A model generated the notes under the pieces. The model made no database searches. It was not told the DNA's origin and saw only the letters and a list, made by a program, of their open reading frames with translations. Positions 1 to 64,000 of a DNA stretch of 64,000 bases are shown in pieces. Within the stretch, counting starts at the first letter, position 1; every line of letters starts with the position of its first letter. The position numbers and the translations under genes are program-made. This DNA is from Octopus bimaculoides (lineage: Eukaryota): positions 110,425,669 to 110,489,668 of the forward strand of contig NC_068982.1 in assembly GCF_001194135.2 (NCBI RefSeq), in the 5' to 3' direction.

Positions 1-237
1 ACACCGTTGTTTACATTCCACGGCAGTAATTGTTTTCACCTCAATAGACGTCAGTGATTTGTTGAAATTACCGAAATATGACAATTTTTTACATGAAATA
101 ACTTCGAATACAAAAATTTTTATCTGTTCTATAACACAAAATATATAAGTATATGAAGTTTGAAAGTGTTTCGGTACCAAAAACACTACATAAAACATTA
201 ATGAAAAATGTTGCCCGTCAAATCAGAAAGATCCGGA

Positions 238-524
238 AGTTGTTGTTGTTATTGGCACTCCGTCGCTTACGACGTCGAGGGTTCCAGTTGATCCAATCAA
301 TGGAACAGCCTGCTCACGAAATTAACGTTCAACTGGCTGAGCACTAATAGGAAGTAAGAGTGAGAATGAGAGAAAGTAGTGGTGAAAGAGTACAGAAGGG
401 TTCGCAACCATCCCCTGCCGGAGCCTCGTGGAGCTTTAGGTGTTTTCGCTCAATAAACACTCACAACGCCCGGTCTGGGAATCGAAATTGCGATCCTATG
501 ACCGCGAGTCCGCTGCGCCTCCAC
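238..524 (-). mobile_element. SINE family B copy with two internal deletions
   Basis: Reverse complement aligns to 12247-12634 but lacks the A box and about 100 bp of the body. Confidence 0.85.
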
Positions 525-542
525 ACACACACACAAACACAC

Positions 543-574
<32 letters not shown>

Positions 575-2166
575 NNNNNNNNNNNNNNNNNNNNNNNNNN
601 NNNNNNNNNNNNNNNNNNNNNNNNNNNNNNNNNNNNNNNNNNNNNNNNNNNNNNNNNNNNNNNNNNNNNNNNNNNNNNNNNNNNNNNNNNNNNNNNNNNN
701 NNNNNNNNNNNNNNNNNNNNNNNNNNNNNNNNNNNNNNNNNNNNNNNNNNNNNNNNNNNNNNNNNNNNNNNNNNNNNNNNNNNNNNNNNNNNNNNNNNNN
801 NNNNNNNNNNNNNNNNNNNNNNNNNNNNNNNNNNNNNNNNNNNNNNNNNNNNNNNNNNNNNNNNNNNNNNGATATATGTGTATAAGAACGCGTTACAGGT
901 AGAAGGGAAGAAATATAAAAGTTGCTAGAAACAACAGCCAAATCCCCCTTAAATTACACAAAGTAAACGGAATTTTAAAAATCTAATTACTGCACTGGAA
1001 AGTACACATCGAGAAAATTCCATTGATGTAAAAATTTTTACGAAAAAGTGGAAAATGTGGATTTCTATAAACTTTTAAAAAGGCTTCACACAGACACACA
1101 ACTTCAGCTTTATATATATATATACACACACACACAAACACACCTGACTGTGTTTCCTAATCAGTTTCAGATTCAATCCGTTTGAGTCACACCTTGGGCA
1201 AGTGATTTCTACTATAGTCTCAATGAATAAAGCCATGCGAATAGATTGTTAGCAGAAACTGTTAAAAAAAAAAACTGTTGCACATATAACTAGGTGTGTG
1301 TGCGTACCTTGTCTTAATGTATGATAGTCATAATCAAACATCATCAATGTCAGAAAATTAGTGTCAATCATTTCCAATGAAAACATGCCCAACGACGGGA
1401 AAAAATCAAAAGATAGCAAAAGGATAGCATCTGGCTATAGAAAATCTGCCTCAATGAATTACATCTAACTCATGCAGGTATGGAAAATGGACATCAAAAT
1501 GATGACATTTGTAGGTAAATGGCTATGTGTCTGTAGGTATATGTCCGTGCATGAGCTTAAAATACACATTCTGTTAACCCAATGACAAATATCACCATCA
1601 TCATCATTTAACATCCATTGTCCATGCAACCATGGGTTGGACAGTTTTACTGGGCTGGCACGCTGGAAGGCTGTGCCTACTGCATATACGGCTGAGCATC
1701 TATTGCCAGGACTGCCTTGGTGATGTGATGAGTCTTGGTCATTAGCACCTTGGTAGGATTTGAACTCAGAATGTGAAGAGCTGGAACAGACACCGCAAAG
1801 CATCTTGCTGGACACTAATAACTCTGCTTACCCACCACTCAAGGCTGGTATTTTATTTAACTCCAAAAGGATGAACAGCAAAATTGACATTGACATACAG
1901 GTGAACTGAATACCACGAAGCATTTGCCACATACATACACACATATGTTTATATGTGTGTGTATCAAAACAGGATTTTGAAAAAATCTTTTATATTATTT
2001 ACTGAAACTTTCCAATGTCTTGTTTTGATATATAATTATTCTGCAAAATTATTTTCCAGTATTTTCAATTCTTATGCATACCTCACACAAATATATCTAC
2101 ATAAGTATTTGGAATAAGCAGATGTGCTTTAAGATGACATATCTTGGAATTTAACTCTCTAAATTT

Positions 2167-2167
<1 letters not shown>

Positions 2168-2238
<71 letters not shown>

Positions 2239-2278
2239 NNNNNNNNNNACACACACACATATATATATATATATATAA

Positions 2279-2311
<33 letters not shown>

Positions 2312-2330
2312 AACACACACACACACATTC
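2168..2330. repeat. Compound (CA)n(TA)n microsatellite
   Basis: Seen directly; interrupted by a 10-N gap. Confidence 0.95.
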
Positions 2331-4579
2331 ACAACGAATATTCACATACATATATGTTCACAAATATACAGTCATAAACATATAAATACACATACACACA
2401 CACACACTATCAGCGTGAGTACGCTTGTATATGTGTTGCTGTGACGCTAAAGCTACAACTAAAGACATAGGACTCAAGCAATTCCAAAACGCTGCAGCTT
2501 ACAACACCAGAACTATAATAATGAACTTACAAAAGCATAAAACCTATCTTTTCTAAGTAGAAGCACAACTTGTTACTGGTACTATTTTTTTTAATAGAAG
2601 GAATGAATGGTTACGTCAGGAATTAAGAAACGGGGAGACACGAAATTATGCATAGAATACAACTACAGATTGTGCTAATTTCACTTCCTTCAAGCCAACA
2701 CTGGAGCCTTTGCAAGGTTGCTTGTCATGCTAGAAATAAAAGCCTAGTTTCCTTCAAATCACACCCTGCTGTCTGACAAGAGGAATGATCATTTTAATTA
2801 TGTAGACTTACAAACGCTATATCGCGAGATAGCAAAAGACGAGATGGTCTCTGCTGGAACGCCTGTGTCCATAGGTCATCTCGATCAGGGTCGATTTGTA
2901 GATAAATAACTTCTATTTCTTTATTAACGTGAGAAACTGCCAGTAGTAGTCGTCTATATGCCACAAATGTTTAGGATTGAGTCATTTCTCTTTGATGACT
3001 ATCAATACAAGCTTTACACATAATCGACCTTGAAATTAACTCCCTAATTTAAATATTATCAAAAATGTTTTACTGCTACTTTATTTTTTTTCTTAAGCAC
3101 CCTAAAAAAAAAAGAGACTCAACGAGAAGTGATTATAATCGCTTATACTACTGATGTTTTTATTGATTAACCCCAGGTCAACCTGATCGAGCTGATGTTT
3201 GATCAAAGGCATTCCAATCGTAACCATTAAGATTCTTTTTTTTTTTAATGATGTATACCTAAGGCTACATTATTCAATATGTCCACCGTATTTTTTTTAA
3301 AGACGTAGGCTGTAAGTCTGGGTGAGATTTAACTGTTTATTCTAGCAAATCGTGCGACAACATTAGAAGCTTCCTTCGTTGGTTCGTATAATCATTTGTG
3401 TGTGACATATTTTACAACGATGGCAAAGCTGACTGACTGGTTAACACAACTTGATGAATGGTGAATGAAATAAACCTCCTCGTCCGATATAAACCAACGA
3501 TTGATAAAATAGATCAGAGAATACCTGTAGCTTTCTTTACATTATTAGCTTTCCCCTTCCGACTCAGGTAGCAACAACGAAGAGCAGTTGAGTAGAAATA
3601 TAGGGGATTACAACAAAATTATGCAAGGAGCTATTTTAAAATTATAATGGAAGTTGTAATCATTATACGGTGGGGGGGGTCGTTTAAAATCAAAATAGGT
3701 AGAAAAAAAAGGACTCGGAATTTCACATTTCTCTTAATTAGATGTAAATAATTTTTAAATGATGGGTTGCTTCAAATTACAGAATACTACAAATCTGTTG
3801 ATTGTTAAAAGAATTTACGTGGTTAAGTCTATGCCAAAGGAGGCGTCTCTGCGTTTTACATTAGAGCAATATGTATATATATATACAGGCACACACATAA
3901 TNNNNNNNNNNNNNNNNNNNNNNNNNNNNNNNNNNNNNNNNNNNNNNNNNNNNNNNNNNNNNNNNNNNNNNNNNNNNNNNNNNNNNNNNNNNNNNNNNNN
4001 NNNNNNNNNNNNNNNNNNNNNNNNNNNNNNNNNNNNNNNNNNNNNNNNNNNNNNNNNNNNNNNNNNNNNNNNNNNNNNNNNNNNNNNNNNNNNNNNNNNN
4101 NNNNNNNNNNNNNNNNNNNNNNNNNNNNNNNNNNNNNNNNNNNNNNNNNNNNNNNNNNNNNNNNNNNNNNNNNNNNNNNNNNNNNNNNNNNNNNNNNNNN
4201 NNNNNNNNNNNNNNNNNNNNNNNNNNNNNNNNNNNNNNNNNNNNNNNNNNNNNNNNNNNNNNNNNNNNNNNNNNNNNNNNNNNNNNNNNNNNNNNNNNNN
4301 NNNNNNNNNNNNNNNNNNNNNNNNNNNNNNNNNNNNNNNNNNNNNNNNNNNNNNNNNNNNNNNNNNNNNNNNNNNNNNNNNNNNNNNNNNNNNNNNNNNN
4401 NNNNNNNNNNNNNNNNNNNNNNNNNNNNNNNNNNNNNNNNNNNNNNNNNNNNNNNNNNNNNNNNNNNNNNNNNNNNNNNNNNNNNNNNNNNNNNNNNNNN
4501 NNNNNNNNNNNNNNNNNNNNNNNNNNNNNNNNNNNNNNNNNNNNNNNNNNNNNNNNNNNNNNNNNNNNNNNNNNNNNNG

Positions 4580-4614
<35 letters not shown>

Positions 4615-5263
4615 TAGAGAGGGGGGGACATGTTGACTGTAGTAACTTCTGTTCAGACACTGAGTGGACAAGGTAGAAATACACACATATACACACTATA
4701 TATAGAAACATATTATATATAGAGAGATATGTATATATATATACAGGCACACACATAATGCGTGTATGTGTGAAAACACACGTCTAGCCTTCTACACAGA
4801 CATCTCTTACGTCAAATAAAATCGTCAAGATGGCGTCGTCGGTCACGTGATAGTGATGGTATTGCAGTCAGCAGACATTGAGTTAATGTAGCAAAGAGGT
4901 GTTTGGACAAGCATCTTGTGTGTATGCATGTATATTATATAAATACACACGCACACATATGAAAATATATATATATATATATGTAAATATATATGTATTA
5001 GTCAGTTTGGAATTTTTAATCAAAAGCATACGAGTTAACGAGCAACATAGGGCAAGATAACTGTTCGTGCCTCTCATACAGATATTTATTTAAGCATTTT
5101 TCACTGTTGCTTCAGTTCTGAACTTCCTAAAATGTTTCTGTTAGATATAACACAAGTCAAGCATTGAGCTTATGGATGTTCCTTAAAAAAAAAAAACACT
5201 AATTTACACCTTAAATCACATGGCAATAAAGTCATATTTCCACAAGAATTTAACTTTAATTAG

Positions 5264-5299
<36 letters not shown>

Positions 5300-5773
5300 C
5301 GTTTTGGGATTTGGATTTTTAAGGCACAATAAGAAAATGACTCTCCCCAGACACAACAGTATATATATANNNNNNNNNNNNNNNNNNNNNNNNNNNNNNN
5401 NNNNNNNNNNNNNNNNNNNNNNNNNNNNNNNNNNNNNNNNNNNNNNNNNNNNNNNNNNNNNNNNNNNNNNNNNNNNNNNNNNNNNNNNNNNNNNNNNNNN
5501 NNNNNNNNNNNNNNNNNNNNNNNNNNNNNNNNNNNNNNNNNNNNNNNNNNNNNNNNNNNNNNNNNNNNNNNNNNNNNNNNNNNNNNNNNNNNNNNNNNNN
5601 NNNNNNNNNNNNNNNNNNNNNNNNNNNNNNNNNNNNNNNNNNNNNNNNNCCCCCCCCCCCTTTCTTTCCTTCACCCTGGACGGACCAGAGAATATCAAAA
5701 CATACATAAAAATGTTACTTGTTATCGATTAAGAGAAATACCAGCAGCAAATGGCAATACAATACAAACTTAC

Positions 5774-6022
5774 ACAAGTACTGTCATTAGGTGTTTGCGT
5801 TGGCTGAGTTTGTTGCTGATATATGACATCCGACGTTGACGAGGCAGAGGCAGGAGTGGCACAACCACCAGAGCTTGGTGGCGTCGACGACGTCGTGGAG
5901 GTGGAGGTCGTGGTGGTCACCGTCAAATTATTAGAGACGTGATTGAAATGCACCACGTTTTTGACAGTCACATTTTTCTTATTTTTTCGACGCTTTGTTT
6001 TCTTGTTGTCAACAGAACTCAT
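5774..6022 (-). CDS. Probable first coding exon of an unidentified gene (83 aa: basic KKTKRRKNKK cluster, then Thr/Ser/Gln-rich low complexity)
   Basis: ATG at 6022, open frame, locally GC/CpG-richer, strong donor TGT|GTAAGT in phase 0; no downstream exon recognised in 1-5773. Confidence 0.6.
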
Positions 6023-6459
6023 TTTTTGGGTGTCGATTTCTTAGTGCTTTTGTTTTTTTTTATGTTGGAAATTGTTTTTTTTTTTTTTTCCTACGGAAAC
6101 AAATATAAGTAGTAGTAGTAGTAATAATAACAAGTCTAGATGGGGAGATTTTATAAAGCTGTCAAAAAGAGAAGAGGTAACGTGAGTAGAGAAATTGAAA
6201 GAGTATAATTTACACACTCAGATTATAAAATAATAACAACAATAATGATACAGTTATTGGCGATCCTCTTTGTAATTGTAATTTGCCAACAAGTAGTATT
6301 GACAATAAAATAATTCTTGTTGCCAAAATCTATTATAACTGTACATCATCCTAACCAAAAGTTCCAAGTTCCATAAATATTCTGATCCCATGTCAATATG
6401 GCGCTCACTACATCACACCCACAATGCATCGCTCTCTGACACACACACTTTCTGCTCAC

Positions 6460-6660
6460 TCTCGCTCGACTTGCTCTCTTTCTCTATCTAACTATCTGCC
6501 GCTCTACTTGCTCTTTTTCTCTCTATCTAACTATCTGCCGCTCTACTTGCTCTTTTTCTCTCTATCTATCTATCTATCGCTCTACCTGCTCTCTCTCTCT
6601 CTGCTTGCTCTCTTTCCCTCTCCGTCTCTCTCTCTCTCTTTCGCTTGCTTCTCACTCGAT
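6460..6660. repeat. CT-rich tract with a 39-bp tandem duplication
   Basis: tctctatctaactatctgccgctctacttgctctttttc x2 plus a degenerate third unit. Confidence 0.85.
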
Positions 6661-8369
6661 CATTCTTGGTCGTTCACACACTCTCACTCTTACTCGTTCA
6701 TTCACTGCTAGATTTCTTCTTTTGCAGCTGTAAACGTTTTTAAAGGCACACACGCTTCCAAGAATGAAAACCCACGCAAATCTACCACATTTAAACTTTC
6801 GATCAGGACACCTCAATCCTAAAATTTTACTAATATTTATTCTGCGTGTATATATATATATAATTATAATTTCTCTCTCATTATATATATATAGTGTGTG
6901 TGCGCGCGCGTACAAAAACATTTCGAACACATCCTCTGCTGAAATGTCTTTATTTGTTTATTTTTTAAACGCAGAATGAAAAAAAAAAACGCAAACGTGT
7001 GGACCCGATCCTATCTAAATTCAACAATTATTACAACATTGATAGCTATATGGCTTTGGTTATATTTTCTGTCAAAATATTTACTATTCTCTTTTAATGC
7101 GGAACTATAAACACATTGGAAACATTCCTTTCACACAAGCTTGGTAAATTGATATTACATGCAACAGGCATCTGTATAAACCAATTTAGAAAGATAAACA
7201 AATAAAGTGGGTAAATAAAATGTGTGTGTATTCAATAAATAAGAGAAAAGTTAAGCGTGGAATGTTTATGTTTTAGAAAATTCCACTTGGTCATCCCCTT
7301 CGTGTACGTTACTGTCAGGTGCCTGTTATATCAAGCAATCGATCAGTTACAAAAAAGAAAACAGCTTATAATTACTAATTTGACGGGCTTTACCATATTA
7401 TAAATACACGTGTGTATTGGTATATTTTTGGTGGAACAAGAGAAATAATTTGTGCCATAAACGAAACTCTGGACCCTTGAGTCACAACCGATATAAATAT
7501 TTGTTGGCATTAATGCCTATTTGTTTGTTTATTTATTAGCATGTAATTTAGACGAAATAATTTTAATTGTTCGATTTTTCGATATTTTCTAATTCTCCGG
7601 TTACGATTTTATTTTTCAGAAGTATTCTTGTTGACAAATGAATTTTCTATTGTATTGATTTGGTTTAACTAGATATAACGACACTTGTGTAACTGTTCTT
7701 CGCCGTCAGCGGTGAAGTAACATTTACAACAATCTTTGGCGTGTCTCAGGCGTATTCTGTGGATTGTTAGGGGAGGCGGTGGCTGCTTTACTGGTGATGC
7801 TAACTAAGGAACACGGAAAGAGAGAGAGTAAGGAATAATAGTGGGAAGCATTTTACCACATGCTTCAGCTTCTGTCTTTTCTCACCCCGCTCTCTTCTAA
7901 GTCTGCAGCACAAGCCAATACCCATCACTTCCGTCAGCTGAATACTTTTGAAACAAGCCGACAGTTATTGGAAATTTAGCTTCACAGCTGAAATGGCTAT
8001 ACAACGAAAAGGACTGACTTCAATTAAATCGAAATCGAACAATACATTACTGGTACTTATTACTCCTAATCCAACGGAGTTAAAACTTAAATCAATGAGA
8101 AGGCAAACTAATAATGTGAAACCTACCACCTGACGTTCTAATCTATTAACTTCCTAGCTTGCGCTTTATTTGTATTCTATCGATTTCTACTGTATTACAT
8201 AGATCTCATCAGTGATACATTGTCATTTATCTCAACAATTTATATGTATTTTGTTTATAAAATAAAATTCTTCAGAAGTATCCTTTAGCATAAGATAAAT
8301 TATACAGAAGCTACAGTACATTCGTCATAATATGTTTATTATGTTTGGCTAAGATAGTATAATAATCTT

Positions 8370-8512
8370 TTCCACTCTAGGCACAAGGCCTGAAATTTTG
8401 GGGGAGGGGGCCAGTCGATTAGATCAGCCTCAGTACGCAACTGGTACTTAATTTATCGAGTCCGAAAGGATGAAAGGCAAAGTCGACCTGGCGGAATTTG
8501 AACTCAGAACGT
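8370..8512 (-). mobile_element. SINE family C 3' half
   Basis: ctaggcacaaggcctgaaattttggg...ggatgaaaggcaaagtcgacc...gaatttgaactcagaacg. Confidence 0.82.
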
Positions 8513-10675
8513 TATAATAATATGATAGTGTATAAGGAAAGGTTGATTGTGCCCTCCTTAAATCATTCTCAAACCAAAGGTAACAAAATAGCCAATCATA
8601 AACCACTTCCAGTCACAAGTGTCTTAGCTGCTCATAACTACTCTGGAATCTGCTTTTAGATATTAATTATATTGATATTAAATTTAGGAACTTGGCCGTA
8701 GATCTATAAAAGGGAATGAATTTGTCTTACATCCATATTTTTCTAATGAAGATATCAATTTAAAATGAAGTGAATTAATTTCAACCTAGAAGGAAAAATC
8801 AGTTTGTAAAATTTCTTCTTCAGTAGCATATAATTACTTCTTTATTCACAACATTCCTTTCAATAGTGTTTAAATAACTGCTTTGATTGTCTTCCGGCAT
8901 TTCTAATACAGCCAAAGCTTTTGTCCAAACCTTAATCAAATCAATTTGCTGAGTGGAATACAAGTAATTCGTCTCATCTAACAACAACTGTGATAATTAA
9001 CTCTTATCTTTCACAACAACACTTTCAAAGAAATTTAAAACAGTGAGGTCAAAAAAATTCTATTCTAGTGTTGACTAAACCAAAATTGGGGGTATAAAAA
9101 TTGGCTTAAAATTCTGTTCTTGGGCTTTTAACTACGATTTTCAGGTTATCTTCTTTCTAGTGTGGTGGAATTATTGATTTTCATGTTAATTAGTGAGAGT
9201 TGTTAATTAGTGGGAGATTTAATCTGTCTTTGTAGTTGGTTTATTAGTAAAAAGCTTTTTGATTGAATTTAATATTTGTGCAAAGGCTTCTGGCAGAATT
9301 TAAAGTAATTTAAAAGTAGGACAGAGAGTCGGCAGAAATAGAGTACCACATTAAATGCATTACATTAGGTCTTTCTATGTTCTGAGTTAAAGCCATGCTG
9401 AGGGTCAATAATACTTTTCATTCCTGTTAGGGTCTATAAAATAAATACCTGTAATATATTGAAGTCAATTCAAACATTTTGCAAACAAAAGCAAAAAAAA
9501 AAGTCACCTTGCGACTAATCAAAAGAAATAATTATTACTGACCTAACAATGGTTGTTTGAATAGTCAAAGCATTACAAAAGTAGAAGAAACCAGCTGAAT
9601 GAATAAATGCTACAGGATAAGCCAACAAGGGAGTCTTTATTTGGTTGCCTGACCTGTTAGAAACAACATGCTGAATATCCCTCAAAGTACACTCTATTAT
9701 CTTTAAAAAGAGGGAAGGGTATTCCTAAATACACGATGACAAAGAAAATATGCATGGCTACAGTTGGAATGTATCTGATCATTGGTTTATTCAGAGCCAA
9801 CCTGACACTAAACAAAAGTACTACAGATGGAAATGCTTCTTAAATAGAAGTGAGGTAAGTTTAAGCCATTATGTAGAGTTAGATGATGATAGTAAGAACT
9901 AATTCAAAATATCTAGGACACACAAAGTAAGCGAGTAAAGATACTATATTATGGGAGCTAGATATATTGCAATGGAGAGTATTCAACAGAGAATCTATTA
10001 ATTTCCTTATCGTCTACAAAACCAGATTTTCATAATCACTTCAACAATGATCAGAATATATTTCAGTATATTTTGGCATGGCATTAATGTCAGTCAGTAT
10101 GAAATCAACATGAATGTTTCTAGTTTGAGCTATGTATGTGGCCAGAGTTGGTAATGGTAATGTAAACACACACATAGTTCAAATATATGAAAGAACTTCT
10201 ATACAGTTTCTTAACCTGCTAAAAACAGGGGCTAAATCTTCCTCAAATGACACCCTATCATCTTTGAGGAGGAAAGACACATTGTATAATTTATTCCAAA
10301 ATATCCCTAAAAGGAGAAAATTGTCCTGACTAGAATGCCTTTCTTCAGAGGTCTGTTCAGTTAGGGCTGACTTGGAATTTAACAATAACAACAAATAATA
10401 AATACACACACACTTTTTATGTACCTATATACTAATATATAAGGAGTATTTTTCACATTACATTTTATATAACTTGGACATCAATGGGAAGCCAGGTTTC
10501 ACTTTCCATAATTCCATGTTATGATAAGATTATTTGGAATGTGATACTTCTGCAATATAGGCTGTGAATACCTGTATTTATTCAAAGGTAACCAGTACTA
10601 TTCGAAAAAAAATCTATCTCTAATTATTCTATATTTTCATGAATAATCTAACCTATTAACATTTCCATTATGGGT

Positions 10676-11226
10676 TACTCTTTTACTTGTTTCAGTCATT
10701 TGACTGTGGCCATGCTGGAGCACCGCCTTTAGTCGAGTAAATCGATCCCAAGACTTATTCTTTGTAAGCCTAGTACTTATTCTATCGGTCTCTTTTGCCG
10801 AACCGCTAAGTTACGGGGACGTAAAAACACCACCATCGGTTGTCAAGCGATGTTGGGGGTACAACCACAGACACACAAACATATACACACACATACATAT
10901 ATCATCATCATCGTTTAACCTCTGCTTTCCATGCTAGCATGGGTTGGACGATTTGACTGAGGACTGGTGAAACCGGATGGCAACACCAGGCTCCAATCTA
11001 AATTTGGCAGAGTTTCTACAGCTGGATGCCCTTCCTAACGCCATATATATATATATATACACATATATGACAGGCTTCTTCCAGTTTCTGTCTACCAAAT
11101 CCACTCACAAGGCTTTGGTCGGCTCGAGGCTATAGTAGAAGACACTTGCCCAAGGTGCCATGCAGTGGGACTGAACCCACAACCATGTGGTTGGTAAGCA
11201 AGCTACTTACCACACAGCCACTCCTG
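10676..11226 (-). mobile_element. tRNA-derived SINE family A (central (TA)/(TG) microsatellite, CORE-like gcaccttgggcaag block), interrupted by an RTE tail
   Basis: Near-identical to copies at 28263, 30660, 40746, 43190 and 50284; head TGGCTGTGTGG (A box) and GGTTCAGTCCC (B box). Confidence 0.9.
10902..11043 (-). mobile_element. RTE 3' tail inserted into the central microsatellite of a SINE
   Basis: (CAT)n-cgtttaacc...gatgcccttcctaacgcc flanked on both sides by SINE (CA/TA)n. Confidence 0.88.
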
Positions 11227-11548
11227 TCAACTAATAATAATAATGTCCTGCTTAGCACCATCATTAGTAACAGTAGCAGCAAATTAATAAGGGAACCTGT
11301 TAGAAACAGAAGCTAAATCTCCTTCTTCAATCAATATATTGTCAAGTTATAAGAGTAATACACTGTATAGTGTAGTCTTAGATACACTATGACTGCAGCC
11401 ATAGTTAAGTGGTTAAGAAGTTTGCATCAAAATCACAAGGTCCCAGATTTGATCTCACTGCATGGAATCTTGTTTAATTCTTTGTTACCATATTTCTGTT
11501 GAAATACACTGATTTGTTTCGGTCAATTTTGGAAATAATGAAGAATGT

Positions 11549-11789
11549 TACTCTTCTACTCTTTTACTTGTTTCAGTCTTTTGACTGTGGCCATGCTGGA
11601 GCACTGCCTTTTAGTCGAGCAAATCGACCCCAGGACTTATTCTTTGGAAGCCTAGTACTTATTTTANNNNNNNNNNTTGGCCCGAGGCTATAGTAGAAGA
11701 CACTTGCCCAAGGTGCCACGCAGTGGGACTGAACCCGGAACCATGTGGTTGGTAAGCAAGCTACTTACCACACAGCCACTCCTGTGCCT
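11549..11789 (-). mobile_element. SINE family A copy with its centre replaced by a 10-N gap
   Basis: Both ends of the family consensus are present on either side of the Ns. Confidence 0.85.
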
Positions 11790-12246
11790 ATGTTATTGGC
11801 GTTTGGAACATACATTATCATGAAATTTTCATGGCAGGTTTTTAACTGAGATCACTTTAAAATGGAATTTGTATCACAGAACCAAGGACAGTTTCAGATG
11901 AATTGGTGTCAAAAAGGTTAAAGGATCACTTTTTCTTTTTTTTTTATCTTCTATTTTTAATGTAGGCAGAGTTTTTGTTCAAATTGATTTGCCTGTTAGA
12001 ATACAAGTAATTAATCTTGTCTAACAACATCTGTGATACTGACCTTTGCAATTTGCTTGAGGTCAACCCAAGCCTCATGAATAAAATTGGGCAGAGAGAA
12101 ATTAAGTAGAAGTCTGTCACATGGATTGAATCTATAGGCCAGTTCAACTTGGAAACTGTACTAAGAGTGCATGTGTCAGCCATGCAGGTAGATCAAACCT
12201 AAAACTCCCCATTAGACAAAATAGATTACTTGTATTTTACCAGAGT

Positions 12247-12634
12247 GGAGGCGCAATGGCCCAGTGGTTAGGGCAGCAGACTCGCGGTCATAGGATCACA
12301 GTTTCGATTCCCAGACTGGGCGTTGTGAGTGTTTATTGAGCGAAAACACCTAAAGCTCCACGAGGCTCCGGCAGGGGATGGTGGCGAACCCTGCTGTACT
12401 CTTTCACCACAGCTTTCTCTCACTCTTACTTCCTGTTTCTGTTGTGCCTGTAATTCAAAGGGTCAGCCTTGTCACACTGTGTCATGCTGAATATCCCCAA
12501 GAACTACATTAAGGGTACACATGTCTGTGGAGTGCTCAGCCACTTGCATGTTAATTTCACGAGCAGGCTGTTCCGTTAATCAGATCAACTGGAACCCTCA
12601 ACGTCATAAGCGACAGAGTGCCAACAACAACAAC
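12247..12634 (+). mobile_element. tRNA-derived SINE family B (AAC tail; possibly octopus OR-type), full length
   Basis: A box TGGCCCAGTGG, B-box-like GTTTCGATTCC, body, (AAC)n tail. Confidence 0.85.
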
Positions 12635-14026
12635 ATTCTACCAGATAAATTAATTTGGTGTAAATTTGGACTGAAGCTCTGACTACATTAGAAATACCAA
12701 AAGACATAGAAAAAGGCAATTCTCTAAACAAGATGCCATGTAGTGGTTTCTGCAGTGGTTCTGGGATCTGGTGATTCTGATGCAAACTTCTTAACCTCTC
12801 AGCTAAGCCTGCTGCTATTGTGTATATAGGACTACATTATGTAGTATATTACATTTATAACTTGACAGTGTATGGTTTGAGAGAGAGATTTGGCCTCAAT
12901 TTCTTGCAGGTTCAGTGCTATTTGCACATTGATTTAACTAGTTAGACATTCAGTTAATTGAACAACCAAATTCTCTTCAACAAAACCAATGAAGATTCCA
13001 TCAATCATGTTTAAAAAGAGAACAGCGTGGTCATGGCTGGAATCAAATCAATCAGAGCTTCTATCAGACTAAACAGCAATAATCATGCACATCAATTTAA
13101 AGCCTGTTTTTCCATGCTTGCATATATTGTATTGGACAAGTAAAACGTGTTTCTTCTGTACCATCTAATCTGTAATTGATTGTCTCTTTTGCAGACATTA
13201 ACCAATGCTTTCACACTCACATAATCAATTGTCATGTACTCCTTATTCATTAAGTTTTACTGAAGCTAACGCTACAGTTTCTCAAGTCTATAACCTTCTT
13301 GACTTCACTCCCAATCTGTTGTTGTAAAATGGTACCCTGCTTCTAATATGCACATCAAATAATTTGTCCTTACACACTGAGATATTTCTGTTTCTTTATT
13401 TCTAAACCTTTATAACTAACAAGCAGAGATTAATAATTATTCCATAGGTGAGATTAAACTGAATTGTCATCAGTCATTTAATTTCAGCAATATTTTTTTT
13501 GTCATTTACTAAATTTATATATTATCAAATTGCATAATAATGTTCTAAATATTAATATAGAGTCAGAGCTAGTTGCTCCTCCTAAAGTTTATGCTATTCT
13601 TTGTTTTTATATATTTATTTCAAGATTTATTTTATATTGGGCAATACATTTATTGTTTTCTCCATCTCCTATGAAACCTACTATATTTCTTTATCTAGTT
13701 CTGATCTTCCTTTACTTTCACATATTTTTTATCATTAACAATATCAGGCCTGTCTAAAAAACAAACTTTTGAAACAGCACCATCCACCCACACACAGATC
13801 ACCTTTCCACAAATCCTCATATGTCACTTTATCAAAATGTCTCAAATGTCAAAGTGACAGATGGTAGAAAATATTTAGTAGGAAACATTTGCCAAAATAA
13901 ATTTTGTTTGCTTTCATTGAGGGTGGGGGTATAAATAAAGAAGTTACAAAGAGGGCATGAATATTTTATATATAAAAGTATGGCTTGGTTTTCATAAAGT
14001 TAGGAGTTTCTCTTTAGATGTTAATA

Positions 14027-14240
14027 CAAGGTGGTGCTGAAAAGTCCCTGGCTTTGGATAAAAGAAAATACAGGAGGATCAGTTTATGATTTTATCCAAT
14101 ATATCCCCCTCTCAGATTCACACACTTCTTGCAGTGGTCCTTCAGTTTCTTTGAGCCCTGTAAAAGAACTTGGAAAGTCGGGCCTCCAGCCTGGCCTTTT
14201 GCAATACTCTTAAAGCCAAGAACTTTTCAGCACCCCCTCA
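14027..14240 (+). mobile_element. Tc1/mariner-type MITE (about 214 bp)
   Basis: About 28-bp TIRs (gtgctgaaaagtccctggcttt / aaagccaagaacttttcagcac) flanked by TA. Confidence 0.82.
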
Positions 14241-14636
14241 TATAGTTTGAACTGTTAAAAATAGTGTACGCCTTTGCTTTTATTACAGTACTGGACTATA
14301 GTGCATAAGTTTATAACACTATACTTTAAACACATGCATCACATAGAGAACTAACCTTCACATCCACTCACATCCAACAGAACTATATTCCAAATATATC
14401 ACTAATATAGACAAAATACTTCATACCATACAATGAAATCTTTATAAGATTACATGTCAAATATAGAAATTATATAATTACCCAGGAAATATAGAAATCA
14501 TACATTATACTTCAAATGTATATACATAGTACAACTGAAACATAGGCATCATTATTCTTTATTCAATACTTTTCAAATAGTGCATTATTCTTTATGCTTT
14601 ACTTATAATATATTACTCTTCAAATATAGTCATCAT

Positions 14637-14668
<32 letters not shown>

Positions 14669-16344
14669 CAACAAATATAGACGTTATACATTAATACAGT
14701 GGAATTATTTCATAATCAACTTTTAAAATATTAACATTTGGTTTTGACATGACATTCTGCCTGTTTGTCTATTTACCTATCTCTATCTATCTGCCACCTA
14801 ATCACTCTACCCATACATCTGTTTGTTTATCTTTCTGGATCTGCATCTCTGCTTATCAGTCTGCTCTTCATTAAAATGTCATTGTTTTGTTGCTTACATA
14901 CAGATCTCATTACCTGTTCCTCATTTCTTTTCATGTGTTTTCTAGTCACAAAAGATTACCTTATTTTTCTGCCTATAAATATCAATTTAATGACACTTTC
15001 AAGATCAAGTAGAATCATCCTTATATCAATGTTTCAAACTTAGTTTGCTGCGGCAATGAAACTCTAAATTTGTGAATATAAAAATTATTTATATTAAAAT
15101 TCTTGAACACGAAGCTTTACAAATTATTATTTGCAGACTTGTATAACACCGAGAATGAAGGGTCCTCTACATGCTGCAATCAGCTAAAAATAGTAAAGGA
15201 ATTTATCTCAAAACATTGCCTACAAACTTAAAAGAAAGAGGGATGACTACCCATGGATCTGCTCAGTTGAGTCTGACATAGAGTTAACAATAACTGCTGC
15301 TAGAATAGCAAGAGGCACAAGTGATCAAATACCGATAGTAGATTTTATTAGTAACCTTGACCTTGTTTACAGCATTTCAATACTTAACTTTCATGAGTAA
15401 TACTTAAATCTTAACCAAATATTGCTAATAAAACTACTAAAGCGCCTTGAAGTTTTTCTTTCAGCTGTCTTTTGTTGTAAATATACGAAATCAAAGTATT
15501 GGTTCTTTTTTACATTTGTTATTGTAAAAATAATAATTCAGAAAAATTTTGATGCTCTGCGACTGAGGAAATAAGTCAACAGCTGTTATCTCCCTTACGT
15601 AGGTTCTTCTGTTCTGTATTTAACATCTGTAGTCATTCTAATTTTTCTTAGTTGTGTTAGGATAATAGCTTTCTGACAACAGTATTATTTGTCATTATGA
15701 AATGATGTGCTAGTAAATACTATTGAGCTCTTGGCTACATGGTGAAGAACATAGATGTACAAATCTCTTAGTTTTGTACATCTATGTTCTAAGCTTAAAT
15801 TATGCCAGAGTTTTACATCGCTTTTCTTTTAAGAGTTTATAAAAGTGTTATAGTACTAATGTGTGTGTGTGTGTTAAAAAGTTCCATCTTTCATAAAATT
15901 TCCTTTCCTTGATTGGACATTTACTAATAGACATCTAACTCATCTAGCACAATCACTCTCACTTATTTGCCTAAGTTCATATGCTACCTCTGCTTCTCTT
16001 TGAATCCCTCCTGCAGTAGCATTTTTTTCTTCTTTCTCTTGTTTAACATTGAGAATATCTGTTTCAACTCACATCCTTTTGAAGTCATCATTGTAGCTAT
16101 TTCCTCTTCTTACCCTCCTTCTACATTGACACCACTAATATAGAGGTTGAATTATTTACTGTTCTAAATTATACCTGCATTCCTAACCATGACAGGACTC
16201 TCACAAACCCTCCTGAAATTGCTGCATCTTCCAACATTATATAGTCTGACCCCACATTTCTCTACTAACCCTAAACCTAACCTTAACCCTCGATTCACCA
16301 TAACAAACAAGTTGAAAATGTATACAATGTTACAATTCTTTGAT

Positions 16345-18480
16345 TCTGCAAAGAAAGAGGCTGGAAAATGCCATTATGAAAGACTGCTGAACGTGGAGAA
16401 TGAATGGGAGGAGGAGAGTCTGCCGAAGGTTGACCCGATTGAGGGACCAGCTACCTGAATCTACAGTACCTTGGTAATAAAGCAATTAAGGATATGAAGA
16501 CAGGGAAAGCCCCCAGTCCATCAGGAATCACTGCTGAAATGCTTAAAATATCTAGCAGTGTGAGTTATGGTCTAGCAACCCATATTGTAAATCAGGAGGT
16601 CCACGAAGGAGTCATACCCAATGACTGGTACAGCAGCATCATAGTCAACTGCTACAAAAGTAAAGGTGAGACCTTAGATAGAAATAGTTACAGAGGTATC
16701 AAATTGTTGGATCAGATGTTGAAAGTTATGGAGATTAATCATAGCCCAACTAATTAAGGAGAGAGTTAGCCTAGATGTGATGCAGTTTGGTTTTGTGCCA
16801 GGGAGAAACACTATTGATGCTATATGTCAGGTAAGACAGCTGCCAGAGAAATACCTAGTCAAAGATAAACTTCTGTACTTGGCCTTTGTTGACTTGAAGA
16901 AAGCCTTTGACAGGGTCCCCCAATCCCTTATTTGGTGGTCAATGCAGAAACTAGGGATAAACAAGTGGTTGGTTAGAGCTGTACAAGCCATGTACAGGGA
17001 TACTACCAGTAAGGTGAGGGTTGGCAATGAGTACAGAAAAGAATTCAGGGTATAAGTAGGGGTTCATGAAGGATTGGTGCTCAGCCCCCTCTTTTTCATC
17101 ATAGTCCTCCAGGCAATAACAGAGGAATTTAAGACAGGCTGCCCCTGGATGCTCCTCTATGCTGATGACCTTCCTCTTATAGCTGAATGACTACCAGGAC
17201 TAGAGAAGAAGTTCCAGGTATGGAAGAAAAGTCTAGAATCGAAGGGCCTTAGAGTTAATCTAACAAAAACCAAAGTCTTAGTAAGTAGGAAGGCAGAAAA
17301 ATCACAAATCCCTTCAGGTAAATGGCCCTGCTTGATCTGTAGAAAAGGCATAGGTAGAAACTCTGTAAGATGCACCCAGTGCATGCACCTTTTATTTGGA
17401 CACATAAAAGGTCCAGCAATATCAGAGGAAGATTGACAGGGAAACTAGCTTTTGTATGTGGAAGGTGCACAGGAACAATAAACACTGAAAACGTACAGAA
17501 AATAGACTCCTTCAACTACCAGGGGGGGTGCAAGCTAGAGGTAGTAGATAGCTTCTGTTATCTAGGTGACCAGGTTAGTAGTGGAGGTGGATGCTCCAAG
17601 AGCATAGCAGTGAGAATAAGATTAGGTTGGGCAAAGTTCAGAGAGCTCATACCTCTACCAGCCAGAAAGGACCTCTCTCTCAGAGTGAAAGGCAGACTGC
17701 ATAATGCCTGTGTGCAAACCGCCATGCTACATGGCAGTGAAACATGGGCTATAACAGCCGAGGACATGCATAGGCTTGAAAGAAATGAAGCCAGTATGCT
17801 TCGCTGGATGTGCAATGTCTGTGTACATGTTCGACAGAGTGTAAGCATCTTGAGAGAAAAGATAGGCATAAGAGGAATCAAATGTGGTGTGCAAGAGAGA
17901 TGACTATCCTGGTATGGTCATGTGATGCGTATGGATGAGGACAGCTGTGTAAAGAAGTGCTGCTCTCTAACTGTGGAGAAAACCTGTGGTAGAGGTACAC
18001 CCAAGAAGATATGGGACTCAGTAGTGAAGGATGATCTTCAAACTTTGAGCCTCACAGAGACAATGACTAGTGACCAAGACCTTTTGAGATATGCTGTGCT
18101 TGAGAAGACCCATCAAGCCAAGTGAAATCGTAGTTATGGCTGATGTTGGTGTCGTGTAACTGGTACACATGCTGATGACATGTAAAGAGTGCCATTGGAA
18201 CACTGGGCCTCGTGGAGGCTAGTGGCCGAGTTCTTTTTGAGCATTGGATCACGTGGAGGCAAAGTGGCTGAGTTCCTTTCAAGTGTTGGGCCTCACAGAG
18301 GCAAAGTGGCAAAGTTTCTTTCGAGCGTTGGGCCTCACAGAAGCAAAGTGGCTGAGTTCCTTTCAAGCGTTGGGCCTCGTGGAGGCAAAGTGGCCAAGTT
18401 TCTTTTGAGTTTTGGGCCTCACAGAGACAATGACCGAGACTTTTGGCATTATGTCATGCTTGAGAAAACCCTACAAAAGT
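16345..18480 (+). mobile_element. 5'-truncated, decayed RTE-clade LINE (RT plus 3' region)
   Basis: Fragmented ORFs KAPSPSGITAEMLK, YRGIKLL, QFGFVPGRNTIDAI, LAFVDLKKAFDRVP, LLYADDL, FCYLGD, LHGSETW; several stops and frameshifts; ends about 580 bp upstream of the POLR3C ATG. Confidence 0.93.
18200..18425 (+). repeat. 42-bp minisatellite (about 5 units) at the RTE 3' end
   Basis: Unit about tgttgggcctcacagaggcaaagtggctgagttcctttcaag; 14-aa periodicity in ORF 18189..18482. Confidence 0.88.
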
Positions 18481-19060
18481 AGTACTCAATTTTCCTCAAC
18501 TGATCAATAGATCAGTTGAATACACTTATCAGTAACGTATATATAATGACTANNNNNNNNNNNNNNNNNNNNNNNNNNNNNNNNNNNNNNNNNNNNNNNN
18601 NNNNNNNNNNNNNNNNNNNNNNNNNNNNNNNNNNNNNNNNNNNNNNNNNNNNNNNNNNNNNNNNNNNNNNNNNNNNNNNNNNNNNNNNNNNNNNNNNNNN
18701 NNNNNATATATATATATATATATAATATATATATATATGTATCTTGACTTGGCAGCACGAGCGATCATTTACAGAGGAGGATGTTCACGTCTCACACACG
18801 AAATAACAGCTACAAAGTTGTTTGATAATTTCTTTACTCGAATGATGATATTGAGTTAGAAAAGAAAAATGCTATATTGTGATATTTATGTGTTTTTCGG
18901 CAACCTTAACGCTGTATGTAAAGTCAAACTACAACCAATAATCCCTTAGAAGAAATAAACATGAACAATTTTTCGGAGTTAGCTAGAATACTTTTACAAT
19001 GGGTACATATCTTTGCTTTCACCGGTAGTGTGATTTTGTTTTTCACACTAATTGTGTACG

Positions 19061-19207
19061 ATGTCTCAAAGCGAAATAAAACTTTGTAAATTAATTATAC
19101 GTGAAAATTTTGCAGAGACTGCTGAAAAGGTTTCTACAATTCTTTTAGAATCAGGGCCTTGCGCGTTGAAGTTACTTGCTATTTATACAAATTTAAAACT
19201 CGATCAG
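19061..19207 (+). CDS. POLR3C: POLR3C coding exon 1 (MSQSEIKLCKLIIRENFAETAEKVSTILLESGPCALKLLAIYTNLKLDQ)
   Basis: ATG at 19061, donor CAG|GTAATA, 49 codons, colinear with the human N-terminus MTQAEIKLC...SLDQ. Confidence 0.93.
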
Positions 19208-22200
19208 GTAATATCTGGTTTTTCTTTTTACTGTTAAATGTATAATACGCTTGTTTTCATTTGAACTCGTGAAAAGAGACATTTTAAAAATGCACATAAA
19301 TGATAGAGGTAATTGTTCAGATTACGTTCGTAAAATCAAAACGTATTGTCGATAATATTGATAACTTTGATTTTAGTTTCAGTTGTTTTTGTTTTTTGTT
19401 TATTTTATCTCTTTTTTGAGGCGTAATTTTAGCTGCAAGTCTGTTTTATGAAAGGAAAGAAGAAAGCAAGAGGAAATGATAGCTAGATAACCAGTCAGAA
19501 ATACAGATTTATATATGAGAGATATAAATAGATAGTTTTATAAGTCGAGCAAATAATGATTTTCTCCAAAGCGAAGCTAGGAATCAGTTGTAAATAACAG
19601 GTACAGATGACGAGGGGTGATAAGAATGAATAAAGTATCAGATAGTATACTTTGCTGTATTTAGTTATGCCCCTTTACTTTTTTTACGAACGAAACCTGA
19701 ACAATTACCTAGATAGATAAACAATAACAATAATTTCTATATTAGTCACTAGACCACAAATCTTTGGATGAGGAATGCAGTCAATTAAATCAACTTTTGC
19801 ACTTATTTTAAAGAGAAAGTCTGAACGTAAAGGGACGTAATTAAATAGTTTATATTTTAAACGTGAAGGTTTCGTCCTTAGCGAACTTTGTGCTACGTCC
19901 GTGCACGTGCGTGCATGGTTTGACACACACGGATGGGTAGTGTCGATCACAATATAATTTAAGAACAGGGCAGATCACACAAGGATGAGAAGTCGTTACC
20001 GAGGCCACCCTATAATTCTTAATATCTTCTCTTGCGATAATTTCTGCAAACTGGGCTCTCTATAACTGCCTGTAAGATCTGTAGCGAGGCATAAAGAAGC
20101 CAGCGCTATTTTGAAACATCGAGATCTCGCCTGCAACCATTATTTAAGGAAAAGACAACATTTTCCCCTCTCGTCCTTCTCACGCTTTGCATAGTTTTGG
20201 TGTATTTGTTGATTGTGTGAGGTGTTGTCGACTATTTTGGGCTGCTTTGCAGCGGTTTTCTGGTTGTGCTTTCTCTCCACCTTGAGGAGGGTCAGCAATG
20301 TCAACAGTAAGGAATATGTTCTGTTCTGACATTAGTAGGTCCGAATTGTCGTCTTTGGAGGAGGAGCTCGTACGAGCAGTTGATAGGATGGACAAGTGCT
20401 TAAGGAAGAAAAGCTTTACGGAAGTGGCAGAAGTCACAAAAAAGGAGGTGGACCTGACAAACAAAGAAAAATATGAGAAGATGGCATGTAGGGGTTCTAG
20501 TTCTCGCTTCCAACTCCTTCCCGATCAGCACAATATCTGCTTTTCCCATGTCAGAGCCAGTCTAAGGTCAAGTAGAATAGATTTGTCTTTCCAGATGATG
20601 ATCCTTGGGTAGCTCCTGTTGAAGGACAGCCAGTCTCTTGCTAGCCCTTTGTCCGAGGTCACTCTATAACATTGCTCTGTGTTATTTCCTTCTTATTTTC
20701 GATGGTAGTCCAATCTACCTCACCTATCATCTCCCTATCGCCATCAGATAATGAGATGGCACTGCTGGTCATGATTTCTGGCTAGTCCTGTGTTGAGAGA
20801 TGAGGTCCTTTGGCCTCTTAGTGCTCTACCTTTTTATTGGTCCCTGCTGTAGAACATAAGGTGATTTCTTTTGCTCTGACTATCCTTGAAGTCACTACCA
20901 GTTGTACTCTGGAAACAGCTTCTGACGTTTCCTATTGTTATTACTGTCTCTACTGTTGTCTGTCACCCTCTTTCCTCCACAGCATTTCCTCCTTCTCTAG
21001 CAGAAAGTCCTCAAGTGATCATATTTCCATATGTGTAGTAACTACCCTTTCTGCTCTGCACTACCATTCTGTTTGCTTTCCTTTTTACTCTTATGATGAG
21101 GTACAACTTCAGGATAGTCTTATAATATCTTTGAGAATCATTAGGACCTGCATGTTCATGCAGTGCTATAACCTCACCTTGCTGTACTGTGTTGCAAAGA
21201 TGCTGTCAAGACAAAGTCAACATCTGTAGCAATGTTCTTTGCTAGGATACTTGTTTTGTCTCTCCATATATTGCAGCACTAGCCTGTGAGCAAGTGTATG
21301 ATCCATCAGCTTTGTTTTCTTACTTTGTCTTGAATCTTAAAGACCAAGCACATACTTCTACATACCCTGCCTTGTCTGATGAGGCATACATCTGCCAGGA
21401 CCTCTAACTCTTTCCTTGAAACCTTAAGGAAACCTTAAGTAGATCATCTTCCAACTTGTCATTCTTGGATTACCTCATTGGATAAAGAAGCACTACCTTT
21501 TGTGACACTTCTTAACCATTGTCTTTCCTTTGAGTTGGCTCAAATTGAGTTACTCCTTTTTTTTCCACAATGTTAGCTCACATATTTTTATTTTAATTAT
21601 GTTTCCCATGTCCTCTGATCAACTAAGTGAACAGCACCCCTGAATACATGCTAACTCCAACCAAAGTGACCTGTTCCAGACATGTCAGCATGAAAAGTGG
21701 TTGTAAAAATGATGATGATGATGATGTGAATGTATGTCTAAATTTTCTGTGTTTGATTAAAATTTTGAGGGCATGTTTATTTACATTAGTACAACCACTA
21801 CTGTGATGAGCACTCACATCTGTCACTTCTGAAATAGTCTTCTTTCAGTTTGTAAATTGTGCAATGTCAAAAATGATTAAACAATGTTCAAAAATGTGTA
21901 AAAATAGACCTTTTTTAGATTTACCAAAAGGAGAACTAAAAATTAAAGTATCTTATCTACATGATTTCTCTCTGCAACTTCTTATCTGTGCTGCATATGT
22001 TGTTATTTAGCCTCACATCAATCCTGATCTAACAGATTTTGAACATGCTTATGACTACATTATCTAATATGACCCCCCTCCTTTTTTAGACGACTGTAAG
22101 GTTTGATTTAAGGGAAATCTTGTTATTATTTCTAGCAGACCAAACAACCGCATAGAGGTTCCCTTTTCCTCATGGGACAAATTGAGTTCAACATTGCAAA

Positions 22201-25200
22201 CCAATGATTCAATTGTTTAACTGGTGCAGACCACCACTCGATTTTAACTTGGTTTTTATAATAATCTTTACATAAATAGACTAGTAATCATAAAAGTTTA
22301 AGTGGAATGACTGAAGCATGGCTTTGCAGTTAAGAAGTATTCTTTACAATACAGTTGTGAATTCAATCCACTGCATGTCAACTTGAACCAGTTCTTCCAT
22401 CATAGTCTGAAGTCAACTAAAGCCAAAAACTGTGTGAATGCCCACCAGAGGAACCATTCTTGCTCCAGTCAAACCATCCAATCCATGCCACCATGGAAAA
22501 AGGATGTTAAATGATGATGATAATGAAGAGGAGGATGACTGAGTAATAGTCGACCATATTGTCAGACATGAGAAATGTAACATTTTTATCTATAAGTTGA
22601 TTTTTTTAAAAAAAGAAGCATCATGAATGTTGTCATTATTTTATGACTACTGGAAGGGTTTTGCCACTTTTAGTTGTTTACCATCTTTGTGAGGTTCAGC
22701 CTCCTCAGATTAGCCTTCGCTTCTTCTTGCTTTGTTTTCTTTAGTTTTCATCTTTCACAGATTTTTCCCACTGTAATTACTCATCCTATCATCCATACAT
22801 GCTTCACTCTTTTCTCTAGCATACTGAATCTAATTCCTTTTATATCCAGCTACTATTTCTAGCAGGTTGTACCACCATGTATAACCTCACTCAGTGTATT
22901 TATGCTCTGTCATCCATGCATACTAACATTTAACATTACACATCTAGTGGAGTTGCATGATGCATCTCTTTCCAGCTTTCACTCACCCTCAGCATTCATT
23001 GCCCTTGTTTCACTATCATACAACTTCACACTTGATGTGCAAACATATATGTATGTGTGTATTCATTTGTTCATTTTACATTCATTATTTTGATGCTAGT
23101 ATGGGTTAGAAAATATCTTATTGTAGTATTGTTTTACTGCTGGATGCTCTTGTCTCTAACCCTTATTTCTAAGCAGTCTCTTATTCCATACATCTTTGAA
23201 GGTATAAAGCCTGCAGATGATTTGTTGATAGGGAAATAACAACATTATTGCTTGTACTTTAGCAATTTTCAGTGCAGTACAAATGTAAACAAACACACAT
23301 CATCATCATCCTCATCATTTAATGCTCGGTTTTCATGCTGGTATGGGTTGGACTGCTTGATAGTAAATGGTAAGGCCAGGGGCCACACCAGGTTCCATAG
23401 TCTGTTTTGGTTTGACTTCTATGGCTGGGTGCCCTTCCTGATGCCAACCACTCCACAGTGTACTTTTTATGTGGCACCATCACCAGTGCTTTTAAGTGGC
23501 ACCAGCAATATATGTATATATATAAAACTGGTTTTCAGTTTCTGTTTATCAAATCCACTCGCATAACTTTATAGAAGAAAAAAATTTGCTCAGTGTGCTG
23601 TACAGTAGGACAGAACCCAAACCATGAGTTGAGAAGAGCCTTCTTACCCACAGAGCCATGTCTGTACCTTATACATACATACATGCATGCATGCTGTACA
23701 TGATTTGAAAGTACATTTGTTCTTCAGTGTTTTTGGCTTTCATCTTATGTCACATAGTTATGAACATATGCACACATACATTAACATACATGCACACAAA
23801 TATTCACATATATAGAGATACATACACATTTATCCGATGTGTGTGCGTGTATATAATCCTCAGTTATTCTTTACATCTCATTTACAGGTAAAAAAAATTC
23901 TGGCTGTTCTCATTACACATCACATAGTAAAGTTCAATGTGAACAAGAAAGGTCTAATTGAGTATAACATTAGCATTAAAGCAATTTTATCTCGAGTACG
24001 CTTCCCTATTTATATCTGCACTTCAAAAACCCTTTATGGAGATGCTGCTGAACTCTTGGTTGAAGAACTTCTGCAGAGAGGTGAAGCTACCATGGAAACT
24101 GTTGTCAACAAAGTAACAGAACGGCTAAATGATGCATTGGAGGCCTCAGGTAATATATATTTAATTTCTACTCTTTCACGTCTATATAGTGAAACATCAA
24201 CTTAATAAAGAAAACTCTTAAGTAGTTGCTCCACCTGCTGAAAATATCAGCTTAAACTCCTTCAAATCTTATCTGACCATCTTAAAAAGTGAATGACAAA
24301 CTGAATGATAATCATCATCATCATCATCGTCGTTTAATGTCCACTTTCCATGCTAGCATGGGTTGGACGATTTGACTGAGGACTGGTGAAACCAGATGGC
24401 TACACCAGGCTCCAATCTGATTTGGCAGAGTTTCTACAGCTGGATGCCCTTCCTAACGCCAACCACTCAGAGAGTGTAGTGGGTGCTTTTTACATGCCAC
24501 CGGCATGGAGGCCAGTCAGGTGAAAGTCCTAAATATACTGTGACTGTCTGCTCAATCAATGTTGACCTGAGGCTGAAAGTTATCAAAATATGAAATGTGT
24601 CAAAAAATGAAATATGTCAAAAAATTTCTCAAATTTACACAACTCTTTGATGTTGTTTTACTGGGGATTTTGTTATTGTTGTTTAACCCCTTGGTCAGCC
24701 CCCATTGAATAGATCCAGTGCTGGATTAACCATTAACCAAAATAAGCAGGTGCTTAGGGCATCAAGGGAAGAGGGGTACCACAGAAATGGTTAATGGTTT
24801 ATGACACAAAAATCACTTTAAATTTGCTAAAATAATATTCAGGATGCTTTATCTCTGCTAAGCATAGTAGCAGATGTGTTATGTAAGATTAATTTTGTGG
24901 GTCTGATCAAAGAGTTTGTAATTTAAAAATGTAGGAGAAAACTTTTCAAATAATAAAGTGGAAGTATACAAAAATAAATGTTATTTTCCATCTTATTTTT
25001 AGTTTTGTTTCATTTTGAAAAATAAAAAATTATTTTACGGCTTATTATTGTATCAAAATCTTTTATGTGCTTAGGGCCTCTATGTGTATTAATTTGGCCC
25101 TGAATAGATCTGTGATCAAAGTGAGTAGTAAACTTAATGAATTGCCTGATTGAACACTACCACCTGGAATTTGGTTACTTTTAGGAAGCATTTAAATTTG

Positions 25201-28200
25201 GTCTCAAGTTGGGGGATAACTCCTCCTACTGGTCATGAAGGCACTGAAAACTGTTGTGGGTACTGTTCTTTCTTCTCCAAGCCATTATAAAAATTCACCT
25301 TTTCTCTAGACACAGTGCATCTAAGACAACATCATCAAATGTGCAACTATTTTCTTTAAGAGAGTAGGTATGATTTGTGGGAGATTTAGCTGCTATTTCT
25401 TGCAGGTTGTATGATCGTGTATAGGCTACTATGTTGGCTTATGAATTTTATTATTTACTTTGAATCAGTAGAGCTAGAACTCCCTTCTTTTACAATGGTG
25501 ATAAATGGTAGAATTCATAGTGTGACAAATTACTAAATACTGCCTGGCAATATTTAGTTACATTTGCCTTTAATTCTTCTGAAGTAAAAAAATAAGTATC
25601 AGCCAAGTTCTGAGATTAATGAAATCAGCTACATTTCTTCCATAAATGTGTGATCTTGTGCCAGTATTATGAATCTATACTCGTCATCATCACTTTACAT
25701 CTGCCTTTTCATGCTTGAATGAATTAACCAGGTCTCACAGTATTTCACCTCCTGTCACAATCCTTAGTCATCCAATACACACAACAATAGAGAAAAATCA
25801 TCAAGCTCTGTGTACTACATTTGATTTTTAATTCGCTTTTAGAATGGTTTTTGTGTTGGATGTCGCTTATGTCACCAATCACTTTACGGTATGACTTGGA
25901 CACATTTTATCATGCTATCAGCCCTAGGGAGGTGATCTGTTGTCGACTAAAGTGTTACTTTACCTCAATTTTTATTTTTGAATTATTGTCCTAGATACAT
26001 TGCCTGCACAGTGGTTTATATTCATTTCTTTCTTTTTTGTTTGGTATTATTTAGTATGGATATCTTTCCTGTCACCAACCACTTTATCTTGTGGAATGGC
26101 TGCATTTTATCATACCACAGACTGTCTGTGGCTGGATTAAAAAACTTCTCCTTTGTGTTATATCATATTTTATGTTATATGTAACATCACAACAACAGAC
26201 TACTTTCTGATCTGTGTCAGATTGACAGAATGCAAAAGAAATCACTGCTTAGTACTGTCAGATAGATACTAAAATATAAGTGAACTCCTTGATTAAACTG
26301 AAAATGAATTGATTAAACGTATTTCAAAATGTATTTAATATTATCGTTAATGTATTCTTCATTTTTGTCATTTTAGGTCATCCAAAAATTTCATCAACTT
26401 TAGTAAAAGATAAATTTGTAAGCCTTGTTCAAACACACTTCATTCAGCGATGTTTGACACCAATGAGGGATAGCGGGGGTCGTGTTATCTCCCTTGGTAC
26501 ACCTGATGACCCCGACATTTGCCATGTAATTCCAGGTTAGTTCATTATCATCATCATTTTTTATGTCCACTTTTTCAGACTGGCATGAGTGGGATGGGAC
26601 TTTTTGAGGTAGTATTTTATGGTCAGATATCCTTCCTAATACCAATTCTTTTTGTTACCTCTAGCTATAGTAAAATCGTTAAAAAATCATGGAACCTTAG
26701 GTAAGTAGAACACAACTTATACTTGCTGTTGGATATGAACTCATGACTGTGGAACAAAAACTTTTGTATCTTATCATATTAGCTGTTGCTTTATAGATGT
26801 TACAATTGTTACAGTAACTATTGTTGTTTAGCCTTCAACCAGCCCTGATCAAGATGACCTGTTATCAAAAGGATGACATTTGATTCCAGCAGGATCATTC
26901 CATCTTTTTGTATATCAGGAACACTACATTGTCAATGTATCCTTCTTTATTTAAGATGGTAAGATGATGTTAGAAATTTGGTTGCTATTTCTAGCAAATT
27001 GAGTGACTATGCAGAAGTATGGTTTCTTATTACAGTGTAAAGTGAAGGGTTTTTAGCAAGGGGTGTGTGTGAATTTATACCTTTCTCAAAGGTATGGTAG
27101 ATGAAAGTGTAATGTTTTCGATTGAAACTGAAACTAGGTTCCAGATGTAGTTCACTAAGAACTTAACCACTATAGAACCTATGCCAATAAAGGAACCTTC
27201 ACAAAGTCACTCTACCTGTTAGAAATAGCAGTCAGATTCCTTCAAATCATACCTACCATCATAAAAAGGAAAGGGTACATTAGATCATGTAGTCTCAATA
27301 CACCAAAAGAAATTTGGAATATCAGCATTGCTGTGTGGTTAAGAAGTTTGCTTCACAATTATGTGATTTTAGGTTCAAACACCTATGCAGCACCTTCAAC
27401 TCGTGTCTTCTACTTCAGGCCCAGTTGATCAATGTTTTGTGAGTGAACTTGGTACACAGAAACTGTAGGATGTGTGTCATATATACATATACATGCATAT
27501 GAATCTATATGTGTGTATGTAAGTATATTTGTGTGTGTGCGCATGCAAATGTGTATAAATACTGATATCCCATCACTTTACTTGAGTGAAATAGTGAATG
27601 ATGTTTACATTCTATGTTGATATTGAGTGGTTGCTTTGTTTCTTTCAAAGACCTGTGGAACAAAAAAAATTCCTCACATTGAAAAGTAAGTAAGGATTGG
27701 TGACAAGAATAGTATCTGTCTTTAAAATCTTGCCTTGAATATGTCTCCATCCAGCCTATTCCTAGCATGGAAAAACAGACTTTGAACAAACAAGTATAGG
27801 TCTACTTCCTCAGAAGTTGACCAAAACAACATGACATTGTAACACCAATTGATACATGACATTACCAATGTTATGTGCCACTAAGATCAATCAAACAAAA
27901 TAGATCCCTACTGCTTTTTTTATGCTTGGTAGCCCTGACATGGTTTCTACAGTTGGATGCCCTTCCTAATGCCAGCCACTCCACAAAGTGTACTGGGTGC
28001 TTTTTATGTGGTACAAGCACCAGTGCTTTTAATGTGGAACCAGCATGAGTGCTATAAAATGCTAGCATGTTCTTGAATAGGTGGATTAGTTCTGTGTTTA
28101 TTGTGTTTATTTCTTTCAACAGTATGGTGTATTATACCCTGGTAACTATGGAAGGCAAGGTGATGTGCACCTTTACCAATTATATTTCTGTGCCAAACAC

Positions 28201-31200
28201 ACATTTTATCCCTAATGATATGATATAAAACATCAGCCTTTCAGCTTGTGTAAGCCAGCATACTCTTTTACTCTTTTACTTGTTTCAGTCATTTGACTGC
28301 GGCCATGCTGGAGCACCGCCTTTAGTCAAGAAAATCGACCCCAGGACTTATTCTTTGGAAGCCCAGTACTTATTCTATCAGTCTCTTTTGCTGAACCGCT
28401 AAGTTACGGGGACGTAAACACACCAGCATCGGTTGTCAAGCGATGGTGGGGGGGACAAACACAGACACACAAACACACATACATACATATATATATATAT
28501 ACATATATACGATGGGCTTCTTTCAGTTTCCGTCTACCAAATCCACTCACAAGGCTTTGGTCGGCCCGAGGCTATAGTAGAAGACACTTGCCCAAGGTGC
28601 CATGCAGTGGGACTGAACCCGGGACCATGTGGTTGGTAAGCAAGCTACTTACCACATTTTAAGCAATTACAACTTTCACAAAGAAATGTGTGTTGAGAAA
28701 CACTGTCTTTATTCATTGTGCCCTTCTTCTTTTCCAGTTAATACCCAAAGAAGGAGATCAGATAGTCCTCCATCTGCTAAAGCAATGAAGATCTCTGTAA
28801 GTTACAGCCATTCAATTTTACACCTTTTTCATACACTGAAATTTTCTAGTTCTTCATGTACTAAGTTATGTAGTGGCTGTGTTACTAGTTGTAATAGTAG
28901 TGGTGATGATACTGGTGGTAGTGGTAGCAGTGGTAGTAGTGGTAATGGTGGTGGTAACGGTAGTAGTGGTAGTAGTGGTGGTAGTAGTTATTGTGATTGT
29001 GGTGATGCTACTGGTAGTGGTAACAGGCAGTAGTAGTAGTTGTAAAGCTGGTGGTAGTCAAGGTAATAACAGCACTAGTGGTAGTGGTGGTGGTGATAAT
29101 AGTAGCAGTTGTAGTGGTGTTAGTGGTTGTTGTAACAGTAGTGGTGGTAGTAGTAGTTGTGATGGTGGTGATGCCACTGGTAATGGTAACAGGCAGTAAC
29201 AGTTGGTATGGTAGTAATAGTAACAGTAGCAGTGGTAACATTTGAAGTAGTGGTGATGCTGGTAGTGGTGGTAAGAGTGACAAATGTAGTAGTTATAGTA
29301 ATGGTGGTGTTGATGTTGGGTAGAAATTAAAGAAAATGTTTCTGCTTCTATTACACAGGAGAACAACACTGATACAGTTTACTGGCAAGTTGACTTTGAC
29401 CGTTTCCATCAGCACTTCCGTGACCAAGCCATCATTTCTGCTATGCTGAACAAAATTGATAAGGTTGGTTTCTTTGACCTTATGTGTGTGTCTGTGTGTG
29501 TGTTTGTATCGACATCGTGTAATGGTTGTAAATGCACATCGCCATCATGCAAGTGATGTTGTTTGTTTCCAATCTTCCTTGAAAATATGTTCAGCCTTGG
29601 GGAAATGATACCTTGTCTGGAAACAGATGAGGGATGGATGATGACAGGAAGGACATCTGGTCGTAGAAAATCTATCTCAACAAATTTCATCTGAATCATA
29701 CAAACATGGAAAAGTGGGCATTAAACGCTGATGATGATGATGACCATTCAAGCGTGGCTGATGCCAGTGCCATCTGACTGGCACCTGTGCTGGTGGTATG
29801 TAAAAAGCACCATTTGAACATAGCCGATGCCATTGCCACCCAACTGGCACCTGTGCTGGAGGCATGTAAAAAGCACCATCCGAGTGTGGCCAATGCCAGT
29901 GCTGTCTGACTGGCCCCTATGCTGGTGGCATGTAAAGAGCACCATTCAAGTGTGGCTGATGCCAGTGCTGCCTGGCTGGCTCCCATGCCGGTAGCACGTA
30001 AAAAACACCCACTACACTCTCAGAGTGGTTGGCATTAGGAAGGGCATCCAGCTGTAGAAACCTTGCCAAACCAGATTGGAGCCTAGTGCAGCCTCCTGAC
30101 TTGCCAGTTCTCAGTCAAATTGTGCAACCCATGTCCAAATGGAAAGTGGACGTTAAACAATGATGATGATGATATATACATGCCAGAACAGACAATGGAG
30201 ACTGGTGTGGCCCCTGGCCTTAACAGTTCCGGTCAGACCGTCCAACACATGCCAGCATAGAAAACGGATGTTAAATGATAATGATGTATATAAAAAGAGA
30301 AAGAGAAAGAGGACTCTTTCACTTTTGCCAAGGACATGACAACCTCTCTAATGTGGTGCAAGTAGGTGCAAGCATGGCCATTTAATTAACAAGAATTATG
30401 GTTGAAAAATAGGCTGATGCTGGTGTTACATAACTGGTACCCATGCTGCTGGTATCTAAAAAGCACCTTTCAAGCATTGGGCTTCATGGAGGCAAAGTGG
30501 CTGATGTCGGTGGCATGTAAAAAGCTCCTTTTGAGTGTTGGGCCTCACGGAAGCAATGACTGAGACCTTTGGCATTATGTTGTGCTTGAGAAGAAGGTGC
30601 CATAGGGTTGAACTTGAAACCACATGGTTGTGTAGCAAAATTTTTAACCACGCAATCATACTCTTTTACTCTTTTTTTACTCTTTTATTTGTTTCAGTCA
30701 TTTGACTGCGGCCATGCTGGAGCACCGCCTTTAGTTGAACAAATCGACCCCAGGACTTATTCTTTGGAAGCCTAGTACTTATTCTATCGATGTCTTTTGC
30801 CGAACCGCTAAGTTACGGGGATGTTAACACACCAGCATCGGTTGTCAAGCGATGTTGGGGGGACAAACACAGACACACAAACACACACATACACATATAT
30901 ATATATATACATATATACGACGGGCTTCTTTCAGTTTCCGTCTACCAAATCCACTCACAAGGCTTTGGTCGGCCCGAGGCTATAGTAGAAGACACTTGCC
31001 CAAGGTGCCACGCAGTGGGACTGAACCTGGAACCATGTGGTTGGTAAGCAAGCTACTTACCACACAGCCACTTCTGCGCCTATATGGATGTTGATATTCT
31101 ATGCTTCTAATCACTTGAATGAAATAATGATGATGTTTATATTCTTTGTTGACATTATGACTAATTGTAGATATTACAAAAAATAAGGTTTTGGTTCTAG

Positions 31201-34200
31201 TGATGATGTAAATATGCTCCTAAAATTTCTTAATTCTGACTTGAAATTCATGTTTTATTTTTCTAGAAAGCTTCTGAAATAATCCGCACCATGCTTCGGG
31301 TTAGTGAGACTAACACTGCTGCTGATTCCCTTGTTACCACACCAATCTCCATTAATGAGGTAAGATCTAAATATTCTGCATTTGCTGTGTCTAATGAAAC
31401 TATATGCAAGATGTAAATGAACAAAGCTCCACAGTGGAGAGTTGTTGTTATTGCTTGCCAAGTTAATCTTGATTAAGTAGATCTAAATCAAAAATGTTCC
31501 AGCCATGGTCATCTTGTTTATTTATTATCCAAGACTACATTATCCAATGTGTCCTTCCTCCTTTATGATATGATCTGAGGGAATTGCGGCTGCTATTTCA
31601 AGCAGGTTGACATACGAAAGCTCACCCATTAGCAGTTGTTTTTGTTGTTTAGCCTCAAGTCTGCTCTGATTGAGTAAATTAAAGGCTTTCCAACTGTGAA
31701 CCTTTCACCTTATTAGTTTTACTCAGAATAATGAGGCCTACATTTTCCACTGTGTCCTTTTTTCTTTAAGATGACAGTAATTTGAGGGAGATCTAGCTAC
31801 TATTTCTAGCAGGTTGTACCTCCATGTATAGCCTCACTCATTGGCTCATAGATGGTTGTATTGCTGATGTTGTTGCTCTTCTTATTGTTCAACCCTTAAA
31901 GTCAATGTACCTTCCCTTCTTTAACCCTTCTGTTACTATATGTATCTTGAAATACACTGCATTTGTTATAATTAATTTTGAAAATGATGTATTTAGTAAA
32001 ATAATTTAGTCATTATTTACCTGGTGTTTAGAATATAAATAAACAGGAAATTATGAAGGACGGTTTCAATTTAGATCACTTTAAATGGGATGTTTGTATT
32101 CTAGAACCAGGGTGGTCTGAGGTAGGTTGGTATGAAGAGGATTGAGATAATAGAATTTACATGAGATGTAGCTACCATTTCTGGTAATGAGCATAAAGAA
32201 GCTTCATTTGCTTGACAGTAATGAGAACTTCGGTATTCTAGACAATCAACGATTACTTAGGACCAATGTATTTTTTGGTGCCATAGAGAAAGGTAAGTTA
32301 CCTTGATGCCATTTTGCTGATATTGGTCTATTTTGTTCAACTACAAAGCAAGTTCATTTTTTTTTTTATTGGAGAGGAATATAAGCTATTAAATTATCCC
32401 CAGTATATTACTGATATTTATTTTGATAGACCTTGAAATGTGTGCTAAAAACAATGGCAAACTAACTCTTGAAAAGTTAGTTCCACAAACCATCTTCACT
32501 ACTTTGGTGTTCAGTAATGTTTAGACTATGAGACCCTCCGAAGATGCTGAACCTTTGCATGAATTGTAGATGTCGCCTGTATGAGTTTCTAGGATCCTAT
32601 GTTCATTGCTACGTTGGTGGAAATGAGAGAGAGAGAGAGAACCACACACACACACACACACAGATAAATAGATAAACATACTACACACACATACATTTAT
32701 ATATGTATAAAAAAGAATAAGTTTTTCTTTGAACACCCAAGTGTAAGTTTAAAGAAAAGAAGTGGAAAATGTACTTTAAGAAACTTTATTTAAAATTGCT
32801 TAACCTATTTCACAATTTTCATGATTTTAAAAAGTAGTGAAATATAGACAGTCCTGGGGTTATACTGTATTTGTCTTAGTGAGTATTTGTCATATTTGAT
32901 TGACAGTGCTAGCTGTCAAAATAAACTGGGTGTCTGAGTTTCTCTGTTAATCTTCCACTGCACCTCTTGTGTGTACATAGTTTGCACTAAGTATACCATA
33001 TGGAATTTTCACTGACACCTTTTTACTTATTGAACAGGGTCGTTTTCCAAAGAGATTAGCATACTGTCTGTTTTTTACTAGAACTTTGGTCTTTTTGCTA
33101 ATTTAACTTTAAGACTTTTTGATTCCAGGTTTTGTTACCAGACCTGGTTGGTATATATATCATCATCATGATCATTTAACATCCGCTTTCCATGCTGGCA
33201 TGGGTTGGACGGTTTGACTGAGGACTGGCAAGCCAGGAGGCTGCACCAGGCTCCAATCTAATCTGGCAAGGTTTCTACAGTTGGATGCCCTTCCTAATGC
33301 CTGAGAGTGTAGTGGGTGCTGTTTATGTGCCACCGGCACGGGAGCCAGGCAGGTGGCACTGGCATCAACCACACTCGAATGATGCTTTTTACATGGCACT
33401 GGCATCGGCCATGCTCAAATTGTGCATTTTATGTGCCGCTGGCATCAGTGCCAGTCAGGCAGCACTGGCATTGGCCACAACAATAATGTCACTTGACTCA
33501 ACAGGTCTTCTTAAGTGCAGGATAGTGCCTGGCAATTGAAGGGTATATCCTAAATGGGCCAGTTATGCGACACTTGCATTGGCCACGGCTACGATCTCAC
33601 TTGGCTTGCCGGGTCTTCTCAAGCACAGCATATCTCCAAAGGTCTCAGTTGCTTGTCATTGCCTCTGTGAGGCCCAATGTTTGAAGGTCATGCTTCACCA
33701 TCTCATCTCAAGTCTTCCTGGGTTTACCTCTTCCACAGGTTTCCTCCACTGTTAGGGTGTGACACTTCTTCACACAGCTGTCCTCATCTACACGCAACAC
33801 ATGACCATACCAGTGCATGTTTTTGAATAAATTCTTGCATAAAAAATCATTATTTTAACATGGTGCACAAACTTTTTCTTCAGCCTAGTATTAATATCCT
33901 TATCTTTCTTTATTAGATATTCATCAATCTTCCTAAGGAACTTGAAATTACAAAACCCATCCTTGAGCAGTACCTCTCTGTCATGTGTGATGATGTACGT
34001 AAACAACTTTTCTCTCGTTTCTTCCATTTCTTTTCTGATATTCTTGTATTGACGTTTTGTCCAAAATAAAAAAAAAAGAAACAAACGTAAAACTATCAAA
34101 CAACTCTAAATATTAGCAACCATATCTATGTAGGTAGGTATGTATTGTATGTTATATGAATGTACTCAAGTTATTTAGCCCCAGGTCAACCCTAATTAGG

Positions 34201-36413
34201 AAGATCTATGATTGAAGGCCTTTCAACTGTGATCATCCCATCTTTTTTTAGATGTATATAGCATCTAAGAAAGCATTGATGCCTCTTGCACCCAATTTTT
34301 CTCTTAAAACATTACATTTTGTCATACATGCACACTGATATTGCATATCCAGTGGAGCATACTGGCTGAATTTCTTTCATGTCTACACACGTTCTCTGCA
34401 GTCACAGCCCATGTTTCACCACCATAGCTGCCCATAAACAAGCATCATGCAATGCCTTTCACTCTGAGGGAGAGGCTCTTTGTTACCTCCTCCATTGCTG
34501 ACTTGGTTGCTTAGGTAATGGAAGCTATAACTGGAATCTCTCAGGCATGGGATCTGTGTTGATTGGCCTTTGTCAGATGTAAACACAGGCATTGATCAAA
34601 AGATGTAAGAGCAGGTAGCTTGAATCAAATATCTGTTAGATTTCACCATCATCATAATCTCATGTCCACTTTCCACCCTGGCATGGGTATGATAGGCTAC
34701 AATAGCCTGAGATGGGTTGGGGAGCATGTCTTGCTTGCACTTATTATTTTGGCAAGATTTCTTTTGGCTGGATGTTCTTATAACACCAACCACTTTACAG
34801 AGTGTACTAGGTGCAGTTTATTGTGGCATTAACATTAAAGAGGGTGTCATGTCTTCTGCAAAACAGGATCAAAGGGTCCTCTCAACATTATGTCGTTTCT
34901 GCTCATTCACTAATCATTTTACAAAGTGTATGGAGTGGGTTTTATCAAGGTGCCAACACTAGTGGAGACGAAAAGGGTCCTTGCCACTGTGCGTTGTCTC
35001 TGTTCAGGACAATATGACCAATAGAGTGGGTAGGGCATAAAGTGACTGCAGTAGATGAAGCAGGATGGGGGAGTTGAAAGAGAAAGAAATCTGAGTATGA
35101 GAGGGAGACAGTGGTCAAGAGACAGAGATGTAGTCAAATATTTATCCCCACTTGTGTGTGGTTGTTCTGTTAGAACAAACTATACTGTGGTAGATACCTT
35201 GAGAGAAACTCTCATATTGGCTTTTGGTGCAAAAAGCACTCTTGTTTATATTGCTAGCAGGGAGATAAATCCCCTTATATGATTTAGTCAACTATATTAC
35301 AACCCTATGAGTTGTTGTTGTTGATGATAATGATGCTGTTGTTTCTGTTCTGATTGAGCTGACTTATGATTAAAGGCATTTCAACCACAATTATCCTATA
35401 TCTCATTTAGTTTTTATATATAAGATTACATTGCAAAATTCATTTATAAAGATACTAAGTGGTGGTGGGGGAATTGGTTTTATTTTGTGTAGGTGCAGCC
35501 AACATAGAGACTACCTCAGAGCCTGTCAATTGTAGAGAAAAGGATAAATTATCCTTAATGGAATCATTTGAGAATTAGTGTTGAATAACTTAGGCTCTGT
35601 TCCTACTTTAATCTATGTTTTGTTGTCTTTTTTTTCCCTTGTAGTCCCAGTTTGTGTTTAAAGCTGCAGACGCTGGCGGAGGAATGTATGAAATAAGTAT
35701 CCTTTCTAGTGAAATCCATCCTCTTTGATGTAGACAATGGTTGCTTTTATAAATCATGTTATGGTTTATTTATTGCATTATATATCATTTTTTTCTTTTA
35801 TGCTGACATGGCTCTGATGTTAATTATTATTATGATTATGGAAGAGGTGGTGGTGTTGAATAAGGTCTATAGCTTATGCTCAAGTCAGCAGTGAAACAAT
35901 TTTAATTTAAAAACACCAGGAAATTGGGTCCAGCAAAGCACAAAATTTCACTCATAATTATGCATGATTATGTGGTCATTAATGTATTATCATAATTATC
36001 TTATTCTCACAAACTCTGTTTATATTATAATAATTTTGTTCTCTTAACTGATTGACACCAGATATTCATAAATCTTTGACAGAACTCTGTAAAAGTCATA
36101 TTGAATCAGTTGTTCAAGAAAGGTAAGTTAATAATTTTGGTTTTGTTGTTCTTATAGCTGTTGTACTTACATACAAAGTACGTTGCTGTACATACAAGTA
36201 CATTGTTTATACAATGTACTTTTATAAACAGCATATATATGCTGATTATAAAAGTATTTTGTATGTTGTATATATATATGTGTACTTATTTTGTGTACAT
36301 ATATATCACTGTTCTGACATGTTGTGCTTACATACACTTGTATAAATATCTGTTGTACTTACAAATGCATTTGTTGTGTGTGTGTACTATTGTATATATT
36401 GTGTATGTACTAT

Positions 36414-36449
<36 letters not shown>

Positions 36450-39400
36450 TCACTAGAAAGTGAAAAGAGGAAGTTTTCTTGGAGTGTCCTGTTTATATAG
36501 CCATGAAGCAGGGCAGTGAGTGCAAAGGATTTAGCTTGTTTACCTCAATTCTAGATGGAGCAGAAGAGGTCAGAAAAGGGTCAAGTGGTGGAGACCGCTT
36601 CGGCCTAGCTATTCAAATATGGGTAAAGTGGATCAAATCCACTTCACGCCTGCCAGGTTCCTATATATATATATATACATATTGTATAAATGTATATGTT
36701 TGTTGTTCATATATAGACTTCTTGTATATACATCTGTTATACATATATATGTGTACTTACTTGTATTGTACTCATGTACACCTGCTGTACAAACAAATGT
36801 ACAAGTATCTATTACATTATACACCACCTAGGCCTGTACTTTCACACATGTCCAGGTGGATAATTTTCTCCCAGGATTTACTCCATAGCAAAAGGTTTTG
36901 TTACATTTGAATACCCTTGAATGTGTTGAATATAACTTTACACAAATATATTTTATTCAATGCTGCTTTGGGCAACATTATTTAATTCTAGCTTAACCAA
37001 GCTTTATGCTCATCAGAAAATATTTCATATGCTGTTTTAAGAAATATTTTGTTCTTATTGTGCTGTGTGTGACAGATTTGGTTTTCATAGCTGATGAAGT
37101 TGAATGATGCAGAAACACATCAAAAAAATCTGTTTCCACACGTCCAGGCGGAGAATTTTCTCCCAAGATTATCTCTACAGTAAAAGGTCTTGTATCTGAA
37201 TACACTCATCATCATCAGCATATGGGTTGAACGGTTTGGTTGATAACTGGTAAGCTGGGGAACTGCACCAGGTTCTGATCTGATCTGGCAAGGTTTTTAC
37301 GGGTGGATGCCTTTCCTAACACCAACCCCTCCAAGAGTGTAGTGGGTGTTTTTTACGTTCCACCAGCGCAAGTGCCATTGACATGACACGGGCATCAGCC
37401 ACGACCATGATCTCACTTGGCTTGACAGGTCTACACAAGCACAGTATATTGCCAAAGGTCTCAGTCGTCTGTCACTGCCTCCACAAAGCCCAATGCTTGA
37501 ACAGTGTTTTTTATGTGCCACTGACACGGGTGCCAGTCAGATGGCACTGGCATTGGCCATGACTATGATTTCACTTGGCTCAACCGGTCTTCTCAAGAAC
37601 AGCATATTGCCCAATATTTGAAGGGTGTTTTTTATGTGCTTTTTACTCAAGTATGTTAGATATGACTTTGCATGAATATATTACACATATTTGCTTTACA
37701 TACATCTGTTAGGTTTACACATATCTACTGTACTTATATTTGCTGACATATATATCTATTGTAAATACATGTTTATGTTATATTCATATTAAATCTATTT
37801 TATTAACTGAGATATAATCAAGAATTATGAAATATATATAACTTTGGTAGGATATCCTTATCATTTTTATTAGTTTGAAAATGAACTTTACTCTGTAATT
37901 CCTTCGTTAAACCTCACTGTGTATGATACCACTTACTTCCACTTCCTCTCCATTTCTTAACATTCTCACTGATGTCATATTATGAATCCACTTTAAGGTT
38001 TGGCTCTAAAAGTCTTCGGATATTCAGGATACTCTTACTGAAACAACATCTAGAACAAAAACAGGTAAATATTTATTTTTCATCTCATTTTCTTCTTTTT
38101 TAAACCGTTTTGTTATCTATTTTTCCATAGTTGTCATGAATGAGATGGATTTTAATAAACCTGGATAGTTGTTATATATATTGCTGCAATTATTTATTTC
38201 ACAGTTGATGTATGTAAATCTTACCACTAAACAATCAGTGGTATGTAAGGATGGGATTTGTTGCCAGACAGGTAGACATAACCCAGCATAGCTATTGAAC
38301 TTGATGAAAAAAACAACATAATAATTGCAGGCATGGCCATAAGGTCTGGGTTCAATTCTACTGTACAACTTGGGAAATTATCTTCTATCAAATCATCAGA
38401 TTGGCCTAAGACCTGTGAATGAAATTGATTACACAAAAACTGTGTGGAAGCCAGTTGGATGGATTGTACTTGTTTTTAGGTTGTGGACTGGATCTGCCCT
38501 AATCTGTTGTTTAACACTGGCCTTTGTGTACTTTTAGTGGAATCCACTCTGTTGCAAGCATTCAGACCAAGTCTCCCTTCCTTTCTGTCAACAATCTTGG
38601 AAGCTTTGTAAAAAGATCCTTTCCTTCTCTGATGAAAGGCCTAATACAAAAAAGTGTAAAGTTTGAATCTATGGCCTTGTTATCCAGCACCTCAACTTTA
38701 TAGCTATTTGTATCTCATTTAAATCTTGTTAATTGAGTGGGTTGTATCAAGTGCTATACTATGATGAATTATATTTGTAAGGACTTTAATTATCTTCACA
38801 TTTAACCCTTCTGAAATCAGTAATTTCAGTGATTTTAATATACCAAAGTTGATTTAAGGGATTATGTTCCTTTTTCTCACAGATTTGTTAAAAGAATTAT
38901 GAACTGCATGAGCTGAATAAATTAAGACACACTCTCTCAAGTACTTTCCACTACAGTAAAACCCAACTCTTCACTCAAATATAGTATGACCCAAAGAGGA
39001 TATAGTACTGATCCTTACTCCTGCACAAATATCCAAATTTGGTAGAATTGTGAAAATAGAAATTTATATAATTTCATTTTCATGTTTCAGATTGAAGAAT
39101 ATGCCATGATTCCTGCCAAAGAAGTCAAAGAAATTATGTATAATATGTTTGCTGATGGTTTTCTATTTGTCACGGTATGTTATTTACTTTTCTAAATATT
39201 TTTTATTGTTTCTATGTTGGTTTATGTAAGAGTTAGTTGGTGTTTGTTCTCCCTCAGTTGTTGAAACTCTAGGTCAGTCCTATTAGAGCAGACTTATGAT
39301 CAAAGGCATTTTAACCTTGACCTCTCCATCTTTCATGGAGTGTTCATTTAGGTCTAGTGTATCTTGCACTAGATTATCTTATGTACCCTTTTCTTTTTGA

Positions 39401-42400
39401 AGATATCATGGGTGATTTGTCTGATTTTTAGTATGTCAAGTGGCTATATAGTCGCTCTGTTTCAGTTCTATTTAACTCAGATCTTAGTAACCTTTTGTAG
39501 TTCATCTCTCAAATTCGTGGTAAGGACCTTCTTATGTAATAATGATTTCAAATTTTGGCACAAGGCCAGCAATTTCTGTGAACGGGTTAAGTTGATTGAA
39601 CCTCAGTACTCAACTGGTACTCATTTTATGGACTCCAAAAGGATGAAAGGCAAAATCAACCTTGGCAGAATTTGAAATCAGAACGTAAAGATGGTTGAAA
39701 TGCTACTAAGCATTTTGCTTGGCATACTAACAATTCTGCCAGCTCTAACAATTTTGTAGATGAGCACTAGATTAGAAATTTTACCAAAGTGATGATGGTC
39801 TACATAATGCAATCTACCCTAGGGAAATGGAGCAAAAAATAGATTAGAACTGAGAAGACATTGTTAAACATTGATCTAAGAAATTGATACAAGGCCATGC
39901 ATCTTAGGGTACGAATAAATCAGTCCCTGTCTTATTTTAGTGGTACTTATTTTAATGAGGAATGAAAAGAAAATGTCAACCTCAGCAAAATTTGAACTTA
40001 GAATGTGAAGGGACGTAACTAAATAATGAAATAATCATTTACTTTAGTATTTCTATCACTTCCCTTATTCTGCCACTGATAATTATAAATCTCCAACATT
40101 TATGTATACAGCCTTACATTTTAGTGGTAGGGCACACTTGATTAAACTCACTGTATTATTTGAAATCTCTACTTGGTTGCTTGGCATGCTGGTGGACAGA
40201 GCCCAAGCAGCTTAACTGGACCATCAATACTGTGCCCTGCAGTCCTGGCTAATATGGACAGGCCTCTCTAGATACTGAGCTGCAAGCACTCTGACTTGTT
40301 TGGATTAATTTTGCTCCTGTCACCATTGCTTTATATTCCTTTAGCAAAGTGCTAACCTCTGTAATATCTGACACCATTACAATGATGTTTGCATATTCTG
40401 ACGTTGCTCTCTTGCGTCCCTGTTTTGACTGTGACTCCATGATTCCTGTTTTTGCAGTAGTTACTCAAGTGTAATTACATACTGACAACATGAGGAAGAA
40501 CACCCTTGTAGCACTAAGTGTGACTGGAAGTAGTTCCAATAGCTGGCTCCTTAAGTAAGATCACTTAGTACATACTGCTATATAAGCAATTTAGCTTCTA
40601 AAAATTGGACTGGAATTGGTTGCAATGAGAAGTTACCAAGTAGTGAATGATGGCCCTATCAAAAGCTTGCAATTAGTCACAAATTTTTCAGAGGCCCACC
40701 AAAGCCAGGCTTATCTTGGATATATCTACATGGGATTACTCATATACTCGTTTCAGTCATTTGACTGTGGCCATGCTGGAGCACCGCCTTTAGTCGAGAA
40801 AATCGACCCCAGGACTTATTCTTTGTAAGCCTAGTACTTATTCTATCGGTCTTTTTTGCCGAACCGCTAAGTTACAGGGACATAAACACACCAGCATCGG
40901 TTGTCAAGCGATGGTGGGGGGACAAACACACATACATATATAAGGAAACTCATGAACTTCGTGTCAATCAACTTGTGGTCAAAGCTGATGACTGGCAGAA
41001 ACTTTCTGCTGTGACCGTAGATAAAGTTGGAATCTACTTCCGTGATGCTCAACCCGATGAGAAAGTGATCCGCACGCAGGTATCTTTTGAACCCATTTNN
41101 NNNNNNNNNNNNNNNNNNNNNNNNNNNNNNNNNNNNNNNNNNNNNNNNNNNNNNNNNNNNNNNNNNNNNNNNNNNNNNNNNNNNNNNNNNNNNNNNNNNN
41201 NNNNNNNNNNNNNNNNNNNNNNNNNNNNNNNNNNNNNNNNNNNNNNNNNNNNNNNNNNNNNNNNNNNNNNNNNNNNNNNNNNNNNNNNNNNNNNNNNNNN
41301 NNNNNNNNNNNNNNNNNNNNNNNNNNNNNNNNNNNNNNNNNNNNNNNNNNNNNNNNNNNNNNNNNNNNNNNNNNNNNNNNNNNNNNNNNNNNNNNNNNNN
41401 NNNNNNNNNNNNNNNNNNNNNNNNNNNNNNNNNNNNNNNNNNNNNNNNNNNNNNNNNNNNNNNNNNNNNNNNNNNNNNNNNNNNNNNNNNNNNNNNNNNN
41501 NNNNNNNNNNNNNNNNNNNNNNNNNNNNNNNNNNNNNNNNNNNNNNNNNNNNNNNNNNNNNNNNNNNNNNNNNNNNNNNNNNNNNNNNNNNNNNNNNNNN
41601 NNNNNNNNNNNNNNNNNNNNNNNNNNNNNNNNNNNNNNNNNNNNNNNNNNNNNNNNNNNNNNNNNNNNNNNNNNNNNNNNNNNNNNNNNNNNNNNNNNNN
41701 NNNNNNNNNNNNNNNNNNNNNNNNNNNNNNNNNNNNNNNNNNNNNNNNNNNNNNNNNNNNNNNNNNNNNNNNNNNNNNNNNNNNNNNNNNNNNNNNNNNN
41801 NNNNNNNNNNNNNNNNNNNNNNNNNNNNNNNNNNNNNNNNNNNNNNNNNNNNNNNNNNNNNNNNNNNNNNNNNNNNNNNNNNNNNNNNNNNNNNNNNNNN
41901 NNNNNNNNNNNNNNNNNNNNNNNNNNNNGCGTTAGGAAGGGCATCCAGCTGTAGAAACTCTGCCAAATTAGATTGGAGCCTGGTGTTGCCACCCGGTTTC
42001 ACCAGTCCTCAGTCAAATCGTCCAACCCATGCTAGCATGGAAAGCGGACGTTAAACGATGATGATGATGATGATGACAACGGGCTTCTTTCAGTTTCCGT
42101 CTACCAAATCCACTCACAAGGCTTTGGTCGGCCCGAGGCTATAGTAGAAGACACTTGCCCAAGGTGCCACGCAGTGGGACTGAACCCGGAACCATGTGGT
42201 TGGTAAGCAAGCTACTTACCACACAGCCACTCCTGCGCCTATATTTTCTGATCAAACTGCTGGTGACAGGAACTAATTTCCTTGCTAGTACATAAACTCT
42301 GTAGTCAGCAAAGGTATGGGCTGAAAATGATCAATAATAGCCCCTTTATTTGCACCCTTTCTCAACAGTACTACTGTTTTCTAGCTCATAGACCTAAGAA

Positions 42401-45400
42401 TTTTCTTTTTCTATAGCTAGTCATACAGACATTCAGTGTGTCTATATAAAGCTTGTAGAGAAGACCAGCTATGCCAGGTAACTTTTTCTCCTTACATATC
42501 CACTTATCACTGACTGTATTTCATCAGTTGCTGTTATTAGCAATTTGTGACACTGTGTCCTCTGCCAAAATTCACAACAGACTGTCATGCTAGCAATGAA
42601 GTTCACACCATTTATGTCTTGTTTTTACTACTGCCATCCCCATATCGGCTCTGTTCAAGCAGACCTATGATAAAAAGTATTCCAGCCATGACTATTGTAT
42701 TTTTTGTTTTTACAAGTAGTGTATTTTGGATTATATTATCAAGTGTGCTCTCCATTATATTTGTGATTTCATCTAGTCTCAGAACAACTTTTGTATGTAA
42801 TTAACACATTGCTTAATCATATTAAAGTCTTATCATTTATTGCATTTTCTGTTTCTGTTATAGGAAGTTTCCAAAGCGCCTGATCATGCACCATCCCGAA
42901 CATTTTTCTTGTTTCGAGTTGAAATCCAACGAGTAGCAAGGATGTTACTGAAGCGCTGTTACCAGGTTGGACAAATGGAATTTTGACAAAATTTTTTTGC
43001 CCTTTTCTCTTTCTCCAAGCATTTCACTTTTGATTAGAGTTCATCTTCTTATTCAATAGGAGATCTTTTGATAGAACAAGACTGATTATTGCGGCTGATG
43101 TGACTCAGTTTAATGAAAACCTGTCACTCCAGTTAATCATCATCATTATATATTTTCTTAAGCTTGAGTTCATAAATCTTAGGTGTGACTAGGAGTGGCT
43201 GTGTGGTAAGTAGCTTGCTTATGAACCACATGGTTCCGGGTTCAGTCCCACTGCGTGGCACCTTGGGCAAGTGTCTTCTACTATAGCCTCGGGCCGACCA
43301 AAGCCTTGCAAGTGGATTTGGTAGACGGAAACTGAAAGAAGCCCGTTGTATATATGTATATGTATATATATGTGTGTTTGTGTGTCTATGTTTGTCCTCC
43401 CCAACATCGCTTGACAACCGATGCTGGTGTGTTTACGTCCCCGTAACTTAGGAGTTCGGCAAAAGAGACCGATAGAATAAGTACTAGGCTTACAAAGAAT
43501 AAGTCCTGGGGTCGATTTGCGCGACTAAAGGCAGTGCTCCAGCATGGCCGCAGTCAAATGACTGAAACAAGTAAAGAGTATACATTATCGATCATTATTT
43601 TGTATGTTTGTGAGTTTAACTTGGGCCAACACATGGTGTATATATATATTTAAAATCAGGTTGCACCTGAAGAGACCTGGAAAATCTATCAATTGAAATT
43701 TAGTATAACAAAAAACACACTATAAGTTTAATAGTTTGACTAAACTTTGCTATTGGAATAATAACTTATTTCTGCAATATAGGTAAGACAGACATTAAGC
43801 AAGGTGATGGTAATTAACTATTCCCCTGTTTATTTCTTACAGGCTATAGCCAATGCCATGCTAAGGAGGGAACATGAAGTGAAGGAACACAGGTAAGTCA
43901 ATATTATTTTGGTTTAAGCAGAGAGTAGCACAATGGCAGATGGGAGTCATTAGGATAGAAGAATGTGTAATTCAAACTGTTATAAAGGTGGAATATATGA
44001 TTGGTATTTGATTGAGGGTTGGAAAATGTAGATTCTTGGAAATATGAGTTTTTGAAGTAGCACTAAGTCATATCATTATTTTAGGATCAGCTGTCATTTC
44101 TAGTCAGATTTTACNNNNNNNNNNNNNNNNNNNNNNNNNNNNNNNNNNNNNNNNNNNNNNNNNNNNNNNNNNNNNNNNNNNNNNNNNNNNNNNNNNNNNN
44201 NNNNNNNNNNNNNNNNNNNNNNNNNNNNNNNNNNNNNNNNNNNNNNNNNNNNNNNNNNNNNNNNNNNNNNNNNNNNNNNNNNNNNNNNNNNNNNNNNNNN
44301 NNNNNNNNNNNNNNNNNNNNNNNNNNNNNNNNNNNNNNNNNNNNNNNNNNNNNNNNNNNNNNNNNNNNNNNNNNNNNNNNNNNNNNNNNNNNNNNNNNNN
44401 NNNNNNNNNNNNNNNNNNNNNNNNNNNNNNNNNNNNNNNNNNNNNNNNNNNNNNNNNNNNNNNNNNNNNNNNNNNNNNAAGAATGTGTAATTCAAACTGT
44501 TATAAAGGTGGAATATATGATTGGTATTTGATTGAGGGTTGGAAAATGTAGATTCTTGGAAATATGAGTTTTTGAAGTAGCACTAAGTCATATCATTATT
44601 TTAGGATCAGCTGTCATTTCTAGTCAGATTTTACCCAAAGTTTTATAGACATATTGTGTTATGATATTATTCTGTAAATCTTTTTCTAGGACAAAGGCAT
44701 TTGTAAACCATTGAGCAATATATCAACTGCACAATGGTTGATGAATTGATTGAGCGAGGCATTTGTAATTTAACCTGTGTCAGTTCTTATCAAGCAGAAC
44801 ACTGATCGTACAATGCAGAAATCTTTAAATCTTTATTGTTTTGAATCAAATTATCTTTTTCTTGAAGAGTGGGCCCAGACACTCTGTAAGCTAAATTATT
44901 AAGCAAACTGAAATTATCTTTTCACAAATTATACTAGATTTATTGTATTTTAGGCGACTTCTTGATAAACAGCAAAGAGTTGAAGCAATTATTGCATCCC
45001 TTGACCAAAATGGTGTTGATGAATCTCAGAAAGAGGAAGTAGAACAAACTATCACTCCAGCTGAACGAAACCAACTTGCCAAAGTAAAACAGGATATAAA
45101 CAAGTAAGTTATGGCATCATAGTAATACTTTGAAGTGAACTGAATAGGTGAGGTATCAGAGTCTTTGTTAAAGAATTGACAATGTTTTGGTTCACAGTAC
45201 CATATGTAAGGTACTGAATAGTTTTACTTGAAATAGGTAGAGAAGAAGCAATTCAGTGACACAAATGTTTAATTGACCAGTTGGCTGCTGTTGTTGTTTA
45301 GACTCAGCTCAGTCATGTTCGAGCAGACCCATAATTTAAGTGTTCCACCCATGACTACCTTTGTCATTTCATAACCAGGAACTACATTGCCTAGCTCATG

Positions 45401-46943
45401 ATCAGCAGTATGATTAAAGGCATTCTAATGGCCAACTTTATGTACTTCTAGAACTGCAATATCAAATGTATCTTTCTCTTTTTAAAACAACTGAGATTTA
45501 GTTAGAATATTGTACCATGTTGCCATCTTGATGAAAGCAACTTACCAGATCAAATATGCTAAAGACATATTCAAACCTGTAAGACAGCCATTTACTGCAG
45601 TTTGTCATGGAAAAATATTCTTGCTGTAGACAAATAGGTGTCAACACTATGGTCAGTTCAAAGTGCCTCTATCCAGATTGATGGATGTATGCATTAGGTG
45701 TTCAAATATGTCTCAAGCATATTTGAACTGGTAACAAGTTTATATCAATCACTAAGCACTTTTAATCTGTAACTTAACTTTATGTTACTCTGTTAATTAG
45801 TTGTTCAGCCTTAATCAAGACATTCTGGCTATGACCATTCTTTCTTTTAAGATGGTGAGACACGAAGGAGACTTAGATGCTATTTCTTGCAGGTTGAACA
45901 ACTACATAGAGGCTCTGTATTCAGCTCGTCTATACAAAATCTTGGAGAATAGATTCCTGAGTTAGTGAAAGTGGTATTGCTGAAGCCACATCCCATCCTC
46001 TGACTTGTAAATGTCTTTATGTACCAGTATCTGGACCATAACACAAAGTAGGGTCTAGATTTCATTATCTCAGTAATATTGTGGACCTTTATTAATACTA
46101 AAAGTGATACATATGAAGGATATCAGTTTGGTGAAGAATATGGGAAGAAGTCTGATTTCAGGATGCTGAACCTCACAAAAAAGTTGACAATAGATTGCAA
46201 CTGATGGTGAAAAACTGTGATGGAGGAAACACATTAAGTCCATACCAGTATGAGAAATTGAACTTAAAAATGACAATGATGAAATGACAAATAAAGCAAC
46301 AAATATCGGTGTTAGGGCTAACAATTCATGTTCTGTTACTATTGGGTAGGAAGTTACGGTTGTCTGCTGTCATCACTTGTTTGATCCTGTCATTTATGTA
46401 ATAAAATACATTGCTAGCTTTTGATTAAATTTTGAAAATAATATGGAGAGAATATAAAATATTTGTCATTAATTTCAATAAAAGCATTTTAAAAATAGAT
46501 GGTTATATATCAAGGGATTATCGGTGATTCCAGGTAGGTAAATATCAAAAGAATAAAGTGATAACCCCACACTAGTGGAAGAGAGGTAATTTTCACTTTA
46601 AACCTGCTGCATGTATTGTCATGGTTTACTTCTGTTTATTTAATGAAGAATAAATTCCACATCCACCTTATGATTAGTTATACTAAGATCATCAATCATT
46701 AGAAAGGCCAACACTTCAATGTACATAATTATTTAGAAGAGTTCTTACTGTGGAGGAATGGTAAAATTGATGTAGAAGAGTTTTTTTTTTATCTTTTAAA
46801 AAATCTTAATGTACTCAATCTCTTGATATATTTTTTTAATTATTTTTGCCAGATTGGATCAGTGTGAAATTCAGTTGGATTCCACTATGTTTCTGTTGGA
46901 AAACTACTTACATTACAGCAAAATAAATAGCCAGTTGAGCTGA
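19061..46943 (+). CDS. POLR3C: RNA polymerase III subunit RPC3/RPC62, complete 15-exon CDS (519 aa)
   Basis: Exons 19061-19207, 23888-24149, 26377-26535, 28738-28796, 29359-29463, 31267-31359, 33917-33994, 35645-35696, 36062-36122, 37998-38064, 39091-39174, 42864-42965, 43843-43892, 44954-45103, 46853-46943. All introns are GT-AG, phases join in frame, total 1560 nt ending TGA. Peptides MSQSEIKLC, YWQVDFDRFHQHFRDQAI, AMIPAKE, PDHAPSRTF and QRVEAIIAS match remembered human RPC62. Confidence 0.96.
23888..24149 (+). CDS. POLR3C: POLR3C coding exon 2 (VKKILAVLITH...TLYGDAAELLVEELL...DALEAS)
   Basis: tttacag acceptor, G|GTAATA donor, phase 0 to 1; inside ORF 23837..24205. Confidence 0.95.
24310..24520 (-). 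mobile_element. RTE 3' tail fragment
   Basis: catcatcatcgtcgtttaatgtccactttccatgctagcatgggttggacg...gatgcccttcctaacgcc. Confidence 0.85.
24716..25102. mobile_element. hAT-superfamily MITE (387 bp)
   Basis: Imperfect TIRs CAGTGCTGGATTAA / TTAATTTGGCCCTG; perfect 8-bp TSD AATAGATC at 24708-24715 and 25103-25110. Confidence 0.88.
26377..26535 (+). CDS. POLR3C: POLR3C coding exon 3 (HPKISSTLVKDKFVSLVQTHFIQRC...CHVIP)
   Basis: ttttag acceptor, CAG|GTTAGT donor, phase 1-1; THFIQRC matches human THFVQRC. Confidence 0.93.
28263..28656 (-). mobile_element. SINE family A copy
   Basis: Almost full match to the family, head slightly truncated. Confidence 0.9.
28738..28796 (+). CDS. POLR3C: POLR3C coding exon 4 (VNTQRRRSDSPPSAKAMKIS)
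   Basis: tttccag acceptor, GTAAGT donor, phase 1 to 0; RRRS motif as in human KRRRSSDE. Confidence 0.85.
28868..29320 (+). repeat. Degenerate (GGT/AGT)n trinucleotide tract filling POLR3C intron 4
   Basis: Compositional repeat with an internal duplication (ggtaacaggcag ends at 29030 and 29196). Confidence 0.9.
29359..29463 (+). CDS. POLR3C: POLR3C coding exon 5 (ENNTDTVYWQVDFDRFHQHFRDQAIISAMLNKIDK)
   Basis: acacag acceptor, AAG|GTTGGT donor; highly conserved RPC62 motif. Confidence 0.96.
29700..30640. mobile_element. Cluster of RTE 3' UTR/tail fragments including 4x66-bp tandem units
   Basis: Three + strand tails ending (GAT)n at about 29740, 30172 and 30285; further 3' UTR sequence at 30415-30600. 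Confidence 0.8.
29763..30000 (+). repeat. 66-bp tandem repeat (units start at 29763, 29829, 29895, 29961)
   Basis: Exact 66-bp spacing of gcca(g/t)tgc...ctggc...gcatgtaaa(a/g)agcacc. Confidence 0.85.
30660..31081 (-). mobile_element. SINE family A copy, full length
   Basis: Tail (ctctttta)n through head ...gccacttctgcgcct. Confidence 0.92.
31267..31359 (+). CDS. POLR3C: POLR3C coding exon 6 (KASEIIRTMLRVSETNTAADSLVTTPISINE)
   Basis: ttctag acceptor, GAG|GTAAGA donor, phase 0-0. Confidence 0.95.
33160..33815 (-). mobile_element. RTE LINE 3' fragment with (GAT)n tail
   Basis: Reverse complement of the ORF2 end and 3' UTR; CATCATCATGATCAT tail abutting (TA)n at about 33150-33175. Confidence 0.85.
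33917..33994 (+). CDS. POLR3C: POLR3C coding exon 7 (IFINLPKELEITKPILEQYLSVMCDD)
   Basis: tattag acceptor, GTACGT donor; matches human IFRSLP...LDQYLTLLADD. Confidence 0.92.
34285..34500 (-). mobile_element. Older RTE ORF2 fragment
   Basis: Reverse complement similar to the LSLRVKG...GETWAVTAE region of the other copies. Confidence 0.6.
35645..35696 (+). CDS. POLR3C: POLR3C coding exon 8 (SQFVFKAADAGGGMYEI)
   Basis: cccttgtag acceptor; donor GTATCCTTT; matches human GDSGGGMYVI. Confidence 0.93.
35697..36061 (+). other. U12-type (minor spliceosome) GT-AG intron, POLR3C intron 8
   Basis: 5' splice site GTATCCTTT; branch-point-like TTCTCTTAAC (36039-36048) about 14 nt upstream of the AG; no polypyrimidine tract between them. 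Confidence 0.85.
36062..36122 (+). CDS. POLR3C: POLR3C coding exon 9 (NIHKSLTELCKSHIESVVQER)
   Basis: accag acceptor, AG|GTAAGT donor, phase 1 to 2; ESVVQER conserved. Confidence 0.95.
36160..36810. repeat. Degenerate TA/TGTAC low-complexity tract with a 215-bp unique insert
   Basis: Seen directly; insert 36447-36661 lies between (TA)n runs. Confidence 0.7.
37205..37620 (-). mobile_element. RTE 3' UTR/tail fragment
   Basis: catcatcatc tail then the same 3' UTR motifs (ggatgcctttcctaac, gccagtcagatggcactggc). Confidence 0.78.
37998..38064 (+). CDS. POLR3C: POLR3C coding exon 10 (FGSKSLRIFRILLLKQHLEQKQ)
   Basis: ctttaag acceptor, CAG|GTAAAT donor, phase 2 to 0. Confidence 0.95.
39091..39174 (+). 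CDS. POLR3C: POLR3C coding exon 11 (IEEYAMIPAKEVKEIMYNMFADGFLFVT)
   Basis: tttcag acceptor, GTATGT donor, phase 0-0. Confidence 0.95.
39555..39745 (-). mobile_element. SINE family C copy
   Basis: ggcacaaggccagcaatt...ggatgaaaggcaaaatcaacc...ctgccagctc. Confidence 0.8.
40942..41098 (+). pseudogene. Displaced VPS13D-like coding fragment (KETHELRVNQLVVKADDWQKLSAVTVDKVGIYFRDAQPDEKVIRTQVSFEPI), runs into an N gap
   Basis: Stop-free 52-codon frame resembling remembered human VPS13D HTHDLRIHQLQVRVNGWEQVSPVSVDKVGTFFRYAAPD...PQVYFSSL; embedded in a SINE within POLR3C intron 11. Confidence 0.72.
41929..42077 (+). mobile_element. RTE 3' tail with (GAT)n, joined directly to the right half of a SINE
   Basis: gcgttaggaagggcatccagc...ggacgttaaacgatgatgatgatgatgatgac|aacgggcttc. 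Confidence 0.9.
42864..42965 (+). CDS. POLR3C: POLR3C coding exon 12 (EVSKAPDHAPSRTFFLFRVEIQRVARMLLKRCYQ)
   Basis: tatag acceptor, CAG|GTTGGA donor; PDHAPSRTF conserved. Confidence 0.96.
43190..43580 (+). mobile_element. SINE family A copy
   Basis: aggagtggctgtgtggtaag...gactgaaacaagtaaagag. Confidence 0.92.
43843..43892 (+). CDS. POLR3C: POLR3C coding exon 13 (AIANAMLRREHEVKEHR)
   Basis: ttacag acceptor, AG|GTAAGT donor, phase 0 to 2. Confidence 0.93.
44954..45103 (+). CDS. POLR3C: POLR3C coding exon 14 (RLLDKQQRVEAIIASLDQNG...KQDINK)
   Basis: ttttag acceptor, AA|GTAAGT donor, phase 2-2. Confidence 0.95.
46853..46943 (+). CDS. POLR3C: POLR3C terminal coding exon 15 (LDQCEIQLDSTMFLLENYLHYSKINSQLS*)
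   Basis: tttgccag acceptor, TGA at 46941-46943; matches human LDASEIQVDETIFLLESY. Confidence 0.94.
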
Positions 46944-46954
46944 AAGTATCTTTT

Positions 46955-47040
46955 AATAAATTTATGTACAAAGCATTTTTTATAAATTATGAAAGGAGCA
47001 GTGTGATGTTGATGACGATGACAAACTTTTAATAAATAAA
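46955..47040 (+). terminator. Candidate POLR3C polyadenylation signals (AATAAA at 46955 and 47031)
   Basis: Canonical hexamers shortly after the stop codon; the sequence is AT-rich, so chance matches are possible. Confidence 0.45.
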
Positions 47041-47409
47041 AAAATTATATATAGAAATATAACAAGAATATTTGGATTCATTATTGGATAATTAAATTAA
47101 GAATGACAAGCTGTGCCCATTCATAACCAAAATGATGTGATGGTCAGTCTATATCTCTTCTTTATTAATGATCAAATTTCTATACTGAATACTCATGTGT
47201 CTTTAACTACTTAGAATATTTGTGTTGCAGTTGTGCAGCCTTGATAAACCACAACTAAAGCATGCAGGTAGCTGACTAAATTAAGTGTGACTCACTTCTG
47301 TATTTTCACTGAGGGTCAAACTGCACACTGCAGCATACAGTGATGAATTGTTTGGGTGCAGTGCAACAATATGGATATGTTACATTTTCTCTATTACCCA
47401 TTATTTATA

Positions 47410-47606
47410 TGAGGGGTGCTAAAAAATTCCTGGCTTTAAGAGTATTGCGAAAGGTCTGGTTGGAGGCCCAACTTTATATGGTTTAGAAAAACTTAAGGAC
47501 TGCTGCAATAAGTGTGTGAATCTGAGAGGGGAATATGTTGAATAAATTAACTGATCTGCCGGTATTTTCTGTTACCCAAAGCCAGGAATTTTTCAGCACC
47601 ACCTTG
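47410..47606 (-). mobile_element. Tc1/mariner-type MITE, same family as 14027-14240 in opposite orientation
   Basis: TIRs tgaggggtgctaaaaaattcctggcttt / aaagccaggaatttttcagcaccaccttg, flanked by TA. Confidence 0.82.
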
Positions 47607-48914
47607 TACATACTCTCAAATTCTGGTGATGGCTGTCCTATAAGCAGGCAAGGTAGACTTGGCCACAGTGTGACAGTTGCTGTTCCTCTGCATGTATTAT
47701 TGGTGTTGTTCAGCTCATTGCAGTGTTTGTTGCAGTCAAAAACAGTACATGTCCAAGTAATCTTTCATTTTTATTTCATTGTGTAGGCAGTCTGTGTGCC
47801 ATCTGTGGTGATGTGTAATGCATTGTTTTGTATATTATGTAGTTTATTGTGGAGAAACAGGGAGGGAGGCCTAAACGAGCCTGACCATAATGTATTATTC
47901 GTTCACTACTGTTTTTCCTTTCTGTTGGCCAAACATGATAGCTTTGAGTGCTCTGTATGTTTCTGTGAATTGTTTTGCTTTCTTACCTGTCTTCTGTGTG
48001 CTATAAATGTTGTAATTCATTGGTATCAAGTCAAGCTTAATGAAGCAGTTCTATAATCAAAGGCTTTCCATCTGTAACCATTCCATCTATTTTAAGTGTA
48101 TCTAGGACTACGTTATCTAATGTGTCCTTTATTTAAGACAGCAGAGCATAATTTGATTGCTATTTCTAGTAGGACAGCTAACAACATAGAGACTGCCTCA
48201 TTGGCTGTATATTTATGTTGTTCAGTATGATTGTTGGTTGTATTTTCTCTGGCATTACATGTGAGAAAAAGAAGAGGTGGATACAGCAGCTGATGTTTTA
48301 GACCTAGGCTTCTACAGTGATTGATGTAGTGTTGAAGTTGTACAGCTATTTGGAGAATAGTGGGAAGATGTGACTGTGATGCCATGTAAATTTTAAGGTG
48401 TACAAAAATTATGTAGGTATACGTTAAAAAAAATTCGATGAAAGATGATTTCTTGTACTTGATTTAGAATAGTCAAGTTTCGTTAGAGTTGTTTCTATAC
48501 ATCACATAGGTTTGACTATCTGATTGGTAATTTGTTAGGCAGCATTTTGGATTGTTTTTTTAAACCCTTTTGTTACTATATTTCCGTTGAAATATGCTTC
48601 TTTTGTTTCAGTTAATTTTGAAAATAATGAAGTTAGTAAAATAATTTTGTCATTTTTAAGCTGTTATTTGGAATATAGCATAAACTTTTGATGGTAGATT
48701 TTCATTTAGACCATTTCAAAAGAGAAACCTGGTATCTTAGAACCAGGGGTGGTTTCAGGAAGGCTAGTTATCAGATGGGTCTATCAAAAAGGTTTATTGG
48801 TTTGGAGAAAAGGGCAGGGCTCATGGCCTTCAGAGACCCTTTCAGACCAGTGAAATTTATGGTGTTAACTTTCTGTCTAAACTGCTGTCAGTTGAATATA
48901 TGGATAGTGGAGGC

Positions 48915-49278
48915 ACGTAAAAAGCACCTTTCGAGCATTGGGCCTCACGGAGGCAAAGTGGCTAATGCTGGTGGCATGTGAAAAGCTCTTTTTGAGTGTT
49001 GGGCCTCATGGAGGCAATAATGAATAATTGAGACCTTTGGCATTATGTCATGCTTGAGAAGAAAACTCATGAAGCCAAGTAAAATCACAGTCATGGCAGA
49101 TATTCATATCATGCAAATGGTACTCACGCCAGTGGCATGTAAAAGCACTCATTACACCCTCAGAGTCGTTGGTGTTAGGAAGGGCATCCAGCCATAGAAA
49201 CCATGCCAAATCAGAATGGAGTCTGGTGCAGCCTTACAGCTTGCCAGCATGGACAACAGACGTTAAATGATGATGATG
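48915..49278 (+). mobile_element. RTE 3' UTR/tail fragment
   Basis: gggcctcacggaggcaaagtggc...ggaagggcatccagcc...cgttaaatgatgatgatgaa. Confidence 0.82.
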
Positions 49279-49619
49279 AAGACAAAGACTTTGTTACTGA
49301 CATTAGAATAGTATGGAAGGTTCTTTTTTCTTATTGAAGCCATCATGTATCGTGTGTTAGGTTTGTAAGTTGTATGGTGATTTATGCCGTGAATGGAAGG
49401 TAAAGGGAAACATAAGGAAAGTGGTGAACTTAAATCTTGGAATGCGTAACGTAACTTCATGGATGAGACAATGCAAAATCAAGATAAATGGGAATCTGCC
49501 AAACTCTAGAACTATCCAGCATATGTTATAAAAACACTGAAACACTGATAAAGAATTTCTTGATAACACCTGCATTTTTGGGGGTGAGTGGGGATATGTT
49601 TCTATTATTTTTATGAGTT

Positions 49620-49805
49620 GAAGGCAGCAAGCTGGCAGAATCATTTGCATGCTGAGCAAAATTCTTAGCAGCATTTCACTCATCTCTATGTTCTGAGTTC
49701 AAATTCTGCTGAGGTTGACTTTGCCTTTCATCCTTTCTGAGTTGATATAATCGACTAGCCTCCATCTCTTAATTTTCAGGCCATGTGCTTTTAGTAGAAA
49801 GGATT
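49620..49805 (+). mobile_element. SINE family C copy
   Basis: gcaagctggcagaatc...gagttcaaattctgctgaggttgactttgcctttcatcc. Confidence 0.8.
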
Positions 49806-50283
49806 ATTTTATGAGTTGTTCAATCAAAGAAGCTCACCTGTCCAAGAACTACTGAAATCTTTCCTTCCATATTTATCAGTCTATTAAACTGAAGCAGCCT
49901 CAGATAACCACTGCATTAACAAACCAACGTATCCAGATGAATGTAACAGCAGTTTTTAATTTAAAGATGAAAGAAAGAGAACTAGCATTGGTATTTGGTG
50001 AATTTATATATGAATTGTGGGAGAAAGAGTATTCTCCTAAACACTAACCACTCAACTGCAAAGTGAATTTGCACACCCCAAAATTTATGTGCTGGACAGA
50101 AGTTTTTAACTCAAATTCCTTTTCTTCATCAGTATTAGATGTTTCAGCAATGACAGACAAAACTCAGAAATGAAAGATTCCAACATAAAGATTCACTAAC
50201 AATGATATAAGGATTAAGGTAAAAGAAGCAGTTTTAAAAAATACTTCATAAAGAAGAATTGAGATTGAGAAGTTAATTTATAT

Positions 50284-50449
50284 AGGCGCAGGAGTGGCTG
50301 TGTGGTAAGTAGCTTGCTTACCAACCGCATGGTTCAGGGTTCATTCCCACTGCGTGGTACCTTGGGCAAGTGTCTTCTACTATAGCCTCGGGCTGACCAA
50401 AGCCTTGTGAGTGGATTTGGTAGACGGAAACTGAAAGAAGCCCGTCGTA

Positions 50450-50500
<51 letters not shown>

Positions 50501-50680
50501 CTGTGTTTGTCCCCCAACATCACTTGACAACCGATGCTGGTGTGTTTACGTCCCCGTAACTTAGCGGTTCGGCAAAAAAGACTGATAGAATAAGTCGTGG
50601 AGTCGATCTGCTCGACTAAAGGTGGTGCTCCAGCATGGCCACAATCAAATGACTGAAACAAGTAAAAGAAAGTAAAAGAA
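50284..50680 (+). mobile_element. SINE family A copy with a small internal deletion
   Basis: aggcgcaggagtggctgtgtgg...agtaaaagaaagtaaaagaa. Confidence 0.92.
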
Positions 50681-51218
50681 TATCTTTTCAAAAAGTTTCA
50701 TGAAAAAAAAAAAGTAAAGATGTCAATTTCCATATTATACACATCACTTGCCTCTGGAACAGTAACCTAGAATTCCTGTCCAAGTATTGGCCTACAGAAG
50801 TGCAAATTGGACACCAACAGTAACCATCTCACCAGTGAAATATGGGGAGGCAACCAATGTAAAAGTACTGACCCTGCTTCTCAACTAATTAAATAAATGT
50901 AAAAACAAATTAATGATTTGCTTCTTTGGTGAGATGAAATACTTAGATTTCTTACAATAAAGATTAAGAAGTAAATAATTAATAGCAATTTTAATGATAG
51001 TCCAAATATCTGAAAACACAATGTCTATTTTAGCATGATTCCAGATCAAATATTCTGTCATATACACACACACACACTATACATAATATATGTACGCGTG
51101 TGTGTCAGTTCAGGCTTATTTACAATGATTATCTTTCAGGATTTAGTGCACAGTGGGAACAGCATATAGGAGTTTTTAAATACCTGGTATTAATTTAAGC
51201 TCCCTACTCATATCCATA

Positions 51219-51224
51219 TTTATT
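51219..51224 (-). terminator. Candidate DDX10 polyadenylation signal AATAAA
   Basis: TTTATT on the + strand about 70 nt past the DDX10 stop. Confidence 0.4.
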
Positions 51225-51290
51225 TTCCCAGAATTAAGTCTGAACTATTCAATAAGAGATAATATTTTAATTCTGATTTACTTATAACAG

Positions 51291-51438
51291 CTAACTTTGA
51301 TGCATTAGCTTCAGAACAAGGTCCTCTGTGTCTTCAATATTCAATCCATCTTGGTTATAATTACCAGAGTTATCACTGTCTTTTGAAGGTGCTATATTTT
51401 TTCGTTTGCGTTTCAAAGGAGGAGGAGAAGGACTAGAG
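51291..51438 (-). CDS. DDX10: DDX10 terminal exon (SSPSPPPLKRKRK...LNIEDTEDLVLKLMHQS*)
   Basis: Poly-T gcag acceptor, TAG stop; matches human LSLAEDEELVLHLLRSQS. Confidence 0.9.
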
Positions 51439-54400
51439 CTGCAAAAAAAAAAAAAAAAAAGTATTAAAACATTTAAAAAAGCTAAAAACAGAAAACATCA
51501 ATGTCTTAATAAACATCCTGAGTAACCATGATCATTCAAAGATATCTAATGAGTAATTAAACACTAGTCCTCCAGACTACTCAATTTTCTCAGAATAAAA
51601 ATGCAATGTTTCTTCTATTGCACAGGCAAAAGAAGGAATTATAAAGCAAATAATCAAATGTACTTCCTTTTCACTATGTACAATGTTTCATTCAAGTTGG
51701 AGTCTGAACTGTAAAGGTATAAGAGAGAACTAAAGACCCACTTGATTTCTAATCATGTCTTATGTATTGTAAGACTAAGTAAAGTTAAAATAGCATTTCT
51801 AGGGCTAAAGCAAGAGTGCAGTAGAGTAATGGAGATTCTTTAAGAATCAAGGATTATGATAAATTCTGAACTCTTAAATGATGCATGGATATTATGCAAA
51901 TTAATCATCATATTGAAAAAAAAAAAATTCAGATTAATTAGATAATAAAAATCTATAAAAGTTGTTGAAACAATTAAATAAATAGGTTTCAGGAGATAAT
52001 TCTTTAATGATAGCATAAACTAACTTAATAGTGACCCGCATAGCAGGTTTAAGATTGGGAATTAGTGGCAGTGCTACATACCAAATACTGTTGTCATCAG
52101 ATTCATTAGAAACTTCATCTTCAGAATAATTTCCATCAGTGTCATTTTCAGGTTCACCAGAATCAGAATAATCGTGAGATTCTTCATCACTGCCAGTCCG
52201 CAGAACAACTGTACGTTGATTCTTCTAATAAGATTCAAGACAAAAATATAAATTAAATTTAGAGAATAGTAATTTAGAGGTCTAATATTTTTTTTATATA
52301 TGTTATGGTCTCATTTTGTTCTAGGCATGTAACGGCAATACATTGAAATCAGTGCATGCAGTAAAAAAGAATTCCTCAAACATCTGATGCTTATATGCCA
52401 GTTATACCTAGCCAAAGATAAACCTCTGTACCTGGCTTTCGTTGACATGGAGAAAGCCTTTGACAGGGTCCCCCGATCCCTTATCTGGTGGTCAATGAGG
52501 AAACTAGGGATAGATGAATGGTTAGTGAGAGCTGTGTGAGCCATGTACAGGGATGCTGTCAGTAAGGTGAGGGTTGGCAACAAGTACAGTGAAGAATTCC
52601 GGGTAGAGGTAGGGGTCCACCAAGGTTCAGTCCTCAGCCCCCTCCTATTTATCATAGTCCTCCAGGCAATAACAGAGGAATTCAAGACAGGATGCCCCTG
52701 GGAGCTCCTCTATGCTGATGACCTTGCTCTAATTGCTGAGTCACTATCAGAACTAGAGGAGAAGTTTCAGGTGTGGAAGCAAGGATTAGAATCAAAGGGC
52801 CTTAGAGTTAACCTAGCTAAAACCAAAGTCCTAATAAGTAGGAAGGTAGACAAACCACAGACCCCTTCAAGTAGATGGCCCTGCTCGATTTGTAGAAAAG
52901 GCCTAGGTAGAAACTCTATAAGATGTACTCAGTGTAAGATATGGACACATAAGAGGTGCAGCAATATCAAAGGAAGGCTAACTAGGAAGATAGTTTTTGT
53001 ATGTGGCAGATGCTCAGGAGCAATAAACACTGAAAATGTGCAGAGAACAACTTCTGCCATATTCCAGGGAGAAAAACTAGAAGTAGTTGATAGCTTCTGT
53101 TACCTAGGTGACCAAGTTAGTAGCAGGGGTGGGGGCTCTGAATGTGTAGCTGCTAGAATAAGAATAGCCCGGGCAAAGTCCAGAGAGCTCTTACCTCTGC
53201 TGGTGACAAAGGGCCTCTCGCTCAGAGTAAAAGGCAGACTGTATGATGCATGTGTATGAACAGCCATGATACATGGCAGTGAAATATGGGCTGTGACTGC
53301 TGAAGACATGCGTAAGCTTGCAAGGAATGAAGCCAGTATGCTCCGATGGATGCGTAATGTCAGTGTGCATAGTTGACAGAGTGTAAGTACCTTGAGAGAA
53401 AAGTTGGACCTAAGAAGCATCAGTTGTGGTGTGCAAGAGAGACAATTGCGCTGGTATGGTGATTTGGTGAGAATGGATGAGGATAGCTGTGTGAAAAAGT
53501 GCCACAGCCTAGCGAAAGAGGTAGACCCAGGAAGACCGGGGATGAGGTGGCGAAGCACGACCTTTGAACATTAGGCTTCACCGAGGCAATGACTAGTGAC
53601 CGAGACCTTTGGAAATATGCTGTGCGTGAGAAGACCCAGCATGATAAGTGAGACCATAACCCGTGGCCTTTACCAGGGGTGTAGCCAGCCCACTTATGCG
53701 TACCTTTCCTTCTTTGGACACAAAACCCTGCTTGCGAAGACCTGTTGAGGCAAGTGAGATCGAAATCGAGCCAAATTCGACTGGCACCCATGCCAGAGAC
53801 CAAACAGAGGAATGTAATGTAGATGTAAATATCAAACCTATTTCCATCTCTAAAGATAAAGTTAATTATTTGAAAAATTATAATAATTTTTACATTAAAT
53901 TTTTCCATGATTGCATTGGGGTATGGTTTATTTTGATCAATTAATTTTATAGTTAGATGCCCTTCATTCTACCAATCTTAACTGGGAATCAGAGTGAGAC
54001 TGTTTCTTGTTTAGTTAGCAAATTTAGAGCAAACAGAGTTACCTATCTTACTCAAGTGTACAATATAGACAATAATAAGATCTGGAAGCTCATGGTCAAC
54101 ATTCCAATATCTTAAACTGATAACCATCTTGTATAACAAAAAATCTGAGTAATTCTTAATTGCAGATACGGATCATGCTAGTCCATTAATTAGGTAAATA
54201 TATAGGGGATAATTAAATTTAAAAACTAAATTAAATAGATTAAAAAAAAAAAAAAAAAAAGAAACAAAATGGTTAAATCACAAGTTACCATTTTCTTCTG
54301 ACGCAGCATTTCTTTTCTTTTTAATCGGATTTCCTAAAAGACACAAAGTAAAATGTAAATTATAACAGGTATTAAAAGATATATATTTATGAAGAAAGTG

Positions 54401-57400
54401 AAGTGAAAGGAGATAAAACCTGAAAGTCATGCATTTAAAAAAATACTATTCTGAGCCCTAAACTAGAAAAGGTGAGAAAGGATTTTTAAGAGAACATATT
54501 TGATACACAAACAGAAGTTAGTGGTTCTTATTGCATTGATGAAAAAATAAATGTCTAGGATTTAACAAACTACAAGAAAATATTTAATAATAATGGTTTT
54601 AGGTTTTGACATAAGCCAGCAATTTTGGAGGAGGGGGTTTAGCTAATATCATTGACTTCATTACTTCACTGATACTTTATTTTATCAATGTCAGTGTGCA
54701 TATATGACAGATTGTAAGCATCCTGAGAGAAAAATTGAGTATAAGAAGCATCAGATGTGTGCAAGAGAGAAGATTGCACTGGTTTGGTTATGTGATGCAG
54801 ATGGACAAGAATAGCTACGTAAAGAAGTGCCGTTCTCTGACTGTAGAGGTAACCTGTGGAAGAGGTAGACCAAGGACATGGGATGAGGTGGTCAAGTATG
54901 ATTTTTGGATGTTGAATCTAGTGGAGGTGATAACAAGTGACTGAGACCTTTGGTGATTTGTTGTGCTTGAGAAACATGTCAAGCCAAGTAAAATTGTAGT
55001 TGTGGCCAGTGCTGGTGACATGTAAAAGGCACCAACTACACTATGGAGTGGTTGGTATTAGGAAGGACACCTAGCAGTAGATGTCCTTCCTAACAGTAGA
55101 AACCAGGCCAAAACAGACTGGAGCTTGGTGCAGCTCCCAGTCAAACCACCTAACCCATGCCAGCATGGTATGGGTTAGACGCTAAATGATGATGAATCTT
55201 GAAAGGATGAGAGGCAAAGCTAACCTTGATGGAATTTGAATTTATAAATACTGCTAAGCATTTTGTCTAACTCACTAATGATTCTGCCAGCTTGCTCTCT
55301 TAACAATAATAATGATGATGATGATGATTTCTTCTATTTGCCATCAAGAGGTACAAGATTAAAACTTTAGGGAAGGAGTATAGTAAACCAAATTGATACC
55401 AGTTCTTACAGGAGGCATTTTGTCTAGTATTCTAAATTCTACCATTGCAGGACCAGGGCAATAGTTATCATTGACTGATTAACTGTGGAATAAAAATACA
55501 ATCTGCAGTCAGGTCAGATTGGGGTACAAAGAGTTATGTACCTTAACTTAAAGAGGCAACAGTATAGAGCTCATGGTCATGATACAGCACCAGTTCACCT
55601 GCACACTGTATACAATAAGTTCATTAATATTATCATTATTATTTAACTTCACAGTTAAGTATACCCACAAAGTATTACTCATAAGTCTAGAATGGTACAT
55701 CTGCAACATACACAAACATTTCAGACTGCATCTAATTCAAAAACAGGCCATTTGACTGAATGATAAACATTCCTTAGATAACACCCTACAGCTCCTAGTA
55801 TATAAGCTAACATGGAACCCAATTATATGTGGTCATTTAATCTGCTAAAAATAGTAGCCAAACATCCTAAAATCATACCCTACAACCCTAAAAAAAAAAG
55901 GGGACATATATTGGGTAATGTAGTCCTAGATACACTGTGGTTGAAAAAAAAGATGAAATGGTCAAAGCTGGAATGTTATTGATCATAGGGATGCTGGATC
56001 AGGGTCAGCCTGGAGCAAAAAACAACTAATACTAACATTCTGATACTTTGTATCCACTCTTGTCTTAACAATAACAACAACAATGATGGCTCCTGCTTCT
56101 CCAGACTAGTAAACTGTGTACAACTTCTGAAAAAAAAATCCCACATAATGCCCCAGTCTCTTCTCTTATGATACTGTGCATCATCACCCCATCACCCCAC
56201 AAAACATTTTGCTCAATTCTTTCTCTCCAGGACTTTAAATTAATGGAATTTTCTCCCTTCTCACTTTTAATCAAAACGCAGACATTTTAGCTGAACATCA
56301 ACCACATTGATGTCACCAATCCAAGAGAACCTACAAATGGCTATTATGTGCTTCCTTTTCCTTAAAGTCAATAATAATTGGTAAAAACAAACAATTTATT
56401 CCAAAAATTCATATGCAAAAGATTAAATCAGAAATATTCTGCTCATAAAATACAGCTGACTGAACACACCATTTGGTCCTTGAGTGTCTTTAGCAGAGAA
56501 TAATTTGTTGCAAGTATTTAAACCAGAAACACAAACTTATTCCTTTCCTAATGCATATTTTTCTTGCCAACATTGATTTGCAGATATTCAGGCTGGACAT
56601 CAGCAACATCAATACATCAATTTTTCAACTTGAGGAAGAGTTTAAAGGTTATGGTCACTGCTCTACCCACCCATAACTAACTTGTAAAAAGGAGAAAAAA
56701 TACTAATCAACAAGACTGGATATAAAAACAACTTGCAAATTGGAAGAATATTTAGAAAATATTGTTCAACCCATGACAGCATAGAGAACATGTTAAATAA
56801 TGATGATGTCTGTTACTTACTTTGTGTCTTGCATTTACTTTGTCATGGAAAATTTTCTTATCAACTTTATCTTCAGCCTCCATGTACATTTTGGCTTCTT
56901 CAATACTTATTCCACAAACATCTAACTGACCGATTTCTCTATTTGAAGTTTGGGCATGTTTATACATATCTTTAACAACCTGAAATTATATGAACAGAAC
57001 AAACAAATGGAGCTTTCCTATATATATNNNNNNNNNNGAACACACTGAAATAAATATTTAAGCATTTAAGCATGGAAATTTGAAATACGGTGGAAGAGTG
57101 GAGACAAATCAATGTACCAGAAGGGGAACATAGAAACAATTAAAATATTAGTTAGTGACAGGAGGTTGTAAAATCCAAATGTAAGGAGAAATATGTAAGA
57201 TTGGAAATAGGTAGAAAAATCAATAACTAACGATACACAAAAGATGTATTTGGACCTCAAAAAGACAAATTGGCTGTTGAGGTTAAACTAATGATGGTAT
57301 AACATCAAAGGTATCACATGAAATGAAGAAGCTTAAGGGTATTATCATTAGTGATTCTCTCTATGAAGAGATTACGAAACAAGGTTTGTGTTAGAAGGCT

Positions 57401-60400
57401 GATACTTCATGGTGCAGAGAAATTGAAGATCTTCAATAACTAGAGAAAAGGAGCTTAGTTTTGTCTATTGGGTATAAAGTATAACCATAAGGTACTGAGT
57501 ACAAGTAAATCAGGAAAGTATTTGAATATGAGGGTGTTTGTTGATATATGTAGAAGAGATATCTGCATTAGTATGGACATATGATACAAGTAAGAGGTGT
57601 TGTGTGGTGGCAGGAGAGGACAATGGAGGAGATGATGCAAGAGTGAGATGTTGAAAAATGCTGTAGTATATATCTGTGTAATGTATATTGCCAAAGAAAA
57701 ATGGATATTGACTACAATGGTATGCATTTGTATATTTAAGCATACAGGTATGTATGTGTCTACAAACATGAATATATGTTTATTGCAGATTTTGAAAATA
57801 TTTTAACAGTCAATCTATCTCTGGACTGAAATTTATTCAGAGGTAAAACATAACAAAGGCTTCAACTTTATACTAACCTCTCCATCATCATCAAATTTAA
57901 TCTTTGTGTTTAACTCAATGTTTTTCCTTAAAGCACGTTTTGCAATAGAAACTTTACTCAAAACTTTCTTTTTGTTTTTGGTAACTGTTTTACTGTTGTC
58001 AACCTGAAAAAGAAGAGATAAAATATTTTACATGATTCATTCTAATATCTGATCTGTAAAACTGGAGAAATGTTATGAATCAAACTGGCATCAATAAAGT
58101 GAATATGAGAGAGGTGAATTGACTTCAGTAATCAATAACAATTAAGAACGGGTCGTAGGTGAATATAATAACGATTGTAGTTAGAGTATTCATATCCAGT
58201 AATACCAGAATAGTCATTAACCTCAGACCAATCCTAATTGAAAAGATCTATGATCAGAGGCGTTCCTACTTTGACTGTTACATCTTATTTCAGGTATTGT
58301 GTACTCCAGACTACATTATCTGATGAATATTTTATTAAGATTGTATGGTGTGCATGTACGGAGTCTGTTATTTCTGTTTAGAATACTGTTATTTAGGTGT
58401 TATTTCTAGTAGATCAATGACCACATAGAATCTCCCTTGTTGGCATGTGAAGCTCCCAAGCTGTAAATGGTACACAGATATGAACACCAATCTAAGTAGA
58501 CATTGCAGAAAAGAGGAGAAGAGATGAGGTAAGATCTTGGTTAATTCAATACAAAAGCTAAGAATTAAAAATTATAGATTACTGGAAGTAGTAGTTAAAT
58601 TAATATATAGCAATCAAAGAACTTATGATAAAGTAATGCCAACATTTTACATTTGGATGTAATTTCAATGGTTTTAATGGCTAAGTCAGTGTCTATGATA
58701 TTTACAGGCTATCTTTGGTTTGTGAGATTGATATCGCTGGAGTTAGCAAGTGGTTCATGCATGACCTTGAGATAAGACAATGAATGCAATGGATATAGGC
58801 TGTGTAGAACTTAGTTGGCTTAGAGGAGAAGCTGCTGTAAAAAGCAGAATGAGGAGACAGTATGTCTATAGGCCAGAAGTTGTTAGTGTTGCTAGTAAGT
58901 CTGCAAATCAATCAGACTGCTATCTTTCGGATGGGCAGCTTGTATGTCTGGCAGAGCAGTACCATTGAGATGTAGCACTACTCCAGTGTAGGATTTAATT
59001 GAACATTAATAGAGAATTAGTGACAGATCAGAGCTGAATTATTTTCTGGCCCTGAAAAGAAGGTTAGTCTTTGGAATGCAATTTTAGCTGTATTATATAT
59101 AAAAAAAAAATTATAGTAAGGCCTACATGTAATATGACATAGAGAGTTTAAACTGTATTGTCCCAACATAGAGAGGAAGAAGTATAAGACTGTCTCCAGA
59201 AAAAAAAAGTTAATATTTTATGATTAAAAAAACATTAAGAGTAAAGTAGCAAAAGACGACAGGCAACAAGCAATATACAAAATGTTTGAAGTGTAATTAT
59301 ATTTAAGATAGATTGAAGGAGAGAGAGAAAATATTGTGATAAAATTAAAATATATGAATTGAATGAAAACATGCTTTATGTTGATGATTTATAGATATGA
59401 CCTTACAAGTTGATAGTTTAGAAATACAGGCATAACCTTCATAACAGCTCATGGCAAAAAGCCTTTTATCATCGAAATTAAAAGAATGGATAAATAAATA
59501 ACTCTACCTCCTTGGTTACATTTTCAACTGGCTCAGCAGGAATTCTTCTTTTAAAGGTCAGAAGGTCATCCTCATCATCATCACAACCAAACTGTACAGA
59601 AAATTTCTCCTTATCACAGTTAGAATTGCCTTCAACACTAGACCCAGATGCTTCATTCTCAGAATCACTACTTGAACCACTTCTGGTTGATATGTGATGT
59701 TTTGGCTGAGGTTTGACCTGTTTTTTGTGCTTTTCTTGCTCACTTTCAGAGTCAGATTCATCTGATTCAGTAGACTGCATGTCATCACTCTCCTCACCGT
59801 TGGAAGCAGCTTTCTTGACAGAATTATCAGCTTCTTTTTTTAAGCGTTGTTTCTCTTCTTTTTCCAAAAACCGTACACGTGGAATTACTTCTAAGCCTAG
59901 AGAGCTACAAAATAAATTAATAGATGAGAGACTAAAGTAAGACACCTGACTGTAAAATACTTATCTAAACAGTGTCAGTATGAGAGATTACAAGGATGAA
60001 TGATGAGTCATTGACTTATAAATATTTATAATTCAGTCCCTCCCTCCAAAATTTTGGGCCTTGTGCCTAAAATAGAAAAGAATATTTTAGAAGGCGGCGA
60101 GCTGGCAGAAACGTTAGCATGCTGGGTGGTGAAATACTTAGTGGTATTTTGTCTGCCTTTATGTTCTGAGTTCAAATTCCGCTGGGGTCGACTTTGTCTT
60201 TCATCCTTTTAGGGTCGATAAATTAAGTACCAGTTGCATACTGGGATGGAGGGGGGTTATCTAATTGACTGATCCCATCCCCCAAAATTTCAGGCCTTGT
60301 GCCTAGAGTAGAAAAGAATATTAATAATCCAGTGTTCATTATATAAATTTCTTAATAATTACAACTAATTAAGAAAACTAAATTATGCATATTTTATAGA

Positions 60401-60864
60401 TGACTTTATTTGTTGATTATACATACCAGGAAAAGTTTCCAAGATCCAGATTTTTCACATCAAAAATACTTTTGTTTGACATCAAAAATACTGAACGAAT
60501 ATATGAAATAAAGGCCTGCAATCAGAAAAAAGATTAGGAAAGGACCTTTAAAAAATTGAATACAAGGCTGGTGACTAAGAAAGCGTCTGTAGCAACTAAG
60601 TCCAATAAATACATCACTGTTTATTTTAATGTAATAAAATGGCCAGGTGATGAAATGACATGTGATGTATTTACTGTGATGCAATACACTGTAAAGCAAA
60701 TCATTATTGGTAAATTCATTGACATGTTTTTATCTGCAGAGTAAATATAGTGCAAAACATTAGAGCTTTTATTCAGTGTAAATACATCATTTTTTTTAAC
60801 AATAAAAAAGAAATTCAAAGATAAAAATAAAATCTATATTAAATTTACTGAATCTCTCTCTCTC

Positions 60865-60902
<38 letters not shown>

Positions 60903-62985
60903 CAAAAAAACAAGTCAAAGTTACATTCAAAAATAGAATCACAAAAAAACCTCATTTTATCAGCATCATTCTACTCAGCTTTCATTAACAGCTATCAAAT
61001 CTGAGAGTGTTACCTATGATAGTAGACTAGTACCTGGACCATAAGAAGATTTACTCCTCATTTATCAAATGCTATATAAATTGAAATAAATACAAGCCTA
61101 TCGATCTATAGATATGTGAAAAGCTATCAATTTTAACTAGTTTTAGAAATCTTATAGTAATATTAATTTCAAATTTTGGCACAAGGCCCACAATTTCAGG
61201 TGAGAGGTTAAGTCGATCCCAATGTTCAACTGCTACTTATTTACTGACCCTGAAAAGATGAAAGGCAAAGTCAACCTCAGCAGAATTTGAACTCAGAATG
61301 TAAAAATGGACGAAATAAGCATTATACCTGGCACGCTAACAATTCTGGCAGCTCGTTATCTTAAATCTTATAGTAATATTAAAACATAAATCAAGCATCA
61401 CACTCTGAGAGTTAGATGCTGCTATCTCATCAGCTACAGTGCCATATCTAGTTTCTAAATAATATTCATCATAGCTCTTCACTGTAAAAAGCTACGTATG
61501 TTTAAATCCTCAAATTCCTGTGGTAGGAGTATACATTGCTATACCTACATTATAACCTCCGTTTCCAGCCTCTCTCTCTTTGTCAAGCTACAATTAACTC
61601 ACAATATAACACCATGTGACTGTAGTATAAATTGCTTTATTTGATGCCCTCGACAAATGTTTGTATAACACTTGATTTTATATGGCAGTTACCAGCCTTT
61701 TATCTATCAACTGAAATAATGCACTATTATTAAGCATTGTCACCATCATCAATTTACATCTATTTTACATGCGATATGGTCTGGAAGTGTGGTCACAATC
61801 TGAGTCAGTTCTTATTCGGAGATTCTGCTCTCCTATGTGGGTTAAAGGATCATATCTCACTTGTATGTTCTATTTTTTGTTTTTATGACTAAGGGCCTAT
61901 TCAAATACCAACAACTTTACAGATTGTACTGGATGCATTTTACAAGCACCAGCATTAGAGAAGTTGCTATGTCCTCAACAAGAATAAAGGACCTTCTTGA
62001 TGCTACATCAACAGAGATAATGTAGCACTACTTCACACAGTGTCTTGCATACATTTTATTGTGGCATCAGAACTAATGAGTTTGTCTTATGCCACAGAAG
62101 ACTAGGGTCAAAGCAATGAAACCAAGAGAATGAAAAAAACAATGATTGAAATGAGAAGGTGCTGGAAATAGTAATGAAAGAGAGAGTGATGGTAGCTATG
62201 CGTTTGCTGCCAGGGATAGAGAAAGAGAGAGACAGACAATAGTAAAGATGCGTGATGAAAAGATAGATGTCAATTATTGGTTACCTGTGGGAGGAGTGAT
62301 GTGTAGCAGTACACAAGGATAATGGTGAGGTGTATCAGTTGCAAACAAATTTGATCCATTACTCGTTAACACAAAGATTTGTGATAAGAGAGAATAGATT
62401 TAATGTCTTTTATTAGATGGTTGGCATTAAACATTGAATATGAGAGAAAGAGAGAGAGAGATATGACAAGGTATGGAAAAAGTAGGTGAGGGGCAAATAG
62501 AGACTTAATAGAAATATAATGGGCAAGAGATCCAACTGTAGATATCACAGATATATATGAATGAACAATAATTCATGAATACCTTTTTGGCATTATCCTT
62601 CATTTCAGTATTTTCTGCACACTGTGATTGCAGACGAGGTTTAATATCCCACAACATTTTAGGATTCACTCTGTAATAAGAAAGAGAGAAACCATAATGA
62701 ATATGAATAAACATAAATCTAGGAGGGTTTCTTTATTTTGATATTTTAACTCAGCCTTTTTATGCCGGCATGGGTTAAATTCAAAATGAAGGTCTTTTAA
62801 TAACTAAAGATTTACAAAAATTTTCTATGGTGACTTTGATGATAATGAGAGACAAAGTTCAATGAAATTTTATTCAAACTCACTGTATCTTTTTTATTGG
62901 GATTTTCTTTTTCTGTAAATTCTCAATCATTCCTTGCTCTTCACTGGGCAACAAAAACAATAAGGACTCACCATTCTTCTTGTAT
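51291..62985 (-). CDS. DDX10: DEAD-box RNA helicase DDX10/Dbp4, 3' nine coding exons (5' part outside the window)
   Basis: Minus-strand exons 62985-62884, 62670-62583, 60515-60427, 59904-59508, 58003-57878, 56979-56821, 54333-54289, 52224-52082, 51438-51291, all GT-AG and in phase. Peptides RYKKNGESLLFLLPSE, AFISYIRSVFLM, SLGLEVIPRVRFL, KIKFDDDGE, EDKVDK and EDLVLKLM match remembered human DDX10. Confidence 0.94.
52082..52224 (-). CDS. DDX10: DDX10 exon (KNQRTVVLRTGSDEESHDYSDSGEPENDTDGNYSEDEVSNESDDNSI)
   Basis: ttattag acceptor (NAGNAG), TG|GTATGT donor; acidic tail region. Confidence 0.82.
52403..53795 (+). mobile_element. 5'-truncated RTE-clade LINE in a DDX10 intron (antisense to DDX10)
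   Basis: LAFVDMEKAFDRVP, GVHQGSVLSPLLF, LLYADDL, KTK, PHD-like Cys cluster, FCYLGD; in-frame stops; same family as 16345-18480. Confidence 0.94.
54289..54333 (-). CDS. DDX10: DDX10 exon (EIRLKRKEMLRQKKM)
   Basis: cttttag acceptor, ATG|GTAACT donor; matches human EKRLKEREARR. Confidence 0.85.
54685..55195 (+). mobile_element. RTE LINE 3' fragment with tail
   Basis: End of ORF2 (CVQERRLHWFGYVMQM...TCGRGRPRTW) followed by the 3' UTR and a GATGATGA tail. Confidence 0.85.
55835..56030 (+). repeat. Abundant old interspersed repeat D (aaatagcagccaaa...gtagtcctagatacact...gatcagggtcagcctgg...aacaac tail)
   Basis: Degenerate copies in both orientations at about 2730, 3160, 9640, 21990, 24680-25120, 25300, 26820, 27210, 31480, 31640, 35330, 39250, 45290, 48050 and 58220. 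Confidence 0.7.
56821..56979 (-). CDS. DDX10: DDX10 exon (VVKDMYKH...GISIEEAKMYMEAEDKVDKKIFHDKVNARHK)
   Basis: tttcag acceptor, GTAAGT donor; matches human GINLHKAKERLQEEDKFDK. Confidence 0.93.
57878..58003 (-). CDS. DDX10: DDX10 exon (VDNSKTVTKNKKKVLSKVSIAKRALRKNIELNTKIKFDDDGE)
   Basis: tttcag acceptor, GAG|GTTAGT donor, phase 0-0. Confidence 0.93.
59508..59904 (-). CDS. DDX10: DDX10 exon (SLGLEVIPRVRFLEK...acidic/Ser-rich...DDLLTFKRRIPAEPVENVTKE)
   Basis: tttgtag acceptor, GAG|GTAGAG donor; inside ORF 59478..59945. Confidence 0.93.
60093..60320 (+). mobile_element. tRNA-derived SINE family C (Deu/Nin-domain-like core ctttcatcctt...gtcgataaattaagtaccag)
   Basis: Head ggcggcgagctggcagaa and gttcaaattcc; related copies at about 8370-8512(-), 9300-9470(+), 39555-39745(-), 49620-49805(+), 55195-55295(-) and 61175-61355(-); a second tail lies just upstream at about 60000-60085. 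Confidence 0.8.
60427..60515 (-). CDS. DDX10: DDX10 exon (AFISYIRSVFLMSNKSIFDVKNLDLGNFS)
   Basis: ttgcag acceptor, TG|GTATGT donor; matches human CFVSYVRSVYLMKDKEVFDV. Confidence 0.94.
61175..61355 (-). mobile_element. SINE family C copy
   Basis: ggcacaaggcccacaatt...gatgaaaggcaaagtcaacctcagcagaatttgaactc. Confidence 0.8.
62583..62670 (-). CDS. DDX10: DDX10 exon (VNPKMLWDIKPRLQSQCAENTEMKDNAKK)
   Basis: ttacag acceptor, AAG|GTATTC donor, phase 2 to 0. Confidence 0.9.
62884..62985 (-). CDS. DDX10: DDX10 exon (RYKKNGESLLFLLPSEEQGMIENLQKKKIPIKKIQ)
   Basis: ttccag acceptor, CA|GTGAGT donor; follows helicase motif VI. Confidence 0.92.
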
Positions 62986-64000
62986 CTGGAAATCATAAAT
63001 GAAAGCTGCTCTACAACAATTTAAGTCAGAACGATATGAAATGGTGCTATTACAAACAATGACCATGACCTGTGAGTCACAGAAACAATTATTTCAGTGC
63101 ATTCTAACATTTGAAGGATAGCGACATACTTTTGCTCATTAAAAATTAGATGACACTATAAATATACATTCTTTCACATTAAATACTGTATAGCTACAGG
63201 TGAGAGTAAGCTTACATGGAAAAAATAGGTCATGAATGCTTGATTTTAATTTGCAAATGTAAAATATCCAATATAAAATATTCTGGCCTTGAACAATATC
63301 ACAACACTCAAGGTAGAAAGCACTGAAGTTCAAATTACAAAGACTTCACAATACATTCTAAAACAGAAACAAGAAACACAGGAGAAAACAAATTATTCAT
63401 TCTTACAGTAGTTCGGTTTTACTTTCATAAAATCTTGGGTTCTGAAGAGACTAATGTTGCAATTTCCAGTGTATTAAATAGTTAAGAGAAGAAACATTCT
63501 TCAGATAAGAAGTTAATATATAAAGTTTTCTAGAAATACTAGCAGTTTTAATCAGTACATAGCAGATTAACTGAAGCAATTACACAATGGAATGTCTTCA
63601 GCAGTGCATATATGCCCATGTCATACATTGTAATAGTAACTGTAATTTTCCAACAGTGGACTCTATTTAAATTCCAGTTGATTATTACCTTTGAAACCTA
63701 GTTTTCAAAAAAGTTAAGACTATGGGAAAATATCAAACATAGGAGTAAATATTTTAAACAAATATAGCCACTAACAATGTGAGTTGAAGATAGCAGAGTT
63801 TGCAAATACTAACATTTTATGGTAACTAGTTCAATACTTCAAGTTTATGCCTGAGTCAATAAAATAAGAACCAGTTATATAAAATTAATTAATTATTCCA
63901 TTGCCATTTATTAAAAAGGTAGAGTCACAGAATTGATAGCACACCAAACAAGAAATACCTATGGTATTTAATAACGTTTCTTTATATTCAGAGTCCAAAG

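Follow-up and report, generated by a model that had tools for sequence, protein, structure and literature searches.

A VPS13D exon and a LINE tail within a divided SINE in a POLR3C intron of Octopus bimaculoides

The POLR3C intron and its repeats

The stretch of DNA analysed here (hereafter the window) comprises 64,000 nucleotides of Octopus bimaculoides contig NC_068982.1, and includes an intron of POLR3C. On the plus strand, this intron is preceded by an exon at 39091–39174 (IEEYAMIPAKEVKEIMYNMFADGFLFVT), which ends in phase 0, and followed by an exon at 42864–42965 (EVSKAPDHAPSRTFFLFRVEIQRVARMLLKRCYQ), both recognised by Pfam and by comparison with human RPC3. When joined, the two exons match the Pfam domain POLR3C_WHD (9.5e-17) and align without gaps to residues 380–441 of human RPC3 (E=2.2e-19). 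This contiguity on the human protein bears out an earlier interpretation of the window from its letters alone (the sequence-only reading), which had placed a phase-0 POLR3C intron at this position.

The intron contains a SINE that is interrupted at the central (CA/TA)n, as the sequence-only reading had described, and all parts lie where that reading had put them. Compared with other copies in the window, the left part (40746–40941, microsatellite included) shows 91–93% identity to four and 81% to one more. It consists of the 3' half of the element (40746–40921, minus strand), followed by a remnant of the central microsatellite, (CA)n(TA)n (ACAAACACACATACATATATA, 40922–40942), which was delimited by comparison with intact copies and in which the foreign sequence described below is reached after only 7 nt of TA. 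The 5' half (42077–42240, minus strand) is 95–99% identical to other copies. The strand was judged visually, from a tRNA-like head in the 5' half; a search of the region with ARAGORN and Rfam gave no detection of this head. A B-box-like GGTTCCGGGTTCAGTCCC was also recognised by eye on the minus strand of the SINE. The window holds seven copies in total, and these are 91–98% alike. The idea that the two halves differ in age or derive from different copies was dropped, as the left half is about 92% and the right half 93–99% alike across all copies. No target-site duplication is readable at the insert, the flanks of which are microsatellite.

Adjoining the 5' half is a LINE 3' tail on the plus strand (41929–42056), with which the right-hand contig starts at GCGTTAGGAAGG, closed by a (GAT)6–7 microsatellite (42057–42076, plus strand). 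At least five further copies of this tail are present in the window, with 83–97% identity and likewise ending in (GAT)n. One copy (34487–33159) comes after degenerate sequence of a reverse transcriptase (RT) C-terminus, related copies match RVT_1, and one related RT copy bears a PHD-type zinc finger. The tail thus occurs in multiple copies, terminates in a simple repeat and is linked to RT in its longer copies, as found at the ends of non-LTR retrotransposons, and its interpretation as a same-strand LINE 3' end with (GAT)n holds. A 3' end made of microsatellite fits an RTE element; RTE-type LINEs with microsatellite 3' ends, recently active, have been described in Octopus (PMC9115989). The tail, the RT words and the VPS13D exon discussed below are all absent from the supplements of that paper (PMC9115989). 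A relationship between the tail and the 3' end of the SINE was also considered and rejected, since their similarity is no higher than in shuffled controls. An open reading frame runs through the tail, with its stop 4 nt before the (GAT)n; it is not conserved in other copies, and therefore no claim is drawn from it.

The same LINE tail is also found at another place in the window, in the central microsatellite of a second SINE (10685–11226, minus strand; tail at 10901–11043, minus strand, 141–143 bp). The two insertions agree in SINE family, in tail family, in the point at which the tail begins on its 5' side and in the central (CA/TA)n target; the second differs in that it has the opposite orientation, is fully assembled and contains no foreign exon. 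Because of this second example, the LINE tail in the POLR3C intron needs no exon as its explanation. The first base of the right-hand contig (41929) corresponds to the 5'-most base of this short tail copy.

A single VPS13D exon with its intron start

Next to the microsatellite remnant lies a stop-free piece of 157 bp (40942–41098), which occurs once in the window and the translation of which is the peptide given in the sequence-only reading. A HMMER search with this peptide returned 68 matches at E<1e-3 from a library of 1.84 billion proteins. Among these, P0017 and P0024 are full-length proteins with VPS13_N, VPS13_M, VPS13_VAB and UBA domains, and matched proteins are named VPS13D in NCBI and JGI. 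In the reverse direction, tblastn of nine VPS13D proteins against the 64-kb window gave a sole match (40939–41085, E=1e-10), and the neighbouring VPS13D exons are absent from the whole window. The resemblance to VPS13D, an intermembrane lipid transfer protein, that the sequence-only reading had proposed is thus confirmed, and the human sequence quoted there is matched by P0133 (HTHDLRIHQLQVRVNGWEQVSPVSVDKVGTFFRYAAPD...QVYF). A word-indexed protein search with the 52-aa peptide gave zero candidates; this method evidently misses short eukaryotic ORFs, because P0001 was not returned either. With the same peptide, Pfam gave a chance match only and PDB only a de novo TIM barrel, also by chance, and a 500-residue segment of oyster VPS13D used as query returned six proteins, none from octopus.

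The homology corresponds to one complete exon of 135 nt (40945–41079, plus strand; 45 codons, phase 0-0), which encodes the beginning of the VAB domain, downstream of the UBA domain. Its limits are those found in the contigs L001, L002 and L003, and the boundaries are conserved in other molluscs. The reading frame is unbroken, every residue that is invariant in the family is kept, and dN/dS relative to L001, a Logan contig of another cephalopod, is 0.09. The exon is followed by 19 nt (41080–41098, plus strand) that open with the GT donor; the first 16 nt after the exon are identical at 15 positions to the orthologous intron start in L001, and the 19 nt do not encode the next VPS13D exon (ARIVFDV..EGSARK). 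Directly before the exon stands an AG (40943–40944, plus strand), and not the ...RHR/K codons of the previous exon. The 25 nt preceding this AG are 36% pyrimidine (16% T), compared to 64–68% pyrimidine in L001 and L002. The AG is therefore not in a native acceptor context, and the site is not the working VPS13D locus.

Judged from these sequence features, the 157 bp is one whole VPS13D exon together with the donor site that follows it and the opening 19 nt of the intron. It is unspliced, genomic-type sequence, set apart from the rest of VPS13D and with its AG joined to the (TA)n of the SINE. The single exon, the conserved AG and GT limits, the native intron start and the lack of any adjoining exon indicate that the template was not a spliced mRNA; it is either genomic DNA or unspliced pre-mRNA.

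This bears directly on the origin first suggested for the locus, a chimeric retrocopy in which a 5'-truncated, spliced VPS13D mRNA was fused to an RTE tail via template switching. The host sequence does lie 5' of the LINE tail, in the same orientation and at a microsatellite target, as such a product would. The homology, however, spans exactly one exon and is bounded by AG on one side and by GT with the L001-shared intron start on the other, where a processed copy would show the previous and the next exon, and these native boundaries contradict the proposal, which we now regard as extremely improbable. A processed pseudogene, like this piece, is an isolated, ectopic part of a multi-exon gene, but here only one exon is present, splice sites and intron start are kept, adjoining exons are lacking, and no poly(A) is visible, the 3' side being lost in a gap. 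Template switching by RT also gives rise to chimeric retrogenes (U6-L1, mRNA-L1), reportedly described by Buzdin et al. in 2002–2003, which share with the present locus a copy of foreign RNA on the 5' side followed by a 3' LINE part, in one orientation and at one target. The known chimeras copy mature small RNAs or spliced mRNAs, whereas the VPS13D piece keeps an intron boundary.

Since the exon is stop-free, bounded by AG and GT and in phase with the POLR3C intron, it could also be seen as a cassette exon of POLR3C, either functional or newly exonised. The sequence-only reading had remarked both on the compatibility of the 135-nt, phase 0-0 segment with the phase-0 intron and on the missing polypyrimidine tract, and the low pyrimidine content measured here agrees with the latter. 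In addition, the flanking POLR3C exons join with no residue missing relative to human RPC3, and an insert of 45 residues would split the C-terminal winged-helix domain. A cassette exon is accordingly very improbable.

Assembly quality around the junction

The VPS13D piece and the LINE tail are separated by an assembly gap of 830 N (41099–41928; about 830 in the sequence-only reading), a length that is only an estimate, and its two flanks show no overlap with each other. Lengths of N runs are unreliable in this region, because nearby gaps are mis-sized by roughly 190–520 bp. A gap of 10 N (11667–11676) stands for at least 190 bp of SINE sequence and is too short by about 190 bp, and a gap of 364 N (44115–44478) lies between contig ends sharing an overlap of 156 identical bases, and is at least 520 bp too long. 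An apparent ORF of 359 residues through the N run is a product of the arbitrary gap length alone. TA microsatellites are the site of most gaps in the window. Short-read assemblies of octopus have been reported to fail around LINEs (PMC9115989), and the chromosome-scale assembly of O. bimaculoides reuses the same shotgun contigs.

These features of the assembly are in keeping with an assembly chimera, which we consider a serious possibility. A contig of about 160 bp with the true VPS13D exon, ending in the TA-rich acceptor region on one side and in a repeat of some kind at intron position +19 on the other, would have been misjoined into the unresolved middle of the SINE. The real locus would then consist of SINE half, microsatellite, LINE tail and SINE half, as at 10685–11226, and the VPS13D locus in the assembly would be without exon 40945–41079. 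The piece stops at the N gap after just 157 bp, its left end is the exon acceptor beside TA, and the right contig opens exactly where the complete short tail insert of the other SINE begins. The exon shows no decay, and could therefore equally well be the true VPS13D exon sequence. Misplaced contigs and mis-closed gaps of short-read de Bruijn assemblies have the same appearance, i.e. a short unique piece with low-complexity bounds and an N gap inside a repeat, and other gap artefacts are found within 2 kb of this site.

The present case differs from such artefacts in that the junction is free of N and involves only 7 nt of shared low-complexity sequence. The SINE–exon join lies inside a single contig of 22 kb that also bears a POLR3C exon. 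With just 7 nt of TA between SINE-specific sequence and exon, a join via overlapping long TA runs seems unlikely, and k-mers or reads leading from the SINE into the exon must exist, unless a gap-closing step erred. The assembler was conservative elsewhere, as it kept a gap between the ends that share 156 identical bases. Furthermore, a chimera would make the agreement in orientation with the LINE tail a coincidence (1 in 2), and leaves the second break, at intron position +19, in need of explanation. Exact look-up of two junction-spanning ORFs, one flank ORF and one large exon ORF, aimed at independent assemblies of the junction, found none on record, none of seven guessed ORF endings of the true VPS13D locus was present in the collection, and a metagenome scan gave no match.

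A possible LINE-coupled capture and its implications

We slightly favour, over the chimera, a real junction at which the exon arrived together with the LINE tail by LINE-coupled capture of unspliced VPS13D RNA; this preference is tentative. Besides the N-free join, it is based on the position of the tail, on the 3' side of the exon, with a shared orientation and within the same split SINE, and on the properties of the tail family, which is multicopy, inserts into SINE microsatellites and is attached to RT-bearing LINE remnants. Against it stands the gap of unreliable size between exon and tail. As the right contig starts at the 5' end of the short tail copy, the LINE insert may be only about 148 bp, and an insert of that length, abutting an unassembled microsatellite, may leave no room for the exon. 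Moreover, the 5' end of the fragment falls within about 8 nt of the exon acceptor, for which a real event needs an argument from microhomology, and the assembly is a short-read draft with artefacts visible 2 kb away and at 11667.

A real junction could also have arisen independently of the LINE tail, by templated DNA insertion at the fragile (TA)n or by crossover between SINEs. In the former case a piece of the VPS13D locus would have been copied during break repair or replication template switching; in the latter the SINE–exon junction would have originated in another SINE copy and been moved here by crossover within the SINE. The genomic-type nature of the fragment (exon and intron start) and the position of the junction inside a TA microsatellite fit such an origin, as does the second SINE, which explains the LINE tail independently, and the density of highly similar SINE copies (seven per 64 kb) fits it as well. 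Two separate inserts in one microsatellite of 40 nt are, however, less parsimonious than one. We therefore regard an insertion unrelated to the tail as rather unlikely.

For the LINE-coupled capture, we propose that a single event of target-primed reverse transcription at the SINE microsatellite would have brought in both exon and LINE tail. Reverse transcription would begin on the (GAU)n-ended LINE tail, and the enzyme would go on into unspliced VPS13D pre-mRNA, either by reading through a LINE copy situated in the VPS13D intron that follows the exon (5' transduction) or by a template switch from LINE RNA to VPS13D pre-mRNA. It would then copy back across the intron start and the exon, and the insertion could be sealed once the cDNA gained a TA-rich end able to pair with the (TA)n target; this end may have come from the ...TATAAG acceptor region of the intron. 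What results would be a dead gene fragment of a single exon, which matches the POLR3C intron in phase and has no usable acceptor.

Moran et al. in 1999 and later work reportedly described 5' and 3' transduction by L1 and exon shuffling mediated by LINEs. The present locus is similar in that host gene sequence and a LINE 3' end lie side by side with a common orientation, at a new locus in the intron of another gene, with a flank carried unspliced. The differences are the microsatellite tail, a LINE other than L1, the location of the host piece 5' of the LINE part and the gap between the two. That the exon is part of a working vehicle for exon shuffling appears improbable; this would be either a multicopy, LINE-tailed non-autonomous element that spreads the captured VPS13D exon and its donor through the octopus genome, or a 45-codon cassette of POLR3C in some transcripts.

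To our knowledge, SINE and LINE expansion in cephalopods is much discussed and its consequences at the level of genes are poorly documented. If the locus is an artefact, its value lies in quality control of the assembly: 45 conserved residues would then probably be missing from the VPS13D gene model, where the VAB domain begins, and the POLR3C intron would be misrepresented as well. If the capture is real, a non-L1, microsatellite-tailed LINE would have moved an intact exon and splice donor of an essential gene into the intron of another gene, in phase, and this would be direct raw material of exon shuffling in cephalopods.

A SINE divided within a POLR3C intron

The layout that the sequence-only reading gave for 40746–42240 was recovered as described. 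The left half of a SINE (40746–40941) closes in a microsatellite remnant, ACAAACACACATACATATATA (40922–40942), and is followed by a stop-free piece of 157 bp (40942–41098) with the translation KETHELRVNQLVVKADDWQKLSAVTVDKVGIYFRDAQPDEKVIRTQVSFEPI, a run of N (41099–41928), a repeat tail with a (GAT)n terminus (41929–42076), and the right half of the SINE (42077–42240). When the parts were searched one by one against the window with BLASTN, the SINE halves had six other copies and the tail at least five (83–97% identity), and the 157-bp piece occurred once. In four intact SINE copies, the (CA/TA)n between the halves measures 32–50 nt. The joined flanking exons (39091–39174 and 42864–42965) match Pfam POLR3C_WHD (9.5e-17) and cover residues 380–441 of human RPC3 with none missing; the host is thus a phase-0 POLR3C intron, as had been proposed, and an intervening exon is not needed.

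A VPS13D exon with the start of its intron

Short-query searches with the peptide of the piece gave no identification. HMMER, run exhaustively on 1.84 billion representative proteins, yielded 68 matches (E<1e-3), including two full-length proteins of 4212 and 4100 aa with VPS13_N, VPS13_M, VPS13_VAB and UBA domains, in which the match lies on the N-terminal border of VAB. Named matches include 'VPS13D-like [Crassostrea virginica]' and 'VPS13D [Bulinus truncatus]' from NCBI, and JGI proteins called VPS13D. A further match, a mammalian-type fragment, has the human VPS13D sequence that was quoted in the sequence-only reading. These orthologues bear out the suggested resemblance, and by homology the piece can be securely assigned to VPS13D. 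No other VPS13D exons were found in the 64 kb by tblastn with nine VPS13D proteins.

Most HMMER matches are short ORFs on genomic contigs, and the similarity ends at the same points in them. The best match, the ORF P0001 on Logan contig SRR13358879_919785 (L001), has 80% identity over 45 HMMER-aligned residues and 84% over the exon peptide. The exon on L001 is flanked by TTGTTTTTCTGTTTGAATTTTATAG upstream and GTATCTTTTGAGCCC downstream, and that in the window reads AG/GAAACT...ACGCAG/GTATCTTTTGAACCC (slashes mark exon limits); the two exons share these limits, and their introns agree at 15 of the first 16 bases. The orthologous exon on two further contigs, L002 and L003, also opens with this codon and has a pyrimidine tract and then CAG in front of it. 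Full-length VPS13D proteins continue after this exon with ..ARIVFDV..EGSARK, versus VSFEPI in the window, so the 19 nt that follow the GT belong to the intron and not to the next exon. Upstream, no trace was found of the preceding-exon codons (...RHR/K), only SINE microsatellite. All family-invariant residues are retained and dN/dS against L001 is 0.09 (dS 1.47), so that the piece must be either the VPS13D exon itself or a copy of it that is still young. Judged by this structure, the piece is unspliced, genomic-type sequence. The earlier model of a chimeric retrocopy, with a 5'-truncated VPS13D mRNA joined to the tail, is contradicted by the exon limits, the native intron start and the lack of an adjoining VPS13D exon, and a processed origin is hardly credible.

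Positions 41056–41095 of the window and 407–446 of L001, a contig of a distant cephalopod (the last 24 exon nt and first 16 intron nt), are identical at 35 of 40 sites, and the remainder of the exon at 82 of 111, synonymous sites being saturated at this dS. The donor-spanning block could conceivably be a conserved splicing or RNA-structure element.

The 25 nt 5' of the AG contain 36% pyrimidine and 16% T, in agreement with the earlier remark that no polypyrimidine tract precedes the segment, versus 64–68% pyrimidine in L001 and L002. The context is thus not that of the native VPS13D intron, and the SINE–exon junction is predicted not to be a working acceptor. That the 135-nt segment (40945–41079), bounded as it is by AG and GT, is a functional POLR3C exon is very improbable.

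The LINE tail and its copies

The tail family reaches further upstream in longer copies. In the copy at 34487–33159 the tail is preceded by degenerate RT C-terminal sequence, and related elements at 16.4–17.9 kb and 52.5–53.3 kb match RVT_1. On the strength of these RT-coding and RVT_1 matches, the tail is classed as the 3' end of a LINE, 'RTE' being the candidate label of the sequence-only reading. RTE elements typically have a microsatellite at the 3' end, as reported for octopus RTE-2_OV (PMC9115989). Both RT-bearing fragments lie on the plus strand (16443–17900 and 52540–53256), and in the latter a PHD-type zinc finger (E=1.7e-5) comes after RVT_1.

A second SINE copy (10685–11226) carries a copy of the same tail, 141–143 bp long (10901–11043, minus strand) in its central (CA/TA)n, in the opposite orientation, fully assembled and without a foreign exon. 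The tail in the split SINE can thus be explained without the exon. A real junction that is uncoupled from the LINE, or that stems from another SINE copy, seems unlikely. The 5' end of the second tail lies at GCGTTAGGAAGG, the exact point at which the contig right of the gap starts (41929). This coincidence suggests that the tail is a separate short element of about 145 bp or that its copies favour one 5' end point. Longer tail copies at 29700–30020 and 33360–33540 have tandem units of about 40–45 bp upstream, GGTGGCA(C/T)GTAAAAAGCACC..., and such a variable array is likely to break short-read contigs.

Capture or assembly chimera

The sides of the gap (41098 and 41929) do not overlap each other. 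Lengths of N runs in this scaffold are unreliable, because two are mis-sized. At 44115–44478 (364 N) the 156 bp before and after are 100% identical (43959–44634); these are overlapping contig ends that were not merged, or else a tandem duplication without a mismatch. The SINE at 11566–11789 has a gap of the minimum size, 10 N, in place of its middle (11667–11676); at least 190 bp are missing, made up of what should remain of the left half, the microsatellite and 53 nt from the start of the right half. TA runs adjoin six of the nine gaps in the window. The published chromosome-scale O. bimaculoides assembly was built on earlier shotgun contigs (PMC9068888), so that the window, if it is of this species, has no independent assembly.

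A 359-aa open frame (40975–42054) through the 830 N into the LINE tail was rejected as an artefact of arbitrary N length; the frame of its tail part is not conserved in other tail copies. A 155-codon open frame at 59478–59945 (minus strand), rich in Ser, Asp, Glu and Lys, resembles a coding exon of a neighbouring gene, and has no record in the contig collection searched.

We tentatively favour, at somewhat below an even chance, a genuine capture of unspliced VPS13D RNA, coupled to the LINE. The junction is free of N and lies within a 22-kb contig bearing a POLR3C exon, and only 7 nt of TA separate SINE-specific sequence from the exon, which, barring an error in gap closure, requires reads or k-mers that bridge the two. 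An assembly chimera is a serious possibility, only slightly less probable than the capture: the piece is just 157 bp long and terminates at the gap, its left end is the exon acceptor beside TA, the exon is fully intact, the right contig begins where a self-contained short tail insert would begin, and there are artefacts in the vicinity. Against it stand the N-free 7-nt join, an assembler that was conservative elsewhere (the overlap at 44115–44478 was left unmerged), and the common orientation of exon and tail.

In a LINE-coupled capture, target-primed reverse transcription would have started at the microsatellite of the SINE, with priming on the (GAU)n-ended tail, and extended onto VPS13D pre-mRNA, either by read-through of a LINE copy in the VPS13D intron (5' transduction) or because the enzyme changed template on reaching the 5' end of the tail RNA. 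TA microhomology would then have closed the 5' end at the first TA-rich sequence met, namely the acceptor region. Such an origin would explain why the donor and the intron start are kept, why exon and tail share an orientation and why the left end lies at the acceptor. The architecture would be that of L1 transduction with exon shuffling and of template-switch chimeric retrogenes, the nearest known phenomena, but here with an unspliced template and a microsatellite-tailed LINE. If the junction is instead a misassembly, the VPS13D model probably loses 45 conserved residues.
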